DNA of 64,000 nt, taken from the NCBI GenBank assembly GCA_048939995.1, contig JBHLOY010000002.1, forward strand, positions 1 to 64,000. The letters are read 5' to 3'. Below the pieces are notes generated by a model. The model was not told the DNA's origin, did not search any database, and saw nothing but the letters and a program-made list of their open reading frames with translations. Every line of letters begins with the position of its first letter. Positions within the stretch are counted from its first letter, which is position 1. This document shows positions 1 through 64,000 of this stretch, one piece after another. The stretch comes from Promethearchaeota archaeon. Lineage in GTDB: Archaea; Asgardarchaeota; Lokiarchaeia; Sigyniarchaeales; SOKP01. The position numbers and the translations under genes are program-made.

Positions 1-1
1 C

Positions 2-331
2 CCCGCCTATCGTGATTCCCTTGAGCTCGGAAACACATTGCGGTACAAGCCCATACTTTAAGGTTTCTCTTGCAAGCTTAACAAAAGTAACCCCTGCTTC
101 TGCAATACACGTCCTTGTATCCGTGTTTATCTCAATAATGTCTGTAAGTGACTTCACGTCTATCGGCTTGTCACTATATTTCGGGTTATCCGGCTGTGGA
201 GCCATGTGGGAAACGCTCGCCTTTTTTAGAGAGAAATATTCCCCCGGCTTCGCGTTATCGTACGCATTTCTAACCATTTCAGAGATCGCTTCTACTTTTC
301 TTTTATGTATTGCTAGTTTTTCTTCGCTCAT
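2..331 (-). CDS. FAD-binding oxidoreductase (FAD_binding_4/VAO family, DHCR24/GlcD-like), N-terminal part, truncated by window edge
   Basis: Manual translation from ATG at 331: MSEEKLAIHKRKVEAISEMV...TCIAEAGVTFVKLARETLKYGLVPQCVSELKGITIGG; AEAGVT and E-x-x-x-ITIGG are typical FAD_binding_4 motifs; not in the ORF track because it runs off the window. Confidence 0.75.
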   Translation of the reverse strand, partial: MSEEKLAIHKRKVEAISEMVRNAYDNAKPGEYFSLKKASVSHMAPQPDNPKYSDKPIDVKSLTDIIEINTDTRTCIAEAGVTFVKLARETLKYGLVPQCVSELKGITIGG

Positions 332-332
332 G

Positions 333-542
333 TCAAACACAAGGTTTCACCTCAAAATTCAAAATTTTTGGAATGTTAGGCAAAATTTTGATAACATCAG
401 GTAAGGATAAAAATTTCAGACAAAAGTAGGAATCTTTTACTTCAGTAAAAAGTGGTGGAACGACCACATCTAGATCAAGGCTAGTAAATAAGGTTTTAAA
501 GGCAACCAAATTTAGCCCCATATTAGGAAAGCTAATTAGCAT
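333..542 (-). pseudogene. Chimeric/truncated remnant of DUF2229 (CoA-activase/2-hydroxyacyl-CoA dehydratase-related) genes
   Basis: C-terminal half EVKDSYFCLKFLSLPDVIKILPNIPKILNFEV nearly matches the internal segment of 1135-2211; N-terminal MLISFPNMG...DVVVPP resembles the start of a related family member; only 69 aa. Confidence 0.6.
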
Positions 543-783
543 CTCTATTATTCTCCTAAACTACCCAAGCATTTTGATGGATTTATCTTATGCTTCTTTG
601 ATTTTAATTATTTTAAATATTAAGAGTTAATCTCAGAAGTTTACTTAACTAACTTTTTAATTAAATAACACGGTCTTATATAAAAAATTACCCATTATAA
701 ACAGATTCTCAAAAGTATGTATTTTTATTAATGCTTTTAACATATTTGCTAGTCAATCGAGCAATTCTCTTTACATTTAAGAT

Positions 784-1044
784 TTACTCTCTATAAATTA
801 ACACTTTATCTTTAGAGTATTGATAATTTTCCTTGAAAACATAATAAAAGAGTAAATTCATCAGTCTTTCACATTCTTCAAAAGTTAATTCAATTTTTTG
901 ATTATTTTTCGAAATGGAAAATTTTTGATGGATATCTATCTTATGTTTAGAGTTATGAATAACTATATAGGTTTCTTTAAAAGGAATTTCATGGTTTTCT
1001 TTTATATTTACACTGATATTTTTAGATTTCATATTTAAACTCAA
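784..1044 (-). CDS. Hypothetical protein
   Basis: 86-aa ORF, no recognised motif. Confidence 0.4.
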   Translation of the reverse strand: MSLNMKSKNISVNIKENHEIPFKETYIVIHNSKHKIDIHQKFSISKNNQKIELTFEECERLMNLLFYYVFKENYQYSKDKVLIYRE

Positions 1045-1134
1045 TTAAGTAGTTCTTTTCCATAGTTTATAAGATTAAAAAAATATTTTGGTTTAAACTT
1101 TAATTATCTCCTTAGATAAAGATATGTTGCTCAA

Positions 1135-2211
1135 CTAAACTCCTTGAGCTGAGTTAATTTTAATTCTATCTCGTGGACCTAATCCAAGCTTCTTCCTCTT
1201 CCTACGTACCATTTCGACAAAACTTTCGATACGGGTAAGCATTCCGGCTTCTCCTGAATGTTCATCCATTGTTATCTCTAAGAAAGGTAATCCTACGACT
1301 TTCATATCTCGCATAATCAACTCAGAAATCAAACTATCTGGACCACAAGCAAAACTAATTAAGAAAATTACACCATCAATTTCATCTCTTCCTTCTCTTA
1401 AAAAATATCGTATTGATTGCATAATCTCTTCTTCATGTCTCCAATAATTCCGTAGTTTTCCTCCTCTGGGATTTACGATAACGGGCTCCTTAAAAATGAA
1501 TTCTGGTAAATTTTCGATAGCAAGTATTTCAACCCCGTGATCTTGGAGTTTTTTCTGAAAATCTAAATTAATATAGGTGTCAAAAATATTGTAAGCATGT
1601 CCTAAAAGTAAAAATCTAATATCTCCAGTGTGTTTTTTCTTTGGAACTTTGAAAGGAACATCTCTTTGGACTAATCTTAGTGCATAATTTACGGATACAC
1701 CTTGTCGTAAGAAATCATGATATTGATCAAAATATTTTTGAGCAGTTCTATATGCTTCTAATGATTTTGTCTGGTTTTGGCCCAATTCTTTTCCAAGTTC
1801 AATAACAGAGGTTGCTATAGGGAATTCTTTCACATTAACCTCAAAATTTAAAATCTTAGGAATCTTAGGTAAAATTTTGATTACATCTGGTAAAGACAAA
1901 AATTTTGGACAAAAATATGCTTCCTTTACTTCAGCAACATATCTCGGAACAAAGATGTAATCTAAATCGGGATTATTTTCGATAAGTTTTAGTACTTGAC
2001 CATAATAAATTTTCATTGGAATGCATAACTCACCAAATCCATGAGTTACTCCTTCTTCTACAATTTTTTTATTAGTCGGAGGACTAAGCACTAGCTCGGC
2101 ATCTAATTCTTCTAAAAGTTTTTTCCAAAAAGGAAAATAGCGATAGAAGTGAAGGGCTCTAGGGATACCAACTTTTATTTTTTTTTTCTCGTTGTCCGAA
2201 CTTGTTGCCAT
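1135..2211 (-). CDS. DUF2229 / acyl-CoA dehydratase activase-related protein
   Basis: KVGIPRAL, CIPMK, FCPKF, FACGPDS, DEHSGEAG-x-x-TR-x-E motifs. Confidence 0.8.
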   Translation of the reverse strand: MATSSDNEKKKIKVGIPRALHFYRYFPFWKKLLEELDAELVLSPPTNKKIVEEGVTHGFGELCIPMKIYYGQVLKLIENNPDLDYIFVPRYVAEVKEAYFCPKFLSLPDVIKILPKIPKILNFEVNVKEFPIATSVIELGKELGQNQTKSLEAYRTAQKYFDQYHDFLRQGVSVNYALRLVQRDVPFKVPKKKHTGDIRFLLLGHAYNIFDTYINLDFQKKLQDHGVEILAIENLPEFIFKEPVIVNPRGGKLRNYWRHEEEIMQSIRYFLREGRDEIDGVIFLISFACGPDSLISELIMRDMKVVGLPFLEITMDEHSGEAGMLTRIESFVEMVRRKRKKLGLGPRDRIKINSAQGV

Positions 2212-2232
2212 ATTAAAAATTCCTCAAGCAAA

Positions 2233-3897
2233 TTACGCATCAGGTTCATCATAAAGCAATAATTCTTTGATCTGTGCCATCATATTGTTTGTTAATCGTT
2301 TCAATTCGTCATAATCTGGCATTGTTTTACCCCAATATTGTTTGTGTTCCATAAAGGGTGGACCTGCCTTAAAGACATTTCCTTTATAGAAATTCAACAT
2401 TTTAGCGTGTTTTGGATAAGTATCTTCTGTACCTGTAATTCCAATTAATACTATTGGCACTTGAGCTTCAATTGCTAATCGCATAGCACCAGTGTGCCCT
2501 TCTAGTAACTCTCCACCACCTGTATTTGTTGTTCCTTCTGGGTATATTGTTACAACTTGATCTTTATTCAATAAAAATTTAGCATAATTATAAGAATCTA
2601 CATCATGAGCACCCCGTCTTAACGGAAATGCAAAGTGAGTTCTAACCCATGCATTTACTACAGGATATTGAAATAGTGATTGCTTCGACATCTGCCAAAT
2701 GTATCGCTTTTTATGGATTCCAAAAAGGGTAGCTAGCATAATGACATCCCATTCTGAATTGTGGTTTGTACAAAGGATAAAACCTCCTTTATTAGGGATA
2801 TTTTCAAAATCAATAATCTTATAGGGCGCCATCAGATTTAACCACTTATCCACAACCTGAGCTGAAAACATATACACTGTTTCTTTAAATTTCCAGTCAA
2901 CTTTTAAATCCCTTAAGGCTTCAATTAAGGCATACCATGAATCATCAATGAGTTGTAAAGTGCCTTTTAATATATCTTTTCCATATCTTTTGATGTTGAA
3001 TTTTGGTTTTGTTTCAAGATCAGTTGGTGCTCCTATTGAAAGATCTTGCTCAGTTTTACCATATGTGCCTTCCTTTAATTCAAAAATTACTGTTCTTAAC
3101 TCATTTGTTAATCTTCGAATATCCTCATAACTCATTTTATCAAGTTTGTAATCATGATAATAAATTGGTTCTCCTACTCGGGTTATAACTTGGGTAGGTT
3201 TCATAACTAACTTTCCCTTTGGTAATGCGTTTTGCGAACCAATAACCGCCATAGGTACAATTGGACAATCCATCTCAATTGCCATTCTTACTGCACCTGT
3301 TTTAAACTCACCCAATTCTCCATCAACAGAACGAGTTCCTTCTGGAAAAATTCCTACCACTTCTCCTTGACGTAAAAGGTCCTTAGCGGTATCCCATCCT
3401 AATGATGGATTTTCTCGATCCAGTTTAAAAGCACTTAAGTTTGTAAAGAGAGTCCTAACTATAGGGGTTTGAAAATTCTCTAATTTACTCATCCAATGAA
3501 TTCTACGATGCATGGCGCACCCACAAAAGAAGGGATCAAGATGGCTTTGGTGACTAGAGACGAGAACAACTGGCCCCCATTCTGGGAAAATGTTTTTCTT
3601 CGGGTACTCTGCTTTGAAGTTCCAGAGGACTCTAGCAGCGAGTTTCACCCATATATTAGCAGCTCTCCATTCTAAACGTTTTTCTAAATCTGTTAGATTA
3701 AGCCTTTCAATGATATTACGATAAAGATCATTCAGAGGATCAATTGGATTATACTTTAAAACCTTATAGAGTGCATTTTGGTGGGGTTTTTCTAACTTTA
3801 AATCTTCCTTAAGTTTTTGTTCCATGACTTTGGCTGGCTCATAATCATAATCTTTTGAAATAATTTGATTTGATTTTTCAGTTTGCATTTTTCTCAA
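2233..3897 (-). CDS. Two-domain PlsC-like lysophospholipid acyltransferase
   Basis: Two HxxxxD motifs (SHQSHLD, NHNSEWD) and two PEGT motifs (FPEGTR, YPEGTT). Confidence 0.85.
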   Translation of the reverse strand: MRKMQTEKSNQIISKDYDYEPAKVMEQKLKEDLKLEKPHQNALYKVLKYNPIDPLNDLYRNIIERLNLTDLEKRLEWRAANIWVKLAARVLWNFKAEYPKKNIFPEWGPVVLVSSHQSHLDPFFCGCAMHRRIHWMSKLENFQTPIVRTLFTNLSAFKLDRENPSLGWDTAKDLLRQGEVVGIFPEGTRSVDGELGEFKTGAVRMAIEMDCPIVPMAVIGSQNALPKGKLVMKPTQVITRVGEPIYYHDYKLDKMSYEDIRRLTNELRTVIFELKEGTYGKTEQDLSIGAPTDLETKPKFNIKRYGKDILKGTLQLIDDSWYALIEALRDLKVDWKFKETVYMFSAQVVDKWLNLMAPYKIIDFENIPNKGGFILCTNHNSEWDVIMLATLFGIHKKRYIWQMSKQSLFQYPVVNAWVRTHFAFPLRRGAHDVDSYNYAKFLLNKDQVVTIYPEGTTNTGGGELLEGHTGAMRLAIEAQVPIVLIGITGTEDTYPKHAKMLNFYKGNVFKAGPPFMEHKQYWGKTMPDYDELKRLTNNMMAQIKELLLYDEPDA

Positions 3898-3943
3898 CTA
3901 ATTTTCTCTAATTTAAGTTATTAAAAACGGATAGTAAAATTAA

Positions 3944-3959
3944 TAAAAGTATACTTTTA
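3944..3959. promoter_or_regulatory. 16-bp perfect palindrome upstream of the acyltransferase gene, possible operator
   Basis: TAAAAGTATACTTTTA, about 50 nt upstream of the 3897 start; the AT-rich background lowers significance. Confidence 0.3.
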
Positions 3960-4104
3960 GTACTAAATTATCTTTACTTAAAGACTTGTTTATATAAAAA
4001 TATAATGGTTAGAATCATACTGGAGAAAGTATGATTGTAAATTAAAGAAAGAAATCGTGAGATCATTAATTAAAGATTCTCATCGTGAAATTGGCTGAAT
4101 TTTT

Positions 4105-4893
4105 TTAAGATTTGATTTTTAAACCTTCTTGAGTATTTGAGTCTGATAATGATTTTTTTCCAATTATCTTTTTAAACTCTTCTAATGATTCAATTACCAA
4201 ACTCGGATGGAAATTAGCTAGAGTTTCTTTCTTACTTACACCTGTAGATACTCCTACAGTCCAAACCCCTGCTTCTTGTCCAGCTTCAATATCGGAGGGC
4301 ATATCTCCGATCATTATAAAATCTTTAACTTTATAAGATTTGTAATTTTCAAAAACAGGAATCAATGCTTCAGGGCTTGGTTTAAGTTCTGGTAATACAT
4401 CCGCACCATAAACCCCTTTGAATAAGTTTTCAATTCCTTCTCTTTCCAAATGATCCATCAAGTTTCTTGTTTGATTATGAGATACAATAAAAAGATCATA
4501 TGACTTTTTCAACTTTTTCAACAATTCGATAGATCCAGGAAAGAACGGAGCCTCCTTTGCATAGGTTAAGTACTTTGTAAAAATTCTTGCAGCAATCTCT
4601 AATTTTTTTAGATAAGTTAATGATTGAAAAGAAGAGATATGTTTCACTAACTCATGAGACTGAAGTAATATTTTCGGAAGAGGTAAAGCTTGAATAGTTT
4701 CCATCAAAGCCCCAATTTCTTCTATTGTAGTATTAACATCTGCAGCTAACTTTTTCCTTTCAAAAACTTCTTCTATCGATGTTCGAAGTGGTTTGCTAAT
4801 ATCAAGAAGGGTTCCATCAAAATCAAAAATAATCCCTCTAATGGATTTGGAATGAAGGGCTTTTACTAATTGATTATCGCTATTCATAGGCAT
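4105..4893 (-). CDS. HAD-family hydrolase (phosphoglycolate phosphatase-like)
   Basis: FDFDGTL motif I, KPSP, IGDMPSD motif IV. Confidence 0.85.
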   Translation of the reverse strand: MPMNSDNQLVKALHSKSIRGIIFDFDGTLLDISKPLRTSIEEVFERKKLAADVNTTIEEIGALMETIQALPLPKILLQSHELVKHISSFQSLTYLKKLEIAARIFTKYLTYAKEAPFFPGSIELLKKLKKSYDLFIVSHNQTRNLMDHLEREGIENLFKGVYGADVLPELKPSPEALIPVFENYKSYKVKDFIMIGDMPSDIEAGQEAGVWTVGVSTGVSKKETLANFHPSLVIESLEEFKKIIGKKSLSDSNTQEGLKIKS

Positions 4894-5135
4894 CTAATAC
4901 TTCTTTAACGCTCTAATAATCTATCTATTAATTTATCTTTAGTTAAGTGTTCTTTTATATAAAAACATATTCTAAACTATAATATTTGATTTAGTATGAA
5001 AGCAAAACCTTTTTTTAATTATTATATACTATATTTAGTTTCCAATATTATGTGTAAGAAAATTATATATAATGAAATCGTTATTACGTTATTAATTAAT
5101 TTGACGTTATTTAATTAAATTAGAAGGTTATTAAT

Positions 5136-5336
5136 ATGGGGAAAAGACTCAACTTATATATAACATTTGGGCTATTTTTAGCAGGATTTTTCCTTAAAGA
5201 TTCACGTCACATAATTTCCTTGATGCGAGAAATTACTAAATTTCTTTCTAGATACCGAAATATTGTCAATGAGCACTATTTAGACTATTATAATCAAATA
5301 ATAGTTAGTGTTGAACAAAAAATCTCCACATCATAA
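5136..5336 (+). CDS. Small hypothetical protein with N-terminal hydrophobic helix
   Basis: 66-aa ORF preceded by GAAGG; hydrophobic N-terminus. Confidence 0.35.
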   Translation: MGKRLNLYITFGLFLAGFFLKDSRHIISLMREITKFLSRYRNIVNEHYLDYYNQIIVSVEQKISTS

Positions 5337-5446
5337 TCTATTTTCACTCGATTTACAATATTTGAAAAACATTAATTCAATATATTAAAATTATAAAACT
5401 CATTTTACCAAACATTAAAGGGATATTGTTGTAGAGTTTCGAAGAT

Positions 5447-6853
5447 ATGAACCAAAGCACTAAACCATCTTTTAACAGAATTTTTTGGCCTTTATACCTT
5501 TTGAATGGTTTTCAGAGTATAGCATATGGCGCAATTATCGTATTAGTTGTGCCTCTTGCTCTAATTATATGGCCAAATGATCCAGCAGATATTCATGCCT
5601 TAGAAATGGGAATATTGTATACCACTTTATCTTGGGCATCATCTTTTTCAGGACTATTATTTGGTAGACTTATTGACAAATATTCTCGTAAAAAGATTAT
5701 AATTATCATTTCAATTTTTCGTGGAATATCTATGCTCTTATTAGGATTTGCTGTTTATGGTGGTGAAGTCAACACATGGTGGTATTTTTTCATTTTTATT
5801 ACTTTATTTGGTTTTTTTGCTGGAGGATCATGGCCAGCTATTAACTCATTATCTAATGATATTGTGGCGCAAGAAAAACGATCTCGATTTTTTGGGGTAT
5901 ATCAGATTGTACTTAATACAACTAATATTATTGGGTGGTTAGTTGCAACCCTTTTAGTCCAAAATGGTTTTTGGAGGGAATTCTTTTGGGGTATAGGCAC
6001 TTTTATTCTTCTTGGGGGCTTTATCTTTGCTATACAAAACAAGGAGCCAAAAAGAGGTGCACAACAAGAGGAACTATATCAAATACTTCAAGATGAGTCA
6101 ATTGAATATGATTTTGAAATAGATAGGAAAATGATGCGCAAAACAATGCTTAGTAAAACTAATTCTGTTGCTCTTGTTGAAGGAATTTTTACATGTATCC
6201 TTATGAGTAGCCTAAATTTTTTAATATTGAATTACGTCCAAAACCCTCCATATAATCTTGCTCCCTTTTCAATAGGCGTTTTTATGGTTATTTTTGGCTT
6301 AACTGGAGGATTAGTGGGTCAAATTTTGTTATCAAGGGTTAGTGATAAGATTGCTATCAAAGATCAGGTAAAGAGACTACCGATTATAGTAATTTCTATT
6401 ATAGGTGGCTTGGTCACTTTTGCTCTTTTCTTTTTCCTGCCTTGGACTCCCTTAACTCCAGAACAAGGAGAGAATATCCTCTTTATAATGTCCTTACCCA
6501 CAATGTGGATTATGGGGGCACTCTTCTTTACATCTAGGTCGATTTTTTCATTGTATATTGTAAATCAGAGTCCAGTTATTCAACAAATTAACTTACCTGA
6601 GGCACAAGGTCAAATTGTATCATGGAATCAGTTCTTGGAGCAATTTGGGAGGGGAATTGGACCATTATTATGTGGAGTATTATTGCTTTTTACTAATACA
6701 AATTATCAAATTACAGTAATCGTTGTTATTTTATGTATTATCCCAGGAGTAGTATTATGGCTTCTAGCAATAAAATGGTTTCCAAAAGATAGACACCAAA
6801 TTAGGAGTATTTTAAAAGAAAGAGCTGAAGTGCTTAAATCTCGAAAGACCTAA
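5447..6853 (+). CDS. MFS transporter
   Basis: About 12 hydrophobic segments; GRLIDKYSRK motif A. Confidence 0.85.
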   Translation: MNQSTKPSFNRIFWPLYLLNGFQSIAYGAIIVLVVPLALIIWPNDPADIHALEMGILYTTLSWASSFSGLLFGRLIDKYSRKKIIIIISIFRGISMLLLGFAVYGGEVNTWWYFFIFITLFGFFAGGSWPAINSLSNDIVAQEKRSRFFGVYQIVLNTTNIIGWLVATLLVQNGFWREFFWGIGTFILLGGFIFAIQNKEPKRGAQQEELYQILQDESIEYDFEIDRKMMRKTMLSKTNSVALVEGIFTCILMSSLNFLILNYVQNPPYNLAPFSIGVFMVIFGLTGGLVGQILLSRVSDKIAIKDQVKRLPIIVISIIGGLVTFALFFFLPWTPLTPEQGENILFIMSLPTMWIMGALFFTSRSIFSLYIVNQSPVIQQINLPEAQGQIVSWNQFLEQFGRGIGPLLCGVLLLFTNTNYQITVIVVILCIIPGVVLWLLAIKWFPKDRHQIRSILKERAEVLKSRKT

Positions 6854-6859
6854 ACTACT

Positions 6860-9220
6860 TTAAAAAGTCATATGTTCTGTTCTTTTTATGATTTCATCTT
6901 GTAAATCTTTCCCCAAATTAATATAGTAATCGCTATATCCAGCAACCCGAACAATTAAATCTTTATACTGTTCGGGATTATTTTGAGCGGCTTTTAACAT
7001 TTCAGCTGTGACAACATTGAATTGGATATGGTGTCCGTTCATGTTAAAATATGCTCTAATTAAATGAGCAACTTTTTCTATTCCAGAATCGTTTGAAAGT
7101 AATTGGGGTGTAAATTTTTGATTTAGTAGAGTTCCTCCAGTTTTAAACTGATCAATTTTTGCAGCAGATTTAAGTACTGCAGTGGGACCATTAATGTCTG
7201 CTCCCTGCACAGGAGAAATGCCCTCTGATAAGGGCATATAGGCTTTTCTTCCATCAGGAGTGGCTCCAGTTACTTTTCCAAAATAGATATGAACTGTAGT
7301 GGGGAGTAAATTAATGTGATGTAGTCCAGCCCTAGTATTCGGTCGATTATTAATAACATTATAGACAATATTAAATACTTGCTGTGTTATAGAGTCAGCA
7401 TAATCATTATCATTTCCATATTTTGGAGTTTTATACAAAATTTTCTGTCGTATTTCTTCATAACCTTCAAAATTTCTTTTTAATGCGTTCATCATATCTT
7501 TCATTGAAAATATTTTTTTATCAAATATGTTATACTTCAATGAGGTTAAGCAATCAGTTATACTTCCTATCCCTACAATTTGTATATATGATGTATTATA
7601 TTTTGCACCCCCCTCATGATAATCTAATCCTTTTTTAATGCAATCTTCTATAATTATCGATAGAAATACTGCTGGAAGCTGATGCCACAACTTTTCTATA
7701 ATCAGATTAGCTTTAATTTTAATATCTGCAAAATATTTGATTTGTCTATTATACGCATCTAAAAATTCATTAAATGACTTGAAACTAGTCGGATCTCCAG
7801 TTCTTAATCCAATTTGACTACTTGTTAATGGATCCAACCCATTATTTAGTGTAATCTCAAGTATTTTAACGAGGTTGAAGTATCCCGTGAGAATGTATGC
7901 CTCTTTTCCAAATGCACCTGATTCAATACATCCACTCGCCCCACCATTTCGAGCATCTATCAAAGTTTTACCCTGCCTAGTTAACTCTTGAATTATTGCA
8001 TCTGTATTAAATATTGAGGGTTGACCAAATCCAGTTTTAATAATGTTTAAAGCTCGTTTTAAGAACCCGTCTGGTGTTTTTTTGCTAATCTGGACATTAC
8101 TACTTGGTTGTACAATTCTCATTTCCTCAATTACATCCAATAAGAGATAGGATAGTTCATTAACACCATCTGAACCATCTTCTTTTAGACCACCAATATT
8201 AATATTACAAAAATCTGTATAAGTGCTACTCTCTTCAGCAGTTACACCAACTTTTGGAGGAGCAGGTTGATTATTAAACTTAATCCAAAATGCTTGAAGT
8301 AATTCAATTGCTTCTTCCTTAGATAATATTCCTTCAGCAATATCATTTTTATAGAAAGGATAGAGGTGCTGATCTAATCGTCCTGGATTAAAAGAATCCC
8401 ATGTATTAAATTCAATAATAACTCCTAAATGAATGAACCAGTAGTGTTGAAGGGCTTCCCAGAAAGTTCTTGGTGCGTGTGCGGGGACGCGAGAACAAAT
8501 TTCACAGATTTTTTCTAATTCTTTTTTTCTTGCTATATTAGATTCTTTTTCAGCTAATTGTTTTGCAAGTTCAGAATGTCGTTTTGCATAAGAGATTATT
8601 GCATCTGCGGCAATATTCATAGCTCTAAGTTGTTCTCTTTTGTTAAAAGCGATGGGATCATTAAAGAAATCCAGATCTTCAATACTTTTTTTTATTTCAT
8701 TTTTAAAATCCAAAAATCCTTTTTTCCAAATATTTTTTCCTGCTACAGTGTGACCAGGAGCTCTTTGTTCCATAAATTCTGTAAAAACGCCTGCTTTATA
8801 GGCATTAATCCATTCTTGGTCCATCTGCGCAAAAATTTTCTTTCTTATTGATTTCTCTTTCCAAAAAGGAATGATTTGTTCTTCTGATTGGTTTTTTACT
8901 TCTTCTGATACTTTAAATGAAATTTTTTTCCTTGTATTTAATACCTCTAAATCTTCAATACTATGGCAGCATACTTCAGGATAAGTTGGTGTTGCTTTGG
9001 GTTCTGGTCCACGTTCCCCAACTATTAATTCCCCTTCATTAATGCATATCTTTTTACGGTCTAATAAATATTTAAATAATTTAGCTCTAGCTACAGGAGC
9101 AGAATACTTCTGACACGTTCCCTTTTGATAAAATTCAGTGATAATTGAAGCCCGTTCTAAAGAAAGATAAGGAATTGCCTCTCGACTTTGGCTTCTTAAT
9201 CTTTCAATCCTCTGATTCAT
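6860..9220 (-). CDS. hypD: Glycyl radical enzyme, trans-4-hydroxy-L-proline dehydratase-like
   Basis: SGCIE Cys loop, RVAGY Gly loop; PTYPEVCCH and TEFMEQRAPGHT segments characteristic of HypD. Confidence 0.8.
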   Translation of the reverse strand: MNQRIERLRSQSREAIPYLSLERASIITEFYQKGTCQKYSAPVARAKLFKYLLDRKKICINEGELIVGERGPEPKATPTYPEVCCHSIEDLEVLNTRKKISFKVSEEVKNQSEEQIIPFWKEKSIRKKIFAQMDQEWINAYKAGVFTEFMEQRAPGHTVAGKNIWKKGFLDFKNEIKKSIEDLDFFNDPIAFNKREQLRAMNIAADAIISYAKRHSELAKQLAEKESNIARKKELEKICEICSRVPAHAPRTFWEALQHYWFIHLGVIIEFNTWDSFNPGRLDQHLYPFYKNDIAEGILSKEEAIELLQAFWIKFNNQPAPPKVGVTAEESSTYTDFCNINIGGLKEDGSDGVNELSYLLLDVIEEMRIVQPSSNVQISKKTPDGFLKRALNIIKTGFGQPSIFNTDAIIQELTRQGKTLIDARNGGASGCIESGAFGKEAYILTGYFNLVKILEITLNNGLDPLTSSQIGLRTGDPTSFKSFNEFLDAYNRQIKYFADIKIKANLIIEKLWHQLPAVFLSIIIEDCIKKGLDYHEGGAKYNTSYIQIVGIGSITDCLTSLKYNIFDKKIFSMKDMMNALKRNFEGYEEIRQKILYKTPKYGNDNDYADSITQQVFNIVYNVINNRPNTRAGLHHINLLPTTVHIYFGKVTGATPDGRKAYMPLSEGISPVQGADINGPTAVLKSAAKIDQFKTGGTLLNQKFTPQLLSNDSGIEKVAHLIRAYFNMNGHHIQFNVVTAEMLKAAQNNPEQYKDLIVRVAGYSDYYINLGKDLQDEIIKRTEHMTF

Positions 9221-9274
9221 TATTTTTTTAATTGTAATTATTCTAATTGTAATAAGGCAATTTAAGAATTAAAT

Positions 9275-10954
9275 CTATTTTCTTTTTTTCTCTTCTTTCT
9301 CTCGAATAACTCTCCTTAAGACTTTTCCAACAGCGCTTTTTGGTAAATTGCGTACGAATTTTATTAATCTTGGATACTTGTATGCTGCCAAATTTTCTTT
9401 TGCAAAATGGAGGATCTCATCTTCACTAACTTTGCCTTTATATTCAGGCTTAAGAATAATATAAGCGACTATTTGTTCTCCTTTCATTGGATCTGGAACA
9501 CCAAATACAGAGCATTCCATAATTGCGGGATGTTCATATAAGATTTCCTCAATTTCTCGAGGATAGACGCTATGTCCTTTATACTTTATCATATCCTTGA
9601 CTCGATCAAGGATAAAAATATATCCTTCCTCATCTAATTTAGCAAAATCACCAGTTCGGAGCCATCTAAATCCTCCAGCTTCAAAAAATACTTTTTTGTT
9701 CTCTTCTGGGCGATTAAAATAACCTACCATCACCTGAGGTCCTGAAACAACCAATTCTCCAGCTTCTCCAATAGGTAAAAAATTTAAATTTTCATCGATA
9801 ATCCCCACAAGCGTGTTTGCAACGGGATGACCACAGCTACCATACTTCTTTCTTGCCCATGGAGGAGAATTAGTCACTGTGGGGCTTGTTTCACTAAGAC
9901 CATAACCCTCTCCCATTTCAAATCCTGTTTTGTCCTTCCATGCTTTGAATACCTCCGTAGGTAATGATCCTGCTCCGACATTAGCATATTTTAGGCTAGA
10001 AAAATCAACATTTTTACTTTGAGGATAATTTAAAAGGCTTATGAACATAGTAGGCACACCAAGCATTAAATTAGGCTTTTTCTTTTCTATTATCTCTAAA
10101 ATTGTAGGAATATCAAATGTAGCTAAAATATAACCTTTAGCTCCGATTAATGGTGCTTGAGCTAATTCGCAAGTTTGCCCATAAATATGATACCAAGGTA
10201 AAACTGAAAGATTAATAAAATTGCTCTTAATATATTCATTTTTCATGTAATCAGAGATTTGTTTCATTTGTAACATATTTGCTATAATATTGTAATGAGA
10301 TAAACATGCCCCTTTTGGAAGTCCAGTAGTACCACCTGTATATTGAATAACTGCGATATCTTTTTTGGGATTTATATTAACTTTCAATTCTGAATCTGTT
10401 AAAGGGGAAACGTTTTGTTCCATGATAGTATTAAAATGGATAACTTTATCTGTTTCCGGAATATCTGGAATTTTACCTTCAACATTCATAACAATTACCT
10501 TTTTTAAGTCTAGTTCTGTATGAACACGTTCATACTGACTATAGAATCTATCTATTAAAATCAAGAATTTTGCTCCAGAATCCTTAATTTGATACAGTAT
10601 CTCTCGAGCCACGAATAATGGACTTAAGGCGGTTAAAGTTGCTCCAAGACTTAAAGCTGCAAAATATGCAAAGCTGAAGTGTGGACAATTAGGTGACCAA
10701 ATAGCTACAACATCACCCTTTTTAACACCCAAATTATGTAATCCTCTGGCAAATCTCCGTGTTAAAATATTCATTTCATTAAATGTAAATTCTCTCCCAT
10801 AGTAATCCATACAAATCTGGTTGCCATATTCTTGAGCACCATTTTTAAATATATCAACTAAAGAAATATCTTCAGGAATATCAATTTCTACAGTCATTCC
10901 TGCTGGTAAAAAATCTTTCCAGTAACGATCTTTGATGTAATCAGGAAGTTGCAT
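9275..10954 (-). CDS. Long-chain fatty acid-CoA ligase
   Basis: YTGGTTGLPKG, GYGLSETSP, RTGD, LPKSAVGK AMP-binding motifs. Confidence 0.9.
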   Translation of the reverse strand: MQLPDYIKDRYWKDFLPAGMTVEIDIPEDISLVDIFKNGAQEYGNQICMDYYGREFTFNEMNILTRRFARGLHNLGVKKGDVVAIWSPNCPHFSFAYFAALSLGATLTALSPLFVAREILYQIKDSGAKFLILIDRFYSQYERVHTELDLKKVIVMNVEGKIPDIPETDKVIHFNTIMEQNVSPLTDSELKVNINPKKDIAVIQYTGGTTGLPKGACLSHYNIIANMLQMKQISDYMKNEYIKSNFINLSVLPWYHIYGQTCELAQAPLIGAKGYILATFDIPTILEIIEKKKPNLMLGVPTMFISLLNYPQSKNVDFSSLKYANVGAGSLPTEVFKAWKDKTGFEMGEGYGLSETSPTVTNSPPWARKKYGSCGHPVANTLVGIIDENLNFLPIGEAGELVVSGPQVMVGYFNRPEENKKVFFEAGGFRWLRTGDFAKLDEEGYIFILDRVKDMIKYKGHSVYPREIEEILYEHPAIMECSVFGVPDPMKGEQIVAYIILKPEYKGKVSEDEILHFAKENLAAYKYPRLIKFVRNLPKSAVGKVLRRVIREKEEKKRK

Positions 10955-11151
10955 ATTATCACTTTATTTTTTATAACTATTTGAGATATCAAAAAATATA
11001 AAGCTTAATGTTTTTTGGAATAATATCTTGTAAGATTGTAAAGCTTCTTGAGACAATAAAAAAAACTTTAATATCGTCTTTTAATTATTAAAAAATATTG
11101 ATTTATCATTCCTTTATATTTAAGTGAAAATGTCCCTTTAATTATTTTTAG

Positions 11152-12777
11152 TTGGTTAAAATTATGAAGCCTATGCATGAATTGGGAGTTCCCGTACCGA
11201 CAAAACGCTCATTAATTATTAGGAATATTAAACAAGTCACTAAAGAACAACGAGAACGTGCTCTTAGAGAAACTGAATATAGTATGTTTTCCTTTCCTGC
11301 TGATATGCTTATTTTAGATTTTCTTTCTGATAGTGGAACATCTACAATGACTGACTTACAATGGTCTTCTCTATTTCACGGTGATGAGGCTTATGGGCGT
11401 AATAAAGGATATTATGTCCTTCTTGATGCCATAAGAGATGTTTTTGAAAGAGGAGATAGACCCAAAAAAGTTTTGAATTTGATACTCTCAGGAGAGCAAA
11501 ATATTGAAATATTGATGAAAGAATTATATCTAACATCATTTGAAGGAGGATTTGTAAATGGTGGTAAATTCCAACTAATAAGACCAAATAGCTTTCTTGT
11601 GCCGCAAGGAAGATGTGCTGAACATTTACTCTTTTCAACGATTGCTCCTATCCTCAGAGAAATTGCTCCTAATAATACTTTTTATATTCCTAATAACGGA
11701 CATTTTGATACTACAGAAGCAAATATTGCTGCTAATGATATAATCCCTATAAATATATTCTCTGTCAATTTATTTGATCCTTTCCCTCTTGAACAACTTG
11801 ATGTTAAAAATCCATTTAAAGGTAATATGGAAATAAAAGAACTAGAGGAATTTATTAATCAAAAAGGTTCCGAGAGTGTTCCACTTATTTATTTAACAAT
11901 TACTAATAACACTGCTGCTGGCCAGCCAGTTGCTATGAAAAATATTGAACAGATTCATAATATAGCACAAAAATATGAAATCCCTCTTTTCTTTGATGCT
12001 TGTAGATTTGCAGAAAATGCATTTTTTATTAAAAAGTATGAAGAAGGTTATAATAAGCGTTCAATTCCTAAAATTATTCAAGAGATGTTCTCGTATGCAG
12101 ATGGTTTTACGATTAGTTTTAAAAAAGATGGATTAGCAAATATTGGAGGAGGTCTTTTTTTTAGGGATAATGGTATTTTTCATAAAAAATATTCTAATAA
12201 AGAAGATATTGGAACAAAATTAAAGGAAAAACAAATCCTAACATTTGGAAACGATTCTTATGGAGGTTTAAGTGGTCGAGATATTATGTCTATAGCCACG
12301 GGCTTATATGAGGTAACAAATGAAATATATCTCAAGGGCCGAATTACTCAAATTCAATACTTTGCAAAAAATCTAGCAGAAAATGGAGTACCAGTTGTTC
12401 TCCCTCCTGGAGGTCATGCTGTTTATCTGAATATGGATAAATTTTTTGAGGGGACTGATATGAGAATAGATGATTTTGGAGGCGTTGGATTTACAATTGA
12501 ATTAGTTAAGCATTACGGGATTAGAGCATGTGAGTTAGGTCCATTTGCTTTCGAATGGGATAATAAAACCGTCGAGCAAAGAAAAGGGATCTTAAATTTA
12601 GTAAGGTTTGCTATTCCAAGAAATATGTATAATAAATCTCATATAGATTATGCAACAGCCGCTATTACGGAGTTATATAGAAATAGAGAAAGAATTCCTA
12701 AGGTAAAAATATCTCGTGGTTCAGATTTAAAGCTGAGACATTTTCAATCGGGACTTCAACCAATTTATGAGAAATAA
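11152..12777 (+). CDS. tnaA: Tryptophanase / tyrosine phenol-lyase family (PLP beta-eliminating lyase)
   Basis: DFLSDSGT, GDEAY, QGRCAE, HFDTT, SFKKDGLANIGG (PLP lysine), RFAIPR. Confidence 0.8.
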   Translation: MVKIMKPMHELGVPVPTKRSLIIRNIKQVTKEQRERALRETEYSMFSFPADMLILDFLSDSGTSTMTDLQWSSLFHGDEAYGRNKGYYVLLDAIRDVFERGDRPKKVLNLILSGEQNIEILMKELYLTSFEGGFVNGGKFQLIRPNSFLVPQGRCAEHLLFSTIAPILREIAPNNTFYIPNNGHFDTTEANIAANDIIPINIFSVNLFDPFPLEQLDVKNPFKGNMEIKELEEFINQKGSESVPLIYLTITNNTAAGQPVAMKNIEQIHNIAQKYEIPLFFDACRFAENAFFIKKYEEGYNKRSIPKIIQEMFSYADGFTISFKKDGLANIGGGLFFRDNGIFHKKYSNKEDIGTKLKEKQILTFGNDSYGGLSGRDIMSIATGLYEVTNEIYLKGRITQIQYFAKNLAENGVPVVLPPGGHAVYLNMDKFFEGTDMRIDDFGGVGFTIELVKHYGIRACELGPFAFEWDNKTVEQRKGILNLVRFAIPRNMYNKSHIDYATAAITELYRNRERIPKVKISRGSDLKLRHFQSGLQPIYEK

Positions 12778-12881
12778 AAATAGAAGTTATGGTCCCAAAA
12801 TACTTAAATCAAATTCGAAGTAAAGGTAAAGGGAAAACTAAGTGGTTAGATTGATATTAATACATAGAATTTCTAAAAGAA

Positions 12882-13202
12882 CTACAAATCTAACGTTCTT
12901 AATTTATTTGACATATTTTTTCTTCGAAGAATTTTAATAAAATCATTTTCCTTCTGCTTCAATCGACTAAGAAAGGTGTCTAATTTGTCAAAATTGTTAA
13001 ACCAATGCTCTTCACCATTAACAATTATCTTTACACCTTTTCTATCATTAATGTTTATAATTGCATATATACCTCCAATTTCCGAATCGTGTTTTATAAA
13101 AATCTTCTCTCCACTTGAGTCATCTCTTTTTTCGTTTCCCTTTTTTGCCCAAAATTGATTTTTCAACAAATAGCTCCTATACATACTCATTAAATCACAC
13201 AC
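12882..13202 (-). CDS. Hypothetical protein
   Basis: 106-aa ORF downstream of a structured intergenic element. Confidence 0.45.
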   Translation of the reverse strand: MCDLMSMYRSYLLKNQFWAKKGNEKRDDSSGEKIFIKHDSEIGGIYAIININDRKGVKIIVNGEEHWFNNFDKLDTFLSRLKQKENDFIKILRRKNMSNKLRTLDL

Positions 13203-13227
13203 ACAACTTTATTTTTTTATATTGTCT

Positions 13228-13379
13228 GGGAGTCATCAGAATATCTCAGATAATGACCCCTCGAGTAGTATCTGAGTAATATAAGATAGAGTTCAATTAT
13301 AGAATGGTGTGTTATCGAGAATATATCCACATATTATGTAAACTTTAATTCGCATCTTCCTTTATTACTCAGATACCTC
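13228..13379. repeat. Long inverted repeat / structured intergenic element
   Basis: GTATCTGAGTAATA (13268-13281) is the exact reverse complement of TATTACTCAGATAC (13363-13376); smaller hairpin GGGAGTCAT/ATGACCCC at 13228-13260. Confidence 0.7.
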
Positions 13380-13586
13380 ATAAACAAGAAAACTGAAAAT
13401 TCATATTTAAATCACAAAGTAAAATTTGTGAGAGTTCCCACTAAAAATCATTTACTTGGGGTTATCATCAAAAATTTTCTATTGGAAGTTTGTGTTATAG
13501 CAACGTTATTTGGACAAAAAAAGGTATTTTAAAAACATATAATGATTACCATTTTTTGACCTTAATAAGAGGAGGTATACAGATTA

Positions 13587-13874
13587 ATGATTAGTGAACT
13601 GGACTTTTATCTCTCTCTTTATGATAATTTTCTAAAGACAATTGGAATTGATAAAAAAAAAATTCTGTGGAAATCAAATTCAATAGTAAAATTAATGGAG
13701 CTCGTTGATAAAACTAATAATAATCAATTTTGCGAAAATGGTTTAAGATTGATTATGACTCTTTTTAAGGATTACCAGTTTGACTCTTGTGATATTGAAA
13801 GTTCAGACTTTAATTTATGTTCAAATTTAGAACGAGAGAGTATAATGCCAATTTTAATTAAGGAATTTAAGTAA
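13587..13874 (+). CDS. Hypothetical protein
   Basis: Strong SD (GAGGAGGT) upstream; short ORF converging on the PUA gene. Confidence 0.6.
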   Translation: MISELDFYLSLYDNFLKTIGIDKKKILWKSNSIVKLMELVDKTNNNQFCENGLRLIMTLFKDYQFDSCDIESSDFNLCSNLERESIMPILIKEFK

Positions 13875-14382
13875 ATTCCTTTTCAAATTCCCATACTGCA
13901 TCTTGAATAGTATGGAGATTTTTTACTACTTTGCCTGAATTCATAGATTTCATATCCTCTGCATTAAATAATGCTTTTCCAACTGCTATGGCGCGATTAT
14001 GAGTTTCATCGACAATTTGTACAATATCATTCTTTTCTATTGATGGATCAATTTGAGTTATACCTGGTCGCATAATGTCTGCTCCATTTGCTACATAACG
14101 AATTGCTCCCATGTCTACTACTATAGTCTTAATATTTACTTTATGATTGAGTAAAAAGGTTAACACAGGAATGAAGCCATCAGCATCTGTTTTCCAAATC
14201 TTCAACTCTTTGTCGATTGCATACAATATATCTCCTTTCTCGGTTTGAATAAGCTCGATCTTAGCTTTCTTTGGAAATAATTGATTTAAAAATATTTCAT
14301 CATATTGTTTTAAAAAATCTTCTTTTAAGGTTTTTACTTCTGATTTCTGAATATAATGCCTATGTTTAATCTGCATATGCAT
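13867..14382 (-). CDS. PUA-domain RNA-binding protein (DUF1947, MCT-1-like)
   Basis: VVDMGAIRYVANGADIMRPGI, GKVVKNLHTIQD. Confidence 0.9.
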   Translation of the reverse strand: MHMQIKHRHYIQKSEVKTLKEDFLKQYDEIFLNQLFPKKAKIELIQTEKGDILYAIDKELKIWKTDADGFIPVLTFLLNHKVNIKTIVVDMGAIRYVANGADIMRPGITQIDPSIEKNDIVQIVDETHNRAIAVGKALFNAEDMKSMNSGKVVKNLHTIQDAVWEFEKEFT

Positions 14383-14512
14383 TAACTAAATAATTAGTAT
14401 TCTATTAAAACCTTATATATGTTTTTTAAAACATGAGATATGAGTAAATAAATATTAGGTCATCATTCTTAAAAATATTAAAGTGTTAATTCAAAAATTA
14501 TATTGAGTAATT

Positions 14513-15085
14513 ATGAAGATAGGAAAATTTGAGACTGAGTTGTCATCATATTTATGGGTTTTACCATTTATAGGTGGTTTGATAGCTATAATATCTCTTA
14601 TTACTCCTGCAGGATATATAGTAGAAAGTGAAGGCAATTCCTTTAAATTTTGGATTTGGGGAATGTGGGTCAGTAAATTAGATCGTGGTGTTGTTGCTAT
14701 ATCAAATAATATTTTTTTAGAGGGTACATATTTAATATCAGGGATTATAAGCTCTTTTATAATATTGACTACCAGTTTAATTGTAATGATGGACGCTCTT
14801 AGAATGCGAAGGAAAAAAAACTCTATCGAAAATAAAAAAAATCTTTGGACCTGGTGTGGAATACTAATACTGATAGCTACGATATTATGGATGATTGAAA
14901 TATCATTTGTATCTTACTATGATATTATGGTTGAATTCGGAGCCTGGGAGAACTACTCCTCGCCACCAACGGCTGATGACTTTTCGACTCCGTTTTGGTT
15001 TTATTTTGAAATGGACTTTGGAGTAATAGGACCATTGATTAATGGTAGCTTATTAATTTTTACGCGTATCTTAATTAAACGGTAA
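14513..15085 (+). CDS. Multi-pass membrane protein (about 4 TM)
   Basis: Four hydrophobic segments, WIWG motif. Confidence 0.65.
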   Translation: MKIGKFETELSSYLWVLPFIGGLIAIISLITPAGYIVESEGNSFKFWIWGMWVSKLDRGVVAISNNIFLEGTYLISGIISSFIILTTSLIVMMDALRMRRKKNSIENKKNLWTWCGILILIATILWMIEISFVSYYDIMVEFGAWENYSSPPTADDFSTPFWFYFEMDFGVIGPLINGSLLIFTRILIKR

Positions 15086-15110
15086 ATTTTCATAAAATAA
15101 GAATAGGCGT

Positions 15111-15650
15111 ATGGATAAAGTGTATACAACTGCAATCGTTATTATTCCACCTAAAGAAATTTGGGAGCCAATCCAAAAAATTAGAAGACAATACGACTGC
15201 CAGATAAAAAGATGGATGCCTCATATTAATTTAATCTATCCTTTTCGACCCATCTATGATTTTGATAATTTGGAACCACAATTTAATGTTATTTGTCAGC
15301 AAATACCACCATTTGAGATTAGTTTGAAATCATTTAATTATTTTACCCATGGGCATCAAAATTTCACAATATGGTTGAGACCAGACCCTATGGCACCTAT
15401 TATCAAACTTCAGGAAAGAATCTTAAAACTCGTACCGGATTGTAATGATTTAAACCTGTATAGAAACGGTTTTACTCCACATTTAAGTATTGGTCAAATT
15501 AAAGGAAAAAAAGTCTTAATAGAAACTATAAACAATCTTGAAAGTAATTGGATACCGCAGAATTTTCTTTTAGATAGAATTTTTTTTATAGCGCGAGAAG
15601 ATAGAAAAAATTCTACCTTCCAAGAAAAAAAAATTATAAAATTTTCCTAA
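15111..15650 (+). CDS. 2H phosphoesterase (2'-5' RNA ligase family)
   Basis: Two PH-x-[NST] motifs: PHINL and PHLSI. Confidence 0.8.
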   Translation: MDKVYTTAIVIIPPKEIWEPIQKIRRQYDCQIKRWMPHINLIYPFRPIYDFDNLEPQFNVICQQIPPFEISLKSFNYFTHGHQNFTIWLRPDPMAPIIKLQERILKLVPDCNDLNLYRNGFTPHLSIGQIKGKKVLIETINNLESNWIPQNFLLDRIFFIAREDRKNSTFQEKKIIKFS

Positions 15651-15766
15651 TTAAGTGTAAAAAAACGAACTCTCCCTATTCAAATTAAGAAGAATCATCA
15701 AAATTTTTAAATTTAAACTCCATATTTAATATAATTATTATAAATAAATCGTAAAAAAATTGAACC

Positions 15767-16327
15767 ATGAACAATAGTGATATTGTATTTCAAGGGAGAA
15801 CTGAATCGATATACAAAGTCATAGTTATAGGGGATCCAGCTGTGGGAAAGACAAGCCTTCTAACCAAATTTGTAACTAGACAGTTTGAGGAAAGATATTT
15901 AGCCACTGTTGGAGTGAATATCGTCAAAGAACCTATCAACTTAGATGTTTTAGATGCCACGGTAAATTTAATGTTCTGGGATGTAGCTGGACAACCCCAA
16001 TTTTATATGCTCCATCGTCCTTATTTTAATGGTGCAGATGGAATGATACTAGTGTTTGATATAACGCGCTCGAGTACGTTTAGCAATATTAATAATTGGT
16101 ATTCAACCGCTGTGAAATTCGGACTTAGTGGAATTCCTCGTATTTTAATTGGTAATAAAATGGATTTAGTGGATGATCGAAAAATCATATTACCCATGGC
16201 TGAACACCTTTCTGAAAAATTAAATGCTCCATATTTTGAAACTTCTGCATTAACAGGGGCAAATGTAAAAGAAATATTTCATAAAATAGCAGAATTAGTC
16301 TATAAGAATAAAAAAGATTTAAAATAG
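15767..16327 (+). CDS. Rab-like small GTPase
   Basis: GDPAVGKT, WDVAGQ, GNKMD, ETSA. Confidence 0.9.
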   Translation: MNNSDIVFQGRTESIYKVIVIGDPAVGKTSLLTKFVTRQFEERYLATVGVNIVKEPINLDVLDATVNLMFWDVAGQPQFYMLHRPYFNGADGMILVFDITRSSTFSNINNWYSTAVKFGLSGIPRILIGNKMDLVDDRKIILPMAEHLSEKLNAPYFETSALTGANVKEIFHKIAELVYKNKKDLK

Positions 16328-16491
16328 TACTTTTTATTTACCCTTTTCTTTAAAACAAAAATTATTCTGTCTAAAATATCGTTATTTTTGACAAAAACTA
16401 TAGGATTTGTTTAAGAATTAGATTTAGAAACATTTATTAACATTAAAGAATAAGGATTATTAAAAAGAGTTTGTAGAGGTAAAAATTTCCC

Positions 16492-17754
16492 ATGGAACGA
16501 GAACAGATATTCTGGAAGTTCTTGGGTAGAAAGATGCTCAGTTATAAAAGGCTGGCTAGTGGTGAAGTAATTGGTACTGGAATTCTAAATCCTTTTTTTG
16601 ATAAAGTCGGTTTCATCCTCATGATTATGCTACAAGCTAATTTTTATAAAAATACTGTTGTTGGTAAATGGAAGGGCAAGACTGTTTCAAATACTTTTGC
16701 GCCCCCTATCGGGAGTCGCCCTCAATTTCGTGCTTTACTGGGAATCTTGAAAGATTATTTATTGGACCATTCTTGGCCGATAGCTATGACATTTGCGGTT
16801 ACTTATCGATGTCAATGTAATTGTGTGCATTGTAGCGCGGGTAAGCATTTAAAAGAAGATCAAAAAGAACTTAGTACAGAAGAGGCAAAAAAACTTATTG
16901 ACGATGCACAGAAACTAGGGGTGACAATAATTGCCTTCACAGGAGGAGAACCGTTGCTTCGAGAGGACCTTTTTGAATTAATCTCCCATGTAAATCAAAA
17001 AAAAGCAATGCCTGTTATGTTTACTAATGGACAATATCTTACAGAAGAAAATGTAGAAAAGCTAGCTAAAGCTGGCTTATATTCACTTTTTGTTAGCATT
17101 GATAGCCCAATTCCAGAGGAACATGACAATTTGAGAAAAATGCCCGGTATTTTTAATACAGCGATAGAGGGATTGAAAAAGGCAAAGGAAAAAGGGATCT
17201 TTGTTGGACTCTCTTCTTATGCAATTCGTTCCCATACTGAAAGGGGCATGTATAAACAATTGCATGAACTAGGAAAGAAAGTTGGTGCTCAGAATATAAT
17301 AATGTTTGATGGTGTACCTACTGGTAAAATGTTAAAAGATACAAGTGAAGTCCTTACTCCAGAACAGCGAGAAGAAATCCATCAGTATTCTGCTAAAGAA
17401 TTTCGAAAAGGAACAGTTCCTCCACTTTCATCGCAATCTTGGCAAAATTCATTGGAAGCTTATTTGGCAGGAATAGGGTGTTTAGCTGGAAATATTCAAT
17501 TCTATGCTTCAGCTTATGGTGATATCTCTCCTTGTGACTTTACGCCACTTTCCTTTGGTAATATTCGTGAACATTCTTTAAAAAGAATTTGGATGAAAAT
17601 GGTTCGTCATCCTGCCTATGATCATAAAAATTCAGTTTGTCGGATGCAACACGAAGTTTTTCGTCATTTTTATATTGATCCTATTCCAGATGATGCATTA
17701 CTCCCATATCCAATTGATAAGTTACCTCGTATCGATTACAGAAAATACTGTTAA
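16492..17754 (+). CDS. Radical SAM protein (SPASM/twitch-like C-terminus)
   Basis: CQCNCVHC, FTGGEP, CLAG...SPCDF. Confidence 0.88.
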   Translation: MEREQIFWKFLGRKMLSYKRLASGEVIGTGILNPFFDKVGFILMIMLQANFYKNTVVGKWKGKTVSNTFAPPIGSRPQFRALLGILKDYLLDHSWPIAMTFAVTYRCQCNCVHCSAGKHLKEDQKELSTEEAKKLIDDAQKLGVTIIAFTGGEPLLREDLFELISHVNQKKAMPVMFTNGQYLTEENVEKLAKAGLYSLFVSIDSPIPEEHDNLRKMPGIFNTAIEGLKKAKEKGIFVGLSSYAIRSHTERGMYKQLHELGKKVGAQNIIMFDGVPTGKMLKDTSEVLTPEQREEIHQYSAKEFRKGTVPPLSSQSWQNSLEAYLAGIGCLAGNIQFYASAYGDISPCDFTPLSFGNIREHSLKRIWMKMVRHPAYDHKNSVCRMQHEVFRHFYIDPIPDDALLPYPIDKLPRIDYRKYC

Positions 17755-17776
17755 TACTTGTTTTAATGATCAAATT

Positions 17777-18430
17777 TTAAATTACCTTCTTGTCTTTAAA
17801 CATAAGCTTGTTAATCCAGAAGATTATTTTTTCTTGAAGATACTCTTTTAGAGGTTTAGAGGATGATTTATTCTTATCATAAAGTTCAGAAAGTCCTTTT
17901 GATGAACTTAATCGATTAATTATCTGTGAAATCTCATACAGAATTCGATGGCCTCCAGTAAATTCGAATATATCTTCTTTAATTTGTTCTAAGCTAGTTA
18001 TAACAATTTGGGGGTCTTCTAAGGTTTCTAAATCACCATTTAAATCTGTTAATTTTGTAATTATAAGTTCTTTTTTATTGGATGCCGTCTTATCCCTGTC
18101 AATTTCGTTCTTCAAAATTTCCGTCTTATGGCCATTAACTTGAAGGTTGATGATTAATGACTTTACTAAATCTAACTCACGTTCTAACATTTTTTGACTT
18201 TCAATTACGTTGTTTAATTGAGGAATCAAACTTTTTATATCTAAAGTGACTTTATGTAATTCAGTTACTTTATCAGTTAACATATTTATTTTTAGGTTTG
18301 TTTGACCTAATTTAGTTATAATATCTAATCCAAACTTTTCTAAGATAGATGAAAAAGTCAGCATTCTTTCATTTAGTTCTTTCATTTTCTGAGAAATGTT
18401 TTTTTCATCAATTTCATTGGTGTTTGTCAT
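17777..18430 (-). CDS. Hypothetical coiled-coil protein
   Basis: 217-aa helical ORF. Confidence 0.6.
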   Translation of the reverse strand: MTNTNEIDEKNISQKMKELNERMLTFSSILEKFGLDIITKLGQTNLKINMLTDKVTELHKVTLDIKSLIPQLNNVIESQKMLERELDLVKSLIINLQVNGHKTEILKNEIDRDKTASNKKELIITKLTDLNGDLETLEDPQIVITSLEQIKEDIFEFTGGHRILYEISQIINRLSSSKGLSELYDKNKSSSKPLKEYLQEKIIFWINKLMFKDKKVI

Positions 18431-18549
18431 ATTAACTGATTATAAAATTATTTTAGATCTAATAAAAAGATCAATTTTTATTTTAAATATTTATTACTTT
18501 ATTTAGCACTTAAATATTGTTTTATCTTCGTGTCAAAAATTAAGTTGAT

Positions 18550-19452
18550 GTGGTAAAAATAATACAATACGTGAATCTTTTTACAAGAGACGGAAAATCA
18601 CTGTTATTTAGGAATTATGGTAATGTTGATGTTGATAGAGATTTATTAGCTGGATTCCTAAGTGCCTTCTCGGGATTTATGAAAGAAATCAGTCAAAGTG
18701 AAATTAGATCATTCGCAACAAATGAATTCAAATATTATTATACTATTATAGATGAAATTATTATTGTAGTTTGCACTGATTTAGAAGAAGATGATGCCAC
18801 AATTAATTCCAAGATCACAATTATAAGAAAGAAATTTGAAGAAAAATACGGAAAAATTTTTTCTGATGGCAATTGGTCCGGAAACCGCGCAATATTTAGA
18901 GAATTCGAAAGGGAAATAGATAACACTATTCTAGGAGAAATTAAGGTTTCTATAATAGGAATTGGAGGCGTTGGGAAAACAACGCTATTACATTTGATAT
19001 GTGGTAAAGATATAGACTTAGAATATATTCCTACTATAAATGTAGATATTACTTCTTACGATGGTTTTGATGATATACCTCGTTCTATTGTATTTTGGGA
19101 TTTCGCTGGTCAAAAAAATTACAGATCTCTATGGAAGAGCTTATTAGACAGTACAGAAATAGCCTTATTAGTTTTAGATTCTACCTTTGAAAACGTTAAT
19201 CATAGTAAAAAGATAATAAAGGATATTTTGGATGAATACTACAAAGATACATTAGTAATTGGAATAGCAAACAAACAAGATTTACCAAATCGATTAACTC
19301 CTGAATTCTGCGAAAATTGGTTATCAAAAGCAGATCGTCATCCTTCTATAAAGGTTCATGGAATGATTGCTATAAATCCCGTTTATCGGGAAAAGATTCA
19401 TGCTATATTGAGAGAAGCAATAAGAAAAATCTACCCTAAAAATAAACGTTAA
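18550..19452 (+). CDS. Longin-like domain fused to Arf/Rab-like small GTPase
   Basis: N-terminal DLLAGFLSAF longin-like signature; GIGGVGKT, WDFAGQ, ANKQD. Confidence 0.85.
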   Translation: MVKIIQYVNLFTRDGKSLLFRNYGNVDVDRDLLAGFLSAFSGFMKEISQSEIRSFATNEFKYYYTIIDEIIIVVCTDLEEDDATINSKITIIRKKFEEKYGKIFSDGNWSGNRAIFREFEREIDNTILGEIKVSIIGIGGVGKTTLLHLICGKDIDLEYIPTINVDITSYDGFDDIPRSIVFWDFAGQKNYRSLWKSLLDSTEIALLVLDSTFENVNHSKKIIKDILDEYYKDTLVIGIANKQDLPNRLTPEFCENWLSKADRHPSIKVHGMIAINPVYREKIHAILREAIRKIYPKNKR

Positions 19453-19562
19453 ATAGATTTTCTACTCCAATTTTAATCCTTTATCCTTTTTCGAGAAATA
19501 CATAAGAAATTTATAATTGTAAACATTTTTCGATATTAATCTGTTATTTAGAAGGTTATGAA

Positions 19563-21311
19563 ATGATTGACTTTGGAATTGAAGAAATTAATATTGAGCA
19601 ACACGAAGATTTCCATATTTTAAAATTACCAGAGTTAACTGAGGAGGAAATAAAGATTGTTGATCCTATTGTTGCTCCCACTTCTGGATTGAGAATTCAG
19701 ATTTTCGATATTAAAGAGGTTGATGGTCAAAAAAAATATATTCTACCTAAACGTAAACTATTTCTATTTTTGCGAGTTTTCAAAGCAATCAGTCAAAAAT
19801 TTAAAAAAATAAACAAAGAGAAAGACCTAAAGATTTTAATCGTTACAGATGACCGTCCAAGCAAAAAAATCCTCCTGACATATTGTTCTCAAATATTTTC
19901 TTATGACGGTTATCAAATTTATTATCAAGTTGATGAACTTGGAGACTCTAGAGTATCATCACCTTATGGTGCGGCTTCAGTAGCCTTATTTGAGGATATT
20001 AAATTAATTATAGTTTTAACAGCTTCCCATAATGATTTATCATGGAATGGTATAAAATTTTATATTGAATACCCAATACCTATTTCAGGGGATTTATTCA
20101 AGGATATTTCAAAGATGGCCATAAAATTAAAGGAAATCCCTCTTAAACCCTACTTTAAGCCTATTTCTATTGATGCTGAACAAAAGAATAATGAATATGT
20201 AATATCTATTCTATCTAAAATTATTGAAATAACAAGCCTAAAAAATAAAAACATTGTAATTTGGCCATATTTGGGAAAAGCAAGAGGAATAGTCAACTTG
20301 TTTAAACAATTAGGTGCAAATGTGACTGTTATTGAAGAAGTGATTGATCCTCCTAACCCAATTAAAGAGGTTAGAGAAGAAAAATTACAAAAAATTATGA
20401 CTGAAACTCATTCCAATCTGGCTTTACTTCTCGATGCTGATCGTGATCGAATTGCATTATATGTAAAACAACACGGACAGTATTTTATTTACATTCCAAA
20501 CGAAATCTATTCAGCAATGCATAATATTTTAGCTAAAGAATTCAACAAAAAAATAATCAATGTTAGAACTATTCCTACTGATCCAAGAGGAGATGAAACA
20601 AGTCTTTTAAATATTTTGACTGGTGTAGGTTATAAACATTTAGGAGTGATCTTATATTTTCTACTTGGAATCAAAGTAGATAAATCTAAAGTAGATACAG
20701 CAATTCTTTATTTTGAGGATGAAAATAACGAATTAGTAAAAATTGATAATCCTAAACCACTTAAGAAGAGATTTTCTCAACTTATAAATAAAAAAGGGAT
20801 AATTGATGAGGAGTTTATGGTTGTTATGTGGGAAGAATCTGGCGGGCATACTTTAAATATTTTAAAAGCGAGGAAAAAGGAACATACTGATATTATTGAA
20901 TTTTACTCTGAATTTCCAATAATTGCTGATAAATATCCTGTACCCGCATTAGTACTTGCTGCGGAACTAATTTCAAGAGGTTTTGTGCTATCAGAATCGA
21001 TAGATTGGTCTATAGTAGGAATTAATCGTACAATTCCCGCTATCGATGAAGAAAAAGTCCGAATAATGAACAATTTCGAACAAAACGATGGTAAAACTAT
21101 TTCCATAGCAAATAAAGACTATAAAGTTCAAGCATTATCCGATAATAATCAATTAATTGATATTTATCAGTTAAAGAGTGAAGATTCTACATTGTATTTT
21201 AGACCTAGTGGTACTGGTCCTGATGTTAGATTTTATATTTTTGGAAAAAGAAACACTCATCTTAATGAGATTAAAACAGTACAGAATTACATAAAAGAAA
21301 ACTATGCTTAG
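19563..21311 (+). CDS. Phosphoglucomutase/phosphomannomutase family
   Basis: TASHN phosphoserine motif, DADRDR metal loop, EESG, RPSGT. Confidence 0.88.
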   Translation: MIDFGIEEINIEQHEDFHILKLPELTEEEIKIVDPIVAPTSGLRIQIFDIKEVDGQKKYILPKRKLFLFLRVFKAISQKFKKINKEKDLKILIVTDDRPSKKILLTYCSQIFSYDGYQIYYQVDELGDSRVSSPYGAASVALFEDIKLIIVLTASHNDLSWNGIKFYIEYPIPISGDLFKDISKMAIKLKEIPLKPYFKPISIDAEQKNNEYVISILSKIIEITSLKNKNIVIWPYLGKARGIVNLFKQLGANVTVIEEVIDPPNPIKEVREEKLQKIMTETHSNLALLLDADRDRIALYVKQHGQYFIYIPNEIYSAMHNILAKEFNKKIINVRTIPTDPRGDETSLLNILTGVGYKHLGVILYFLLGIKVDKSKVDTAILYFEDENNELVKIDNPKPLKKRFSQLINKKGIIDEEFMVVMWEESGGHTLNILKARKKEHTDIIEFYSEFPIIADKYPVPALVLAAELISRGFVLSESIDWSIVGINRTIPAIDEEKVRIMNNFEQNDGKTISIANKDYKVQALSDNNQLIDIYQLKSEDSTLYFRPSGTGPDVRFYIFGKRNTHLNEIKTVQNYIKENYA

Positions 21312-21362
21312 TTTCATGGAAAGTCTTCTTAATCAAAAACAACTAAAATAAAGAGCATTATT

Positions 21363-22544
21363 ATGATAATAGATGAAAATCGAATAAGAAATAACTTAGA
21401 AATATTTACTTTTCCGAGGTTATCAGGAACAATTCATGAAAAAAAAGCTTTTAGCCTTGCCAAGAAAAAAATTGAAGAAATGGGCTTAATTCCTGAAATT
21501 CAAACCTTTAAATTTTCAACTTTTTATTCACGAATTTATCCTAAAATAGCGTTTCCTCTTACTTTTTGGATATTACTTACTCTGTTTTTAAATTTAAGTT
21601 CACTATTTGTGTTGATTAGTTTACTTTCTACTATTATCGCTTTCTTTCCCTTTTTTCTAATAACCAGAAATCCAGAAAATATTAAAATTGGTAAAATATT
21701 TGAATCTCAAAATCTTTATGTAAAGATAAAATCAAATTCCTCACAATTACCATCTAATAATGATAATGAAGACTATAATATTTTTTTCATAGCACACATA
21801 GATTCAAAAGGCCAGCGAATTACAGCAAGAACAAGAGGATTAAATATATTTTTATTTACAATATCTATATTTGGAATTACAGTGATATTAATCTTAAGGA
21901 CTTTTTTAGCTCTGTTTTATATGCTTTTAAATATCTTAGCAATGATTTTGCTTTCAATAAATTTAATCGCAACATTAATTTTAACTTCTAACACTACTAA
22001 TAATAAATCTAAGGGGGCTGTTGACGATGCTTCAGGTATAGCTTGTGTCTTAGAGCTATTAAACTACTTTTCCGCAATAAAAAAAAATAATAATAATTAT
22101 AACCTTTGGTTTGTACTAACAGGAGCAGAAGAATCAGGGACTATGGGAATTCGAAATTTTTATAAAATAATAAATAATATTAACCGGAAAAAGTCAATTG
22201 TTAACAATTTTGAATCTTTAGGAAAAAGCGTTAATGCTGTTATCAGTAAAAATTCTCTTAACAATAACTTAAGTTACTATAATTTCTTTAAAAAAAAAGG
22301 AAAAGAATATAGAATTAACACATTCATCAATCCAATTTCTCGAGGTATTCATACTGATGGAATCTATTTAAGTCGAAAAAATTTTAACCTTTTCGAATAT
22401 GGGAGCTCTGAGGTAGGTAGGTTTATGCATTCTGAGCATGATTCACTGGAAAATGTGGATGTTTCGTTATTGAAAAAGCTCTGTGAGTTTATTATAACCA
22501 CATTAGAATACTTTGATAATTCAGGCTCTAAATTTAATGAATAA
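21363..22544 (+). CDS. Membrane-bound M28-family peptidase
   Basis: AHIDS, GAVDDASG, GAEE, HSEHD; TM segments. Confidence 0.8.
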   Translation: MIIDENRIRNNLEIFTFPRLSGTIHEKKAFSLAKKKIEEMGLIPEIQTFKFSTFYSRIYPKIAFPLTFWILLTLFLNLSSLFVLISLLSTIIAFFPFFLITRNPENIKIGKIFESQNLYVKIKSNSSQLPSNNDNEDYNIFFIAHIDSKGQRITARTRGLNIFLFTISIFGITVILILRTFLALFYMLLNILAMILLSINLIATLILTSNTTNNKSKGAVDDASGIACVLELLNYFSAIKKNNNNYNLWFVLTGAEESGTMGIRNFYKIINNINRKKSIVNNFESLGKSVNAVISKNSLNNNLSYYNFFKKKGKEYRINTFINPISRGIHTDGIYLSRKNFNLFEYGSSEVGRFMHSEHDSLENVDVSLLKKLCEFIITTLEYFDNSGSKFNE

Positions 22545-22657
22545 AAAGTGAATATTCCATCAAAAAGAGTTGAAAGATTATTATCTAAACTTTAATTACA
22601 ATAGAAAATTTAGACTACATAATATAATTCTTTCAAACTTAACATGATTAATTAAAC

Positions 22658-23962
22658 TTGAGTAAAATGAAAATGCAAGAGAAAATTATTGATGATAAAA
22701 TTCATGAAAAAATGACATTGGAAAATGTATTTAAAATTTTTAATGATAATGTCTTTCCGATGTTGAATGATGAGGAAAAGGAGTACTGTAAAGAACTTCA
22801 GAATTTTTGTTTGGAGCTCCATCCAAAAATAGATAAATCTAAAGATGTGTATGAATTATTTCCAGAATTAGGAAAACATGGTTATTTACAACGAATAAAT
22901 GAGTGGAGAGATTTTACTCCATATGGAATGAAAAAAGAAATTTTATTGGGAACCCATCTCTCCTTATTAGACCCCCAACTTGAACTGGCAAGATTAGCAA
23001 GTGGAATATTGGCAGGAAACCCCACATTTCATTACTATACCCATGGTGGCACTGGAGATACTATACAAAAAGTTCAGGATGAGCTTATGTCTGGTCGAAA
23101 GATTGGGTGCATTGGAATAACGGAACCTGCAAGAGGTTCTGATGCAGTCAACATGACTACTATTTGTACAAAAACCGATGATGGAGTCATTTACAATGGT
23201 GAGAAAGTATATACCACTAATGGTCCTAAAGCAGATTATTTTTGTTGCTATGGAGTTTACGACGAAGCTCAGCCAAGAGACACAATGGTGCAAGCTATGA
23301 TAAAACGTGAATTTGGAGTTCGAACAGAGCGTCTAAAAATTAATTCAGTTCCTCGTGTGCATATTGCTCATACCATTTTAAACAATGTAAAAGTCCCAAA
23401 AGATTATGTTTTAGCTGATGATGGATTAGGATATGTAAGATTATTTGAAGGATTAGTTCCTGAACGATTAGGTATAGTGAATTAAGCAATTTCTGCTTTC
23501 ACGCTTAAAATGGGTTCAGGAATAGGTATTTGTTGGGCAGGATTAATATATGGGATTATCTATACTAACCTAAGGCAACAATTTGGAAAACCAGTTATCA
23601 GATATCAAGGTGTAGGCTATGGATTAGCAGATTTGCTTACAAAATCAACTGCCGCAACAAGTTTAGCACTTCAGGCAGCAACTATCTATGATGAAAAAAT
23701 CCTTTTTGCTGATAAACCTTCAAAAGATGCAGAGAAATGGTGCGCTGCAATTTCTTCGCAGGGAAAGTATTATACAGCAAAGCTTACACACGATATTTGT
23801 TATGAAGTACAACAGCATATGGGGGGAGTTTCTGTAACAGATAATACCCCTGTGGATGAGTTAACGGATGTAAGCAAAATTGAAGAAGTCATTGGTGGGG
23901 CAAGAAATATACAACTACTCTTAATTCAATCCCAGATTCAAAGATTTCTAAGATTAATATAA
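22658..23962 (+). CDS. Acyl-CoA dehydrogenase interrupted by a 33-nt BHB intron (join 22658..23475, 23509..23962; about 423 aa)
   Basis: ORFs 22658-23485 and 23510-23962 are in the same frame and are the N- and C-terminal halves of one ACAD (ITEPARGSD, GEKVYTTNG, ERL, RQQFGKP, QHMGG); removing the intron gives ERLGIMGSGIG. Confidence 0.88.
23476..23508 (+). other. Putative BHB-type mRNA intron (33 nt)
   Basis: Central helix AGGU(23470-73)/GCUU(23503-06); bulges AUA(23474-76) and AAA(23507-09); intron stem GUGA/UCAC plus AAGCA/UGCUU; exon stem UUCCUGAAC(23457-65)/GUUCAGGAA(23514-22); contains in-frame UAA. Confidence 0.8.
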
Positions 23963-23985
23963 TTATCAATAAATTTTTTTATTTT

Positions 23986-25716
23986 TTAATAGTTTTTCCA
24001 CCAAGAAATATCTAATTCATAATTTTCTTGAGAAATTGGATAAATCGCAGCTAATTTTTCGAGTTCTATCCTTGCTTCTTTTGCTATCTTTTCTAATTTG
24101 ATTAAAAAGAAGTCATCTGAAAACGCTTCTTTCATAGTTCCAATGGCATCATAAAAGTTTTCTAAATAATTTCCGTAATATTTCATGTATCTACAAAATT
24201 TTTTAGCATTCATAATTTTTACATTCTTTTTATATGGAATCACGTTCTTTTTTAGAATTGCCTCTGATTCATCAATATTTAAAGCTACAATAATTAACTG
24301 TCTATTTAATGATTGATAACCTTTTTTACATTTATGATAAAACACTCTTTTTTTAGTAGAGATAGTATAGTCAATATTTATAATATCAAATGATGATTTA
24401 ATAATTACATTATCCACAGAAGTCAAACTACCATTAAATCGATTTGGCATTACCTCAAAATATCCTTTTATATCATGATTTAATGTATAATCAATAAAGA
24501 TGTATTCTAAAATCCAGTGTATATATTTTCCTATGAGATAATGTCTTTCTGAATTATCATTGTAAAATTTTATAACCCAAGATTTGAATTTCCAACCTTT
24601 TTCTTGAAACAAAGATTTCATTCTATTTTTTATAGTTGTTGGATCTGGACCTTCTCCAAAATTTTCCTCTAAATAATCACTTACAGCTGTAAAATTACCT
24701 AATTCTTCATACAGGGATTTCCATTCTTTTACTTCTTCATTACTATATAGTCCAACCTTTTTATTATCTTCAACCCACATATCAAAGTCCAATCCTCTAA
24801 ATTGGAATTCTTCTTTTAATCTCCTTTTAATATTTTTAGAATCAGGAGATTGACCTGTATTTCGATTTAAGAAATTGCTGATTGCTAAGAAACTCCCGAA
24901 TTCTTCGAATAGTTTAATCCATAATTCTAAATCACTCTTATCGTACTTAAAGCGTCCTTTAGAATACTTCTCTTCCCATTCGTCGAAATCCCACCCCTCC
25001 TTATTAGCTAGCTGAAAAATATGATTTTTTAGAACATGATGATCTATACTAATAACATTTTCTACAGCACGATAAGAACCCCATTGTTCATATAATTTCT
25101 TCCATTCTTTGGCATCAGAAAAATTATAATTTGGTAAAAAATAATTTGGGTTAACTCTTTTAAAATAAGCTTTCCAAGAACCGAAATCTCTACCTTCACT
25201 TACTAATTTTTCTTTAATCCTAATTGCTATTGTCTTATAATCAGGACTCTTTTTATTGTTATTAGCTAATATTCGAGAAATTTCTAAGAAACTCCCTACT
25301 TTTTCGTACATACTTATCCATACATTGACTTCTGAATCTTTATAATGAAATCCTCTCTGATATTTTTTGTATTTGTTAAACCATTTATTAAAATCTCTCC
25401 CTTCTTGTTGAAACTTATTCTCTAAATTTCTTTTTAATTTTCTTCGCTCAATGTGATAACCATCATTTTCCAGTTTTCTACATACTGCTCTAATACTTCC
25501 TTGATCCTCATACAAAGATTCAGAATGTTTTAAAAAATCAAGATTATATTCATTATCATAAAATGATCGCATTAAATTAGAACCGCATTTATAACAAAAA
25601 TAGTTACCATCATTTTCCCCATAAATTTCTTTAATTTTAGAGGAGAAGATATTCCAACCACATTTTTTGCAGTGGAAGATTGGTGGTTTATCAGTATATT
25701 CTTTATACATAGTCAA
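23986..25716 (-). CDS. Zn-ribbon + five approximately 60-aa helical repeats + putative PD-(D/E)xK-like C-terminal domain
   Basis: CKKC...CYKC; repeated W-x-x-[LM]-[YF]E-x-x-G[SN][FY] ... G-x-[DK]F-x-x-W units; C-terminal VDNVII...NIDYT. Confidence 0.65.
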   Translation of the reverse strand: MTMYKEYTDKPPIFHCKKCGWNIFSSKIKEIYGENDGNYFCYKCGSNLMRSFYDNEYNLDFLKHSESLYEDQGSIRAVCRKLENDGYHIERRKLKRNLENKFQQEGRDFNKWFNKYKKYQRGFHYKDSEVNVWISMYEKVGSFLEISRILANNNKKSPDYKTIAIRIKEKLVSEGRDFGSWKAYFKRVNPNYFLPNYNFSDAKEWKKLYEQWGSYRAVENVISIDHHVLKNHIFQLANKEGWDFDEWEEKYSKGRFKYDKSDLELWIKLFEEFGSFLAISNFLNRNTGQSPDSKNIKRRLKEEFQFRGLDFDMWVEDNKKVGLYSNEEVKEWKSLYEELGNFTAVSDYLEENFGEGPDPTTIKNRMKSLFQEKGWKFKSWVIKFYNDNSERHYLIGKYIHWILEYIFIDYTLNHDIKGYFEVMPNRFNGSLTSVDNVIIKSSFDIINIDYTISTKKRVFYHKCKKGYQSLNRQLIIVALNIDESEAILKKNVIPYKKNVKIMNAKKFCRYMKYYGNYLENFYDAIGTMKEAFSDDFFLIKLEKIAKEARIELEKLAAIYPISQENYELDISWWKNY

Positions 25717-25833
25717 AATCTAAATTTGAAAAAACTTACTGAATAGTGTAAGTTGTTATATTTAAATAAAAAAAATAATGAGTATCTCAAAACAGAGAAT
25801 TATAGCTTTTAACCAATTTAAATGAGAACAAAA

Positions 25834-27024
25834 TTATTTTTTCATCTTTACAAAATCTCCAGATTTCATTAATTCACAAGGTTTAAGATAATTTTTTCCA
25901 GTCCTTTCTGCAATATCTTTGAGCAGTATGGACCATTTATTAAAATTATGTACTCCCACACTAAATGGACCGGGCATATTGGTTCCTTTTAATATAACAT
26001 CATCAATGATTTTGTAACCAGCAATAATTCCTTCTTCCAGAAGCTTGCAACCTTCATTTAATTCAATGGCTAAATTGATTTCAGGATCAAATAAACCTGC
26101 TTTTTTGCTCAAATTTATTTTCGGAGTTCCTTTCGTCCAATCATAAAAACCTTTTCCCGTTTTTTTTCCTAAATTTCCTTCTGCTACGAGTTTAGTAAGT
26201 ACTTTACCAGGAGCAAAATCAGAAGATATGTATGTTTCATAACTCTTCATGCTATTATAACTAACATCTATTCCAAGATAATCAGTTAATTGACATGGAC
26301 CCATTGAAACTAGCGGTCCTGCTCCAGCATCAGCATCAATCTGCTCCCATGGAATGTTCATTTCATATGCTTTGTCGAAAATCCAATTTGTATAAATCGT
26401 TGTAGGGATTAATAATCTATTAGCAATAAATCCTGGACTCTCTTTTTCAATTCGTACTGAAAGCCTTTTTCTTTTAACGCAAGGTAATTTTTCACCAAGG
26501 GCTACACACATATCTAGAACTTCATCAGAAGTTTTTTCTCCTTTCATTACTTCAACACAACATTGAATAGCTACTGGTGGAAAAAAGTGCATACCAATAA
26601 CCTTATCAGGTCTTTTTGAATCTTCTGCAATGTCAGTTATTCTAAAGGTTGATGTATTTGAGGCAAAAACACAATGGGGAGGTGAATGTTGCATAACTAC
26701 ATTACATACTTTTTTTTTAATCTCCATCTTCTCCACTACCGCCTCAAAGACAAAGTCAGCATCTTTGACTGCAGATGGTAAATCAATAGATTTTGTACAT
26801 TTTTTCATTAGATCACTAACGAGAATACCTTCTCCCATGTTTCCCTTAATTTTAACTTTTTCCAAGCCTTCATGAATCTTTATTAACCCATTCTCTACGA
26901 TTTTCTCATTTAAATCGATTAGAGTGACGTAATAATCTGCCATTAAGGACACCTGAGCAATTCCTTGGCCCATCACACCTGCCCCAACCACACAAACGTT
27001 TCTGATATTATTAATATCTAACAT
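25834..27024 (-). CDS. 3-hydroxyacyl-CoA dehydrogenase
   Basis: GAGVMGQG, EAVVE, ASNTS, GMHFF, PGFIANR, GKKTGKGFY. Confidence 0.9.
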   Translation of the reverse strand: MLDINNIRNVCVVGAGVMGQGIAQVSLMADYYVTLIDLNEKIVENGLIKIHEGLEKVKIKGNMGEGILVSDLMKKCTKSIDLPSAVKDADFVFEAVVEKMEIKKKVCNVVMQHSPPHCVFASNTSTFRITDIAEDSKRPDKVIGMHFFPPVAIQCCVEVMKGEKTSDEVLDMCVALGEKLPCVKRKRLSVRIEKESPGFIANRLLIPTTIYTNWIFDKAYEMNIPWEQIDADAGAGPLVSMGPCQLTDYLGIDVSYNSMKSYETYISSDFAPGKVLTKLVAEGNLGKKTGKGFYDWTKGTPKINLSKKAGLFDPEINLAIELNEGCKLLEEGIIAGYKIIDDVILKGTNMPGPFSVGVHNFNKWSILLKDIAERTGKNYLKPCELMKSGDFVKMKK

Positions 27025-27096
27025 TGGTTAATAAAATGATATTATTTCTATTATTCTTTAAATGTATAAGTCAAGTACTAGTTAATTATTAAAAAA

Positions 27097-28401
27097 TTAG
27101 TTATTTAATGCTGAATTCAACTGATTCAGAGCATTGAAAACATAATCTTCGATTTCTTCTTCTGTATGAGGTGGTTTATAGTAATGGAAGTGGAAATGAA
27201 TCCTATTTTCAATAGTAAAAACTGCTAAAACAAGAGCATTTAAAATTCCCGGGGAGACTCCACCATATATATTCTCGACTATAAAGTTATCAGATCTTAA
27301 TAAAATATTGAATTTATCTAAGGATCCAAGATTAGTAACTCCAAAAGGTTGACTTTTACTAGCTAATTCAAGATATATGGGTCCAATCTCCTTAATGGCT
27401 TTCAATGGAACTACTCTCGAAATTGTTTGGAAAACTTTAAACACACTTTTGTTTCGTAGATTTTTATTTAACTTTTTATGATACTTTTTAGCGTTTTTCC
27501 AAAAACCTTGTTGATTTTTATATTTTTTTTTAATAAGCAATCCACCAGCAAAACAACCTACTGATTGACCCACATTATATGCTAGTCTCTTCCTCAAATT
27601 AACAGGATTATTAATAATCGGAAAATCTGGGAGAAAAAGCGTACATAATGCGCTATGCACAGTTATCTTCTTTTCCTTGCATTTATTAATTAATGCCTGA
27701 GATTGAATATCACTTAAAATCCAAGCATAAGTCATAAACTTCTTATTTGTAAAATCTTCAATTATTAATTCTTCTTGCACCTTATGGCCTTTTACCAATC
27801 TTTGTTTCAATCTATAAATTTTTACAAATCTTTTGAGAAACCATACATCTCTGTAATATTTTCTTGGAGTCTTAGGTATTGCTTTCTGAATTTCTGGAGG
27901 TAAGATATCTTCTAAATCTTTTACTAATTCCTGTGTTTTAACTTTTAAATTCGGTTTATTCATAAATTCAATAATATCTTTAAAAAGGAATACCATTGAC
28001 ATGCCATCAGCTATTACATGCTGCATAGTTATAATTAAATCAAATTTTTCCTTTGAGATCAAAACTTTTACGCGTATTAAAGGAACTGAGCAATCTATTC
28101 CTGTTTCAAATGGAGTTATAAATTCTTTTTCAATAATTTTTTTATATTGTTCCTCTTCAGATCTATGCGTAATTTCTAATGGAATTTTACCGATTTTCTC
28201 CCAAATTAGATAAGGATGTTGATTTTCATCCACAATCAATTGAGCTTGAAGTAAAGGATGCTTTTGTTGAATCTTATCCAATGCATTCCTTAATATTGCC
28301 TCTTGAATATCACCTTTAATTGTAGTTGACATCGAGATATTGTAAGGTTGACCTAACGTCCAATTTAGATATTCCAATTCATTTAGTTTTCGTTTATGCA
28401 T
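27097..28401 (-). CDS. Condensation-domain / CoA-dependent acyltransferase (PapA5/AATase-like)
   Basis: QHVIADG (HxxxDG), PVNLR, VTNLG. Confidence 0.75.
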   Translation of the reverse strand: MHKRKLNELEYLNWTLGQPYNISMSTTIKGDIQEAILRNALDKIQQKHPLLQAQLIVDENQHPYLIWEKIGKIPLEITHRSEEEQYKKIIEKEFITPFETGIDCSVPLIRVKVLISKEKFDLIITMQHVIADGMSMVFLFKDIIEFMNKPNLKVKTQELVKDLEDILPPEIQKAIPKTPRKYYRDVWFLKRFVKIYRLKQRLVKGHKVQEELIIEDFTNKKFMTYAWILSDIQSQALINKCKEKKITVHSALCTLFLPDFPIINNPVNLRKRLAYNVGQSVGCFAGGLLIKKKYKNQQGFWKNAKKYHKKLNKNLRNKSVFKVFQTISRVVPLKAIKEIGPIYLELASKSQPFGVTNLGSLDKFNILLRSDNFIVENIYGGVSPGILNALVLAVFTIENRIHFHFHYYKPPHTEEEIEDYVFNALNQLNSALNN

Positions 28402-28462
28402 AGTAGAATCCAGCTGGTTATGTAATTGAAATTAACAATCCATATTTCGGGTTAAGTTTAAT

Positions 28463-29296
28463 TTGGCTATTATATTTAAGCATTGTGTAAGGTTAATTAT
28501 ATCATTTTTTATTAGAAAATTTTTAGATATAGAGTTGAAAAAGAAAATAATATTAATTGCTCATCGAGGAGCAAGTAATACTGCTCCTGAAAATACTTTA
28601 AAAGCGTTTACAATGGCTATTGAATTAGATGCAGATTATATTGAATTTGATGTAAGAATATCTAAAGATGGGGAGCTGATAATTATTCACGACCCAGATG
28701 TGTTCCGCACGACTCATAAACTTGGATTTGTGAAACAATTTTCTTTAAACAAAATTAAAAAATTAAATGCTGGAAATGGAGAGAAAATACCTACTTTAGA
28801 GGAATTACTGATTGAAACTAAAGGAAAAATTAATTATATGTGTGAGATAAAAGTTAAGAACATCTCTGGAAAAGTATTAAGTATTTTAAAAAACCATAAT
28901 GTCTTAGATTCAACAATTTTAATTTCATTTAAACATAACGAACTTTTAAAAAGTCGAAATATGTATCCTGATTTGAAATTGGGAGCAATAATACCTTCAA
29001 GATTAGGATGGATTACAAACTGGTTTATAAAAAAAAGACTCATCTCATCAATAAGTCAAAAAAGTTTTTTTTCCATCAACGCATTTTTCCCATTGGTTAA
29101 TAGGAAATTTGTAGATTTTTCTCATGAGAAGGGTCTTAAAGTTTTTGCTTGGACAGTAAATTCAAAAAGAAAGATGAAGAAATTAATTAAATTGGGGATT
29201 GATGGAATTTTGACAAATGATATTAGCCTTTTAAAGGATGCTTTGAATGAATTCACTGATATCAGAAATAAAAATAAAGATGTCTTAAATGATTAG
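28463..29296 (+). CDS. Glycerophosphodiester phosphodiesterase (true start probably near 28534)
   Basis: IAHRGAS..APENT, IEFDV, IPTLEE, AWTVN, GIDGILTN. Confidence 0.9.
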   Translation: MAIIFKHCVRLIISFFIRKFLDIELKKKIILIAHRGASNTAPENTLKAFTMAIELDADYIEFDVRISKDGELIIIHDPDVFRTTHKLGFVKQFSLNKIKKLNAGNGEKIPTLEELLIETKGKINYMCEIKVKNISGKVLSILKNHNVLDSTILISFKHNELLKSRNMYPDLKLGAIIPSRLGWITNWFIKKRLISSISQKSFFSINAFFPLVNRKFVDFSHEKGLKVFAWTVNSKRKMKKLIKLGIDGILTNDISLLKDALNEFTDIRNKNKDVLND

Positions 29297-29353
29297 TATT
29301 AAATGGTTACTTGGTATAATATATCTAGAAAAATAATAGTTTAAATATGAAAA

Positions 29354-30640
29354 TTGAAATCTAAGAATTTTCTCACTTCTAGTTTGATACTAATATTATG
29401 TTTTAGCTCTTTAACCCCATTCATATCGGTTGCATCGTTTGGTTTTCAAAATAATAGAATTAATTTGAAATCCAATGCGGCAGAGGAATCATGGATTATT
29501 CAATTAGATCATGATGGAAGAAATATGGCATTTGATTCAAATAATTGTATTTATATCGCTGGATGGAGTAATCTCATCAAGTATAATACTTCAGGAATTC
29601 AATTGTGGAATAAAGGATTAAATGGTATCTTGGATGAGCCCATAATTAAAACTGATTCTACTAATAACGTGTATTTAGCAGGTTATTATGAAAACCAAAC
29701 ACTTTCTTGGAATTGGACAATTTTCAAATTTAATTCTATGGGAGATTTACTATGGCAGAAAGTATTTGGGCAAGTTAATATTAGATTCATTACTGATTTT
29801 GCTGTAGATTTAGAAGATCATGTTTATATTTATGGCCTATTGACATCAGATAATTTGTTTGTAATAAAATTTAATAAAACTGGCAGCCAATTATGGTTTC
29901 ATGAATTTGAAGCCATTGGTTTATTTGATGAGAGTTCAAATATTTTAATTGACTCAAATTACAATATTATAATCTCGGGAAGCTCTTTGGTGGATATTAT
30001 TAATTATACTTCAATAGATTGGGTAAGATCATATAATGGGTCTAGGGATTTGCAGTGGTCCATTACTTATGACTGTACATCTTTTCCTATACTAGAATTA
30101 GATTCACTAAATAACGTAATTTCAATTGCAAGTACTTGTTATGAATTGGATTTAATTAAGTATGACAATTTTGGTAACTCGGTTTGGAATTATTCGTTAA
30201 AATCCCAATTTTTAAATATGATGGCATATCATGGTCCAGCCCCGACGATGAAACATCTCTATCATTTAACATTGGATTCATCTGATAACATCTATATTGG
30301 TTGGGATATTGCAATACCGGATGATATATATACATCAGATGTATTATTAATCAAAATCAATAGTTCTGGAAGTTTTAAATGGTATTTAACGTGGGGGGGT
30401 CCAAATGACGATTATTTAGGGAAAATCGGTGCAGATTTTGATAGTAATATTTATATATTAACTGGAAATTGTTTGATAAAAAATCCAGTTAATAACAACA
30501 AATCACTGGTTGGAGCTAACCTATGGAACTTCTACTTCATTCTTTTTGGAATTTCTTGTTTTGTTTCTCTAATTTCATTATATTTTATCATCAGACCTAA
30601 AATTAGAAGAAAGTTCAGTAAATCAACAAATCAGAAGTAA
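29354..30640 (+). CDS. Secreted, membrane-anchored beta-propeller (SBBP-like) protein
   Basis: Signal peptide; repeated DS-x-x-N-[IV]Y-[IL]-x-G and K[YF]N-x-x-G-x-x-x-W; C-terminal TM plus basic tail. Confidence 0.75.
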   Translation: MKSKNFLTSSLILILCFSSLTPFISVASFGFQNNRINLKSNAAEESWIIQLDHDGRNMAFDSNNCIYIAGWSNLIKYNTSGIQLWNKGLNGILDEPIIKTDSTNNVYLAGYYENQTLSWNWTIFKFNSMGDLLWQKVFGQVNIRFITDFAVDLEDHVYIYGLLTSDNLFVIKFNKTGSQLWFHEFEAIGLFDESSNILIDSNYNIIISGSSLVDIINYTSIDWVRSYNGSRDLQWSITYDCTSFPILELDSLNNVISIASTCYELDLIKYDNFGNSVWNYSLKSQFLNMMAYHGPAPTMKHLYHLTLDSSDNIYIGWDIAIPDDIYTSDVLLIKINSSGSFKWYLTWGGPNDDYLGKIGADFDSNIYILTGNCLIKNPVNNNKSLVGANLWNFYFILFGISCFVSLISLYFIIRPKIRRKFSKSTNQK

Positions 30641-31146
30641 TATGTAGACATAAAATTAGTTGGGTAAAAAAATAACATACTATAGGAAGCAAGATTCGCT
30701 ATTAAGGAAATTAAAGAGGACCTTTTTAAATTTGGTTGGTTTTTTATTGAATTTCTATAAAAAAGGCTTTGAAATTCTAAATAGTATAAAAAGCATTCGA
30801 TTAATGTCATTAGCGGAATAATTATAAGAACATAGAGCAATGCGAATTCACTATAGAATGCAAAAAAAAAGTAAGAAATTATACCGACGGGAGGAAACAT
30901 AACTAGATTAACTAATACTATTGAAACAAATAATTTTCTAGACTTAAGAAAAGCATAAACTACGCCAAATTCAATTATTATTATAATAAAACTCGTAATT
31001 AAGATATTCATAATTATTAAAATTGGCTGATCATAGAAAGGTACTGGAATCATTAGAGAAAATACTAATGGAATTACGGCTACGATTAGGGTAATATAGA
31101 GTAGTGTAAAATAAATAATGATAGAAATATACCTTTTGTATCTCAC
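30631..31146 (-). CDS. Membrane protein
   Basis: Highly hydrophobic 171-aa ORF. Confidence 0.6.
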   Translation of the reverse strand: MRYKRYISIIIYFTLLYITLIVAVIPLVFSLMIPVPFYDQPILIIMNILITSFIIIIIEFGVVYAFLKSRKLFVSIVLVNLVMFPPVGIISYFFFAFYSEFALLYVLIIIPLMTLIECFLYYLEFQSLFYRNSIKNQPNLKRSSLISLIANLASYSMLFFYPTNFMSTYYF

Positions 31147-31197
31147 ATTGATTTTCTAGGTAAAGAACATTTAAAAGACTTTGCTAAGAAAAAAAAA

Positions 31198-31650
31198 TTA
31201 AGTTGATTTTTTACTTAAGATTTCTTTTGCTGGAAAAATTAAGCCAAGAACGAGAAGTAGAGCTCCGATAACAAAAATAAACATACTACCCCCGTAATAA
31301 CCAATGAAGATCTTGTATATTATAAAAGTTGCCCAAGGGATACTACCCCCTAATAGAAGAACATACCATGCCCATTTTTCTCCTTTCCGATAACTCATGT
31401 GATTGATAAAGAGAACAAAGATACCACAAGCTAAAAAAATAATCCCAATTAACTTTTTTGTTATAATATACATTTGCGCGAAAACAGGATCGCTAGCTAA
31501 ATATGTTGCATAAGTTATGCCTGTAAAAACCTGAAAATCACTTACAAACATTATCTCTGTTGCAAATATCCATAATAGGGACATTACTTCTATGTAAGCT
31601 CCCATAGCTGAAATAAAAAAAGACCCAATTTTCAATTTTGATGCTTTCAT
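31198..31650 (-). CDS. Membrane protein (4 TM)
   Basis: Hydrophobic segments, YRKGEKWAW motif, GAGGT SD. Confidence 0.7.
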   Translation of the reverse strand: MKASKLKIGSFFISAMGAYIEVMSLLWIFATEIMFVSDFQVFTGITYATYLASDPVFAQMYIITKKLIGIIFLACGIFVLFINHMSYRKGEKWAWYVLLLGGSIPWATFIIYKIFIGYYGGSMFIFVIGALLLVLGLIFPAKEILSKKST

Positions 31651-31720
31651 ATTTTTTACCTCTAGAATATTAAAGCACTTTAAATTTTAAATGATTAATT
31701 ATCTTTAAAAGAATTTAATT

Positions 31721-32110
31721 CTATTTGATTTTATGAGATATTTTATGAACAATCCACCATTTCCCATCAATTTTCATAAGATTAAAATAATCAATGTACC
31801 CAACTTCTTCACATTCAATTTTAAGTTTTACGGCACCTATTTTTTCAGTTACATCGATGTAATAAAACTCTGTTTTCCAACTTAAACTTACGTTAATCTC
31901 ATTAGGATTATACCAAGATAAATACTCATTTTTATCTACAATTCTTAGCCTTCCATCATCATGAAAAAGATAAAATTTCCATTCATCATGTAAAAGTTCT
32001 TTGTAAAGTTCTGGGTCACTTTTTACATGGCCTTCATGATAATATTTCAGAATTTCTTCTTTGATTATCTTTTTTTCCATTTCTGCATTTCTATTTGGTA
32101 AATTCTTCAT
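31721..32110 (-). CDS. NTF2-like (putative lumazine-binding) protein
   Basis: YIDYFNLMKIDGKWWIVHK C-terminal motif. Confidence 0.75.
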   Translation of the reverse strand: MKNLPNRNAEMEKKIIKEEILKYYHEGHVKSDPELYKELLHDEWKFYLFHDDGRLRIVDKNEYLSWYNPNEINVSLSWKTEFYYIDVTEKIGAVKLKIECEEVGYIDYFNLMKIDGKWWIVHKISHKIK

Positions 32111-32274
32111 TATCTAGTTCACCTTAAAAATACAATTTGATTTTTAAATTCATTTAATTATTTTGCTAAATTTTACCTATTTTATATTACATTATAAGAG
32201 AATTGGATGAATTTAATAAAATAATTGAAAATATAAAAAGCTTAATCTATTCCCCTTATCTATTCATTTATATT

Positions 32275-33039
32275 CTAAATTAGAACTAATCCTATTAAGG
32301 ATGTAACAATAGATTTTACGCTTATTATAAGCAGAAAGCAAAAAATTGCTAATTGAAATAACCTTAGGGAAATTTTGGGGGTTATTCTATGTCCAAGTTT
32401 AGTACCCATAAAAATTATTGGAAAAGCTAATAAAAATACAACAAGTAAATTGATTGGAAATATCCCTCCAAATATATAAAATGGAACTCTTGAGATAGAT
32501 AATACAGTGCCGATTGCAGCAAAATTTCCAATAAAGTCCTCTTTATAATGCCCAGTTTTTTCTAATAAAACAACATTAAGAGGCCCTGCAGCACTGATTA
32601 ATCCCGAAAGTAGACCATATGTAAATCCACCTAAGAAAATAATAGGAGAAGATGATTTTAAGTGTCGTTTAACTTCAAGTTGGCTTGCATTTTTGAGATA
32701 AAGATTAATCTTATAAGAGGAATAAATTAACACAAAAACTCCGAACACTAATTCAATCCACTCTGTTCGAATATTAATAATCAAATAAGTCCCAAAAATT
32801 GTAGCTGGAACTCCTAACGAAAGAAAGCGAAAAAAGTATGCATTATCCAAGTATTTGTGATACTTAACAAAGTTAATCAAAGCTGGGAATAATCCCCAAA
32901 TGTTCACTAGAATTACCGATGCTTTAATTCCAATTATTGGACTTATAATCGGAATTAGGATCAAGGCATCTCCAAATCCAATAATTCCATATACCATACT
33001 TGAAAAAAAAATCGGAATTAGAAGTAAATATTCTAGCAT
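32275..33039 (-). CDS. Sulfite exporter TauE/SafE family
   Basis: GIIGFGDALI N-terminal motif, about 8 TM. Confidence 0.8.
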   Translation of the reverse strand: MLEYLLLIPIFFSSMVYGIIGFGDALILIPIISPIIGIKASVILVNIWGLFPALINFVKYHKYLDNAYFFRFLSLGVPATIFGTYLIINIRTEWIELVFGVFVLIYSSYKINLYLKNASQLEVKRHLKSSSPIIFLGGFTYGLLSGLISAAGPLNVVLLEKTGHYKEDFIGNFAAIGTVLSISRVPFYIFGGIFPINLLVVFLLAFPIIFMGTKLGHRITPKISLRLFQLAIFCFLLIISVKSIVTSLIGLVLI

Positions 33040-33153
33040 CTTAAAACGATATAATTTATGAACTCTCTATTCCCCTAAATTGACTTTTAAAATTTATTCA
33101 AAAATTTAAGTTTTTATTATTTCAAGATAATAGATAGTAGATAAATAAGAACT

Positions 33154-33897
33154 TTACAATTCATCTAATCTTTTTTGAATCGAGCGTTGTGTTTTACCAA
33201 ATAATAGTTTTTTGTTTTTTTCAATAAACTTCCAGCTAAATCCTTTAAGGCTGCTTAAGGGACCTTCAATTCCTTTGGGATTCCCAGTTCTTGTAAAAGT
33301 GACTTCAGTATGTTTGATAGCTTTAATAACTTGATGAGGTGTTTTAAATTGTTCAATTAAAGTTTTTGCTTTTTTCGGACCAATGTCAATAAAGCCCTCA
33401 ACGACGTAAGTTCTTCTCTCTTTGATACTCATTCCTTTTGGGGCCTTCCGGGCTAGCAAAGGAACCCCATCCTTGACTTGTTCTCTATATGCTATACGTT
33501 CTACAACTATTGCAGTGTCCTCTATATTTCTTGTAGGAATTAATGAAATCCCTAATTTGTATGATATAAAAGCAAGAGCTCCATATATAGAGGAAATATT
33601 CATTCCCACATTCTCGAAAACATTATCGTTTAGGCCTTCAATTATTAAAATAGGAGTAATGTAAGTTTCTTTTAACCTCCTCATCTGTTCGAATAAGCGA
33701 TTATCCATTATGGAAGATACGAAATCAAACCCTTCTTTTCTTTCTATTGCTACTTCATTAGAAACAACTATGTCTGCTATGTCCAATTGTTTAGTTTCAT
33801 ATGTTATTCGATCTTTTTTACCTTCCAATATACTTGCTAACTTTTGTTCTCGATTATCAAGAATAATGTGTGGTATTTTATTGTTCTGGAACATCAT
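33154..33897 (-). CDS. ERCC4-domain (XPF/Mus81-like) structure-specific nuclease with HhH
   Basis: LDNRE, ADIVVS..VAIERK, DIGPKKA. Confidence 0.85.
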   Translation of the reverse strand: MMFQNNKIPHIILDNREQKLASILEGKKDRITYETKQLDIADIVVSNEVAIERKEGFDFVSSIMDNRLFEQMRRLKETYITPILIIEGLNDNVFENVGMNISSIYGALAFISYKLGISLIPTRNIEDTAIVVERIAYREQVKDGVPLLARKAPKGMSIKERRTYVVEGFIDIGPKKAKTLIEQFKTPHQVIKAIKHTEVTFTRTGNPKGIEGPLSSLKGFSWKFIEKNKKLLFGKTQRSIQKRLDEL

Positions 33898-33925
33898 TTT
33901 TCAATTCTTTAGTTTAAGACAGAAA

Positions 33926-34438
33926 TCAATCGATATGTAATTCTTTTTGAGAATTTTTAAACAAAAAAGCTTTGAATTGTTTAAATCTAAATAATTTATT
34001 ATTTATAAAAATATAGCTTAAAATCGCTAATCCAATAACTTCGGTAATATAATTAATTGGCTGATTTAATAATTCAGTCAACCAAGAACGAAGTGGGTCA
34101 TCAATATAAGAAAATTGATAAGGGATTAATGGAAAGAATAAAGGTATATCAGGTAAATCTAGTAATAAATGGATAAAACTGCCCGCAAAATAAGAGATCG
34201 CAAGTAATTTGTTTTTCCTAGTCCCAAAAAATACCAATAGAGAGCTGACAAAGACGAAAAGAAGTGTATGGGAATACCCTCTTCCAGAACTGATTCCTAA
34301 AAACATAAGAGACTTGTCAATTACATCAGGAATTACTGATCCAATAATCAGAGTTAATCGATTAACCGCTAATCTTCTCTTAATTTGAGGTAATTCAAAA
34401 ATAAGTAATGGAATGGCTAAATGAAATAATGGAAAAAT
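33926..34438 (-). CDS. Membrane-bound metal-dependent hydrolase (YbcI/DUF457-like), probable ATT start at 34438
   Basis: Frame stays open 44 codons upstream of the annotated ATG: (M)FPLFHLAIP...IGSVIPDVIDK; later RGYSHTL and HLLLD; GGAGG 6-7 nt upstream of ATT. Confidence 0.75.
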   Translation of the reverse strand: MFPLFHLAIPLLIFELPQIKRRLAVNRLTLIIGSVIPDVIDKSLMFLGISSGRGYSHTLLFVFVSSLLVFFGTRKNKLLAISYFAGSFIHLLLDLPDIPLFFPLIPYQFSYIDDPLRSWLTELLNQPINYITEVIGLAILSYIFINNKLFRFKQFKAFLFKNSQKELHID

Positions 34439-34623
34439 AGAAATCCCTCCAGTACTAAAACCCGTACAAGAATCTAAAAAATAATATTATTTCTGGGAGG
34501 TAGAATATGATTATTGAAATTATAATAAACTCAATTGAAATTTTTAAAGCCCTTTTCATTAAGTAAGAGTATGAAATAATTTTTTGCTGTTCCTTGTCTG
34601 ACATGCTCATTCTTTAGTAAATT

Positions 34624-35424
34624 TTATTTAAATTTATATTCTTTTATAACTTCTTCTACTGTATAATTTTGATGGATAATCTTAGTTAAAGCACTGACCA
34701 ATTTAGTAGGATCATCTGATTGAAAGACATTTCTACCAAATGCTACTCCGATACCCCCCGCTTGAACTGATTCATAGGCAACTTGAAGTAAATCAACTAC
34801 GGTATCCATTTTTGGACCTCCAGCAATTAATACCGGAATAGGCACACTTTCAACAATATATTTAAATGAATCAATATCTCCTGTATAATTGGTTTTTACA
34901 ATATCTGCTCCTAATTCTGCTCCTACCCTAACAGCAATATTTACTACTTCGGGATCATTTTCATTTGTGATTTTTTGACCTCTAGGATACATCATAGCTA
35001 AAAGTGGCATACCCCACTCTCTTGCAGTTTGAATTACTTTCTGAGCATCTTGAAGCATTTGTGGCTCTTCATCCGCTCCAATATTTAGATGAATTGAAAC
35101 TGCATCAGCACCCATTTTTACTGCAGTTTCTACAGAGCATACTAACACTTTCCGATCTGGATGTGGCCCTAAGTTAGTAGCTCCAGACAAATGAACGATG
35201 AGTCCAATATCTTTCCCATATCTTCTATGACCTGCTTCAACCATACCTGAATGCATTAAAACTGCATTTGCTCCACCTAAAGCAACTTTTTCTACCATAC
35301 TAGCTAAATCTTCAAGCCCCTTTATAGTACCTAGGGTAAGGCCATGATCCAAGGGAATTATTATAGTTCTTTTTGTTTTTCTATCTATTATTCGTTCAAT
35401 TCTGATATTCTTTCCTACATTCAA
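34624..35424 (-). CDS. DhnA-type class I aldolase (2-amino-3,7-dideoxy-D-threo-hept-6-ulosonate synthase AroA'-like)
   Basis: [35 protein letters not shown]. Confidence 0.85.
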
Positions 35425-35511
35425 TTATAAAGCACTTTTATTCTAAAAGTAAATTATTCATAATTAATGAGAATAAACATTTAAAATTATACAAATCAAA
35501 AAAGAAGTGAA

Positions 35512-37083
35512 TTACCAAGGTCTTCTGAGCGTAGTCATTCTACTCATTGTAGATTTATTAGGATAATCTAAATTATAATGAATCCCGCGACTTTCTTTTC
35601 TGGAGATTGCACTTACTATTATTATTTTTGCCACGGTTGCTAAATTTCTTAATTCAAGTAGGTCTCTTTCGATCTTAAAATCCCAATAGTATTGGTTAAT
35701 CTCATCAAGGAGCAAGTTGATCCTCTTTTTGGCACGTTGCAATCTTAAATCAGTTCGAACAATTCCAACATAGTTCCAGCAGAATCGGCGTATCTCATCC
35801 CAATTCTGGGTGATAACCACCGCTTCTGTGGAAGGAACAGCATGTCCGGGTTCCCATCCCTTAAATTCGTTAACTTTTAAATCGGTTACTTGTTTTGCAA
35901 GAGTCTTTGCACATTCATTGGCACATACTAGGCCTTCCAATAAAGAATTACTAGCTAATCGATTTGCTCCATGTAATCCTGTACAAGCAGATTCTCCAAT
36001 AATATATAAATTTTTAACTTTTGTAGATCCATCAAGTTTAGTTAATACACCTCCACAACAATAATGTGCTGCTGGAACCACTGGAATTGGCTCTTTAGTA
36101 ATATCTATATTGAAATCCTTACAAGCCTCATATACTCCAGGGAAATGACTTCTAATAAAATCAGGACTCTTATATGATGCAATATCTAAGTAAACATAAT
36201 CGTCCCCAGATCTTTTGAGCTCAGCATCTATTGCTCTTGACACAATGTCGCGGGGAGCTAATTCCTTTAAAGGATGATAATTCTGCATAAATGCATTTCC
36301 TTTCAAATCTTTAAGAACCGCTCCCTCGCCACGCATCGCCTCAGTAATTAGAAGTGACTTGGCAAAAGGGTGATATAAACATGTAGGATGAAACTGATAA
36401 AATTCCATATTTGCAATTATAGCACCAGCTCGATATGCCATAGCAATTCCATCTCCAGAGGCTACATCAGGGTTTGTAGTATATAGATAAATTTTACCTG
36501 CTCCACCAGTAGCTAAAACAGTTACCTTAGATGCAATATTATGAATCTCATCAGTATTTTGATCCAAGACATATAACCCATCGCATCTGAAGTTGTTTGA
36601 AAATAAGTTAATTCCAACCCAATATTCATTAATCTCAATATTATCATATTTTTTTACCTCTTCAATTAACTTCAGTGCTATGTTTTGACCTGTTAAATCA
36701 TTTACATGAAGTATTCTCCTTTCAGAATGTCCTCCTTCTTTTCCTAGATCATATCGTCCATTCTCATCTTGAGTAAATTCAATACCCAAATCCATTAATT
36801 CTCTTATTCTTTCTGGTGCTTGGGTAATTATCCTTCTGACAATATTTTCATCGCATAAACCATCTCCAGCTACTATTGTATCTTGAATATGTTTTTCAAA
36901 ATTATCATTCTCATTCCAAACACAAGCAATCCCCCCTTGTGCATAAAATGTATTAGATTCTTTCAAGCCTTCCTTCGTAATTATCAAAATATTCTGATCT
37001 GGTGCTAATTGTGCTAATTTGATTGCCAATGTTAACCCAGAGATTCCTCCTCCAACAATTAATATATCAGTTTTAAGCTTCAA
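35512..37083 (-). CDS. nadB: L-aspartate oxidase
   Basis: AQGGIA, EGGHS..RILH, QFHPT, EAMRGEG, ELAPRD, GLHGANRLASNSLLE. Confidence 0.92.
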   Translation of the reverse strand: MKLKTDILIVGGGISGLTLAIKLAQLAPDQNILIITKEGLKESNTFYAQGGIACVWNENDNFEKHIQDTIVAGDGLCDENIVRRIITQAPERIRELMDLGIEFTQDENGRYDLGKEGGHSERRILHVNDLTGQNIALKLIEEVKKYDNIEINEYWVGINLFSNNFRCDGLYVLDQNTDEIHNIASKVTVLATGGAGKIYLYTTNPDVASGDGIAMAYRAGAIIANMEFYQFHPTCLYHPFAKSLLITEAMRGEGAVLKDLKGNAFMQNYHPLKELAPRDIVSRAIDAELKRSGDDYVYLDIASYKSPDFIRSHFPGVYEACKDFNIDITKEPIPVVPAAHYCCGGVLTKLDGSTKVKNLYIIGESACTGLHGANRLASNSLLEGLVCANECAKTLAKQVTDLKVNEFKGWEPGHAVPSTEAVVITQNWDEIRRFCWNYVGIVRTDLRLQRAKKRINLLLDEINQYYWDFKIERDLLELRNLATVAKIIIVSAISRKESRGIHYNLDYPNKSTMSRMTTLRRPW

Positions 37084-37206
37084 AGAAATCTTTTTAATAA
37101 ATTCATAAAGAAATATTAAAATACCAAAATGAAATTAAAATTTTATATCTTTTTGAAAAAATCATCATAATTTTTTTTTAAATTGTTAAATTTGTCTAAA
37201 CAAATT

Positions 37207-37731
37207 ATGGGAAAAATAAAAAACGTACTCTTTGTCTGTAGTGGAAATAATAAATAATTACCCATAAATACTGCAAGGAGTCCAGCAGCAGAATATCTCT
37301 CGAAATGGTTAAAAGAAACAAAATTCAAAGAAGATTTAAAGGACGTTCATTTTAACTCTGCTGGTCTTTACAGTTATTATAAAACTCCCCAAGAAGGCAC
37401 ATCTCATTATCTTGAATCAAAAGGTATTGATTTCAGCGATTTTAGGGGAAAAGTGATTACTGAAGAATTAATCAAAAAGCAGGACTTAATCTTAGGTTTT
37501 GAAGAAAAATGGCATATTAGAAAATTGAAAAGAAGATTTAAAAATCTGAAAGAGTTAGATAAAAGAATTTTCTTGTTATTAGATTTTGCGGGAGAAAAAG
37601 GAGACCTTGAAATTCCAGATCCCATTAATTTTGAACCAGAAGAGTATAGAACAACAATTAAAAGAATTGAAAAAGCATTACCTAAAGTATTACAAAAGAT
37701 AATCGATATAAATAAGACTGATCTAAAATGA
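37207..37731 (+). CDS. Low-molecular-weight protein tyrosine phosphatase/arsenate reductase family, interrupted by a 21-nt BHB intron (join 37207..37246, 37268..37731; about 167 aa)
   Basis: ATG 37207 gives MGKIKNVLFVCSGN, then TAA at 37255-57; the same frame resumes TARSPAAEY...SAG...QDLIL...IPDP; spliced P-loop is CSGNTARS. Confidence 0.88.
37247..37267 (+). other. Putative BHB/BHL-type mRNA intron (21 nt)
   Basis: Central helix GUGG(37241-44)/CCAU(37262-65); bulges AAA(37245-47) and AAA(37266-68); exon stems GUA/UAC and ACUCUUUGU(37227-35)/GCAAGGAGU(37273-81); short intron stem UAAU/AUUA with C37261 extra. Confidence 0.78.
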
Positions 37732-38204
37732 AAAAAATCAGAAATATTATCTTCATCTGTTTAGGAAACACTGCTAGATCACCTACAGCAGAATTTTTAG
37801 CAAAATTCTATGCAAAAAAGTATGATATTAAGCTTAATATTGAAAGTGCAGGTTTTATGAATGCTTTCTCTTATATGCAACCAGGATCCCAAAAATATTT
37901 GAATGCTAAGGGTATAGATCATTCGGATTTCAAACCTAAGATTCTTAGCAAACCTTTACTTGAAAAACAAGATTTAATTTTAACAATGGAGCGGTCGCAA
38001 TCAATTGAAATAATTAGAAATTTTTCTTCTATCAGTAATATTAACGAAAAAGTCATGACTCTAAAGGAATTTAATGGGGACTTCTCTAATCGAGACATTA
38101 TGGATCCCTACTACACTAATTCTGATACTTACTTGAAAATATTAAAGATTATTGACATTAATATTGAAAATTTAATTCAAAAAATTAAAGAGAGAAATAA
38201 TTAA
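37728..38204 (+). CDS. Low-molecular-weight protein tyrosine phosphatase (intron-less tandem paralog)
   Basis: CLGNTARS P-loop, ESAG, DLILTME, DIMDPY; ATG overlaps the stop of the upstream paralog. Confidence 0.9.
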   Translation: MKKIRNIIFICLGNTARSPTAEFLAKFYAKKYDIKLNIESAGFMNAFSYMQPGSQKYLNAKGIDHSDFKPKILSKPLLEKQDLILTMERSQSIEIIRNFSSISNINEKVMTLKEFNGDFSNRDIMDPYYTNSDTYLKILKIIDINIENLIQKIKERNN

Positions 38205-38216
38205 ACCTATTTATGC

Positions 38217-38825
38217 TTAATGCTTCTTAAAAAGATTCTTTTTAGATAAGAGGCTTAACTCAGAAATTAACCAGCATACTTCTTCATAAGTGGCAGATGA
38301 TTTTAGAATTTCTTCTGATTTTTTCTTGATCTGATTTTCAGTGATTTTACCTTTTTCTTTTATAATAGCTAGTTGTAGTTTAGCAAGTTCTCTACATAAT
38401 TCTTTATAATCTCGTTTTTTCTGTGTTAATTCATATGCTGCTAAATTGATTTCTGCAATTAGATCTGGTTCTAATCCCGCTTCAATAAGTTCTTTAGTAT
38501 CCTCTATTTCTAATTCTAATTCAGGGCGTACTTCAATTATTCCATTATTAGCCCCCTTAGATTTATAAGTATCCATAATTGCTAAAAATCCTCCAAATTC
38601 TTGATTTTGCTGAATCACTTGAATTTTTGCTGGGATACTTCTTTCTCTATTAAGCTTATTAGCCCTATTTAAACTCAAATCCTTTTTCTTTTTAGAAGCT
38701 TTTTGGCCTTGCCATATATAAATTATGTTTACTCCATCAATGAGATAGACTCTAGTACTATCATTAAAGTTCAATTTTGCAGTTTTTCTTAGAGAACCAT
38801 TCTCAGCAACGTTATAAAAAGGCAT
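38217..38825 (-). CDS. Gelsolin-like domain protein
   Basis: VYLID..IIYIWQG..AS gelsolin-repeat signature plus helical C-terminus. Confidence 0.7.
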   Translation of the reverse strand: MPFYNVAENGSLRKTAKLNFNDSTRVYLIDGVNIIYIWQGQKASKKKKDLSLNRANKLNRERSIPAKIQVIQQNQEFGGFLAIMDTYKSKGANNGIIEVRPELELEIEDTKELIEAGLEPDLIAEINLAAYELTQKKRDYKELCRELAKLQLAIIKEKGKITENQIKKKSEEILKSSATYEEVCWLISELSLLSKKNLFKKH

Positions 38826-38905
38826 GTAATTTCGAATATCAGTTTTATAATATTATAATAAAAATAGCGGAACTTATTTTTAATTTTAAAGAAAAAAAAG
38901 ATATA

Positions 38906-40033
38906 TTACTCACACTTTTCTGGATTTAACTTACAAAAGTTAATAGATGAAACAATATCATCTTTACCAATCAGGCCTAAGATGTAATCTGCCCCATGTT
39001 CTTTTACAACAATCAATTCTGGCTTTTTATCTATTTTTAAAAATGTTTTCATTACATCACTTCCTAAATCATTGTCATAGATCATAGGAAAATCAGCAAT
39101 ATTTCTCATAATGTAACCAACAATCATCCTTGATCTTTCATTAATCGGAATTCTTTTTATATCATTAATATGAATAATACCCACAATCTGACTATTTTTC
39201 ACCACCGGAAAATATGACTTCTTATATAGCATGAAATAATGATCAATAGCTTCAGATATAGTTAGAGTAAAAGGTATTTCCATTCTCGGTAGACTTACCA
39301 TATCCTTTGCATTTAAATGTGAGAGTGCTTCTTGATTTACAACTTGAAGGTATGATTGTTTTGTTTGATTATTTAAAAAAGTTCCAATTATAATCATCCA
39401 AAACCCATTTAGAAGTCCAAAAAGTAATATTTGAATAAATCCGAAAGCCATAAGACCATAAGCAAAGAAAGTCCCTATCCTTGATGCTGTCTTTGTTGCA
39501 GAGATCAAATTCTTACGCCTCGCCCAGAGAAAAGCTCTTAGAATTCTACCACCATCGATAGGAAATGCAGGAAGTAAATTAAACAATCCCAAGCCAACGT
39601 TCGATACACCAGAATAGAATAAGGTTATAATAACTCCAACAGGAAAAGGTATTGGTATGGTGAAAAGTATTATAAGCAATAGACCTCCAAGTATTAAACT
39701 AGAAAGTGGTCCGACTGCAGATATTATTATTTCACTTTTAGGAGTTTTAGGTTCCTCTTCGATTTTTGAGGCTCCTCCAAATAAATACAGTTCAATCTCT
39801 TTAACTTTTAATCCATATTTCTGGGCTACTATAGAATGAGCCAGTTCGTGTAATAAAATAGAGCCTAGAATTATAACCCCATTTATAATTCCAACTAATA
39901 ATAAATCAATAAAAGATGCCATAGGAACTAGAGATGCATAAAAATTTGCTGCATAAAATCCAACTAAACCTATTATCAGTAGAGTGCTTAAATGTAATTT
40001 AATTTCTATTCCATAAATGGATCCAATCTTAAT
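38906..40033 (-). CDS. Site-2 protease (M50) with CBS domains, probable ATT start at 40033
   Basis: HELAH, NLLPAFPIDGG, CBS pair; 37 more in-frame codons (KIGSIYGIEIKLHLS...) upstream of the annotated ATG; AGGTGA SD 5 nt before ATT. Confidence 0.85.
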   Translation of the reverse strand: MKIGSIYGIEIKLHLSTLLIIGLVGFYAANFYASLVPMASFIDLLLVGIINGVIILGSILLHELAHSIVAQKYGLKVKEIELYLFGGASKIEEEPKTPKSEIIISAVGPLSSLILGGLLLIILFTIPIPFPVGVIITLFYSGVSNVGLGLFNLLPAFPIDGGRILRAFLWARRKNLISATKTASRIGTFFAYGLMAFGFIQILLFGLLNGFWMIIIGTFLNNQTKQSYLQVVNQEALSHLNAKDMVSLPRMEIPFTLTISEAIDHYFMLYKKSYFPVVKNSQIVGIIHINDIKRIPINERSRMIVGYIMRNIADFPMIYDNDLGSDVMKTFLKIDKKPELIVVKEHGADYILGLIGKDDIVSSINFCKLNPEKCE

Positions 40034-40352
40034 TTATATCACCTAAATTCATTTTTTTTAAATCTATTATTGTCCAAATCTTGATTTCTATTATTATCTT
40101 AAAAATTAGGTTATAAAATTCTCTTTATTATTGCTGAGAACTAATTTTCTCTTAATATTTATTAATAAAAACTTAATCTTCGATTAGTCTTTTAATTAAA
40201 AAGTCCATAATTACCATTTTTTTTCAAATGAATCTAATTATTTAAGAAATAGATCATCGAGGTGACTCTTAAGATAAAGAAAATGTTAAAAGTTATAAAA
40301 AAAACAAGATTTAATTATTTGTAAAAATCTTTATCTTAAAATATATCATAGG

Positions 40353-41546
40353 TTGAAATTAAAAATGGTTAAAAATATCTTAGTTTTAGGAGCTGGATTG
40401 ATGGGAAGTGGTATTGGACAAGTTGCTTTAATGGCAGGATACAATGTAACAATGGTAGATATTAACGATGAACTTGTAAATAAAGGATTTGCTCAGATTG
40501 AAGGAGGCTTAAAGAAACTTGAAACAAAAGGGGCTTTAGGAGAGGGAATAACTGCAAATGACATTTTGGCTCGGTGTAAGAAATCTATTGACCTTGCGTC
40601 TGCAGTTAAAGAAATAGATTTTGTAATTGAAGCCGTAATTGAGAAAATGGATATTAAAAAAAGTGTTGCTAAAGCCGTTATGGAAAATGGGCCATCTCAT
40701 ATTATTTTTGCATCAAACACTTCTACGATGAGTATAACAGAAATAGGAAAGGATTGTGGAGCTCCCGATCGTGTTTGTGGAATGCATTTCTTCAATCCTG
40801 TACCTCTAATGCGATGCGTGGAAGTTATAAGAGGTAAAGATACTTCAGATGGGACTTTTAATATCGCTATGGAGGTTGCTGGTAAATTACCATGTCTTAG
40901 AGGTCAAAGGTATATTGCCCCTGTATTGAAGGATAGACCCGGTTTCATTGTAAATCGAATGAATGCACCGGTTCAAATTTATCTGAATTGGGCTTTTGAT
41001 GAAGCTAAAAAGAATAATATTGCTTGGGAACGTCTAGATGCCGATGCTGGTGGAAAAATGCCTATGCCACCTTGTGTTTTGACAGATTTTGTCGGCCTCG
41101 ACACTACTTTTCATGTAATGAATTACTATAAAGAAACTTTATCTCCCGATTTTGAACCAGGAATAGTAATTAATGAATTGGTAGAAAGCGGTAATTTAGG
41201 CCAGAAAACTGGAAAAGGATTCTACGATTGGAGTCAAGGAAGAGAAGCAATTATGGCTAAGATAAAAGTTGCTGAACCAGCAAGTCTTTTTGACTTAAAT
41301 ACGGTTTTTGCTATAATGTTGAATGAAGGATGTCGTATCTTAGATGAGGGTATTGCTAGTGGATTTAAAATTATTGATGATGCAAATATGGCTGGTATGA
41401 ATGCCCCAGGACCCTTTGGAGCTGGGAAGAAGAACTATGAAGAATGGACCAAAGTCTTGAACAATTTAGCAGACAAAACTGGTAAAGACTATTTCAGACC
41501 AATAGATTTGATGAAATCAGGAGAATTCTCTAAAATGAGGAAGTAA
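40353..41546 (+). CDS. 3-hydroxyacyl-CoA dehydrogenase (paralog of 25834-27024)
   Basis: GAGLMGSG, ASNTS, GMHFFNP, PGFIVNR. Confidence 0.9.
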   Translation: MKLKMVKNILVLGAGLMGSGIGQVALMAGYNVTMVDINDELVNKGFAQIEGGLKKLETKGALGEGITANDILARCKKSIDLASAVKEIDFVIEAVIEKMDIKKSVAKAVMENGPSHIIFASNTSTMSITEIGKDCGAPDRVCGMHFFNPVPLMRCVEVIRGKDTSDGTFNIAMEVAGKLPCLRGQRYIAPVLKDRPGFIVNRMNAPVQIYLNWAFDEAKKNNIAWERLDADAGGKMPMPPCVLTDFVGLDTTFHVMNYYKETLSPDFEPGIVINELVESGNLGQKTGKGFYDWSQGREAIMAKIKVAEPASLFDLNTVFAIMLNEGCRILDEGIASGFKIIDDANMAGMNAPGPFGAGKKNYEEWTKVLNNLADKTGKDYFRPIDLMKSGEFSKMRK

Positions 41547-41681
41547 ATTAATTCTATCTTTTTTTTATTCATTTTTATCGAAATTTTCTTAAAATTTGAA
41601 AGTTTTTAATTTTAAAAATTATTTAACTACTTGCTTAAAATTGTTTAAAATTAAATTAAAAATGGTAAAGAGGTTAGAAGA

Positions 41682-42635
41682 ATGACTGAAGAAACTAAAT
41701 TTGAACATTTAAAGATCGATTGGCCCCCTCTAAAAGATGAGGATGGAAATGTAATCCGTGAAGGAACCATTGAAGGAAATTACGCTGTAATTTCAATTAA
41801 CAGACCAGATAGGTTAAATGCCCTAACAGAACAGACAGTTGCAGAAATTACAAAAGCTCTTAGAATTATGGAACTTGATCAATCAATTCGAGCTGTAGTT
41901 TTAAGGGGGACGAAGGATTATACAAAAAAGCCTGCATTTTCTGCAGGTGCAGATCTTGCAGCTATGGTGAATCCACGACTAAAAATGAATGTTCCTATGC
42001 ATATGAGCATGGCGATGAGAATAAGACATAGAGATTATGATGAAATGGCACAATTTTCCAAACCTTTAATCGCTGCTGTTGATGGATTTGCTTTGGGTGG
42101 AGGTTTTGAAATCGTATTAACCTGTGATATTGTTATCGCGAGTGATAGAGCAATCTTTGGAACCCCAGAGATCCATCGTGGAATCTTTTCAGCAAATGGG
42201 GGAGTCACTAGATTAGCTGAAAGAATAGGTGTTAATAGAGCCTTGCGTGTTGGATATTTTGGAGAGCAATTTGATGCAAAAACTATGCTTGATTGGGGGT
42301 TGGTAACATGGATGGCTGCTGCTGGGGATGAATTCGAAAAATTAGTCCATGAAAAAGCTAAGTGGCTTAGTGAAGCTCCAACAACTGCACTATTTATCAT
42401 AAAGAAATGCGTAAAATTTGGAACTCGATATCCACAATTAGGTATTATGATGGAACAACTTGGTTTTGGTGTAAATAGTGCAAGTTTTGATTCTAAAGAA
42501 GGTATTGCAGCATTCAACAGAAAAATAAGGTGCCCTGTATGCAATGGTAAAGGTAAAATGGAAGATGGAAGCACTTGTCAAAATTGTGGTGGAGCAAAGA
42601 GAATAAAAGACACTCCCCACTTCAAGGGGCTGTAA
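41682..42635 (+). CDS. Enoyl-CoA hydratase/isomerase with C-terminal DnaJ-like zinc finger
   Basis: NRPDRLNA, AFSAGAD, GFALGGGFE, PEI; CPVCNGKG...CQNCGG. Confidence 0.88.
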   Translation: MTEETKFEHLKIDWPPLKDEDGNVIREGTIEGNYAVISINRPDRLNALTEQTVAEITKALRIMELDQSIRAVVLRGTKDYTKKPAFSAGADLAAMVNPRLKMNVPMHMSMAMRIRHRDYDEMAQFSKPLIAAVDGFALGGGFEIVLTCDIVIASDRAIFGTPEIHRGIFSANGGVTRLAERIGVNRALRVGYFGEQFDAKTMLDWGLVTWMAAAGDEFEKLVHEKAKWLSEAPTTALFIIKKCVKFGTRYPQLGIMMEQLGFGVNSASFDSKEGIAAFNRKIRCPVCNGKGKMEDGSTCQNCGGAKRIKDTPHFKGL

Positions 42636-42695
42636 TTTGGTACGTATTTTTTCTATTTTTTTTCCTTTTTTACTAAAATAATTCTTGAATAAAAA

Positions 42696-43250
42696 ATGAT
42701 GCATAATATTGAGCTAATTGAAGAAATCAATGATAATAATCTTTATTTAAGGAAAATTTCTAAAGATGACATCTCATTCTTCTATGAGAGCTTAAAGATT
42801 AAGGATATAACGAATTATTTATCATTAGGACCTTTATTATCTTATGATCATGCTAAACGTATTATTAAAAATTATTTAAAATACTGGGAGGGATATCTCC
42901 AATTTAATTACATAATAGAACTTAGAGAAGGACCTAAACCTTTAAAGATTGGTTCTGTGAGCTTATGGAATATAAGTTGGCAACATAAAAGAGCAGAGAT
43001 AGGTGTATGGCTTGTTCCTAATTATTGGGAAAAAGGTATCGGCAAGAAAACTCTTAAACTGATAAAGAAGATTGCTTTTATTCATCTTAAACTTAATAGA
43101 ATCCAAGCTCATGTCGCTTTAGAAAATTTGCGTTCAATTTCCACATTTAAAAACTCTGGATTCCTAGAAGAAGGTCAACTAAAAGAGTACTTAAATTTAA
43201 ATGGTAAATTCTATGATGCTATTATATTAGCTTGTCTAAAAAAGTCTTGA
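42696..43250 (+). CDS. GNAT N-acetyltransferase (RimJ/RimL family)
   Basis: RAEIGVW, YWEKGIG, N..S...F...GF..EG. Confidence 0.85.
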   Translation: MMHNIELIEEINDNNLYLRKISKDDISFFYESLKIKDITNYLSLGPLLSYDHAKRIIKNYLKYWEGYLQFNYIIELREGPKPLKIGSVSLWNISWQHKRAEIGVWLVPNYWEKGIGKKTLKLIKKIAFIHLKLNRIQAHVALENLRSISTFKNSGFLEEGQLKEYLNLNGKFYDAIILACLKKS

Positions 43251-43685
43251 TGTAATTGATTTAATGCTCCTAGATTTAAATAATTGTTCAATATCCTTAG
43301 AAAATGATTTAAATATATTGACATTTCCATTAAAATCTAATAATTTCATTTTAAATTTAGAAGTAAATTTATCCAATATGTCTTTAGCAAACTGATCAAC
43401 ATTTTTTTTTTTTATCTTTTTGTTGTCAGTTTTTATGATTAAATGACAAACTTTATCGGGATGTGTATAAAAATAGAATTCATTTTTACCTATTTTCAAT
43501 GTGACTAAACTTTGGTTAAATTTATATCTTGTAAAGCGACAGATTTGGTCAAAATAACTTCCAATCAATCGGTAATCATACTCTTTATTGAAACTATTAT
43601 CTATCGCATAATTAAACAGTGGAATACCTGTATTAGATAAAAAAATGATTTCTTGGATCAACTTTTCTCCAAATTCAATATTCAA
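43236..43685 (-). CDS. Longin-like domain protein
   Basis: GIPLF, LIGSYF, F-x-x-x-F...FNGNV..F..F pattern shared with the N-terminus of 18550. Confidence 0.6.
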   Translation of the reverse strand: MNIEFGEKLIQEIIFLSNTGIPLFNYAIDNSFNKEYDYRLIGSYFDQICRFTRYKFNQSLVTLKIGKNEFYFYTHPDKVCHLIIKTDNKKIKKKNVDQFAKDILDKFTSKFKMKLLDFNGNVNIFKSFSKDIEQLFKSRSIKSITSRLF

Positions 43686-43766
43686 TTTTTGAATATTTAT
43701 AAACTTTCTAGTGATAGTATAGATTCAATTCAAAATTTAAAGTAGTTATTAACTAAAAAATAATAT

Positions 43767-44909
43767 TTATTTTTTACTATTAAATTGCGCTATTTTCTCT
43801 TTAATTTCTTTAAATTTACTTAAAGCCAATTCGAAATTATCCTTCTTTATGGCATCTGTTGCCTCTGAATTCAGATTAATTATGATCATTCTAAACTTCT
43901 CATATTCATTAAACTCTTGAATTCTCCTCTTAATATCTTTAATATATTCAGAGTATTTATTAACATAATCTTCTTTTCCAATGAATCTTGATATTTTTAT
44001 TATTTGATTACAATTATCTATAGCCTCATCAAATAAGAATCTCTTTATATTTTCTTCAACTAAAATCTCTAAATCCTCAATATCCTTTTTAAGCTTATTA
44101 TATTTTTGTTTTGCATCAACTATTGATCTTTCTTTAATCTTTATTTCTTTCTCAAAGTTCGGTAATGCTTTTTCTTGAATAATTTGACTGACTGATTTTA
44201 ATAAATCCTTCGCTTTATCAAATTCATATTTATCTGTTAAATTTGTAACTTCCTGAAGAGAGTCTTCAATCTTTTCATGAAAGTCGTATTTTTTTTTGAG
44301 CTCAACAAACATGGCTTCTAAAGTATCCCATTTTTCTTTTATAGATATATCTTCAATTTTTCTTAAAAGCTCTTTAGCTTTTCGAATTATGTCATTAGCT
44401 AGAATAACGTTATTTGTGCTGAGATAACTATTTAATTGTATTTCAAGTGGTTCTAATTGCCTCTTTATATCTTTCTTTTTACTTGAATAATCATCCCATA
44501 TTTTTTTGTCTTTTTTAATTAATTCTTCTATTACGGTATTTGAACTCAAATTTAAAATTTTATTATATTTTTCTTTGAAAGAAGCTACTATTTCATGCGC
44601 ATCATCGATTTTGTTCGCGTTTAACAAATTTTCAAATCTACCTTTCAAATCCTCAAAATCATCAATTAAGAATGGTTTTTGATTTCCAATTAGTTGGTGA
44701 ATTTTGTTAACGAATTTTTGTTGTTGCCTTATTATAGAACTTAATTCCGCTTTTTTAGCAAGTTCAATAATTTCTTCTGTGGTTTTTATAGCATCGTCAT
44801 ATTTTCCCATCAAATAATGGTTATTTGCTATTACTTTTAACTCGTCAATTTCAGAGATTATAATGATCTTTTCTTTTTCATCTAATTTTTTTTGTTTTGA
44901 ATCCATCAA
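43767..44909 (-). CDS. Helical-repeat (TPR-like) protein
   Basis: Repeated Y/F-D-x-A-I helical units; similar to the C-terminal part of the upstream gene. Confidence 0.65.
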   Translation of the reverse strand: MMDSKQKKLDEKEKIIIISEIDELKVIANNHYLMGKYDDAIKTTEEIIELAKKAELSSIIRQQQKFVNKIHQLIGNQKPFLIDDFEDLKGRFENLLNANKIDDAHEIVASFKEKYNKILNLSSNTVIEELIKKDKKIWDDYSSKKKDIKRQLEPLEIQLNSYLSTNNVILANDIIRKAKELLRKIEDISIKEKWDTLEAMFVELKKKYDFHEKIEDSLQEVTNLTDKYEFDKAKDLLKSVSQIIQEKALPNFEKEIKIKERSIVDAKQKYNKLKKDIEDLEILVEENIKRFLFDEAIDNCNQIIKISRFIGKEDYVNKYSEYIKDIKRRIQEFNEYEKFRMIIINLNSEATDAIKKDNFELALSKFKEIKEKIAQFNSKK

Positions 44910-44928
44910 TGACCACGATTAAAACTAG

Positions 44929-45975
44929 TTATTCAATAAATTGCTCTAATAAACCAACAATTTGGTCAAACTTTTCTATTGCTTCTGAAATTTTACGTTT
45001 GTCGATAAATTTAATGGCTTTTTTGCTTAAATCCTCGAGCTCATTTTTCTTAATACTTTTGAAATTAAAGTATTCATCCTTAATTGAGTCTAGTTTGCTC
45101 AAGACCTCCCTATCAATCACTTTATCCACTAAATCCTCAATCTCTTTTAGGGATTTGCCTGCTTGAAATACTTTACTAGCTTTCATAAACCTTTCTATTT
45201 TTCTTACTAATACTTCAACTCTTTTCTTTAAAACTTGTTGTTCTTCTCTTAGATTAAATAAAATATTTTCATCCTTCAATATTAAATCTTGAGCAAATTG
45301 GATTGAAAGTAAATTAACATCATTTTGATATTTGTTTTTAAAATCCTGTGCTATATTATGAGCTTCTTTATAGTTTCTAGCTCTAATTAGATTTTCAAAA
45401 ACTTTCAATTTGATCTCTGCTTCAGTTTCAATTTTCCTCACAATTTGCTTAATTTTGTTTCTAGATTTTGCTTCTTCAATAAAGTTAAGCATATCTTTTT
45501 CGAGGGAATAGTCATCAATTTCATGAGCTAAATTTATAACTTTCTGAGCTATATCTATAGCTTCATTATAATTTTCTGCTACAAAATTTTTATCCACTCC
45601 CTCTTTTAATCGATTTATTTCAGAAATAACTGGTAATAATTTGAACTCTAGCTGCCTAAAATGCTCTCTATATTTACTCTTTGAAATTTCAATAAGTTCA
45701 AAAAAATCAACTGGCTCAGAATTATATTCTATTATTATATTACGGATTACTTTCAAATTGGGATAATTTCTAAAAAAGATTTCGCGAATTGTAGGAATAT
45801 GACTTTTTAAAGACTGTGAGACTTTTTTACTAACCCATATATATAATCGCTTTTGATTTACAACATAAAAAGTTAAGATATCGAATAAAGTAAAATTAGA
45901 TAACAAGTTTTTCGTTGAGATTTCTTCTAAATTTCCCGAATAATTTAATTTAAATAATTTTATATTATTTTGCAA
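44929..45975 (-). CDS. Gelsolin-like N-terminal domain + helical repeats
   Basis: KRLYIWVSK...EPVDF gelsolin-like segment; TPR-like C-terminus. Confidence 0.6.
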   Translation of the reverse strand: MQNNIKLFKLNYSGNLEEISTKNLLSNFTLFDILTFYVVNQKRLYIWVSKKVSQSLKSHIPTIREIFFRNYPNLKVIRNIIIEYNSEPVDFFELIEISKSKYREHFRQLEFKLLPVISEINRLKEGVDKNFVAENYNEAIDIAQKVINLAHEIDDYSLEKDMLNFIEEAKSRNKIKQIVRKIETEAEIKLKVFENLIRARNYKEAHNIAQDFKNKYQNDVNLLSIQFAQDLILKDENILFNLREEQQVLKKRVEVLVRKIERFMKASKVFQAGKSLKEIEDLVDKVIDREVLSKLDSIKDEYFNFKSIKKNELEDLSKKAIKFIDKRKISEAIEKFDQIVGLLEQFIE

Positions 45976-46080
45976 TTTTAAAAGCCCTCTGATATTATAT
46001 TAAAAAAAATTTATTATTTCTCATTAAACTTACTTTTATCTTTAAGAAAAGTAAATGAAAATATATTTTAAATCATTTTA

Positions 46081-49000
46081 TTATTCATTCGGCTTTTTAT
46101 CAATCCTTCCTAACGTTCTATCTCGTAATATTTTCCCATTAACTGGAGTTCCCTTTATAAATTTTGATGATTTTTTCAATTCTTCTTGATATACATCTTC
46201 AAATGCTTTTTCACGGTCTTTGATGGGTTTACTAGGCATTTCCTCTTTTATTAGAGTCTTACGATACTTTCTGACCTTTCTTACTGGTATAGGATATTTA
46301 AGTACTTTCTGATAATAAATAATATATACAGTTAATCCAGTTGCTATGAGTGCTACAATAACAAATAACAGTTGAAATAAATAGGATTCTTCAATAGGGA
46401 CAAACACATCATAAGTTATTTGAAGAATTACATTATCAATTGAGACGATTATATTTTCTGACAGCCCAAATTCATCAGCTAGATAAGTTTGAATTGAAAC
46501 ATTAATCTCTTTATCATTAGGAGTTAATTCAGTTACATCAAATCCAAATTCACTTGCTCTCGTGAAACTAGTTTCTGCTCTACTTAGCTTTATAGTTTCA
46601 GAATAATCAACATCATTAACTGAAAATCTCATCTCTGAATTCGGGGAGACAGATGTTGGCCATAGTTGATTAATTTGATAATCAAAATTAAGTATTGATT
46701 GAATAATTTCAATTTCATAACCGCCTGCATCAATTTGTGCTCCCAAATATTTCCACGTGATTTTTGAAAATTGATTAATTCTTTTTTCATATGAGATAGA
46801 TAAACTCCAATTTTTAATAATTAAACTCTGCCAATCATCCCCATCCCCCGGATGACCTGAATCTTCGCACCATATATATATTCCTAGAGTAATAGCAAAA
46901 TTTTGGTGATCATATTGTAGGGCTTGTTCAAGAAAGAATATTAAGGTCTCTTCATTAATAGGGAGAATTAGCGTGTCGTTTAGTTGGGTAATCTCAGGAG
47001 GCCCATCTTTCCCTAAATCATCAGTTTGATATTCAGCTGCTAAAAATTTTCTATTACTTTCTGGATCAGATATCATAATAAAATACTTAGCAAAATCTCC
47101 TGTAGCGATCTGCACAGTGGTACCACCACTTAAAGTATCTCCAGGACGATCAATTCCACCCCCATTTACTGGGCTAGCATCTACTGTTCCATTAATCCAA
47201 GTTGTTAAAGATGCAGACGTTATATAATAGTCAGACATATTAACATTCATCGTAAAATTCTTCATCCACTGAACTTTTACTGATTGGGGTTGATTATCTG
47301 GCCAATCATAATATGCATACCACCCTCTCGCATCCATACCATATCCACCACCAGCTATAACATCTGGTAATACAATATTATCTTCATTTTCTATTCTAAT
47401 CCAATTACTGCTTAATCCATCCTCATAAAACTCCTGAGTACCGGAATCTCCTACTATATTAAAATTAGCATGACCACCACTAATATTTGCGCTCAAATCT
47501 GAGATATCACCGTCGAATAAGTTAATCCATCCGTCTTCTGTATCAAATTGAGAGTTTTGAATCCATTGAGCCACTCGTGTATCTCTTTGATATTGTTCAG
47601 GCGGAATCACTTGAGTTAGTGGTATCTCTTCTTGCCTAGTTTGCATTTTAAAACTATTTACTCTAGTTCCAAATAGTATTGGGCTCAAGAATAAACCAAT
47701 AACTATGAATAAAATTATAAAAAGCTGTTTTTTATCCACATTTAGTTTCCTTCCTTCATTCTTTGTAGTCGTTCGTATACCTAAGATGTTTGAAGTTGTT
47801 CTCATCTTTTTCCTATACTTCCTTTGAAACGCTCTATTACGATCAGCAACTAATATATCAGGAGGGCTTTCCTTATTCAAAGTTTTTCTGAATTTTCTTA
47901 ACTTCCTAATTGGCTTTGGAAACCGTAAAACTCTTCGATAATATACATAATAAAATGTCAATCCACTCAACGTAATTAATGCTATTAACAATAAGGTCTG
48001 AAATAACGTATTTAATTGAGCTTCAAAAAATAAATCATAGGATATATTCAGCATTATATTATCTATAGATACTGTATAATTCTCATTAAGTTGAAATTCG
48101 TCTCCAAGAAACATTTGTATAGATAAATTAATCGCTTGATAAGGTGGGATTAATCTGGTAACTTCAAATCCATTCTCTTTAGCTGAATTGAATGTCGATT
48201 CGGCAGTACTTAGTTTAATTGTCTCAGTATGTTCCAATTTATTAATTATTATTCTTAATTCTGAATTGGATGATAAATTAGTAGGCCAGGGTTTATCAAT
48301 CTTGAAATCAAAATTTAATTTTGCGTCTGTAACTCTCACAGTTCCTCCTTTATTATTAATTTGTTCTCCTAGGTATTTCCATGATACAGAAGTGAGTTGA
48401 TCTATCTTCTTTACATAACTAATAGTAAAATTACAGGATTTTATGTATGCTGCAGTAAATTCATCAAGATCTGTGGAACAATTATCCTCACAATTAAATT
48501 CCACACCTAAAATGATGATAAAGTTTTGAAAGTCTCCATTTTGTAATACTTGGTTTAAATAAAAAATTAAATCTTCAATATCATTAGCTTCAAAAATTGT
48601 ATCATATAAATAATCATAACTACCATTAATTCTTGGTCCATCTTGTCCTAATGTGGAAGTTTGATATTGAGCAACTTTATAATTAACATCTTTATTAAGA
48701 TTTGAAACCCTCACATAAAAACGTATATAATCTCCTTCGTAAAAACGAGCCATACCATCATCTCCTGAAACTTCAACACCCTCCCAATGCCAAACATCTC
48801 CAGATCCACATCCAATATATGCTTTTGCTGTAGCATTTATTAATATACTGAGAGATGCATTTGTAATGACATAGTCAGACATATTATAAGGGGTTGTAAT
48901 AACTTTTTCCCAGTGGATACTAGCCTTTTGGAATGCATTAGTTGTAGTTCCTGCATGTTCCGCCCAGTAATGAGATGCGAAACACCCGAATTGATCAACT

Positions 49001-49422
49001 TTATGACCGTTAGTCGGATAGACAGGAATTTCTGGATTTGTAGTATTGCCCCAATTTTGAGATGTTGATGAATTAGGTGTTCCAGATATAAGTGTAGTTG
49101 TATGACTTGCTCCAATTACTTGAAGATTTGCATTTCCTCCACTGATATATGTGTTTACATCTGTTATATCTCCCTCATATTTAGGAATCCATCCTAAACT
49201 ATTATTAAAATCAGGATTGTTAACCCATTGTTCTTGATGTGATTCACTAAACCATGGTCCAAGAAGGCCCCCTTGATTCAATAAAAGAATTCTATTTTGA
49301 TTGTATATTGAGTGACTGGTTTGGTGATTTAAAAATATATATAAACCAATAGCAGTGAATATAAACAATATTATAATATAAAAAGGAATTTTTTTAACAA
49401 AACGTCTTTTTCTTGAAGTCAT
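46081..49422 (-). CDS. Membrane-anchored surface protein, two fused paralogous units
   Basis: Two copies of signal anchor + ectodomain (NMSDY..T.ASL, NSE.R) + TM + basic P-x-P-[IV]RK tail. Confidence 0.75.
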   Translation of the reverse strand: MTSRKRRFVKKIPFYIIILFIFTAIGLYIFLNHQTSHSIYNQNRILLLNQGGLLGPWFSESHQEQWVNNPDFNNSLGWIPKYEGDITDVNTYISGGNANLQVIGASHTTTLISGTPNSSTSQNWGNTTNPEIPVYPTNGHKVDQFGCFASHYWAEHAGTTTNAFQKASIHWEKVITTPYNMSDYVITNASLSILINATAKAYIGCGSGDVWHWEGVEVSGDDGMARFYEGDYIRFYVRVSNLNKDVNYKVAQYQTSTLGQDGPRINGSYDYLYDTIFEANDIEDLIFYLNQVLQNGDFQNFIIILGVEFNCEDNCSTDLDEFTAAYIKSCNFTISYVKKIDQLTSVSWKYLGEQINNKGGTVRVTDAKLNFDFKIDKPWPTNLSSNSELRIIINKLEHTETIKLSTAESTFNSAKENGFEVTRLIPPYQAINLSIQMFLGDEFQLNENYTVSIDNIMLNISYDLFFEAQLNTLFQTLLLIALITLSGLTFYYVYYRRVLRFPKPIRKLRKFRKTLNKESPPDILVADRNRAFQRKYRKKMRTTSNILGIRTTTKNEGRKLNVDKKQLFIILFIVIGLFLSPILFGTRVNSFKMQTRQEEIPLTQVIPPEQYQRDTRVAQWIQNSQFDTEDGWINLFDGDISDLSANISGGHANFNIVGDSGTQEFYEDGLSSNWIRIENEDNIVLPDVIAGGGYGMDARGWYAYYDWPDNQPQSVKVQWMKNFTMNVNMSDYYITSASLTTWINGTVDASPVNGGGIDRPGDTLSGGTTVQIATGDFAKYFIMISDPESNRKFLAAEYQTDDLGKDGPPEITQLNDTLILPINEETLIFFLEQALQYDHQNFAITLGIYIWCEDSGHPGDGDDWQSLIIKNWSLSISYEKRINQFSKITWKYLGAQIDAGGYEIEIIQSILNFDYQINQLWPTSVSPNSEMRFSVNDVDYSETIKLSRAETSFTRASEFGFDVTELTPNDKEINVSIQTYLADEFGLSENIIVSIDNVILQITYDVFVPIEESYLFQLLFVIVALIATGLTVYIIYYQKVLKYPIPVRKVRKYRKTLIKEEMPSKPIKDREKAFEDVYQEELKKSSKFIKGTPVNGKILRDRTLGRIDKKPNE

Positions 49423-49586
49423 TAATTTATTTCCCTCATTGATTGATTATTTACAAAATGAATTAAAAACCTTTAACCAATTATTAATGATAATATTTTG
49501 ATATTAATAATTTATAGTTTTAGTTTTATACTTTTCTCAATATTGTTAAAAAAGAATAAAACTACAAAGTAAGAAAATAAATTTTT

Positions 49587-51215
49587 TCACTTTTTTATTG
49601 TTTTAGCTTCCTCTTTAAATAACTTGTCTTTCTCTATTTTTCCATCAAGAGGAGTTCCCTTAAGAATTTTGGCAGTCTTGTCAATTTCCCCTGCGTAATT
49701 CCTTTTAAACGCTCCTTCGCGGCTGATAATCTTAACATCTGGATCTTTTTCATCTAATAATGCTTTTTTATGTTTACGTACTTTTCGAATTGGAATTGGG
49801 AATCTCCACACTTTTATATATGCTATTAACAATCCTGTTATGACAGTTGTGATCATCGCTGCAATTATAAATAAACCAGCATATAACCAAGGCTCTAAAA
49901 GATCTTCCGTAATAAGAATATACGAAATTGTAAGATATAAATCATCAATCGAAATGATAATTGTTTCACCTAACCCAAAAGAATCTGCTATGTAGACTTG
50001 AATTGCAGTTGATATATTTACATCCTTCAAAATTAATGCAGTAACATTAAATCCATCTAGTTTTGCATCTTGAAATGTATCGGAATAAGTATAAGATCTT
50101 AATTTAACAGCTTCAGAATGAGTATTATTATTAATTATGATTCTGATTTCTGAATTTGGAGAAGAGATTGTCCAATTTTGATCAATCTTATATTTAAATC
50201 TAAGATTTGCATCTAAAATTCTTGTATTATTACCAGTAATTGAATCTCCAATTTGATTAAAAGATATAGTTGTATATCGATCAACTTTTTTCTCATATGT
50301 GAAAGTTAAATTGAAATTTCTAATAATTAGAGAACTCCATCTATCAATATCTACATTATACTCATTATCTTCTGAATAGATATCTATCCCTAAAGTTATA
50401 GTAAAATTAAAATTATCAGAACTTAAGGCTGAGGTTAAATAAGCAATCAGTATATCTTCAGAAATAACATTCATAGGGCTATCTGGATAACTAGATACAA
50501 TTGGACTATCTTGACCCAAAGTAGTTGTCTGGTTTGAAGCCACTATAAAAGGATATGTATTATTTAAATCTGAAATAAGAACATAAAATGTTGCAAAATC
50601 ACCAATTCCAAATTGAGTATCTGTTGGAGGATTCTGACCTTCAGTATAATCACCATATACTTCTATTCCCCCACCATCATGATCTAAGGCTTGAACACTT
50701 GCATTAAAGTATGCAGAAAGAGATGCAGAGGTTATAATATGATCTGACATGTCAATTGGTAGAGTAATATTTCTTTTCCATTGAATACTAGGATTGTTTC
50801 TTGTCTGATCTATGCTTTCATGCCAAGTATGGGAAACATAACATCCTGATTGGTTAATGCCATAAGAATCTGGCAGAATAGGTAAATATGGATTCTGAAA
50901 TGATAACCAATTCCCACTATCCAGTGGTTCATCTATTTTGATTTCACCATAATCACCGAGAACAAGAAAGTCTGCTTTTCCATTATTTATTGAACCATTC
51001 ACATCGGAACTATCACCTAATTTGCCTTTATTCAGGTTCCAATGATCTGTAGTTGTAAATGATGGATTGTTAATCCAATTACGAGTTATTAATTGTTCAC
51101 GAGCGAATCCATTTACTAAATAAAAATTGAAACAAACCAAGCTAACACTAATCACTAAAAAGATTATTTTTTTATTCCTTAATCCTTCTTTTTTAATTGT
51201 CATTATATTTCTCAT
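49587..51215 (-). CDS. Membrane-anchored surface protein (paralog)
   Basis: Same unit architecture and motifs. Confidence 0.75.
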   Translation of the reverse strand: MRNIMTIKKEGLRNKKIIFLVISVSLVCFNFYLVNGFAREQLITRNWINNPSFTTTDHWNLNKGKLGDSSDVNGSINNGKADFLVLGDYGEIKIDEPLDSGNWLSFQNPYLPILPDSYGINQSGCYVSHTWHESIDQTRNNPSIQWKRNITLPIDMSDHIITSASLSAYFNASVQALDHDGGGIEVYGDYTEGQNPPTDTQFGIGDFATFYVLISDLNNTYPFIVASNQTTTLGQDSPIVSSYPDSPMNVISEDILIAYLTSALSSDNFNFTITLGIDIYSEDNEYNVDIDRWSSLIIRNFNLTFTYEKKVDRYTTISFNQIGDSITGNNTRILDANLRFKYKIDQNWTISSPNSEIRIIINNNTHSEAVKLRSYTYSDTFQDAKLDGFNVTALILKDVNISTAIQVYIADSFGLGETIIISIDDLYLTISYILITEDLLEPWLYAGLFIIAAMITTVITGLLIAYIKVWRFPIPIRKVRKHKKALLDEKDPDVKIISREGAFKRNYAGEIDKTAKILKGTPLDGKIEKDKLFKEEAKTIKK

Positions 51216-51247
51216 TCCTAATATTTCATTATATTTTTGATTGATTT

Positions 51248-52864
51248 TTATTTATCTTTAAGGTTAATAGCGCCTGGTTCTTGTTCTATTGATTTTACTT
51301 TTAAAAATTTATTTGTCTTATTTAATTCATTTTTATATTGAACTTTAAAACTTTCTTTTCTTTCAATAATTTGTACACTTGGTGGGTTTAAATCATCTAA
51401 ATTTTTATTATATTTCCTAACCTTTCTTACCGGAATTGGATATCTCAAGACTTTATAATATGCTATAAAGTAAGACCCTACTAACGATGCTGCGATAATA
51501 CTAATGATAAGTAAGATTCGAAAAACTTCAGGTTCTGAAAGAAAATCTTGAAAATACTCTATGTATGAGATTTCAAGAAAAACATTGTCAATTGAAATAT
51601 TGAGATCATGATCTAAAATGAATTCATCTGCAATATACAATTGAATGGACACACTAATATTTATATAAGGCTGTATAAGCTTTTCAATTTTAAATCCTCC
51701 AATCTTTGCTGTTTGAAAAATGCTAGTTGCTAAAGATAACTTAATAGCATCATCAAAATATTTATTATTTATAAGCATGCGAATTTCTGAATTGGGAGAA
51801 AGTGAGCTGACCCAACTTTCATTAATTTTATAATCAAAATTAAATATGGCATCAATAATTTGTACATTATTACCTTGGATCGAATTTCCAGTTTGAGACC
51901 ATGATACTGAGTTAAACTGATTAATTTTTTTTTCATATGTAAATGTAAGGTTAAAAGAATTTATTATCAAAGACCTCCACCTATCTTGATCCACCCCTAA
52001 TTCATTATCTTCGCAATAAATATCTATACCTAAAGTAATTGTAAAGTTATAATTATCTATTCCTAGAAATGATGTTAAAACACTCATTAAGACACTTTCA
52101 GGCACTATATTCATTGGTGTGTCATAATAAGTAGTTACGGTTGGAGTATCTCTACCTAGATCACTTGTTCTATTATACGCTACTTGAATTGGCTCTAAAT
52201 TTTCTTCTTGACCGGAAATTAGGACATAAAACTCAGCATAATCCCCAGAAGAGTAATCATCTAAGTTAGCATCACCTTCTCTATCTATTCCTCCACCATC
52301 ATGGTCTAAAGCCTGAACAGTAGCATTGAATATGACAGTAAGCGATGCGGAGGTAATTAAATAATCAGACATATTAACAGGCATAGTTATTAATCTTTTC
52401 CATTGCACACTTGGTCTATTTCGAGTTTGATTTATATTTTCATTCCAAAAATGCTGAACATAACCACCGGATTTATTAATAACATAGGTATCTGGTAAAA
52501 TTGGTAATTTTGGATTCTTATATGCTGTCCAATCAGACTCATTAAGCGGGTTATCAATTTTTATTTCACCTTTATCACCGAATACAAAATAATTAGAAAC
52601 ACCATTTTCGATGTTACCATCAAGATCGGTTATATCTCCCTCTTCTGTCTTGCTCCAGAAATCAGTTGAATTAAAATCAGCATTTTTTAGCCATTGAAGG
52701 GGACCATGAAATGTTGTACTAGAAAGATTAATTTTTTCGCTGATTTGTATACCTCTCGAATTTGACTGTTTATTGAAAAAAGGTATTAAAGAATTCACTA
52801 AGAGTAATAAAATAAAAATAAAAAGTATGAGCCTAATCCTTCTTTTAGTGAAAAATTTAGCCAT
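51248..52864 (-). CDS. Membrane-anchored surface protein (paralog)
   Basis: Same unit architecture and motifs. Confidence 0.75.
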   Translation of the reverse strand: MAKFFTKRRIRLILFIFILLLLVNSLIPFFNKQSNSRGIQISEKINLSSTTFHGPLQWLKNADFNSTDFWSKTEEGDITDLDGNIENGVSNYFVFGDKGEIKIDNPLNESDWTAYKNPKLPILPDTYVINKSGGYVQHFWNENINQTRNRPSVQWKRLITMPVNMSDYLITSASLTVIFNATVQALDHDGGGIDREGDANLDDYSSGDYAEFYVLISGQEENLEPIQVAYNRTSDLGRDTPTVTTYYDTPMNIVPESVLMSVLTSFLGIDNYNFTITLGIDIYCEDNELGVDQDRWRSLIINSFNLTFTYEKKINQFNSVSWSQTGNSIQGNNVQIIDAIFNFDYKINESWVSSLSPNSEIRMLINNKYFDDAIKLSLATSIFQTAKIGGFKIEKLIQPYINISVSIQLYIADEFILDHDLNISIDNVFLEISYIEYFQDFLSEPEVFRILLIISIIAASLVGSYFIAYYKVLRYPIPVRKVRKYNKNLDDLNPPSVQIIERKESFKVQYKNELNKTNKFLKVKSIEQEPGAINLKDK

Positions 52865-53180
52865 GAAAATTCACACTCAGAAAATTTAATATTTTAAATA
52901 TAAAACTCCATTTGGTTTAAATATTATCAAATAAACTAATTAAGTAATCTATGTATTTAATTTAATTCTCAAAATATTTATTTTGATTATAGGATATAAC
53001 ATATTTTTTTATTATTATAAATTATTTGCAACCTTTTTAGGTAAATCTTGACAAAACAATGAATTTTAAATATTCTTATAGGTTAAATTTAATTTAATAT
53101 ATTACTTAAGAAATTATTATAAGAATTATTAATATAAGAAAAATTTGAAAAAAATTAAAATCTAAGAGTGCGACATCAAG

Positions 53181-54437
53181 ATGATTCAAGGAATATTAAG
53201 TTTTAACTTTTTATTAAATCAAAATGAAACTACTGGCGAAATAGATCCTGAATTCAGTCCTATCCAATTGGTTTTCCAAAATGAACAGTTCAGTGAAAAT
53301 AATTATTCCGAATTGATTATTCAGAATGATATATTTGCTACTTTTTATCAGCACACAACAGGTATCTTTGGTACTAAATATGGTTTCAGTAATTTCTATG
53401 AAGGTAAATTAAAAGAAACACCTTATCAAGTAGTATCCTATTTTAAACAACTTCCAGATGGTACTCAATATCTCACGATTGCATTGTTCGAATTAGATGA
53501 CGAGATTGAACTTTTTGAAGATATTCTCAAAGATATGGCAAAACGTTTAGATATTATCTTTGAAAAATTGAATAAAGCAACTAATACTAGACAGCTTGAC
53601 CTAATCTCAAATGTAAATATTCGATTAATGAATGAATTGAAATATACAATCTTTCAGATCGAGCGTTTAAGTCAATTAGATAGATTACAAAAAGTTGCAC
53701 TAATCTATAATAGCAATGAAAGATTGAAAATTCTAGAAACTCTGAGGGATCGTCCAATATCAAAAGATGAGATGAAAAAAATAGTTGAAAAAATGAAGCC
53801 TACGGCGAATATTGACATTCTCCTACGCCCTTTCCTCGAATTAAATTTAGTCAGGCGTGACTGGATTAAAGGAACAAAAGATAAAAAGACAGGAGTAATT
53901 AAAAATCAAGGTGAATACCTATTTTTAGTAAAAGATATAATGTTTTCACGTATACCTAATGAAAATCTTTTAAAGCATTTTAAAGATACTAACAATGAAT
54001 TATTGGACCCTTATAAGCAAAAGGCAATAGACTATTTCGCAAATTATGATCCATACACTGAACCGGCTGAAGAAACCAAACGGCTAGCATCAATACTCTT
54101 AAATCCCGATATCTATGACTTTTTCATTCTACTCCGTAGTAACCATTACCCACTTGATAAAATTCCTAAAATCTTTAGCGAGTTTGCCGTGACGGAAATA
54201 TTACTAGATAATCTGAAAAAAATTAATGTAATCACTGAAATTAAAGACGAAAATAAGAGAAGCTGGATTTTACTTTTAACAGATATTAAGCCTCTAACCA
54301 TTTTCCCAGAATATTTACTTCCTAAAATTAGAGCTGCCTATAGACAAGAAGATGCAGATGGAAAAATAACCTATGAAGTAGCAAAAAAGGCCTTAGATTT
54401 ATTAGAAGTATCTTACCCTGAAAAAGTTGTATTCTAA
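53181..54437 (+). CDS. Hypothetical protein (possible longin-like N-terminus, winged-helix segments)
   Basis: Long ORF with typical codon usage; RLKILETLRDRPISK resembles a wHTH start. Confidence 0.65.
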   Translation: MIQGILSFNFLLNQNETTGEIDPEFSPIQLVFQNEQFSENNYSELIIQNDIFATFYQHTTGIFGTKYGFSNFYEGKLKETPYQVVSYFKQLPDGTQYLTIALFELDDEIELFEDILKDMAKRLDIIFEKLNKATNTRQLDLISNVNIRLMNELKYTIFQIERLSQLDRLQKVALIYNSNERLKILETLRDRPISKDEMKKIVEKMKPTANIDILLRPFLELNLVRRDWIKGTKDKKTGVIKNQGEYLFLVKDIMFSRIPNENLLKHFKDTNNELLDPYKQKAIDYFANYDPYTEPAEETKRLASILLNPDIYDFFILLRSNHYPLDKIPKIFSEFAVTEILLDNLKKINVITEIKDENKRSWILLLTDIKPLTIFPEYLLPKIRAAYRQEDADGKITYEVAKKALDLLEVSYPEKVVF

Positions 54438-54463
54438 ATAAAAAAAAGAGATGATAAGTAAAA

Positions 54464-56644
54464 ATGTATTTATTTAAAGATAAAGATCAAGTTGAGATTC
54501 CTTATTCTTGTAAAGTATGTCTAAAAGAAATTAAATTTAAGGTTACAGTAGATGAGTATAAAGCAGTGACAAAATTCCCTATCAAAAAAGAAAGCTTGCA
54601 TGGTGATCCTCAACATAAGTTAGTCGTCTTTCTAAATCAATACTTAGAAGTAGAAAATTTTGAAATTAAGGATGTTTTGAAGAGAGAAGAAGTATCTTAT
54701 TCTCAAGATCTGATTAGACAGGTGCTAGGTGAACTCGGTTTAAATGATGAAGAAATTGAGTTATATTTCAGAACAACTGGAAGAGAGGCGGTATCTATCG
54801 GCGAAATGGCGCTTTTAATTAATAAACCAAAAGAGTTATGTGAAGGAATTGCAATTAAATTTGTAGAAAAGGGACTATTCAAGGAAATTGTTGGAGCAAA
54901 ACCTCATTACACCGCGTTACCTCCTTATGCAGCCTTAATCGGACAATTGAGAAAGTTCCATAAATATATTTCAGACATCAAGTCTAGCATACCATCTCAA
55001 TTAAATAAATCATTTACAACAATCGAAACCACTCCCAGTAAAGTAGTTCCTGCAAATTCTACAAAGTTGATGAAAGAACTTAAGGATACTATGCTTTCAC
55101 AGATTCGTTCTCAGAAAAAAGAGTTTGATGAGACAATGGCAGTGATGGATCAAATTCGAGGAATAACTGAAGATATCTCAAAACTTGAAGGAGCAACTAC
55201 AACGGCTGCTTCAGATCAGTTAGGAGACGTCTCGACAAAGTTTGAAGAGATTAATAAGAAAACCAACCAAATCATCAAAGGGCAATTGTCAGATTTAAAA
55301 AATGAGTTTGATAACATTAAATCGACTGTCTCTTCGAATATACAAAAACTAAGATTGGGTGTAATCCAACAAACCATTGATCAAGTTCTAGAAAAAATAA
55401 TAGATTCTAGATTAAAAGAAATTACTGATGCTGTAAATGTACAGCTAAGTGTAAGCCAGATGGCTTTTTCAGATGAATTAAAAAAGGTTTCAACTGGTAT
55501 CGATCCCGAAATTATCAATAAATTAAAAGATTCATTGCAGAGTACGATAAAAAATATTGATGGGCTCGCATCAAAAGTAGAAGAGGACAAAGAAAAAATT
55601 TATTCAGATATAGCTGAAAATTTCAACAAGGCAGTACAAGCAGCTGAAGAAAAAATAGAAGGAATTTCAGGGGGCGTTTTAGAATCTTTCGGTGATATGA
55701 GAGATGTATTTTCCAATCAGATTGTCTCCACATTAAACAGTACTTTAGATGACATATTACAGAGATTAGAAGTATCTGAACGTGTGACAAGCGAATTCTG
55801 GGAACAGGCAAAAAAAGGGACTGGTTTCACAATGAAAGATATTTGGTTTATAAGATCGCCTGAAAGTGCTAAATCTCATATTAATGATGAAATTTCAAAA
55901 GCAAAAATGCGAGTGTTAATAGTAGCACCACAATTGGATGATATTGACGTAGAGGCAATTAAAAATCGTCCTTCACACATTAATTTTAGAATAGCCACAA
56001 GTATTGACTTATCGAATCCCACTCATAATTCTATTATTGATCAATTTGATAAAATGGATAATGTTGACTATAGACATAGGGCACTGCAAAATCTTTGGGG
56101 CATAAATAAAGACTATGAGGAAGTTGTAGTGTGTGTGCTTAATAAAACAGAGATAAGGGGAGAAACTGTCATAGAAATCGCAGGAATAGGAAGTATTATT
56201 GAAGAACACATTAAAATATTCGTCCCAATACTTGAAGATGCTTGGATGTCATCAAGGAAAGAAATTGTTCATGCTGTGAAGAAAGAAATTTTAGAAAAAC
56301 CATCTGTTCCTCCTAAAGCTGAGAAAGTTGAACCAATAGTGCAAAAACCAAAAATCCTAGAAGAACCTCAAAAAGAAGTTCCAATTACAGGAGCAAAATC
56401 ACTATTATCAAAACAATTCGACCTAATTAGGGATGGCCTTGAAACCATGACGGGTTTGGAGCTCTCTAAAGCTTTAGAAAAATTCCAAACAGAATACATA
56501 AATAAAGAAGGGTATAATAGTGTGTTGAAGAACATTAACAATACAAGCAATGATATTCGTGGAAAAACATATGTCTTAAGCCAGTCTGAAAAAGATGATT
56601 TGAAAATGAAAATGCAATTTTGGAAGCAAAAATTAAACCTATAA
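54464..56644 (+). CDS. TrmB-like wHTH + long coiled coil + PLD-like/TrmB effector domain protein
   Basis: LGELGLNDEEIELY...KGL...HYTALPP (TrmB-like); heptad-rich middle; HINDEISKAKMRVLIVAP; N-terminal CxxC..H..H. Confidence 0.6.
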   Translation: MYLFKDKDQVEIPYSCKVCLKEIKFKVTVDEYKAVTKFPIKKESLHGDPQHKLVVFLNQYLEVENFEIKDVLKREEVSYSQDLIRQVLGELGLNDEEIELYFRTTGREAVSIGEMALLINKPKELCEGIAIKFVEKGLFKEIVGAKPHYTALPPYAALIGQLRKFHKYISDIKSSIPSQLNKSFTTIETTPSKVVPANSTKLMKELKDTMLSQIRSQKKEFDETMAVMDQIRGITEDISKLEGATTTAASDQLGDVSTKFEEINKKTNQIIKGQLSDLKNEFDNIKSTVSSNIQKLRLGVIQQTIDQVLEKIIDSRLKEITDAVNVQLSVSQMAFSDELKKVSTGIDPEIINKLKDSLQSTIKNIDGLASKVEEDKEKIYSDIAENFNKAVQAAEEKIEGISGGVLESFGDMRDVFSNQIVSTLNSTLDDILQRLEVSERVTSEFWEQAKKGTGFTMKDIWFIRSPESAKSHINDEISKAKMRVLIVAPQLDDIDVEAIKNRPSHINFRIATSIDLSNPTHNSIIDQFDKMDNVDYRHRALQNLWGINKDYEEVVVCVLNKTEIRGETVIEIAGIGSIIEEHIKIFVPILEDAWMSSRKEIVHAVKKEILEKPSVPPKAEKVEPIVQKPKILEEPQKEVPITGAKSLLSKQFDLIRDGLETMTGLELSKALEKFQTEYINKEGYNSVLKNINNTSNDIRGKTYVLSQSEKDDLKMKMQFWKQKLNL

Positions 56645-56731
56645 AAACTTTATTTTTTAAAAGTCAAAATTTATTCTTTTAAATTGGTATGAAATAAGAT
56701 AATTCAAATTTGATATTTTATTTTCTTTTTT

Positions 56732-57763
56732 ATGGAACAAGATTTAATTACGGTTAATTCTGGGAAAATAAATGGATACCTTCATCATATTGACCTAAGA
56801 TCATATGGGAAACCAAAAATGTTATCCGCTTATATTGCGGAATTTGATAATGATAATATTCTCTTAGATTGTGGAAGTTCAATCGACGCTAAAAAACTTA
56901 TAACTTATATAAAAAAGAATGAAATCCCTCCCAGTTCTTTCAAGTATCTTATAACATCGCATCATCATTTCGATCATGCAGGAGGCATGTATTTAGTTTA
57001 CAATTTCTTGAAGAAGCATAATCCGGAGGTTAAAGTCTTAACTAATCAGAAAACAATGAAATTACTTAATGATTACCCACATCATCTTAATCGTGCGAGA
57101 AGGACGTATGGTGATTTTGTTGGAAAAATGGAAAAAATTGAAGAATCTGCTTTTGAAATTATAAAACCTAGCATAAATTTCGATAATAACACAGATAAGC
57201 TTGAAATTATTGATAATTTCTATGTAAATGGAGATAAAATCAAATTAGGTATACTCAAAACATCGGGCCATGCACCAGATCATCAATCTGCTTTTTTTCT
57301 AAAGAATAATGAAATAGATTTCATCTTTTTTGGCGAAGCGGTAGGTACTATTTATCATTCATCAAAATTATGTACAATGCCTGTCTCAATGCCCATATAT
57401 TACAATCATAGAGAATACATGAAAACACTTGAAAATTTAAAGAAATTAAACCCAAAAAGAGCGGGTTTTGGACATTTTGGTATTGTAAATGGTCAAAAAA
57501 ATGTTCAGAAAATACTGTTGGAACATGAAACATTTATGAATTTATTCGAAACAAAAATAAGAGAGTATTATGAGCAAAAAGATGAAACACGTTATATTGT
57601 AAATAAAATTGTGCCATTATTTTCCTCAAGAACTGATTTAAATCTAGAAAAGGATTCTGTTTTTACAGGAATGGCTCTTGCACTTGTTTATGGAATGATG
57701 ATATCATTAGGATATCGTCCAATCCCAGAAGAAGATTTTAGATTTTATAAACTATATTCTTAA
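56732..57763 (+). CDS. MBL-fold metallo-hydrolase
   Basis: SHHHFDHAGG, GHAPDH, FGHFG. Confidence 0.85.
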   Translation: MEQDLITVNSGKINGYLHHIDLRSYGKPKMLSAYIAEFDNDNILLDCGSSIDAKKLITYIKKNEIPPSSFKYLITSHHHFDHAGGMYLVYNFLKKHNPEVKVLTNQKTMKLLNDYPHHLNRARRTYGDFVGKMEKIEESAFEIIKPSINFDNNTDKLEIIDNFYVNGDKIKLGILKTSGHAPDHQSAFFLKNNEIDFIFFGEAVGTIYHSSKLCTMPVSMPIYYNHREYMKTLENLKKLNPKRAGFGHFGIVNGQKNVQKILLEHETFMNLFETKIREYYEQKDETRYIVNKIVPLFSSRTDLNLEKDSVFTGMALALVYGMMISLGYRPIPEEDFRFYKLYS

Positions 57764-57809
57764 ATTCTTATCATAAAATTCTAATTTCTTGCTGATATAC
57801 TATTTGTTA

Positions 57810-59012
57810 ATGAATAACAAATTTGAAGATTTTGATGTCTGTATTGTAGGTGGGAGTATTGCTGGTAATTATTTGTGTTATTTGTTAGCTAAAACGGCTT
57901 TAAGAATTTCTGTTATTGAGGAACATTCAGATATTGGATTGCCTTTTCAATGTGCTGGAATAGTGTCTCAAAAATTAGCAAAGCTTATTGAATTACCGAA
58001 AGAAATAATATTAAATCGCGTTACAAATGCAAAATTAGTAGCTCCGCAAGGGAAATATATCAAACTCTCGGGCAAAGAGCAACCTTTTATTATAGATCGT
58101 GTGGCTTTAGACCGATTATTTTATAATAAGATCAAAAATAAATCTAATATTACGTACTTTTTAGGAGAAAAATACAAATGCTTCGAATATAGAAAAGAGC
58201 AAGGTATTAACATTGTTTTAATCACTACTAATAAGCGGATAATTAAAACTAGAATGTTGATAGGATGTGATGGTCCATTAACTCGCATAGGAAGGCAATT
58301 GGATGTCAAAAAAAAATTATTATTTGCTACTCAAATCCGTGTCAATGGAAATTTTAATGAGAAAGATGCAGTTATGTATTTTAGTCCAAAGTGGAGAGAG
58401 CTTTTTGGATGGATTGTCCCTGAAGGAAGTAATATATATCGAATAGGACTTGCCACTTCTTCAAATTTAAAAGTAAAATTTATGAACTTTTTAGAGCAAT
58501 TAGGTATAGAATATGAGCATAAAATTGATCAACAAGGCGGAATCATCCCATTTGGCCTAAATAGAAAATTATCCTTCAATAATGTTTTATTACTTGGAGA
58601 TGCAGCGGGACAGGTTAAAGCAACTACAGGAGGAGGGATAATTATGCTTTTAAAAGCCGCAAAAATCGCATCTAACTGCATTAGATTATGCTTTAAACAA
58701 AATAAATTTTCAAAAAGATTTATTAAGAAATATTATGAGCTACCTTGTAAAACTTCAATAGGTAAAGAATTAAAAATTCATTATCTAATTCGTATTATTT
58801 TGATGAAATTTACTAATAGAGATTTCGAAGTCTTTTTCAAGATAATTAAACAGCATCATATAGAACATATAATTTCATTGTATGGAGATATGGATTTCCC
58901 AAAAAGTTTGGTTTTCAAGTTGCTTAGAAATCCAATTATCCTACGATTTTTATTTCAATTTTTAATTAGGAACCTTTTAATCATTTTATTTTCTCTTAAA
59001 TTACTAATGTGA
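57810..59012 (+). CDS. Geranylgeranyl reductase-family FAD oxidoreductase
   Basis: IVGGSIAG, PFQCAG, IGCDG, FGWIVP, GDAAGQVKATTGGGI; start placed at ATG 57810. Confidence 0.85.
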   Translation: MNNKFEDFDVCIVGGSIAGNYLCYLLAKTALRISVIEEHSDIGLPFQCAGIVSQKLAKLIELPKEIILNRVTNAKLVAPQGKYIKLSGKEQPFIIDRVALDRLFYNKIKNKSNITYFLGEKYKCFEYRKEQGINIVLITTNKRIIKTRMLIGCDGPLTRIGRQLDVKKKLLFATQIRVNGNFNEKDAVMYFSPKWRELFGWIVPEGSNIYRIGLATSSNLKVKFMNFLEQLGIEYEHKIDQQGGIIPFGLNRKLSFNNVLLLGDAAGQVKATTGGGIIMLLKAAKIASNCIRLCFKQNKFSKRFIKKYYELPCKTSIGKELKIHYLIRIILMKFTNRDFEVFFKIIKQHHIEHIISLYGDMDFPKSLVFKLLRNPIILRFLFQFLIRNLLIILFSLKLLM

Positions 59013-59132
59013 TAATCTCTTAAGCTTTCCTTATTCTAATTATAAAAACGTAAATCTTTTATTAAACAAACTAAAGTATATACTAAAAAGATTTAACTAT
59101 TCTTTTCACTTTTTTTACAACTGTGTGAAATT

Positions 59133-60314
59133 ATGGACTGTAGAGAAAGAGTTCTCACGACTTTAAATTTAGAAGAACCAGATAGAGTGCCGTGTCATAC
59201 AATCTTAATTGATGCTAATAATGTTGATAAAATACTTGGTAAACCTCAAATTGATGATTTTGAAACTCTCGAGAAAGTAAAACAAAACAATCCTAATGGT
59301 TGGATTGAAGAGATGACTAACTTAATTGAAGGAATTGAAATCTCTGTTTTTTCTCGATGTGTAGAAGCTGCTGCTGCCATTGGTTTAGATGTTATGCAAG
59401 TAGGAATTATCCCTTTTTATGCTCTCGACGAACAAAAAAACGATAAATTTCTATTAGGAGATGTCTTTGGAAGGGTATGGGAAGTATTAAATAATGAGGG
59501 AAATTTTAATCCCTATTACACATATGGCACTGTTAATAGCAAAGAAAAATGGAAACTTGTCAAGGATAATTTAGAAGGACTTGCTCTTGATAAATATAAA
59601 AAAATAGCTAAAAAATTCTTCAAACGGATTAATAAAAAACATAGAGATAAAATTTTCGTAATAGTTACCAATGATTACCTTGGAACATTCGAATCAGCTT
59701 CACAAGGATTAGGATGGCCATTCTACGCTAGAATGGTAGGAAAAGATCCGCGATTCATTCAAGAAGTACATTCTACTATTGCTCAATTCACAGCAGAACT
59801 ATATAAGAGTTATATGGAAGCTGGTGCAGAAGTATTTGTTGAATCGGGAGATCTAGCATACAAAACGGGTCCAATGATGAGTCCGAAAAAGTTCACAGAA
59901 TTACTTTTACCTGCATACAAAATCATAACTGATGCTGTTCATGAAAGAGGTGGAAAAATAGTCCTCCACACTGATGGACACATAACTCCATTATTAGACT
60001 TTATTGTGAATTGTGGATTTGATGGGCTTCATTCTCTTGAACCCACAGCAAGAGTTGATTTAGCTCTAGTGAAGAAAAAAGTGGGTGATAAATTATGTCT
60101 TATGGGTAATATTGATATTGCTCATATCTTAACATATGGAAGTAAAGAAGAAGTTTTCAATGCTGTTAAATCTGCAATAAAAACAGCTGGTCAGGGTGGA
60201 GGTTTTATTGTAAGTGCGGCAAATATGCATCCAGGAGTAAATGTTCAAAATTTACGTTGGATGGTTGAAGCAACGAAGGAATTTGGTGAATACCCTCTTT
60301 CATTAATAGAATAG
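59133..60314 (+). CDS. Uroporphyrinogen decarboxylase / MtaA-CmuA family protein
   Basis: RERVL..L..EEPDRVP, GDLAYKTGPMMSP, LHTDG, GNID, GGGFI. Confidence 0.85.
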   Translation: MDCRERVLTTLNLEEPDRVPCHTILIDANNVDKILGKPQIDDFETLEKVKQNNPNGWIEEMTNLIEGIEISVFSRCVEAAAAIGLDVMQVGIIPFYALDEQKNDKFLLGDVFGRVWEVLNNEGNFNPYYTYGTVNSKEKWKLVKDNLEGLALDKYKKIAKKFFKRINKKHRDKIFVIVTNDYLGTFESASQGLGWPFYARMVGKDPRFIQEVHSTIAQFTAELYKSYMEAGAEVFVESGDLAYKTGPMMSPKKFTELLLPAYKIITDAVHERGGKIVLHTDGHITPLLDFIVNCGFDGLHSLEPTARVDLALVKKKVGDKLCLMGNIDIAHILTYGSKEEVFNAVKSAIKTAGQGGGFIVSAANMHPGVNVQNLRWMVEATKEFGEYPLSLIE

Positions 60315-60335
60315 ATACTTAGAAATATAATATTT

Positions 60336-60716
60336 CTATAAAGGAGAAACCATTGAGAAAAAGGCGATTTCTTGGAAGATTATATACCAGATCACCATAA
60401 AAGCAATTATTATTATTGATGATATAAGTCCAAAGCCTTTTACTCCCCTAGGAATTCCTAAATCTTCACTCTTTCTTTGAACAATTGCCCTAATCATTGC
60501 CACGAGATAAATTAACGTAACTACTAACGATATTATCCATAAAAATAACAAAAACAATGGAATTGTGTAAACTGGTGTTCCAGATGGTGTTCCATCCAGC
60601 GTGAATGAATTTAACCATTGCCAGTATTCAACCATCAAATATGTAGGTATTGAGCCATAAATCCCGGCAGTTAACAGAAATATGAAACTCCAAAGGAACC
60701 CTTTAGCTGAGGACAT
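60336..60716 (-). CDS. Small membrane protein (3 TM)
   Basis: Hydrophobic segments. Confidence 0.65.
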   Translation of the reverse strand: MSSAKGFLWSFIFLLTAGIYGSIPTYLMVEYWQWLNSFTLDGTPSGTPVYTIPLFLLFLWIISLVVTLIYLVAMIRAIVQRKSEDLGIPRGVKGFGLISSIIIIAFMVIWYIIFQEIAFFSMVSPL

Positions 60717-60838
60717 AATATATAACTTGAATTTATCTATATTTTATTTAATATATTCACCATTATATATAAGATTTTAATCTCTAATTTTTATTAAATT
60801 TTAAAGACTAAAATAAAAAAAAAATATTTTGATAGGTT

Positions 60839-62533
60839 TTACAGGAAAAACGTTAAGCCTACAAAAGAAGGAGAAATTGTCACAATTATAAATGTCACCA
60901 AGAATGCATTAATTACTGCCCCTGCAATAATATTACCTGACTCCTTATATGCTTTTATTGATGTAGATGAATTCACCATAAACAGTACTAAAGCTATTGG
61001 AAAGAAAGTTCCCAGAAAAAAGAAGCTTCGCGTAATAAGTCCCAAGATTAAAAGATAAGTAAAATAGTAAAAAGAAGGTAATACCAGCCCTATAAAGAAT
61101 ACCTTTAAAGTATCAGTTAATGACTCTTTATATTTATTTTGAATTATAACTTGCATTAGAAGAGAATATATAATGTTTATAAAAAGCATAATAATGAAGT
61201 AAATTGGTAATGTCCAAATCTTATTTATTGAAGGAAGTAACGCAAAATAGTTCAGTCCTACAGATAGGTATGATATAATATAGAATATAGCTGCTAAAAC
61301 AGTGCCAAGTGCTAAATGTCTTAAAAACTTCTTTGTTCCCATGAAAATCTTTCTCAACATTGTGATTAAAGAGACATGCACTTTTTTTCCTATTCTCCAT
61401 AACAGAATAATAAATCCAAATGATTGACCGAATAGTAATGCTAATGCAAATCCTGCTACTACTAATGGTAATATTATCAAAATTGGGATAAAAATTATAA
61501 CTCCTGGAATACCTAGCAATAAAGAATAAATAAAAGCTTTAATTGATACCTCTTTAATTGAAAGATTTGTTGAGTCAATTTTAAAAAATTCTAAATCAAC
61601 CTCTCTTTTTCTCTCCTCTTTTGGCTGAATTATTAATTTTGAAACTGGTTCATTTATTAGAAAGAAGAGTCCTATCCCTCCAACAACTTGTATCAGTAAT
61701 ATAATTGCTCTTAAATTAGTATAAAAGTTTTCATCAATCACATCAATATCAAACGAATTTATAGCCCAATCTCTGGCTTCTCGTATGAAGTCATCATCCC
61801 ATGCAAGTTTCAGATGGTTACTATCATCATCTAAGTAAATCATTGAAGCATTGCCATATTCAAATGAACCATATATCTTATTCGTATCGATATCTGCAGC
61901 GGGAATACTTAATCGAGTTTCCATATTTTCTTTTAGCTCACATAAATCGATGGCCTCATCGAATAGCGCTTGAATCATAAGGATATTCAATGGATTAGTT
62001 GAATTACCTAATCTCATTTCCGTGCTATTATATAACCATGTCCCAATCCCAACAAAACATATAAATGACGTGTCATTATGAATTACACTTTGACCTAATC
62101 CTCCCATACTATAACCAATATATCCGAGTGAATTCATATCAATATCTCCTCGAGAATTTAAGTATTCTTTAATGGCTATAATGTCTTTAAACATTGCATC
62201 ATTACTTCCAGACGAACTCTGACCATGGCCTCTAAAGTCAAATGGAACTGAGACAAATCCTGCTGCTGCTAACTCTATTGCATACCCTTTTAATATCTCT
62301 TTATTAGCCATGATACCATGACCTATTATAAAAGCTGGCTTGTTCAATCCACCATTTTGAGGTTCGAAAACATTGAAAGAGATCGTTACGTCATCATCAG
62401 TGGTAGTGGTAAGGCCATAAGTACTTTTAACGCTTAATGGAGTTATAAAGATAAAAATAGTGCTGATTACAAAAATTCCAAGAAAGGTGCTAATTAAAAT
62501 TATTTTCTTTTTTGAAAGATTAAGTTGATTCAT
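60839..62533 (-). CDS. Alpha/beta hydrolase fused to a multi-TM domain
   Basis: GHG, DFRGHGQS, GYSMG nucleophile elbow; about 8 C-terminal TM. Confidence 0.8.
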   Translation of the reverse strand: MNQLNLSKKKIILISTFLGIFVISTIFIFITPLSVKSTYGLTTTTDDDVTISFNVFEPQNGGLNKPAFIIGHGIMANKEILKGYAIELAAAGFVSVPFDFRGHGQSSSGSNDAMFKDIIAIKEYLNSRGDIDMNSLGYIGYSMGGLGQSVIHNDTSFICFVGIGTWLYNSTEMRLGNSTNPLNILMIQALFDEAIDLCELKENMETRLSIPAADIDTNKIYGSFEYGNASMIYLDDDSNHLKLAWDDDFIREARDWAINSFDIDVIDENFYTNLRAIILLIQVVGGIGLFFLINEPVSKLIIQPKEERKREVDLEFFKIDSTNLSIKEVSIKAFIYSLLLGIPGVIIFIPILIILPLVVAGFALALLFGQSFGFIILLWRIGKKVHVSLITMLRKIFMGTKKFLRHLALGTVLAAIFYIISYLSVGLNYFALLPSINKIWTLPIYFIIMLFINIIYSLLMQVIIQNKYKESLTDTLKVFFIGLVLPSFYYFTYLLILGLITRSFFFLGTFFPIALVLFMVNSSTSIKAYKESGNIIAGAVINAFLVTFIIVTISPSFVGLTFFL

Positions 62534-62622
62534 AATTACTATTTCAACCTAATTCTATTTAAAAAAATGTTAAAATATGTTTATTTAAAAGAAGGAGATA
62601 AAAATAAAAATTAAAAAGAAGA

Positions 62623-62727
62623 TTAGAGAGTCTTTTTTCTGTATCGGATCGTCTTGATATATATAACCACACCTATTAAAAGAAGTAGAAGTCCTATATT
62701 ATAACCCAGAATTCCCGGCTGTGTATC
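62623..62727 (-). pseudogene. Orphan Loki-CTERM-like C-terminal anchor fragment
   Basis: DTQPGILGYNIGLLLLLIGVVIYIKTIRYRKKTL*; in-frame TAA just upstream and no start codon before the motif. Confidence 0.5.
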
Positions 62728-62908
62728 ACTTTATTTTTATATATATCTTAAAAATAAAATAACTAGCTTTCCTTTTTTTAATTTTTTCTTCTTTTCAATT
62801 TTTATAAAAGATTAATATAATCTTTTTAACTTGGTAATAATTTTTAAAAAAATAAAAATGCTCGATTTAAATTAAATAGTAGGATCATATTCAAAAAATA
62901 TTAATTTT

Positions 62909-63481
62909 GTGGTTAAAATGAGTGATGAATTAGCAAATCCAGCACCTCTTGGGCTTATGGGATTTGGCATAACAACAGTATTATTAAACCTTCATAATGC
63001 AGGACTATACATTTTAGGTCCGATGATATTAAGTATGGGTATATTTTATGGAGGAATTGCTCAAATTATTGCTGGGATAATGGAATATAAGAAGGGTAAT
63101 AGCTTCGGTACAACCGCTTTTACATCGTATGGATTATTTTGGTTAACATTAGTGTTTTTAAACATTTTTCCAAATACCGGTTTATGGCCTGTTGCATCTG
63201 GTACCATCGAACTAGGTTCTTATCTTTTATTATGGGGGATATTCACTCTACTTATGTTTTTTGGAACATTAAATAGAAATAGAGCGCTACAAGTGGTTTT
63301 CTTAACTTTAGCAATATTATTTTTCCTTTTGGCAATTGGTAATTTTCTTAATACACCTTTGATAATTACAATAGCAGGATTTGAAGGAATTTTATGTGGC
63401 TCAAGCGCAATTTATTTAGCAATCGCTGAAATCTTAAATGAAACATATGCTAGAACGATTCTCCCCATTGGCAAAAAATAA
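62909..63481 (+). CDS. satP: Acetate uptake transporter (GPR1/FUN34/SatP family)
   Basis: [27 protein letters not shown]. Confidence 0.9.
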
Positions 63482-63576
63482 AATTGATTTTAATTTTTAC
63501 TTTTTTTTTTTATTTTTTCCTATTTTGAAGTTCTTTTAGAAATTTGCTGAATTGAAGAATGAATATAAATAAATAA

Positions 63577-64000
63577 CTAAATTTTAGCATAATTTTTTAT
63601 AAAAGCTTCTAATAAACGAACTGTATTTAAAATATCATCTAATTTTAAAAGAGATGTTGGAGAATGTATGTAGCGGCAAGGAACTGATACTACTGTGCTA
63701 GGTACACCTTCACGAGTAAGTTGAATTTTACCTGCATCTGTTTTTCCATACATAGGTTTCTTAAATTGAAACGGAATTTTTTCTAGTTTAGCATTTTCTA
63801 TAAGTCTTTTATTGACATGAGGCGAACAAATTATAGATTTATCTGCTACTGAAATTGCTGGACCTTTCCCAATATAAACGGGGATTCTTGATTCCTTTAT
63901 ATCTGGAACATCTCCAGCAGTAGTATTCTCTATAGCAATTGCCATAGTTGGCTTTAATTTATAGGCACCAGTCCTTGCTCCAATCCTCCCAAATTCTTCT
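63577..64000 (-). CDS. M42-family (TET) aminopeptidase, C-terminal part, truncated by window edge
   Basis: EEFGRIGA at the edge, TDAG, SVPCRYIHSP. Confidence 0.85.
   Translation of the reverse strand, partial: EEFGRIGARTGAYKLKPTMAIAIENTTAGDVPDIKESRIPVYIGKGPAISVADKSIICSPHVNKRLIENAKLEKIPFQFKKPMYGKTDAGKIQLTREGVPSTVVSVPCRYIHSPTSLLKLDDILNTVRLLEAFIKNYAKI

Follow-up and report, generated by a model that had tools for sequence, protein, structure and literature searches.

In Sulfolobales and Desulfurococcales, the archaeal cbf5 pre-mRNA is known to contain an intron (Watanabe 2002; Yokobori 2009, PMC2738675). In the literature searched, which covered few subscription journals, cbf5 was the only archaeal gene found with recorded splicing inside its coding sequence, and no paper on Asgard mRNA introns was found. 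In the window, the 64,000-nt stretch of lokiarchaeal DNA analyzed here, an acyl-CoA dehydrogenase (ACAD) gene and an LMW protein-tyrosine-phosphatase-like (PTP) gene are each broken by a short insert. These inserts resemble the cbf5 intron as short, ORF-less sequences at a catalytic site, often with a relaxed BHB motif that would be cut after the second bulge nucleotide; a hetero-oligomeric EndA, some lengths divisible by three and a patchy distribution are further points in common (PMC2738675). The cbf5 case, however, concerns one gene in Crenarchaeota with cDNA and in vitro proof, whereas here about 12 unrelated genes of one Asgard genome are involved, recognized by sequence. Unlike cbf5, the affected genes include EF-1alpha, MetRS and uL11, with signs of lateral spread.

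Three other systems invite comparison. The 5' UTR intron of Haloferax HVO_1309 is an EndA-processed BHB intron in an mRNA, as the ACAD and PTP inserts are predicted to be (Schwarz 2020, PMC7714728), but it lies in an untranslated region with no reading frame at stake, unlike the ACAD and PTP introns. Asgard tRNA genes that are heavily interrupted (bioRxiv 10.64898/2026.10.13.758758) likewise show that short inserts with BHB boundaries were gained repeatedly, in company with two EndA paralogues; that preprint is confined to tRNA, the term 'mRNA' being absent from its text, and gives no general arrival route, whereas a nuclease-linked route is suggested here. Collaborative homing is known in T3/T7-like phages, a cyanophage and the ICP1 terminase (PMC10448857, PMC2988022), and the ACAD locus shares with it a putative free-standing nuclease gene next to an intron that lacks an ORF, joint inheritance of the two and polar co-conversion of exon sequence. 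The phage introns are self-splicing group I introns with demonstrated cleavage, while those described here are putative protein-spliced BHB introns of a cellular chromosome, known from sequence, and the putative nuclease is an unclassified PD-(D/E)XK-fold protein, unlike those of phage collaborative homing.

Two interrupted genes and their BHB motifs

The features are summarized in Table 1.

Table 1. Features of the two interrupted genes and their neighbours
Feature	Position	Strand	Basis or remarks
ACAD exon 1	22658..23475	+	Pfam PF02770; 94% identity to uninterrupted orthologues
ACAD intron, 33 nt, BHB (HBh')	23476..23508	+	in-frame TAA, internal hairpin
ACAD exon 2	23509..23962	+	Pfam PF00441
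~1.85-kb cassette between ACAD and 3-hydroxyacyl-CoA dehydrogenase genes	23981..25831	.	alignment with L257
576-aa putative free-standing endonuclease	23986..25716	-	alignment, structure model, fold searches, linkage to intron alleles
PTP exon 1	37207..37246	+	13 codons + 1 nt; contains P-loop Cys
PTP intron, 21 nt, BHB (hBH)	37247..37267	+	in-frame TAA; interrupts P-loop Asn codon
PTP exon 2	37268..37731	+	Pfam PF01451, positions 10-142
Uninterrupted LMW phosphatase paralogue	37728..38204	+	orthologues in G010, G022 and G065 interrupted at the P-loop

The ACAD gene has two start candidates, TTG at 22658 and ATG at 22667. Exon 1 ends inside the codon for Ile273, four codons past Glu269, which aligns to Glu254 of isovaleryl-CoA dehydrogenase (IVD). 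Exon 2 opens with an ATG, so that its separate translation is conceivable. The central helix pairs AGGU (23470-73) with GCUU (23503-06), including two G-U pairs, and the bulges are AUA and AAA. Two registers restore the product, and exactly one of them has the full 4-bp central helix and cuts after the second nucleotide of each bulge; the spliced junction is then PERLGIMGSGIG, matching uninterrupted homologues. In the PTP gene the central helix is GUGG (37241-44) with CCAU (37262-65), and both bulges are AAA. Here only one of six restoring registers combines the full helix with cuts after bulge nucleotide 2, giving CSGNTARS as in uninterrupted homologues. The sequence-only reading had described both insertions (placement, lengths divisible by three, in-frame TAA), their catalytic sites, the helix with its two bulges and the two junctions, and it proved correct on all of these. 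The paralogue downstream of PTP is uninterrupted in the window, and in three other genomes (G010, G022 and G065) its orthologues are interrupted by an intron at the P-loop position where PTP has its own.

Both motifs are relaxed. Under the rules of Marck and Grosjean they are classed as HBh' (ACAD) and hBH (PTP), each short of the full hBHBh'; in ACAD a 10-bp exon stem is separated by an internal loop. The PTP motif equals the MFE fold, and the ACAD motif lies 2.7 kcal/mol above it. Each insert thus shows the 4-bp central helix and both 3-nt bulges, together with one or more flanking helices. A canonical motif arises in 2-8% of trials per site under position and shuffle nulls, so the two motifs exceed what chance would give.

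Other interrupted genes in the genome

In this genome, which is 98% complete, just one gene each was found for EF-1alpha, PurA, MetRS and uL11; all four carry BHB inserts of 30-37 nt and are intact in three complete relatives. About 11 intron candidates were counted among ~3,170 ORFs (0.35%). A motif-free census, run over ~1,200 loci, detected no more than 6, of which three had been targeted. The proposal that splicing is common, which had been drawn from two cases in 60 genes, is therefore not borne out. Canonical BHB motifs were seen in 6 of 8 frame-breaking insertions of the census against 1 of 20 open insertions, with P values that are inflated because three positives were preselected. The 11 introns bear little resemblance to one another, and no convincing copies of the ACAD or PTP intron were found elsewhere in the genome, tRNA genes included. 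A reverse census over 0.8 Mb of G008 yielded no intron. An ab initio BHB scan was noisy, with 286,075 raw candidates, and strict filters lost true cases. Coordinates and stop codons alone identify the inserts in G073, G105, G074 and G144, as well as those in the EF-1alpha genes of G018, G029 and G065.

Evidence for splicing

An assembly artefact might be suspected in a metagenome-assembled genome with 5% contamination. The ACAD split is repeated on 10 independent contigs and the PTP split on at least four, identical inserts recur when several sequencing runs are assembled independently, and other species carry variants of the inserts; this explanation was rejected. The species is present in DNA runs SRR30758824-33, SRR34261160 and SRR24270828/31. 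Group I and group II introns also fail, the inserts having 21 and 33 nt against a ribozyme core of hundreds of bases, and no Rfam match was found in 20000-40000.

Covariation supports the helices. For ACAD, 98.9% of cells are paired and three pairs are changed on both sides (controls: 3 of 500 shuffles; slid registers, 21-49%), although all three compensatory pairs derive from one variant and independent variants are few overall. A 44-nt variant at the ACAD site retains the helices. In five genomes whose intron sequences differ, CUGG/CCAG takes the place of the PTP central helix GUGG/CCAU.

The in-frame stops, and the existence of paralogues of both ACAD and PTP, would fit pseudogenes, and the ATG of ACAD exon 2 would fit two separate polypeptides for that gene. 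We consider either very improbable, given the purifying selection on both exons of ACAD and PTP: dN/dS is ~0.04 for ACAD exon 2 (against G019) and 0.14 for PTP exon 2 between G000 and G019, two species that both bear the PTP intron with its stop. EF-1alpha, MetRS and uL11 are moreover broken alike with no second copy found, and no background of disrupting inserts that lack a BHB was seen. Among the 15 of 23 public protein cluster members listed, no full-length protein is identical to spliced ACAD; the best match (96%) comes from an ordinary genomic contig without the intron.

The inserts might instead be skipped in translation, by ribosome bypassing of the gene 60 type or by read-through. An early stop and a hairpin are present in every insert, an AAT codon is found at either end of the PTP insert, and gene 60 of phage T4 likewise adjoins a homing endonuclease gene. 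Yet none of the 11 inserts has a landing codon that matches the pre-stop codon and restores the conserved junction, read-through would add 7-11 residues to P-loops, and the BHB geometry and central-helix covariation would be left unexplained, so this explanation has very little probability.

The genome encodes an EndA alpha with the Tyr/His/Lys catalytic triad (C3, about 124.0-124.6 kb), a beta EndA paralogue (C28, about 98.2-98.8 kb) and an intact RtcB. EndA alpha also has the equivalent of K44-P45-R46, the K-P-R found in the specific loop of A. pernix (PMC12397907). The host enzyme is predicted to be of the (alpha-beta)2 type, able to cut relaxed motifs. Since breaks of the same type occur in the sole EF-1alpha, MetRS, PurA and uL11 genes, and EndA and RtcB are intact, it is very likely that both inserts are spliced from mRNA by these enzymes. 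The pre-mRNA would adopt the relaxed BHB, the (alpha-beta)2 endonuclease would cleave each bulge after its second base, and ligation of the exons by RtcB would give full-length enzymes. The sequence-only reading had left endA and rtcB to be located, and both are present; its further points, that the insertions are genuine and selection unrelaxed, held up as well. Its central claim of EndA/RtcB splicing has gained covariation, selection, the enzymes and essential single-copy genes broken in the same way, all of them indirect support. The best explanation of the data, in which we have high confidence, is that both inserts are ORF-less BHB introns in coding sequence, cut by EndA and joined by RtcB, and that the ACAD intron moved between species.

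Evidence for lateral transfer of the ACAD intron

Six branches carry the ACAD intron separately, the gene tree shows six changes, and monophyly is rejected (p-AU 5e-7). Of 232 windows, the one at the junction has the highest synonymous identity when bearers are compared with each other (0.77 vs 0.53) and the lowest when bearers are compared with their sisters (0.42 vs 0.80). Polar tracts that extend from the intron site as far as the 3' end are seen in three pairs (GCA_004524515/G062, mgGa/G015 and JGI3300027893/G025). In G000, ACAD exon 2 has no long co-converted tract (p 0.3) and co-conversion is local only. The co-conversion expected of a homing cassette is thus seen in junction windows and polar tracts, and the comparison shows transfer of the ACAD intron between species, apparently as a DNA patch that included exon flanks. 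A search for a viral carrier of this intron gave no exact match.

Putative nuclease genes beside intron alleles

The cassette downstream of ACAD is absent from L257, a close relative without the intron (96% amino acid identity). Its 576-aa protein has N-terminal CxxC pairs, repeated units and a C-terminal domain with a probable PD-(D/E)XK fold. No Pfam family matches it. The structure model has a pLDDT of 95, and nearly all top matches in fold searches are PD-(D/E)XK nucleases, with middling scores (best Z 7.6, Foldseek E 0.006). Residues E31, D45 and D59 of the C-terminal domain are conserved in at least 90% of 51 sequences.

The putative nuclease gene adjoins 3 of 6 ACAD intron alleles at site 273 and 0 of 30 intronless alleles, and a LAGLIDADG gene adjoins both informative alleles at a second intron site, 383; these counts, like those for EF-1alpha, include related genomes and are not independent samples. 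Upstream of EF-1alpha, a LAGLIDADG-like gene accompanies 4 of 4 intron alleles against 0 of 35 without the intron; the decayed gene at this position has no Pfam family and was recognized as LAGLIDADG-like by eye, from two motif-like segments. An intact 636-aa homologue in G065 is a further nuclease candidate. No nucleases were found among the genes that follow the scanned intronless ACAD alleles. A putative free-standing nuclease gene linked to the intron allele, as in a homing cassette, is thus found for ACAD and EF-1alpha. By eye, no nuclease neighbour could be recognized for nine of the 11 intron genes, and none now adjoins the PTP intron. Neither the putative nuclease gene next to ACAD nor the evidence of lateral spread figured in the sequence-only reading.

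The introns may be spliced and yet have spread without nucleases, either by ordinary recombination among co-occurring lineages or through ancestral presence followed by many losses, with nuclease genes merely preferring the same intergenic spots. The nuclease is missing from half of the informative site-273 lineages (three intron-bearing lineages), many unrelated genes occupy the post-ACAD gap in relatives, and every diagnostic flank base is paired, so that exon-stem selection could contribute to the flank signal. We regard this possibility as unlikely, though it deserves weight: there are three independent nuclease-intron pairings while intronless alleles lack the nuclease, the tracts extend from the intron site toward the nuclease, and ancestral presence requires ~14 losses (hand count on the tree) against 5-6 gains.

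Spread of BHB mRNA introns by collaborative homing is thus the probable course. The neighbouring free-standing nuclease would cut an intron-free allele near the intron site, the intron would shield its own allele, and repair would copy the intron and often the nuclease gene too. We lean slightly toward a broader reading, that Lokiarchaeia splice at least 12 mRNAs by the tRNA endonuclease and that the introns spread between species as shields together with free-standing nucleases from two or more families, among them a new family of PD-(D/E)XK-fold homing endonucleases. This reading takes in EF-1alpha, MetRS and ribosomal protein mRNAs and introns that invade conserved catalytic sites.

Implications

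The introns described here are not spliceosomal, and our results show no ancestry to spliceosomal introns. If they are spliced, mRNA splicing that serves several essential genes and is carried out by a protein enzyme already exists in the archaeal relatives of eukaryotes, and gene callers truncate such genes in public genomes. The link to nucleases offers a testable route for the arrival and spread of tiny ORF-less BHB introns, and intron arrival is an open problem named by the 2026 preprint on Asgard tRNA introns (10.64898/2026.10.13.758758).

Interrupted genes in the window

The genome (3.75 Mb in 38 contigs, 30% GC, 98% complete, 5% contaminated) carries genes for an acyl-CoA dehydrogenase (ACAD) and an LMW phosphatase (PTP) that the sequence-only reading had described as broken by inserts of 33 and 21 nt containing an in-frame UAA; both inserts are present. 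Of the registers that restore the sequence, each gene has just one in which the 4-bp helix is whole and the cuts fall behind bulge nucleotide 2, in agreement with the proposed bulge-helix-bulge (BHB) processing. Excision yields PERLGIMGSGIG in ACAD, the pattern in 139 full-length homologues, and CSGNTARS, the P-loop, in PTP. The claimed proximity to catalytic motifs also holds for ACAD, whose insert lies four codons past Glu269; an ungapped alignment pairs this residue with Glu254, the catalytic base of isovaleryl-CoA dehydrogenase (PMC11153573). Letter-for-letter identical inserts recur on 10 (ACAD) and 4 (PTP) independent contigs, which rules out assembly error. The splicing endonuclease EndA would cut both ends of the BHB insert in the pre-mRNA, and the ligase RtcB would then join the exons; judged from the sequences, this is very likely the fate of both introns. 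Any regulatory role of these inserts is speculation.

Inserts, candidate inserts and neighbouring genes. Positions without a contig are those of the window; C numbers are contigs of this genome (G000), the window being C17:1-64000, and L numbers are single loci; HBh' and hBH are relaxed BHB types.
Feature	Position	Strand	Remarks
ACAD gene	22658-23962		33-nt insert with in-frame TAA
ACAD intron	23476-23508		helix AGGU/GCUU, type HBh', 2.7 kcal/mol above MFE
576-aa gene	23986-25716	-	convergent to ACAD, directly after it
PTP gene	37207-37731		21-nt insert with in-frame TAA
PTP intron	37247-37267		helix GUGG/CCAU, type hBH, equals MFE
EF-1alpha insert	C11:167345-167313	-	BHB-type, homology-supported
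purA insert	C7:109926-109897	-	BHB-type, homology-supported
metG insert	C6:82172-82203	+	BHB-type, homology-supported
uL11 insert	C23:129234-129198	-	BHB-type, homology-supported
fwdA insert	C17:377452-377423	-	BHB-type, homology-supported
MoxR-like candidate	C7:20329-20358	+	geometry and motif only
CoA-transferase candidate	C38:64707-64737	+	geometry and motif only
PurM-like candidate	C23:175447-175418	-	geometry and motif only
dnaG candidate	C11:487250-487217	-	geometry and motif only
Two-motif LAGLIDADG-like gene	L161:2973-4320 (C11:167553-169084)	-	decayed, broken inside first motif

Conservation and selection

The ACAD insert (codon 273) is found in 3 of 34 orthologues of the genus, with further bearers from metagenomes, and the gene is broken at the same residue in two further genera. 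Pairing in this intron is 98.9% (slid controls 21-49%; 3/500 shuffles). Changes in the central helix are confined to exchanges of G-U and A-U, one variant has three pairs altered on both sides, and a 44-nt variant keeps the helices. Orthologues from other genera (G074:C2:20550-21833, G144:C118:27980-29188) are longer by 30-33 bases and contain a stop within the gene. Codon 383 holds a second, unrelated BHB insert of 33 nt in 1 of the 34 orthologues; loci with it, from species other than this one, are L005/L112 and L258. The PTP site is interrupted in this genome and G019 and, in the adjacent paralogue, in G010, G022 and G065; the inserts differ in sequence, the central helix changing from GUGG/CCAU to CUGG/CCAG (3/4 pairs in G065). 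Relaxed selection, with dN/dS near 1, is contradicted by values of 0.04-0.06 for each ACAD exon (against G019) and of 0.14 for PTP in a comparison of two stop-bearing species.

Essential genes and splicing enzymes

G008 and three complete genomes have intact EF-1alpha, PurA and MetRS genes; here the sole copies found are interrupted, or truncated at an insert, and uL11 is likewise truncated. Inserts in essential genes are 30-37 nt long and interrupt GKST, WGDEGKGK and the HIGH region; the register that restores the product shows BHB geometry. Bypassing between matched codons does not account for any of 11 inserts. With the only EF-1alpha, PurA and MetRS genes found being broken, the organism would, on genomic grounds, depend on the process that removes the inserts. 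The uL11 of G008 is split elsewhere (G008:C28:32629-32833, profile 1-27 and 26-58).

Both enzymes named in the sequence-only reading were located: two EndA paralogues, an alpha subunit and a beta-like copy, and an intact RtcB gene. EndA alpha is nearest the Aeropyrum enzyme and has the catalytic Tyr/His/Lys; its K-P-R aligns to K44-P45-R46 in the loop tied to relaxed EndA substrates (PMC12397907). ARAGORN detected no more than 24 tRNA genes, and odd introns occur in many of them, which suggests multiply interrupted tRNAs.

Frequency

We took a motif-free census of this genome using ~3,080 reference proteins; it extended over ~960 kb or 1,200 loci. A BHB excess was found, 6 of 8 frame-breaking insertions being canonical (null expectation 0.25-0.36), with P values inflated because three of the six loci were targeted beforehand and two are ACAD and PTP themselves; what is free of this bias is the near absence of non-BHB breaks. 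Open in-frame insertions were canonical in 1 of 20 cases. Together with the ab initio candidates (uL11, MoxR-like, CoA-transferase, PurM-like and DnaG, the last four identified by motif and geometry alone) the tally is ~11 of ~3,170 ORFs, a tenth of the rate (2 in 60 genes) from which it had been suggested that mRNA splicing may be common; that frequency was overstated. Weaker ab initio candidates (C28:11910-11945 (+), C6:104273-104245 (-), C35:4542-4512 (-), C11:421825-421857 (+)) are perhaps ordinary gene junctions. Our literature search for BHB introns in coding sequence returned cbf5 only (PMC2738675, PMC7714728); further ones were predicted (PMC2738675), and an Asgard preprint (bioRxiv 10.64898/2026.10.13.758758) covers tRNAs only.

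Adjacent putative nuclease genes and spread

The 576-aa gene, a putative PD-(D/E)XK nuclease gene, lies within a 1.85-kb cassette that is missing in a 96%-identical intronless relative. The C-terminal domain has a predicted model of pLDDT 95, and its fold matches these nucleases all the way down the ranking, with middling scores. Two distant lineages that bear the intron have homologues (62-63%) at the corresponding position, another also adjoins an ACAD end, three other bearer lineages lack one, and none is found beside 30 intronless ACAD loci with enough flank (Fisher p 0.003, the samples not being independent). A more distant homologue (40% identical; L262, JGI 3300031257) is convergent to a CTP-synthase-like gene; the family may therefore target several conserved genes. 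Both informative loci with the codon-383 intron have a 428-aa LAGLIDADG-domain gene after it; G144 has a 57% homologue of this gene at a contig end. Immediately upstream of EF-1alpha in this genome is the decayed LAGLIDADG-like gene, which has an open 636-aa homologue in G065. In G029, G018 and G065, precisely the remaining genomes with the insert, the position directly upstream of EF-1alpha is taken by close homologues of it, whereas no such gene adjoins EF-1alpha in 35 genomes that lack the insert.

A near-identical ACAD intron occurs on six separate branches, each beside intron-free sisters; a single clade of bearers is rejected (p-AU 5e-7, first five branches). Over the 14 codons round the junction, synonymous identity between bearers is the highest of 232 windows (0.77 vs 0.53), that between bearers and sisters the lowest (0.42 vs 0.80), and that between sisters ordinary. 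Three pairs show divergence that starts at the intron site and runs as far as the 3' end (p 2e-4, 3e-6, 1e-3). The PTP of this genome and G019 reads VCSGNTARS, as do intron-bearing paralogues, and not LCSGNT[SC]RS as in orthologues, hinting at transfer between paralogues.

The layout of a nuclease gene beside an intron-bearing gene is that of collaborative homing (PMC10448857; PMC2988022). The neighbouring nuclease would cut intron-free alleles and the intron would shield its own, a reading that we regard, from gene arrangement and sequence, as reasonably probable. What the analysis chiefly adds to the original finding is lateral spread together with the neighbouring putative nuclease genes.

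What the first reader, a model, noticed from the sequence alone, without database searches (positions are those of the whole stretch)
23457..23522. 33-nt BHB intron in an acyl-CoA dehydrogenase, four codons after the likely catalytic Glu
The insertion AGTGAATTAAGCAATTTCTGCTTTCACGCTTAA (23476-23508) splits an Ile codon (AT|A). Pairings: A70-U06, G71-U05, G72-C04, U73-G03 form the central helix; AUA and AAA are the bulges; GUGA/UCAC then AAGCA/UGCUU form the intron hairpin; a perfect 9-bp exon-exon stem UUCCUGAAC/GUUCAGGAA lies in register beyond one U-A pair and a 3x3 internal loop. The spliced protein reads LVPERLGIMGSGIG. The C-terminal motif is VIGGA, lacking the MCAD-type Glu, so by analogy with LCAD/IVD the Glu of PERL is probably the catalytic base (inference). 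Stop readthrough would add 11 residues to this helix, so splicing is the simpler explanation.
Basis: partly seen in the sequence, partly recalled or inferred. Interest (0 to 1): 0.9.

Follow-up and report, generated by a model that had tools for sequence, protein, structure and literature searches.

The report
Mobile mini-intron in Asgard enzyme gene
A fatty-acid enzyme gene of an Asgard archaeon is broken by a 33-base intron of the kind normally cut out of tRNAs; near-identical copies turn up in unrelated lineages, often next to a probable DNA-cutting gene, so these tiny protein-gene introns (published for only one archaeal coding region) appear to be both spliced and mobile.

Summary
Confirmed. 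The 33-nt insert (23476-23508, in-frame TAA) splits an acyl-CoA dehydrogenase gene of a Promethearchaeota (Lokiarchaeia) genome inside the helix carrying the IVD-type catalytic Glu. 27 orthologs are contiguous there. Ten distinct alleles carry 31-44-nt inserts at the same junction, some frameshifting. All fold as bulge-helix-bulge (BHB), with compensatory changes. Both exons stay under purifying selection. The genome encodes two-subunit EndA and RtcB. A motif-free comparison with a relative found six frame-breaking inserts, all 30-34-nt BHB (control 2/115), including single-copy EF-1alpha, metG and dnaG, so splicing is almost certainly real; no RNA was tested.

New here: carriers are polyphyletic (AU p 5e-6). 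They share 31-33/33 intron bases and about 17+15 nt of flank although their synonymous sites are saturated, so the intron moves horizontally. The convergent 576-aa ORF has a PD-(D/E)XK fold; its orthologs flank this gene in three lineages, all intron-bearing, and in 0/26 intronless ones. That suggests collaborative homing (inferred). The scan has reported similar introns and nuclease pairings on other Asgard DNA; I found none in print beyond cbf5.

The parts
22667..23475 (+). acyl-CoA dehydrogenase exon 1 (start ATG 22667 or 22673; TTG 22658 is the longest ORF start)
   Evidence: PF02770; 83-95% identical to contiguous 418-420-aa orthologs
23462..23464 (+). Glu codon of PERL, IVD/LCAD-type catalytic base position
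   Evidence: maps to IVD residue 254; invariant in 35 homologs; function inferred
23476..23508 (+). 33-nt BHB intron, splits an Ile codon AT|A, in-frame TAA at 23483-85
23470..23509 (+). BHB motif: central helix 23470-73/23503-06, bulges 23474-76 and 23507-09, intron stem 23477-81/23498-502, hairpin 23485-88/23494-97
   Evidence: covariation
23457..23522 (+). exon-exon stem (23457-65 with 23514-22); also the limits of the flank shared by all intron carriers (about -17 to +15 nt)
   Evidence: 3' flank ATGGGTTCAGGA in all carriers, in 0 of 26 intronless alleles
23509..23962 (+). acyl-CoA dehydrogenase exon 2
   Evidence: PF00441; dN/dS 0.044 against intronless sister
23986..25716 (-). 576-aa convergent ORF: Zn-ribbon, four ~65-aa repeats, C-terminal nuclease-fold domain; candidate free-standing homing endonuclease
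   Evidence: orthologs tail-to-tail with the intron-bearing gene in L183 and L194; repeats; activity untested
23989..24540 (-). PD-(D/E)XK-like domain of the convergent ORF (conserved E, D, D)
   Evidence: alignment A2; model pLDDT 94; best structural matches mostly PD-(D/E)XK nucleases, Z up to 7.5, Foldseek E 0.005 or weaker

Best explanation
The insert is a real tRNA-type intron in an mRNA. The pre-mRNA folds into a bulge-helix-bulge; the host (alpha-beta)2 splicing endonuclease EndA cuts after the second base of each bulge, RtcB joins the exons, and a 418-420-aa acyl-CoA dehydrogenase is made. Shown: insert, structure, covariation, intact selected exons, enzyme genes. Inferred: cleavage and ligation. 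The intron has entered this gene several times by horizontal DNA transfer with about 17+15 nt of flanking exon, which brings the pairing partners needed for splicing. Shown: polyphyly and shared flanks. Inferred: direction and route. The likeliest driver is the convergent PD-(D/E)XK-fold gene acting as a free-standing homing endonuclease that cuts intronless alleles near the insertion site, while the intron protects its own allele (about 55-60% for this last step).
For: 27 contiguous orthologs; only 3 of 107 family genomes show the stop-containing insert. Ten carrier alleles with 31, 33, 43 and 44-nt inserts at one junction keep the BHB: 94% of cells paired, 5 pairs changed on both sides, slid controls 26-48%. 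dN/dS 0.02-0.07 in both exons of carriers, as in intronless pairs; the window's own branch has 24:7 and 11:3 synonymous:non-synonymous changes. EndA alpha (Tyr/His/Lys motifs) and beta paralogs and RtcB are present. Motif-free census: 6 of 6 frame-breaking inserts are BHB against 2 of 115 in-frame indels; they include the only EF-1alpha, metG, dnaG and purA found. About 12 of 124 family genomes have an interrupted EF-1alpha; coordinates give 30-33 nt in nine of them. Intron state needs 8 changes on the gene tree, all forced by strong branches; monophyly of the near-identical type is rejected, p-AU 5e-6. dS between carriers is often above 2 while introns are 31-33/33 identical. Nuclease downstream in 3 of 7 carrier lineages, 0 of 26 intronless, Fisher p 0.006; L194 was found through the nuclease and proved to carry an intron. 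A sister subfamily sits tail-to-tail with CTP synthase, which is split in L196 and G077.
Against: No transcript, cDNA or peptide across the junction was available. The window's central helix has two G-U pairs and the open BHB is not the energy minimum. The gene has several paralogs, so it need not be essential. Four carrier lineages with visible downstream DNA lack the nuclease; G106 has a family member beside an intact CTP synthase; the 52% homolog in G087 has no acyl-CoA dehydrogenase C-domain on its contig. Exon 2, which lies between intron and nuclease, groups with the host's intronless sister, so it was not replaced from a distant donor. The five G000 introns confirmed by homology, and the two candidates, show no copy of this nuclease nearby. 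Structural scores for the nuclease fold are modest. Carriers were collected by targeted searches and kin are not independent, so p values are optimistic.
Confidence: 0.9

Rival explanations
1. Spliced BHB intron, but it spreads without the neighbouring nuclease: by ordinary short-tract recombination or transformation, or by RNA-level transposition as proposed for archaeal tRNA introns. The nuclease gene is an independent intronless-homing element that targets the same conserved gene. (This competes only with the mobility step.)
For: Short shared flank that ends where the exon stem ends; 4 of 7 carrier lineages lack the nuclease; exon 2 follows the host tree; nuclease beside intact CTP synthase in G106; other recombination is visible in this gene (exon-specific dS).
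Against: All three orthologs seen beside this gene accompany an intron, none of 26 intronless alleles has one; no reverse transcriptase found in the genome; a preprint on Asgard tRNA introns found no general copying or RT route (10.64898/2026.10.13.758758).
Confidence: 0.35
2. Ancestral intron kept almost unchanged by selection and lost precisely many times; the shared flanks reflect selection on the stem, not transfer.
For: Most shared flank positions are paired; the intronless L025 clade has the same 5' flank; deeper carriers have diverged introns.
Against: Loop and bulge bases are also identical between lineages with saturated synonymous sites; intronless sisters lack the flank although they match their carrier sister on both sides of it (L022 against L024); it needs many losses.
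Confidence: 0.07
3. No splicing: the gene is translated as two polypeptides (275 aa and 150 aa) by re-initiation at the Met right after the insert.
For: Exon 2 starts one base before an ATG and is annotated as a separate ORF; in L194 the two called ORFs overlap at a stop-start.
Against: The break falls in the middle of helix 263-294, four residues after the catalytic Glu; insert lengths vary while RNA geometry is kept; the same architecture cuts P-loop codons of EF-1alpha and PurA after about 20 residues.
Confidence: 0.05
4. Dead gene (insertion pseudogene), assembly artefact, or stop readthrough.
For: Paralogous acyl-CoA dehydrogenases exist; 33 nt keeps the frame.
Against: The insert recurs in many independent assemblies; no relaxation of selection or second lesion; frameshifting lengths at the same site; TAA ends ordinary genes here.
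Confidence: 0.04

Closest known systems
cbf5 pre-mRNA BHB intron of Crenarchaeota (Watanabe 2002; Yokobori 2009, PMC2738675)
   Same: Short ORF-less intron in a coding region with a BHB junction, removed by EndA in the cbf5 case; hosts here have the two-subunit enzyme genes.
   Different: Different phylum (Asgard) and gene; at least six such genes in one genome instead of one; patchy, polyphyletic, near-identical copies, whereas the cbf5 study treats gain and loss along the species tree. PMC7714728 (2020) lists cbf5 as the only earlier mRNA case and adds one 5'-UTR case in Haloferax.
Archaeal tRNA and rRNA BHB introns, including the repeatedly gained Asgard tRNA introns (bioRxiv 10.64898/2026.10.13.758758)
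   Same: Size, motif, enzyme, repeated independent gains.
   Different: Host is an mRNA; no similar sequence elsewhere in the genome (best other match 9 mismatches); no intron-encoded endonuclease.
Collaborative homing of cyanophage S-PM2: free-standing F-CphI beside the intron-bearing psbA (Zeng 2009; PMC6083498)
   Same: A free-standing nuclease gene adjacent to a conserved gene whose intron interrupts the presumed target.
   Different: Cellular archaeon rather than phage; protein-spliced 33-nt intron rather than group I ribozyme; PD-(D/E)XK-like fold with no Pfam match rather than Endo VII motif; cutting not shown.
IVD/LCAD-type acyl-CoA dehydrogenases (PMC11153573)
   Same: Glu on helix G, none in the J/K loop.
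   Different: Only a distant homolog; substrate unknown.

Membership tests
Archaeal BHB (EndA-spliced) intron | Intervening sequence absent from orthologs; removal restores the product | tested here: met
Archaeal BHB (EndA-spliced) intron | 4-bp central helix with two 3-nt bulges, junctions after the second bulge base, flanking helices | tested here: met
   L187 has 3 of 4 central pairs
Archaeal BHB (EndA-spliced) intron | Structure kept through sequence change | tested here: met
   (5 pairs with changes on both sides)
Archaeal BHB (EndA-spliced) intron | EndA and RNA ligase encoded by the host | tested here: met
Archaeal BHB (EndA-spliced) intron | Excision from RNA by EndA | not testable with these tools
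   needs RT-PCR, reads or in vitro cleavage
Group I / group II or HEG-containing intron | Ribozyme core or internal ORF | tested here: not met
   33 nt; no Rfam match near threshold
Free-standing homing endonuclease, collaborative homing | Nuclease domain with catalytic residues | tested here: inconclusive
   PD-(D/E)XK-like fold, conserved E/D/D, Z 7.5 at best, no Pfam hit
Free-standing homing endonuclease, collaborative homing | Optional gene adjacent to a conserved target gene that carries an intron | tested here: met
   exceptions noted
Free-standing homing endonuclease, collaborative homing | Co-conversion running from the cut site to the nuclease gene | tested here: inconclusive
   short shared flank at the intron, but exon 2 follows the host tree
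Free-standing homing endonuclease, collaborative homing | Cuts the intronless allele, not the intron-bearing one | not testable with these tools
   needs an assay
IVD/LCAD-type acyl-CoA dehydrogenase | Catalytic Glu on helix G, absent from J/K loop | tested here: met
   by alignment only

The most novel reading that the evidence does not exclude
Lokiarchaeia carry a population of 30-45-nt, ORF-less mRNA introns, spliced by the tRNA endonuclease, that invade active-site codons of conserved genes and spread between species by collaborative homing with an undescribed family of gene-specific PD-(D/E)XK nucleases with swappable repeat DNA-binding regions; this locus is a complete intron-plus-nuclease pair.
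Probability: 0.5. Interest if true: 0.92.

Novelty: new variant of a known kind. Interest (0 to 1): 0.82.

Why it matters
In the papers I could search, endonuclease-spliced introns inside archaeal coding regions are known only for cbf5. Routine mRNA splicing of essential genes in the archaea closest to eukaryotes would show that protein-spliced mRNA introns are common there, and it bears on the ancestry of spliceosome-independent splicing (HAC1/XBP1 uses an endonuclease plus ligase; own knowledge). How ORF-less BHB introns are gained is an open question: a 2026 preprint on Asgard tRNA introns found no general route. This locus offers a testable DNA-level route with a defined substrate and candidate enzyme. 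Practically, such genes are annotated as split or pseudogenes in Asgard genomes.

Tried and rejected
A structure-only genome scan for BHB plus ORF joining had too much background: real and mirror-geometry counts were similar; only its most stable hits were used as leads. blastn gap detection missed most introns; one script timed out. No second copy of the insert in the genome or among its called tRNAs, none in viral contigs. No LAGLIDADG (PF14528, PF00961) or reverse transcriptase (PF00078) found in the genome (98% complete). Pfam and the Atlas feature search did not name the nuclease; Atlas hits were below 0.9. Promoter and terminator scan uninformative. Literature searches found no report of coding-region BHB introns in Asgard; subscription journals are largely outside that library.

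Full report
Observation. The window holds two same-frame ORFs, 22658-23485 and 23510-23962, matching the middle and C-terminal acyl-CoA dehydrogenase domains. Removing 23476-23508 gives one 418-aa frame. The region folds at -24.2 kcal/mol, z -4.1; the open BHB form is -21.5. Of 30 best orthologs, 27 are contiguous across the junction and three (G000, G004, G006) carry the insert. Record titles of two carriers read Promethearchaeota. In the family, 3 of 107 genomes with a full match show the stop-containing insert; frameshifting inserts could drop out of that count.

More alleles. Pattern and protein searches added carriers from metagenomes. The near-identical type is 31-33/33 alike. L186 is a 33-nt variant, L187 31 nt, L183 43 nt, L194 44 nt. 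All sit at the same Ile codon, contain a stop or shift the frame, and keep the BHB. Examples: U-G becomes C-G and U-A becomes C-G in L186; G-U becomes G-C in L183; an exon change G to A turns G-U into A-U in G004 and L194. Counted on eight alleles, 94% of cells pair and five pairs change on both sides, against 26-48% for slid structures (the structure was derived from the window, so this is partly favourable by construction). Frameshifting lengths rule out readthrough.

The gene is alive. Both exons show dN/dS 0.02-0.07 between carriers and their intronless sisters, the same as intronless pairs, and there is no second lesion. The junction lies within helix 263-294 of a modelled 95%-identical homolog, four residues after the Glu that maps to catalytic Glu254 of isovaleryl-CoA dehydrogenase; the MCAD-type Glu is replaced by Gly.

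Splicing machinery and other introns. The genome encodes two EndA paralogs, one with Tyr, His and Lys motifs and one without the His, and RtcB. To test earlier AI notes about other introns in this genome, I aligned it to 2.6 Mb of a same-genus genome without using the motif. Six insertions break a frame with strong alignment on both sides: dnaG (34 nt), EF-1alpha (33), this gene (33), fwdA (30), metG (32), purA (30). All six have a 4/4 central helix and an intron stem; 2 of 115 in-frame indels do. EF-1alpha, metG, dnaG and purA have no second ortholog in the assembly. An organism cannot live without EF-1alpha or MetRS (established knowledge), so these mRNAs must be repaired, and the BHB says how (inference). 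About 12 of 124 family genomes, in four genera, have an interrupted EF-1alpha start; coordinates give 30-33 nt in nine.

Mobility. On the gene tree, with the junction region masked, intron state needs 8 changes, all forced by strong branches. Holding the near-identical type together is rejected (p-AU 5e-6). Several carrier pairs are saturated at synonymous sites, yet share the intron and about 17 nt upstream and 15 nt downstream; in that stretch each carrier resembles other carriers more than its own intronless sister, the reverse of the rest of the gene. The 3' flank ATGGGTTCAGGA is in every carrier and in none of 26 intronless alleles. Horizontal entry with short co-conversion fits best. Selection on the stem explains part of the pattern but not identical loops.

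Candidate driver. The convergent ORF 23986-25716 has a Zn-ribbon, four repeats and a C-terminal domain shared by a patchy family (35 of 135 family genomes; 86 clusters at 50% identity) with variable N-termini. The domain folds confidently, and its structural neighbours are mostly PD-(D/E)XK nucleases, with modest scores. Its 48% ortholog is tail-to-tail with the intron-bearing gene in L183. Its 55% ortholog, found independently, is tail-to-tail with the same gene carrying the 44-nt intron. These three host alleles are not a clade. None of 26 intronless alleles has it downstream (p 0.006). A related subfamily abuts CTP synthase in four loci; that gene is split in two, intact in one and cut off in one. 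This is the arrangement of collaborative homing described for phage S-PM2 (PMC6083498). Against it: four carrier lineages lack the nuclease, exon 2 follows the host tree, and no cutting was tested. Loss of the nuclease after homing, or action in trans, would explain the first point but is not shown.

Comparison and verdict. It works like, and meets every testable criterion of, an archaeal BHB intron. Published coding-region examples that I found are limited to cbf5. The scan has noted similar Asgard introns and nuclease pairings on other DNA; those are leads, not evidence. Splicing about 0.9; horizontal spread about 0.85; collaborative homing by this nuclease about 0.55-0.6. New variant of a known kind, interest 0.82.

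Noticed in passing
G000 C11:167313-167345 (-), C11:487217-487250 (-), C6:82172-82203 (+), C7:109897-109926 (-), C17:377423-377452 (-): BHB introns of 30-34 nt in EF-1alpha, dnaG, metG, purA and fwdA, each at a highly conserved motif; confirmed by alignment to an intronless relative.
   Followed up: yes
G000 C23 about 175420-175450 (-) and C38:64707-64737 (+): Two more candidates: a very stable 30-nt BHB (-27.4 kcal/mol) joining a 165+303-aa pair of unknown family, and a 31-nt one in a CoA-transferase; close orthologs were not in the part of the relative I held.
   Followed up: partly
L196 about 6940-6975 (-); G077 C17:44574-46794; L195; G106 C152:7688-9890: Homologs of the convergent nuclease sit tail-to-tail with CTP synthase; L196 has a 31-nt relaxed BHB insert, G077 is split at a similar place, G106 is intact.
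   Followed up: partly
L179 near 8583 (G008 C3): A 30-nt hairpin insertion in G008, absent from G000, in what looks like 23S rRNA; probably an rRNA BHB intron.
   Followed up: no
L018 and L022: Both carrier contigs end 71 and 137 nt after the gene's stop, so their downstream neighbour is unknown.
   Followed up: no
L025, L028, L029: An intronless clade whose 20-nt upstream flank equals that of the carriers; it is sister to the two most diverged carriers and may be near the source of the flank.
   Followed up: partly
L188 against L020; L022 against L024: Very different synonymous distances in exon 1 and exon 2 (0.36 and 1.2; 0.48 and 0.08), suggesting recombination with a break near the intron.
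   Followed up: no
L115-L116 (G008 C24 about 318.8-320.4 kb): A 520-aa member of the nuclease family in an unrelated context, with no split neighbour seen.
   Followed up: partly
G106 C38, G110 C8, G137 C120: Tandem duplicates of this acyl-CoA dehydrogenase, both copies intronless.
   Followed up: no

What the first reader, a model, noticed from the sequence alone, without database searches (positions are those of the whole stretch)
37227..37281. 21-nt BHB intron inside the C-x5-R P-loop of an LMW-PTP, next to an intron-less paralog
The gene starts at ATG 37207, which the ORF track missed. ATAATAAATAATTACCCATAA (37247-37267) splits the Asn codon (A|AT) of the catalytic loop. Removal yields CSGNTARS, matching CLGNTARS of the uninterrupted tandem paralog at 37728, an internal control. 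A flanking AAATA repeat leaves six possible boundaries from sequence alone, and the GUGG/CCAU helix with two AAA bulges selects one of them. Exon stems (3 bp plus 9 bp with G-U pairs) support the fold. The intron-side stem is slightly relaxed (extra C), as in BHL-type substrates. Readthrough could not preserve C-x5-R spacing, so an active enzyme requires exact excision.
Basis: partly seen in the sequence, partly recalled or inferred. Interest (0 to 1): 0.88.

Follow-up and report, generated by a model that had tools for sequence, protein, structure and literature searches.

The report
Mobile mini-intron in Asgard phosphatase gene
A 21-base insert that breaks the active site of a phosphatase gene in an Asgard archaeon is very probably a tRNA-style intron cut out of the messenger RNA; relatives carry versions of it at the same spot in two different copies of the gene, and it seems to spread between genes by recombination.

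Summary
Observation confirmed. A 21-nt insert (37247-37267) with an in-frame TAA splits the Asn codon of the C-x5-R loop of an LMW phosphatase gene (37207-37731) in a Promethearchaeia (Lokiarchaeia) genome. Ten distinct inserts (20, 21, 25, 33 nt) sit at the same site in relatives, five in each of two paralogs. Their sequences differ, but they share one boundary, the one the bulge-helix predicts, and a fold with compensatory pairs. Interrupted genes remain under purifying selection (dN/dS 0.06-0.14). The genome has an (αβ)2-type EndA with the broad-specificity loop, and RtcB. Its only detected EF-1α, MetRS and purA genes carry similar inserts, so mRNA splicing looks necessary here. Distribution is patchy. 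One carrier is 96% identical to intron-less relatives except for a ~130-nt patch holding leader, exon 1 and intron, which points to spread by recombination with the exon flanks. No spliced RNA was seen. In the papers I could search, cbf5 is the only archaeal coding sequence with such an intron. This scan has noted many similar Lokiarchaeia introns on other DNA; none of those notes covered this intron's relatives or its spread.

The parts
37207..37246 (+). Exon 1 of LMW phosphatase paralog 1 (13 codons plus the first base of the Asn codon); holds the catalytic Cys
   Evidence: all 10 carriers have ATG/TTG exactly 40 nt before the intron
37247..37267 (+). 21-nt BHB/BHL-type intron, phase 1, in-frame TAA at 37255-37257
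37268..37731 (+). Exon 2: rest of the P-loop (N-T-A-R-S), D-loop IPDP, stop TGA 37729-37731 overlapping the paralog's ATG; called alone in public data as a truncated 155-aa protein (P0001) lacking the Cys
37227..37240 (+). 5' strand of the exon-exon helix (9 bp outer at 37227-35, 3 bp inner at 37238-40)
37241..37247 (+). Central helix 5' strand GUGG (37241-44) and 5' bulge AA^A (cut after 37246)
37248..37261 (+). Intron stem-loop UAAU/AUUA with 5-nt loop, plus unpaired C37261 that turns the 5' bulge into a 3x1 internal loop
37262..37268 (+). Central helix 3' strand CCAU (37262-65) and 3' bulge AA^A (cut after 37267)
37269..37281 (+). 3' strand of the exon-exon helix
37728..38204 (+). Tandem LMW phosphatase paralog 2 (158 aa, CLGNTARS), intron-less here; its orthologs carry the same-site intron in G010, G020, G022, G065 and L082

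Best explanation
The insert is a short archaeal endonuclease-type intron in an mRNA. SHOWN in sequence: the pre-mRNA can fold into exon helix / 3-nt bulge / 4-bp central helix / 3x1 loop / intron hairpin, and cutting after the second base of each bulge restores C-S-G-N-T-A-R-S. INFERRED: the cell's (αβ)2 EndA makes both cuts, its L1/CSL loop tolerating the relaxed junction, and RtcB joins the exons to give an active 167-aa LMW phosphatase. Unspliced RNA stops after 16 codons. INFERRED, weaker: the intron encodes nothing, yet it has spread among paralogs and lineages as a short cassette, because recombination carries it together with the exon flanks that form its splice site. It persists in the catalytic loop because only exact removal is tolerated there. 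A regulatory role (phosphatase output tied to EndA activity) is possible, but I have no evidence for it.
For: (1) Ten distinct same-site inserts of 20, 21 (x6), 25 (x2) and 33 nt; all restore C-x-G-N-T-x-R; the only boundary common to all is the BHB-predicted one. (2) RNAalifold independently gives this structure; 94.5% of cells pair (38-57% when slid); 4 pairs change on both sides, including G-U to C-G in the central helix (exon base with intron base) and A-U/G-C/U-A in the intron stem. (3) Exon-exon duplex energy is -10.5 to -15.7 kcal/mol in 8 carriers versus -4.3 ± 2.1 in 107 intron-less homologs. (4) dN/dS between carriers is 0.06-0.14, like intron-less pairs at 0.11-0.19; the D-loop Asp is kept. 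(5) The genome encodes EndA α and β; α aligns best to Aeropyrum pernix EndA, with K and R matching K44/R46 of the specificity loop; Asgard EndA is described as (αβ)2 with the L1 loop (PMC5829648); RtcB is intact. (6) The only detected EF-1α, MetRS and purA genes of this genome carry 33-, 32- and 30-nt inserts with 4-bp helix geometry. (7) Spread: starred branches force at least 5 changes; one clade of paralog-2 carriers is rejected (AU p 3e-107); G020 is a mosaic.
Against: No RNA evidence. The motif is relaxed, and in G020 and G065 one central-helix pair is mismatched, so some copies may splice poorly or be dead. Carriers are related and share flanks, so the covariation counts are few independent events. 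Every genome carrier checked also keeps intron-less paralogs, so necessity cannot be argued from this gene alone. Pairwise dN/dS includes time before the intron was gained.
Confidence: 0.87

Rival explanations
1. A random insertion (slippage or 5-nt target duplication) inactivated a redundant paralog; the hairpin is incidental.
For: An AAATA direct repeat flanks the insert; intact paralogs exist; most homologs lack the insert.
Against: Ten different inserts at one site in two paralogs; the repeat shrinks to 3 nt in G010 and to none in G020; compensatory pairs; purifying selection; chance rate at most 0.24%. Truly broken homologs in other genera show plain frameshifts or stops with no insert.
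Confidence: 0.04
2. It is a real intron family, but this copy, or the G020/G065 copies with mismatched helices, is spliced little or not at all and is carried as a weakly harmful element.
For: Relaxed junction; intron stem probability only about 0.6; central-helix mismatches in two copies; redundancy of paralogs.
Against: This copy has a full 4-bp helix at probability above 0.93; cbf5 introns with unconventional motifs are spliced in vivo (PMC2738675); G000 vs G019 dN/dS is 0.14 at dS 0.51.
Confidence: 0.05
3. The gene is expressed without splicing: by stop readthrough or ribosomal bypass, or as the annotated Cys-less 155-aa protein from an internal start.
For: Public gene calls list the 155-aa form; the hairpin could in principle act on a ribosome.
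Against: The stops differ (TAA, TAG, double TAA, or frameshifts with 20 and 25 nt); readthrough adds 7 residues to the P-loop; exon 1 with its start codon and Cys is conserved in all 10; the fold has EndA geometry and pairs exon with exon.
Confidence: 0.02
4. The insert is excised from DNA (recombination at short repeats) in part of the population rather than from RNA.
For: Direct repeat in this copy; G006 has the carrier-type flanks without the insert.
Against: The repeat is not conserved; four assemblies carry the insert unchanged; no insert-free copy of the junction elsewhere in the genome; G-U pairs and bulges fit RNA.
Confidence: 0.02

Closest known systems
cbf5 pre-mRNA intron of Crenarchaeota (Watanabe 2002; Yoshinari 2006; Yokobori 2009, PMC2738675)
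   Same: Short (cbf5: 16-44 nt), ORF-less, phase 1 in a catalytic-motif codon, relaxed BHB, (αβ)2 EndA, variable sequence and length at a fixed site.
   Different: Different phylum (Promethearchaeota) and gene family. cbf5 is explained by one ancestral gain with losses; here the pattern is patchy, spans two paralogs and includes a mosaic gene. The genome has several such genes. cbf5 splicing was shown by cDNA; this is not.
5' UTR BHB intron of HVO_1309, Haloferax volcanii (PMC7714728)
   Same: EndA substrate in an mRNA, 46 nt.
   Different: Lies in the UTR, so it does not interrupt a reading frame; homodimeric EndA.
Non-canonical tRNA introns of Asgard and TACK archaea (bioRxiv 10.64898/2026.10.13.758758; PMC3241643; PMC5829648)
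   Same: Same motif and enzymes, similar size, repeated gains, persistence where exons allow the motif.
   Different: The host is an mRNA. The tRNA study found no general route of gain; here one route (recombination with flanks) has a visible footprint in one genome.
Homing archaeal rRNA BHB introns (as reviewed in PMC2738675)
   Same: BHB introns with patchy distribution among close relatives; co-conversion of flanks is typical of homing (my own knowledge).
   Different: No endonuclease ORF in any of 10 copies (20-33 nt); no cutting enzyme in trans identified.
LMWPc family PF01451; YwlE-type protein arginine phosphatases (PMC7772506)
   Same: C-x5-R-S loop, D-loop Asp-Pro, Thr at loop position 5.
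   Different: No second loop Cys; only distant similarity to YwlE (E about 1e-9 for an intron-less ortholog); no McsB-type kinase found with PF00217. Substrate not established.

Membership tests
Archaeal EndA-spliced (BHB/BHL) intron | 4-bp central helix between exon 1 end and intron end | tested here: met
   GUGG/CCAU, probability 0.93-0.98; 97% of cells paired across 10 copies, one compensatory pair
Archaeal EndA-spliced (BHB/BHL) intron | 3-nt bulges on opposite strands, with cuts after the 2nd base matching the exon boundaries | tested here: met
   Only shift 0 fits and is the only boundary shared by all 10 copies (without G020 three remain, including it)
Archaeal EndA-spliced (BHB/BHL) intron | Exon-exon outer helix | tested here: met
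   3 + 9 bp; much stronger in carriers than in intron-less homologs
Strict canonical hBHBh' motif | Both bulges closed directly by helices | tested here: not met
   One extra unpaired base makes the 5' bulge a 3x1 internal loop in the consensus: a relaxed, BHL-like form
Archaeal EndA-spliced (BHB/BHL) intron | Host encodes a broad-specificity EndA and a ligase | tested here: met
   α and β subunits, K44/R46-equivalent loop, RtcB
Archaeal EndA-spliced (BHB/BHL) intron | Excision from RNA in vivo or by EndA in vitro | not testable with these tools
   No transcript reads available; no full-length spliced form among 240 listed homolog proteins
cbf5 intron family | Located in the catalytic Asp codon of cbf5 | tested here: not met
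   Host gene is PF01451: it works like the cbf5 intron but is not its homolog
Homing-endonuclease intron | Intron-encoded endonuclease ORF | tested here: not met
   All 10 copies are 20-33 nt
LMWPc (PF01451) phosphatase | C-x5-R(S) P-loop and general-acid Asp | tested here: met
   After removal CSGNTARS; IPDP present; exon 2 alone scores 60.7 bits against a cut-off of 23.2
YwlE-type protein arginine phosphatase | Thr at P-loop position 5 and activity on phosphoarginine | tested here: inconclusive
   Thr present (PMC7772506); no family model passed its cut-off; PF00217 not found in the 98%-complete genome; activity untested

The most novel reading that the evidence does not exclude
Lokiarchaeia splice many ordinary mRNAs with the tRNA machinery, and these ORF-less mini-introns move between lineages and paralogous genes as a cassette with the exon flanks that build their own splice site.
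Probability: 0.6. Interest if true: 0.85.

Novelty: new variant of a known kind. Interest (0 to 1): 0.72.

Why it matters
The papers I could search know one archaeal coding sequence with an EndA-type intron (cbf5). This case, with the interrupted EF-1α, MetRS and purA genes of the same genome, indicates routine mRNA splicing in a group of the closest prokaryotic relatives of eukaryotes. It is mechanistically unrelated to the spliceosome but resembles tRNA-ligase-dependent mRNA splicing. The LMW phosphatase locus adds a test of how such introns are gained, an open question for archaeal tRNA and mRNA introns: the same site is occupied in two paralogs, and one genome shows the recombination patch. 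In practice, gene callers truncate these genes and lose their catalytic residues, so Asgard proteomes are mis-annotated. The 55-nt substrate makes an in vitro test simple.

Tried and rejected
A strict genome-wide BHB-plus-frame-join scan (timed out, 36, 39) gave 271 candidates, 13 near the MFE. It recovered this intron, fwdA and one on C23 but missed EF-1α, purA and metG, and several of the 13 look spurious; with no null model I do not use it as a count. Rfam gave nothing above threshold. The promoter scan is sigma-70-based and at chance level. The insert has no convincing second copy in the genome (two 3-mismatch AT-rich hits), so no donor was found. No 100%-identical full-length protein (a possible spliced cDNA) was found. 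Outside the genus, the flank pattern matched 0 of 112 other genomes of the order, and PF01451 searches of 82 of them showed no P-loop insert in the listed matches: not found in those searched. Sec/Pyl readthrough was rejected (TAA, variable stops, frameshifting lengths). Literature searches found no report of Asgard mRNA introns; the library lacks most subscription papers. No structure or complex prediction was run, as neither bears on the claim.

Full report
Observation. The gene starts at ATG 37207 and meets TAA at 37255 after 16 codons. Removing 21 nt gives a 167-aa frame with CSGNTARS, 37% identical to the tandem paralog at 37728 (CLGNTARS). Six cut points are equivalent in sequence because AAATA is repeated. 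The central helix holds at probability 0.93-0.98 in longer context, and only the 37247-37267 boundary puts both cuts after the second base of a 3-nt bulge. The same geometric test is passed by 0.24% of shuffles of the insert, 0.06% of random 21-mers at this site and none of 200,000 random sites. Three other assemblies carry the identical gene.

Organism. The genome is 3.75 Mb, about 30% GC and 98% complete. Congeneric carriers are MAGs titled Promethearchaeota or Promethearchaeia, one 'Hermodarchaeota', and NCBI labels on close homologs are similarly mixed. I infer Promethearchaeia (Lokiarchaeia); the genus name was not shown.

Relatives. Among 42 genomes of the genus, 6 carry an insert at this site: G000 and G019 in paralog 1, and G010, G020, G022 and G065 in paralog 2. 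Metagenome contigs add L067, L071 and L080 (paralog 1) and L082 (paralog 2). Lengths are 20, 21 (six), 25 (two) and 33 nt. All have a start codon 40 nt upstream, and all restore C-x-G-N-T-x-R-S in frames of 157-167 aa. The only boundary common to all ten is the one the bulge-helix predicts. G020 alone fixes it; without G020 three positions remain, including that one. Unspliced, each gene meets a stop or leaves the frame.

Structure. RNAalifold on the ten sequences returns exon helix, 4-bp central helix, 3-nt bulges and an intron stem with one extra 3' base. 94.5% of cells pair against 38-57% for slid controls, and four pairs change on both sides. The clearest is the first central pair, G-U in paralog 1 and C-G in most paralog-2 copies, linking an exon base (Ser versus Thr codon) to an intron base. 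These are few independent events among kin. Two copies have a central mismatch (G020, G065). Exon-exon pairing is -10.5 to -15.7 kcal/mol in carriers versus -4.3 ± 2.1 in 107 intron-less homologs.

Selection. Downstream of the intron, Nei-Gojobori dN/dS between carriers is 0.06-0.14 (G000 vs G019: 0.14 at dS 0.51), no higher than in intron-less pairs, and the D-loop Asp is kept. Broken homologs in other genera look different: plain frameshifts or stops without inserts.

Machinery. The genome has two EndA genes. The α subunit's best solved relative is A. pernix EndA, and its GISKPR aligns with the loop holding K44 and R46; K44 is needed to cut relaxed BHL motifs (PMC3241643). Asgard EndAs are described as (αβ)2 with this loop (PMC5829648). 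RtcB is intact. Following earlier scan notes, I checked other genes myself. EF-1α (33 nt, in the P-loop), purA (30 nt) and metG (32 nt, frameshifting) each carry an insert with a paired 4-bp helix whose removal restores the motif, and tblastn finds no second full copy. A living cell needs EF-1α and MetRS, so some form of removal must occur in this organism. This is the strongest indirect support.

Mechanism. Inferred: EndA cuts after 37246 and 37267, RtcB ligates, and the mRNA yields a 167-aa LMW phosphatase. Its Thr at loop position 5 resembles arginine phosphatases (PMC7772506), but no McsB-type kinase domain was found and no specific family model passes, so the substrate is open.

Spread. 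On a tree built from the protein beyond the loop, 8 carriers among 114 genes need 7 changes, at least 5 forced by well-supported branches; one clade of paralog-2 carriers is rejected. The 38 exon bases around the intron are 82-92% identical between carriers of different paralogs, whose proteins are only about 35-45% alike, and usually only 61-74% identical to each carrier's nearest intron-less relative. G020 is the clearest case. Its gene body is 96% identical to intron-less G017, and the DNA further upstream is 92% identical to G005. Between them lies a patch of about 130 nt (leader, exon 1, intron, about 14 nt of exon 2) that matches other carriers: 93% over 58 nt to G022, and 76% over about 100-125 nt to G010 and L082. 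Point mutation cannot easily give this; recombination can. G006 has carrier-type flanks without the intron, which suggests a precise loss or the original landing site. The alternative, an intron older than the duplication and lost many times, may explain part of the pattern but not G020. An assembly chimera in G020 is not excluded.

Comparison. It works like the cbf5 intron: short, relaxed motif, phase 1 in a catalytic codon (PMC2738675). A 2020 paper names cbf5 as the only coding-region case and adds a 5' UTR intron (PMC7714728). A 2026 preprint on Asgard tRNA introns reports repeated gains with no general route and does not treat mRNAs. It is not a cbf5 homolog, not a strict canonical BHB and not a homing intron. 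This scan's notes list many similar Lokiarchaeia mRNA introns (34 findings); I treat them as leads, not support.

Verdict. The feature is real and is very probably a spliced mRNA intron (0.87); direct RNA evidence is missing. New variant of a known kind; interest 0.72.

Noticed in passing
window 23476-23508 (+), acyl-CoA dehydrogenase-like gene: A second 33-nt insert with an in-frame TAA; this boundary gives a paired 4-bp helix AGGU/GCUU and restores ERLGIMGSGIG. Likely another BHB-type mRNA intron in the same window.
   Followed up: partly
G000 C11 near 167,340 (-), EF-1α: 33-nt insert with stops in the GHIDHGKS P-loop; only copy detected.
   Followed up: partly
G000 C7 near 109,920 (-) purA; C6 near 82,170 (+) metG; C17 377,423-377,452 (-) fwdA: 30-, 32- and 30-nt inserts with 4-bp helix geometry interrupting conserved motifs.
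   Followed up: partly
G000 C23 175,418-175,447 (-): 30-nt BHB-shaped insert with TGA in a gene that looks AIR-synthase-related by eye (PurM/HypE-like, not tested); found by my own scan.
   Followed up: no
window 38217-38825 (-): Small protein with a single gelsolin repeat (PF00626) convergent with the phosphatase pair; same neighbour in several relatives.
   Followed up: no
G000 C28 151,087-151,542 (-): Third, divergent LMW phosphatase (CSVNTARS), intron-less.
   Followed up: no
G000 whole genome: ARAGORN finds only 20 tRNA genes in a 98%-complete genome, over half with introns, suggesting many multi-intron tRNAs are missed.
   Followed up: no
L023 (G006 paralog 2): Has the carrier-type exon flanks and strong exon-exon helix but no intron: candidate precise loss or empty target site.
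   Followed up: partly
L096 (G107 C60) and L097 (G105 C10): ArsC-like genes each with one in-frame TGA at positions where the other has W or is non-Cys; they look like nonsense changes, not Sec.
   Followed up: partly
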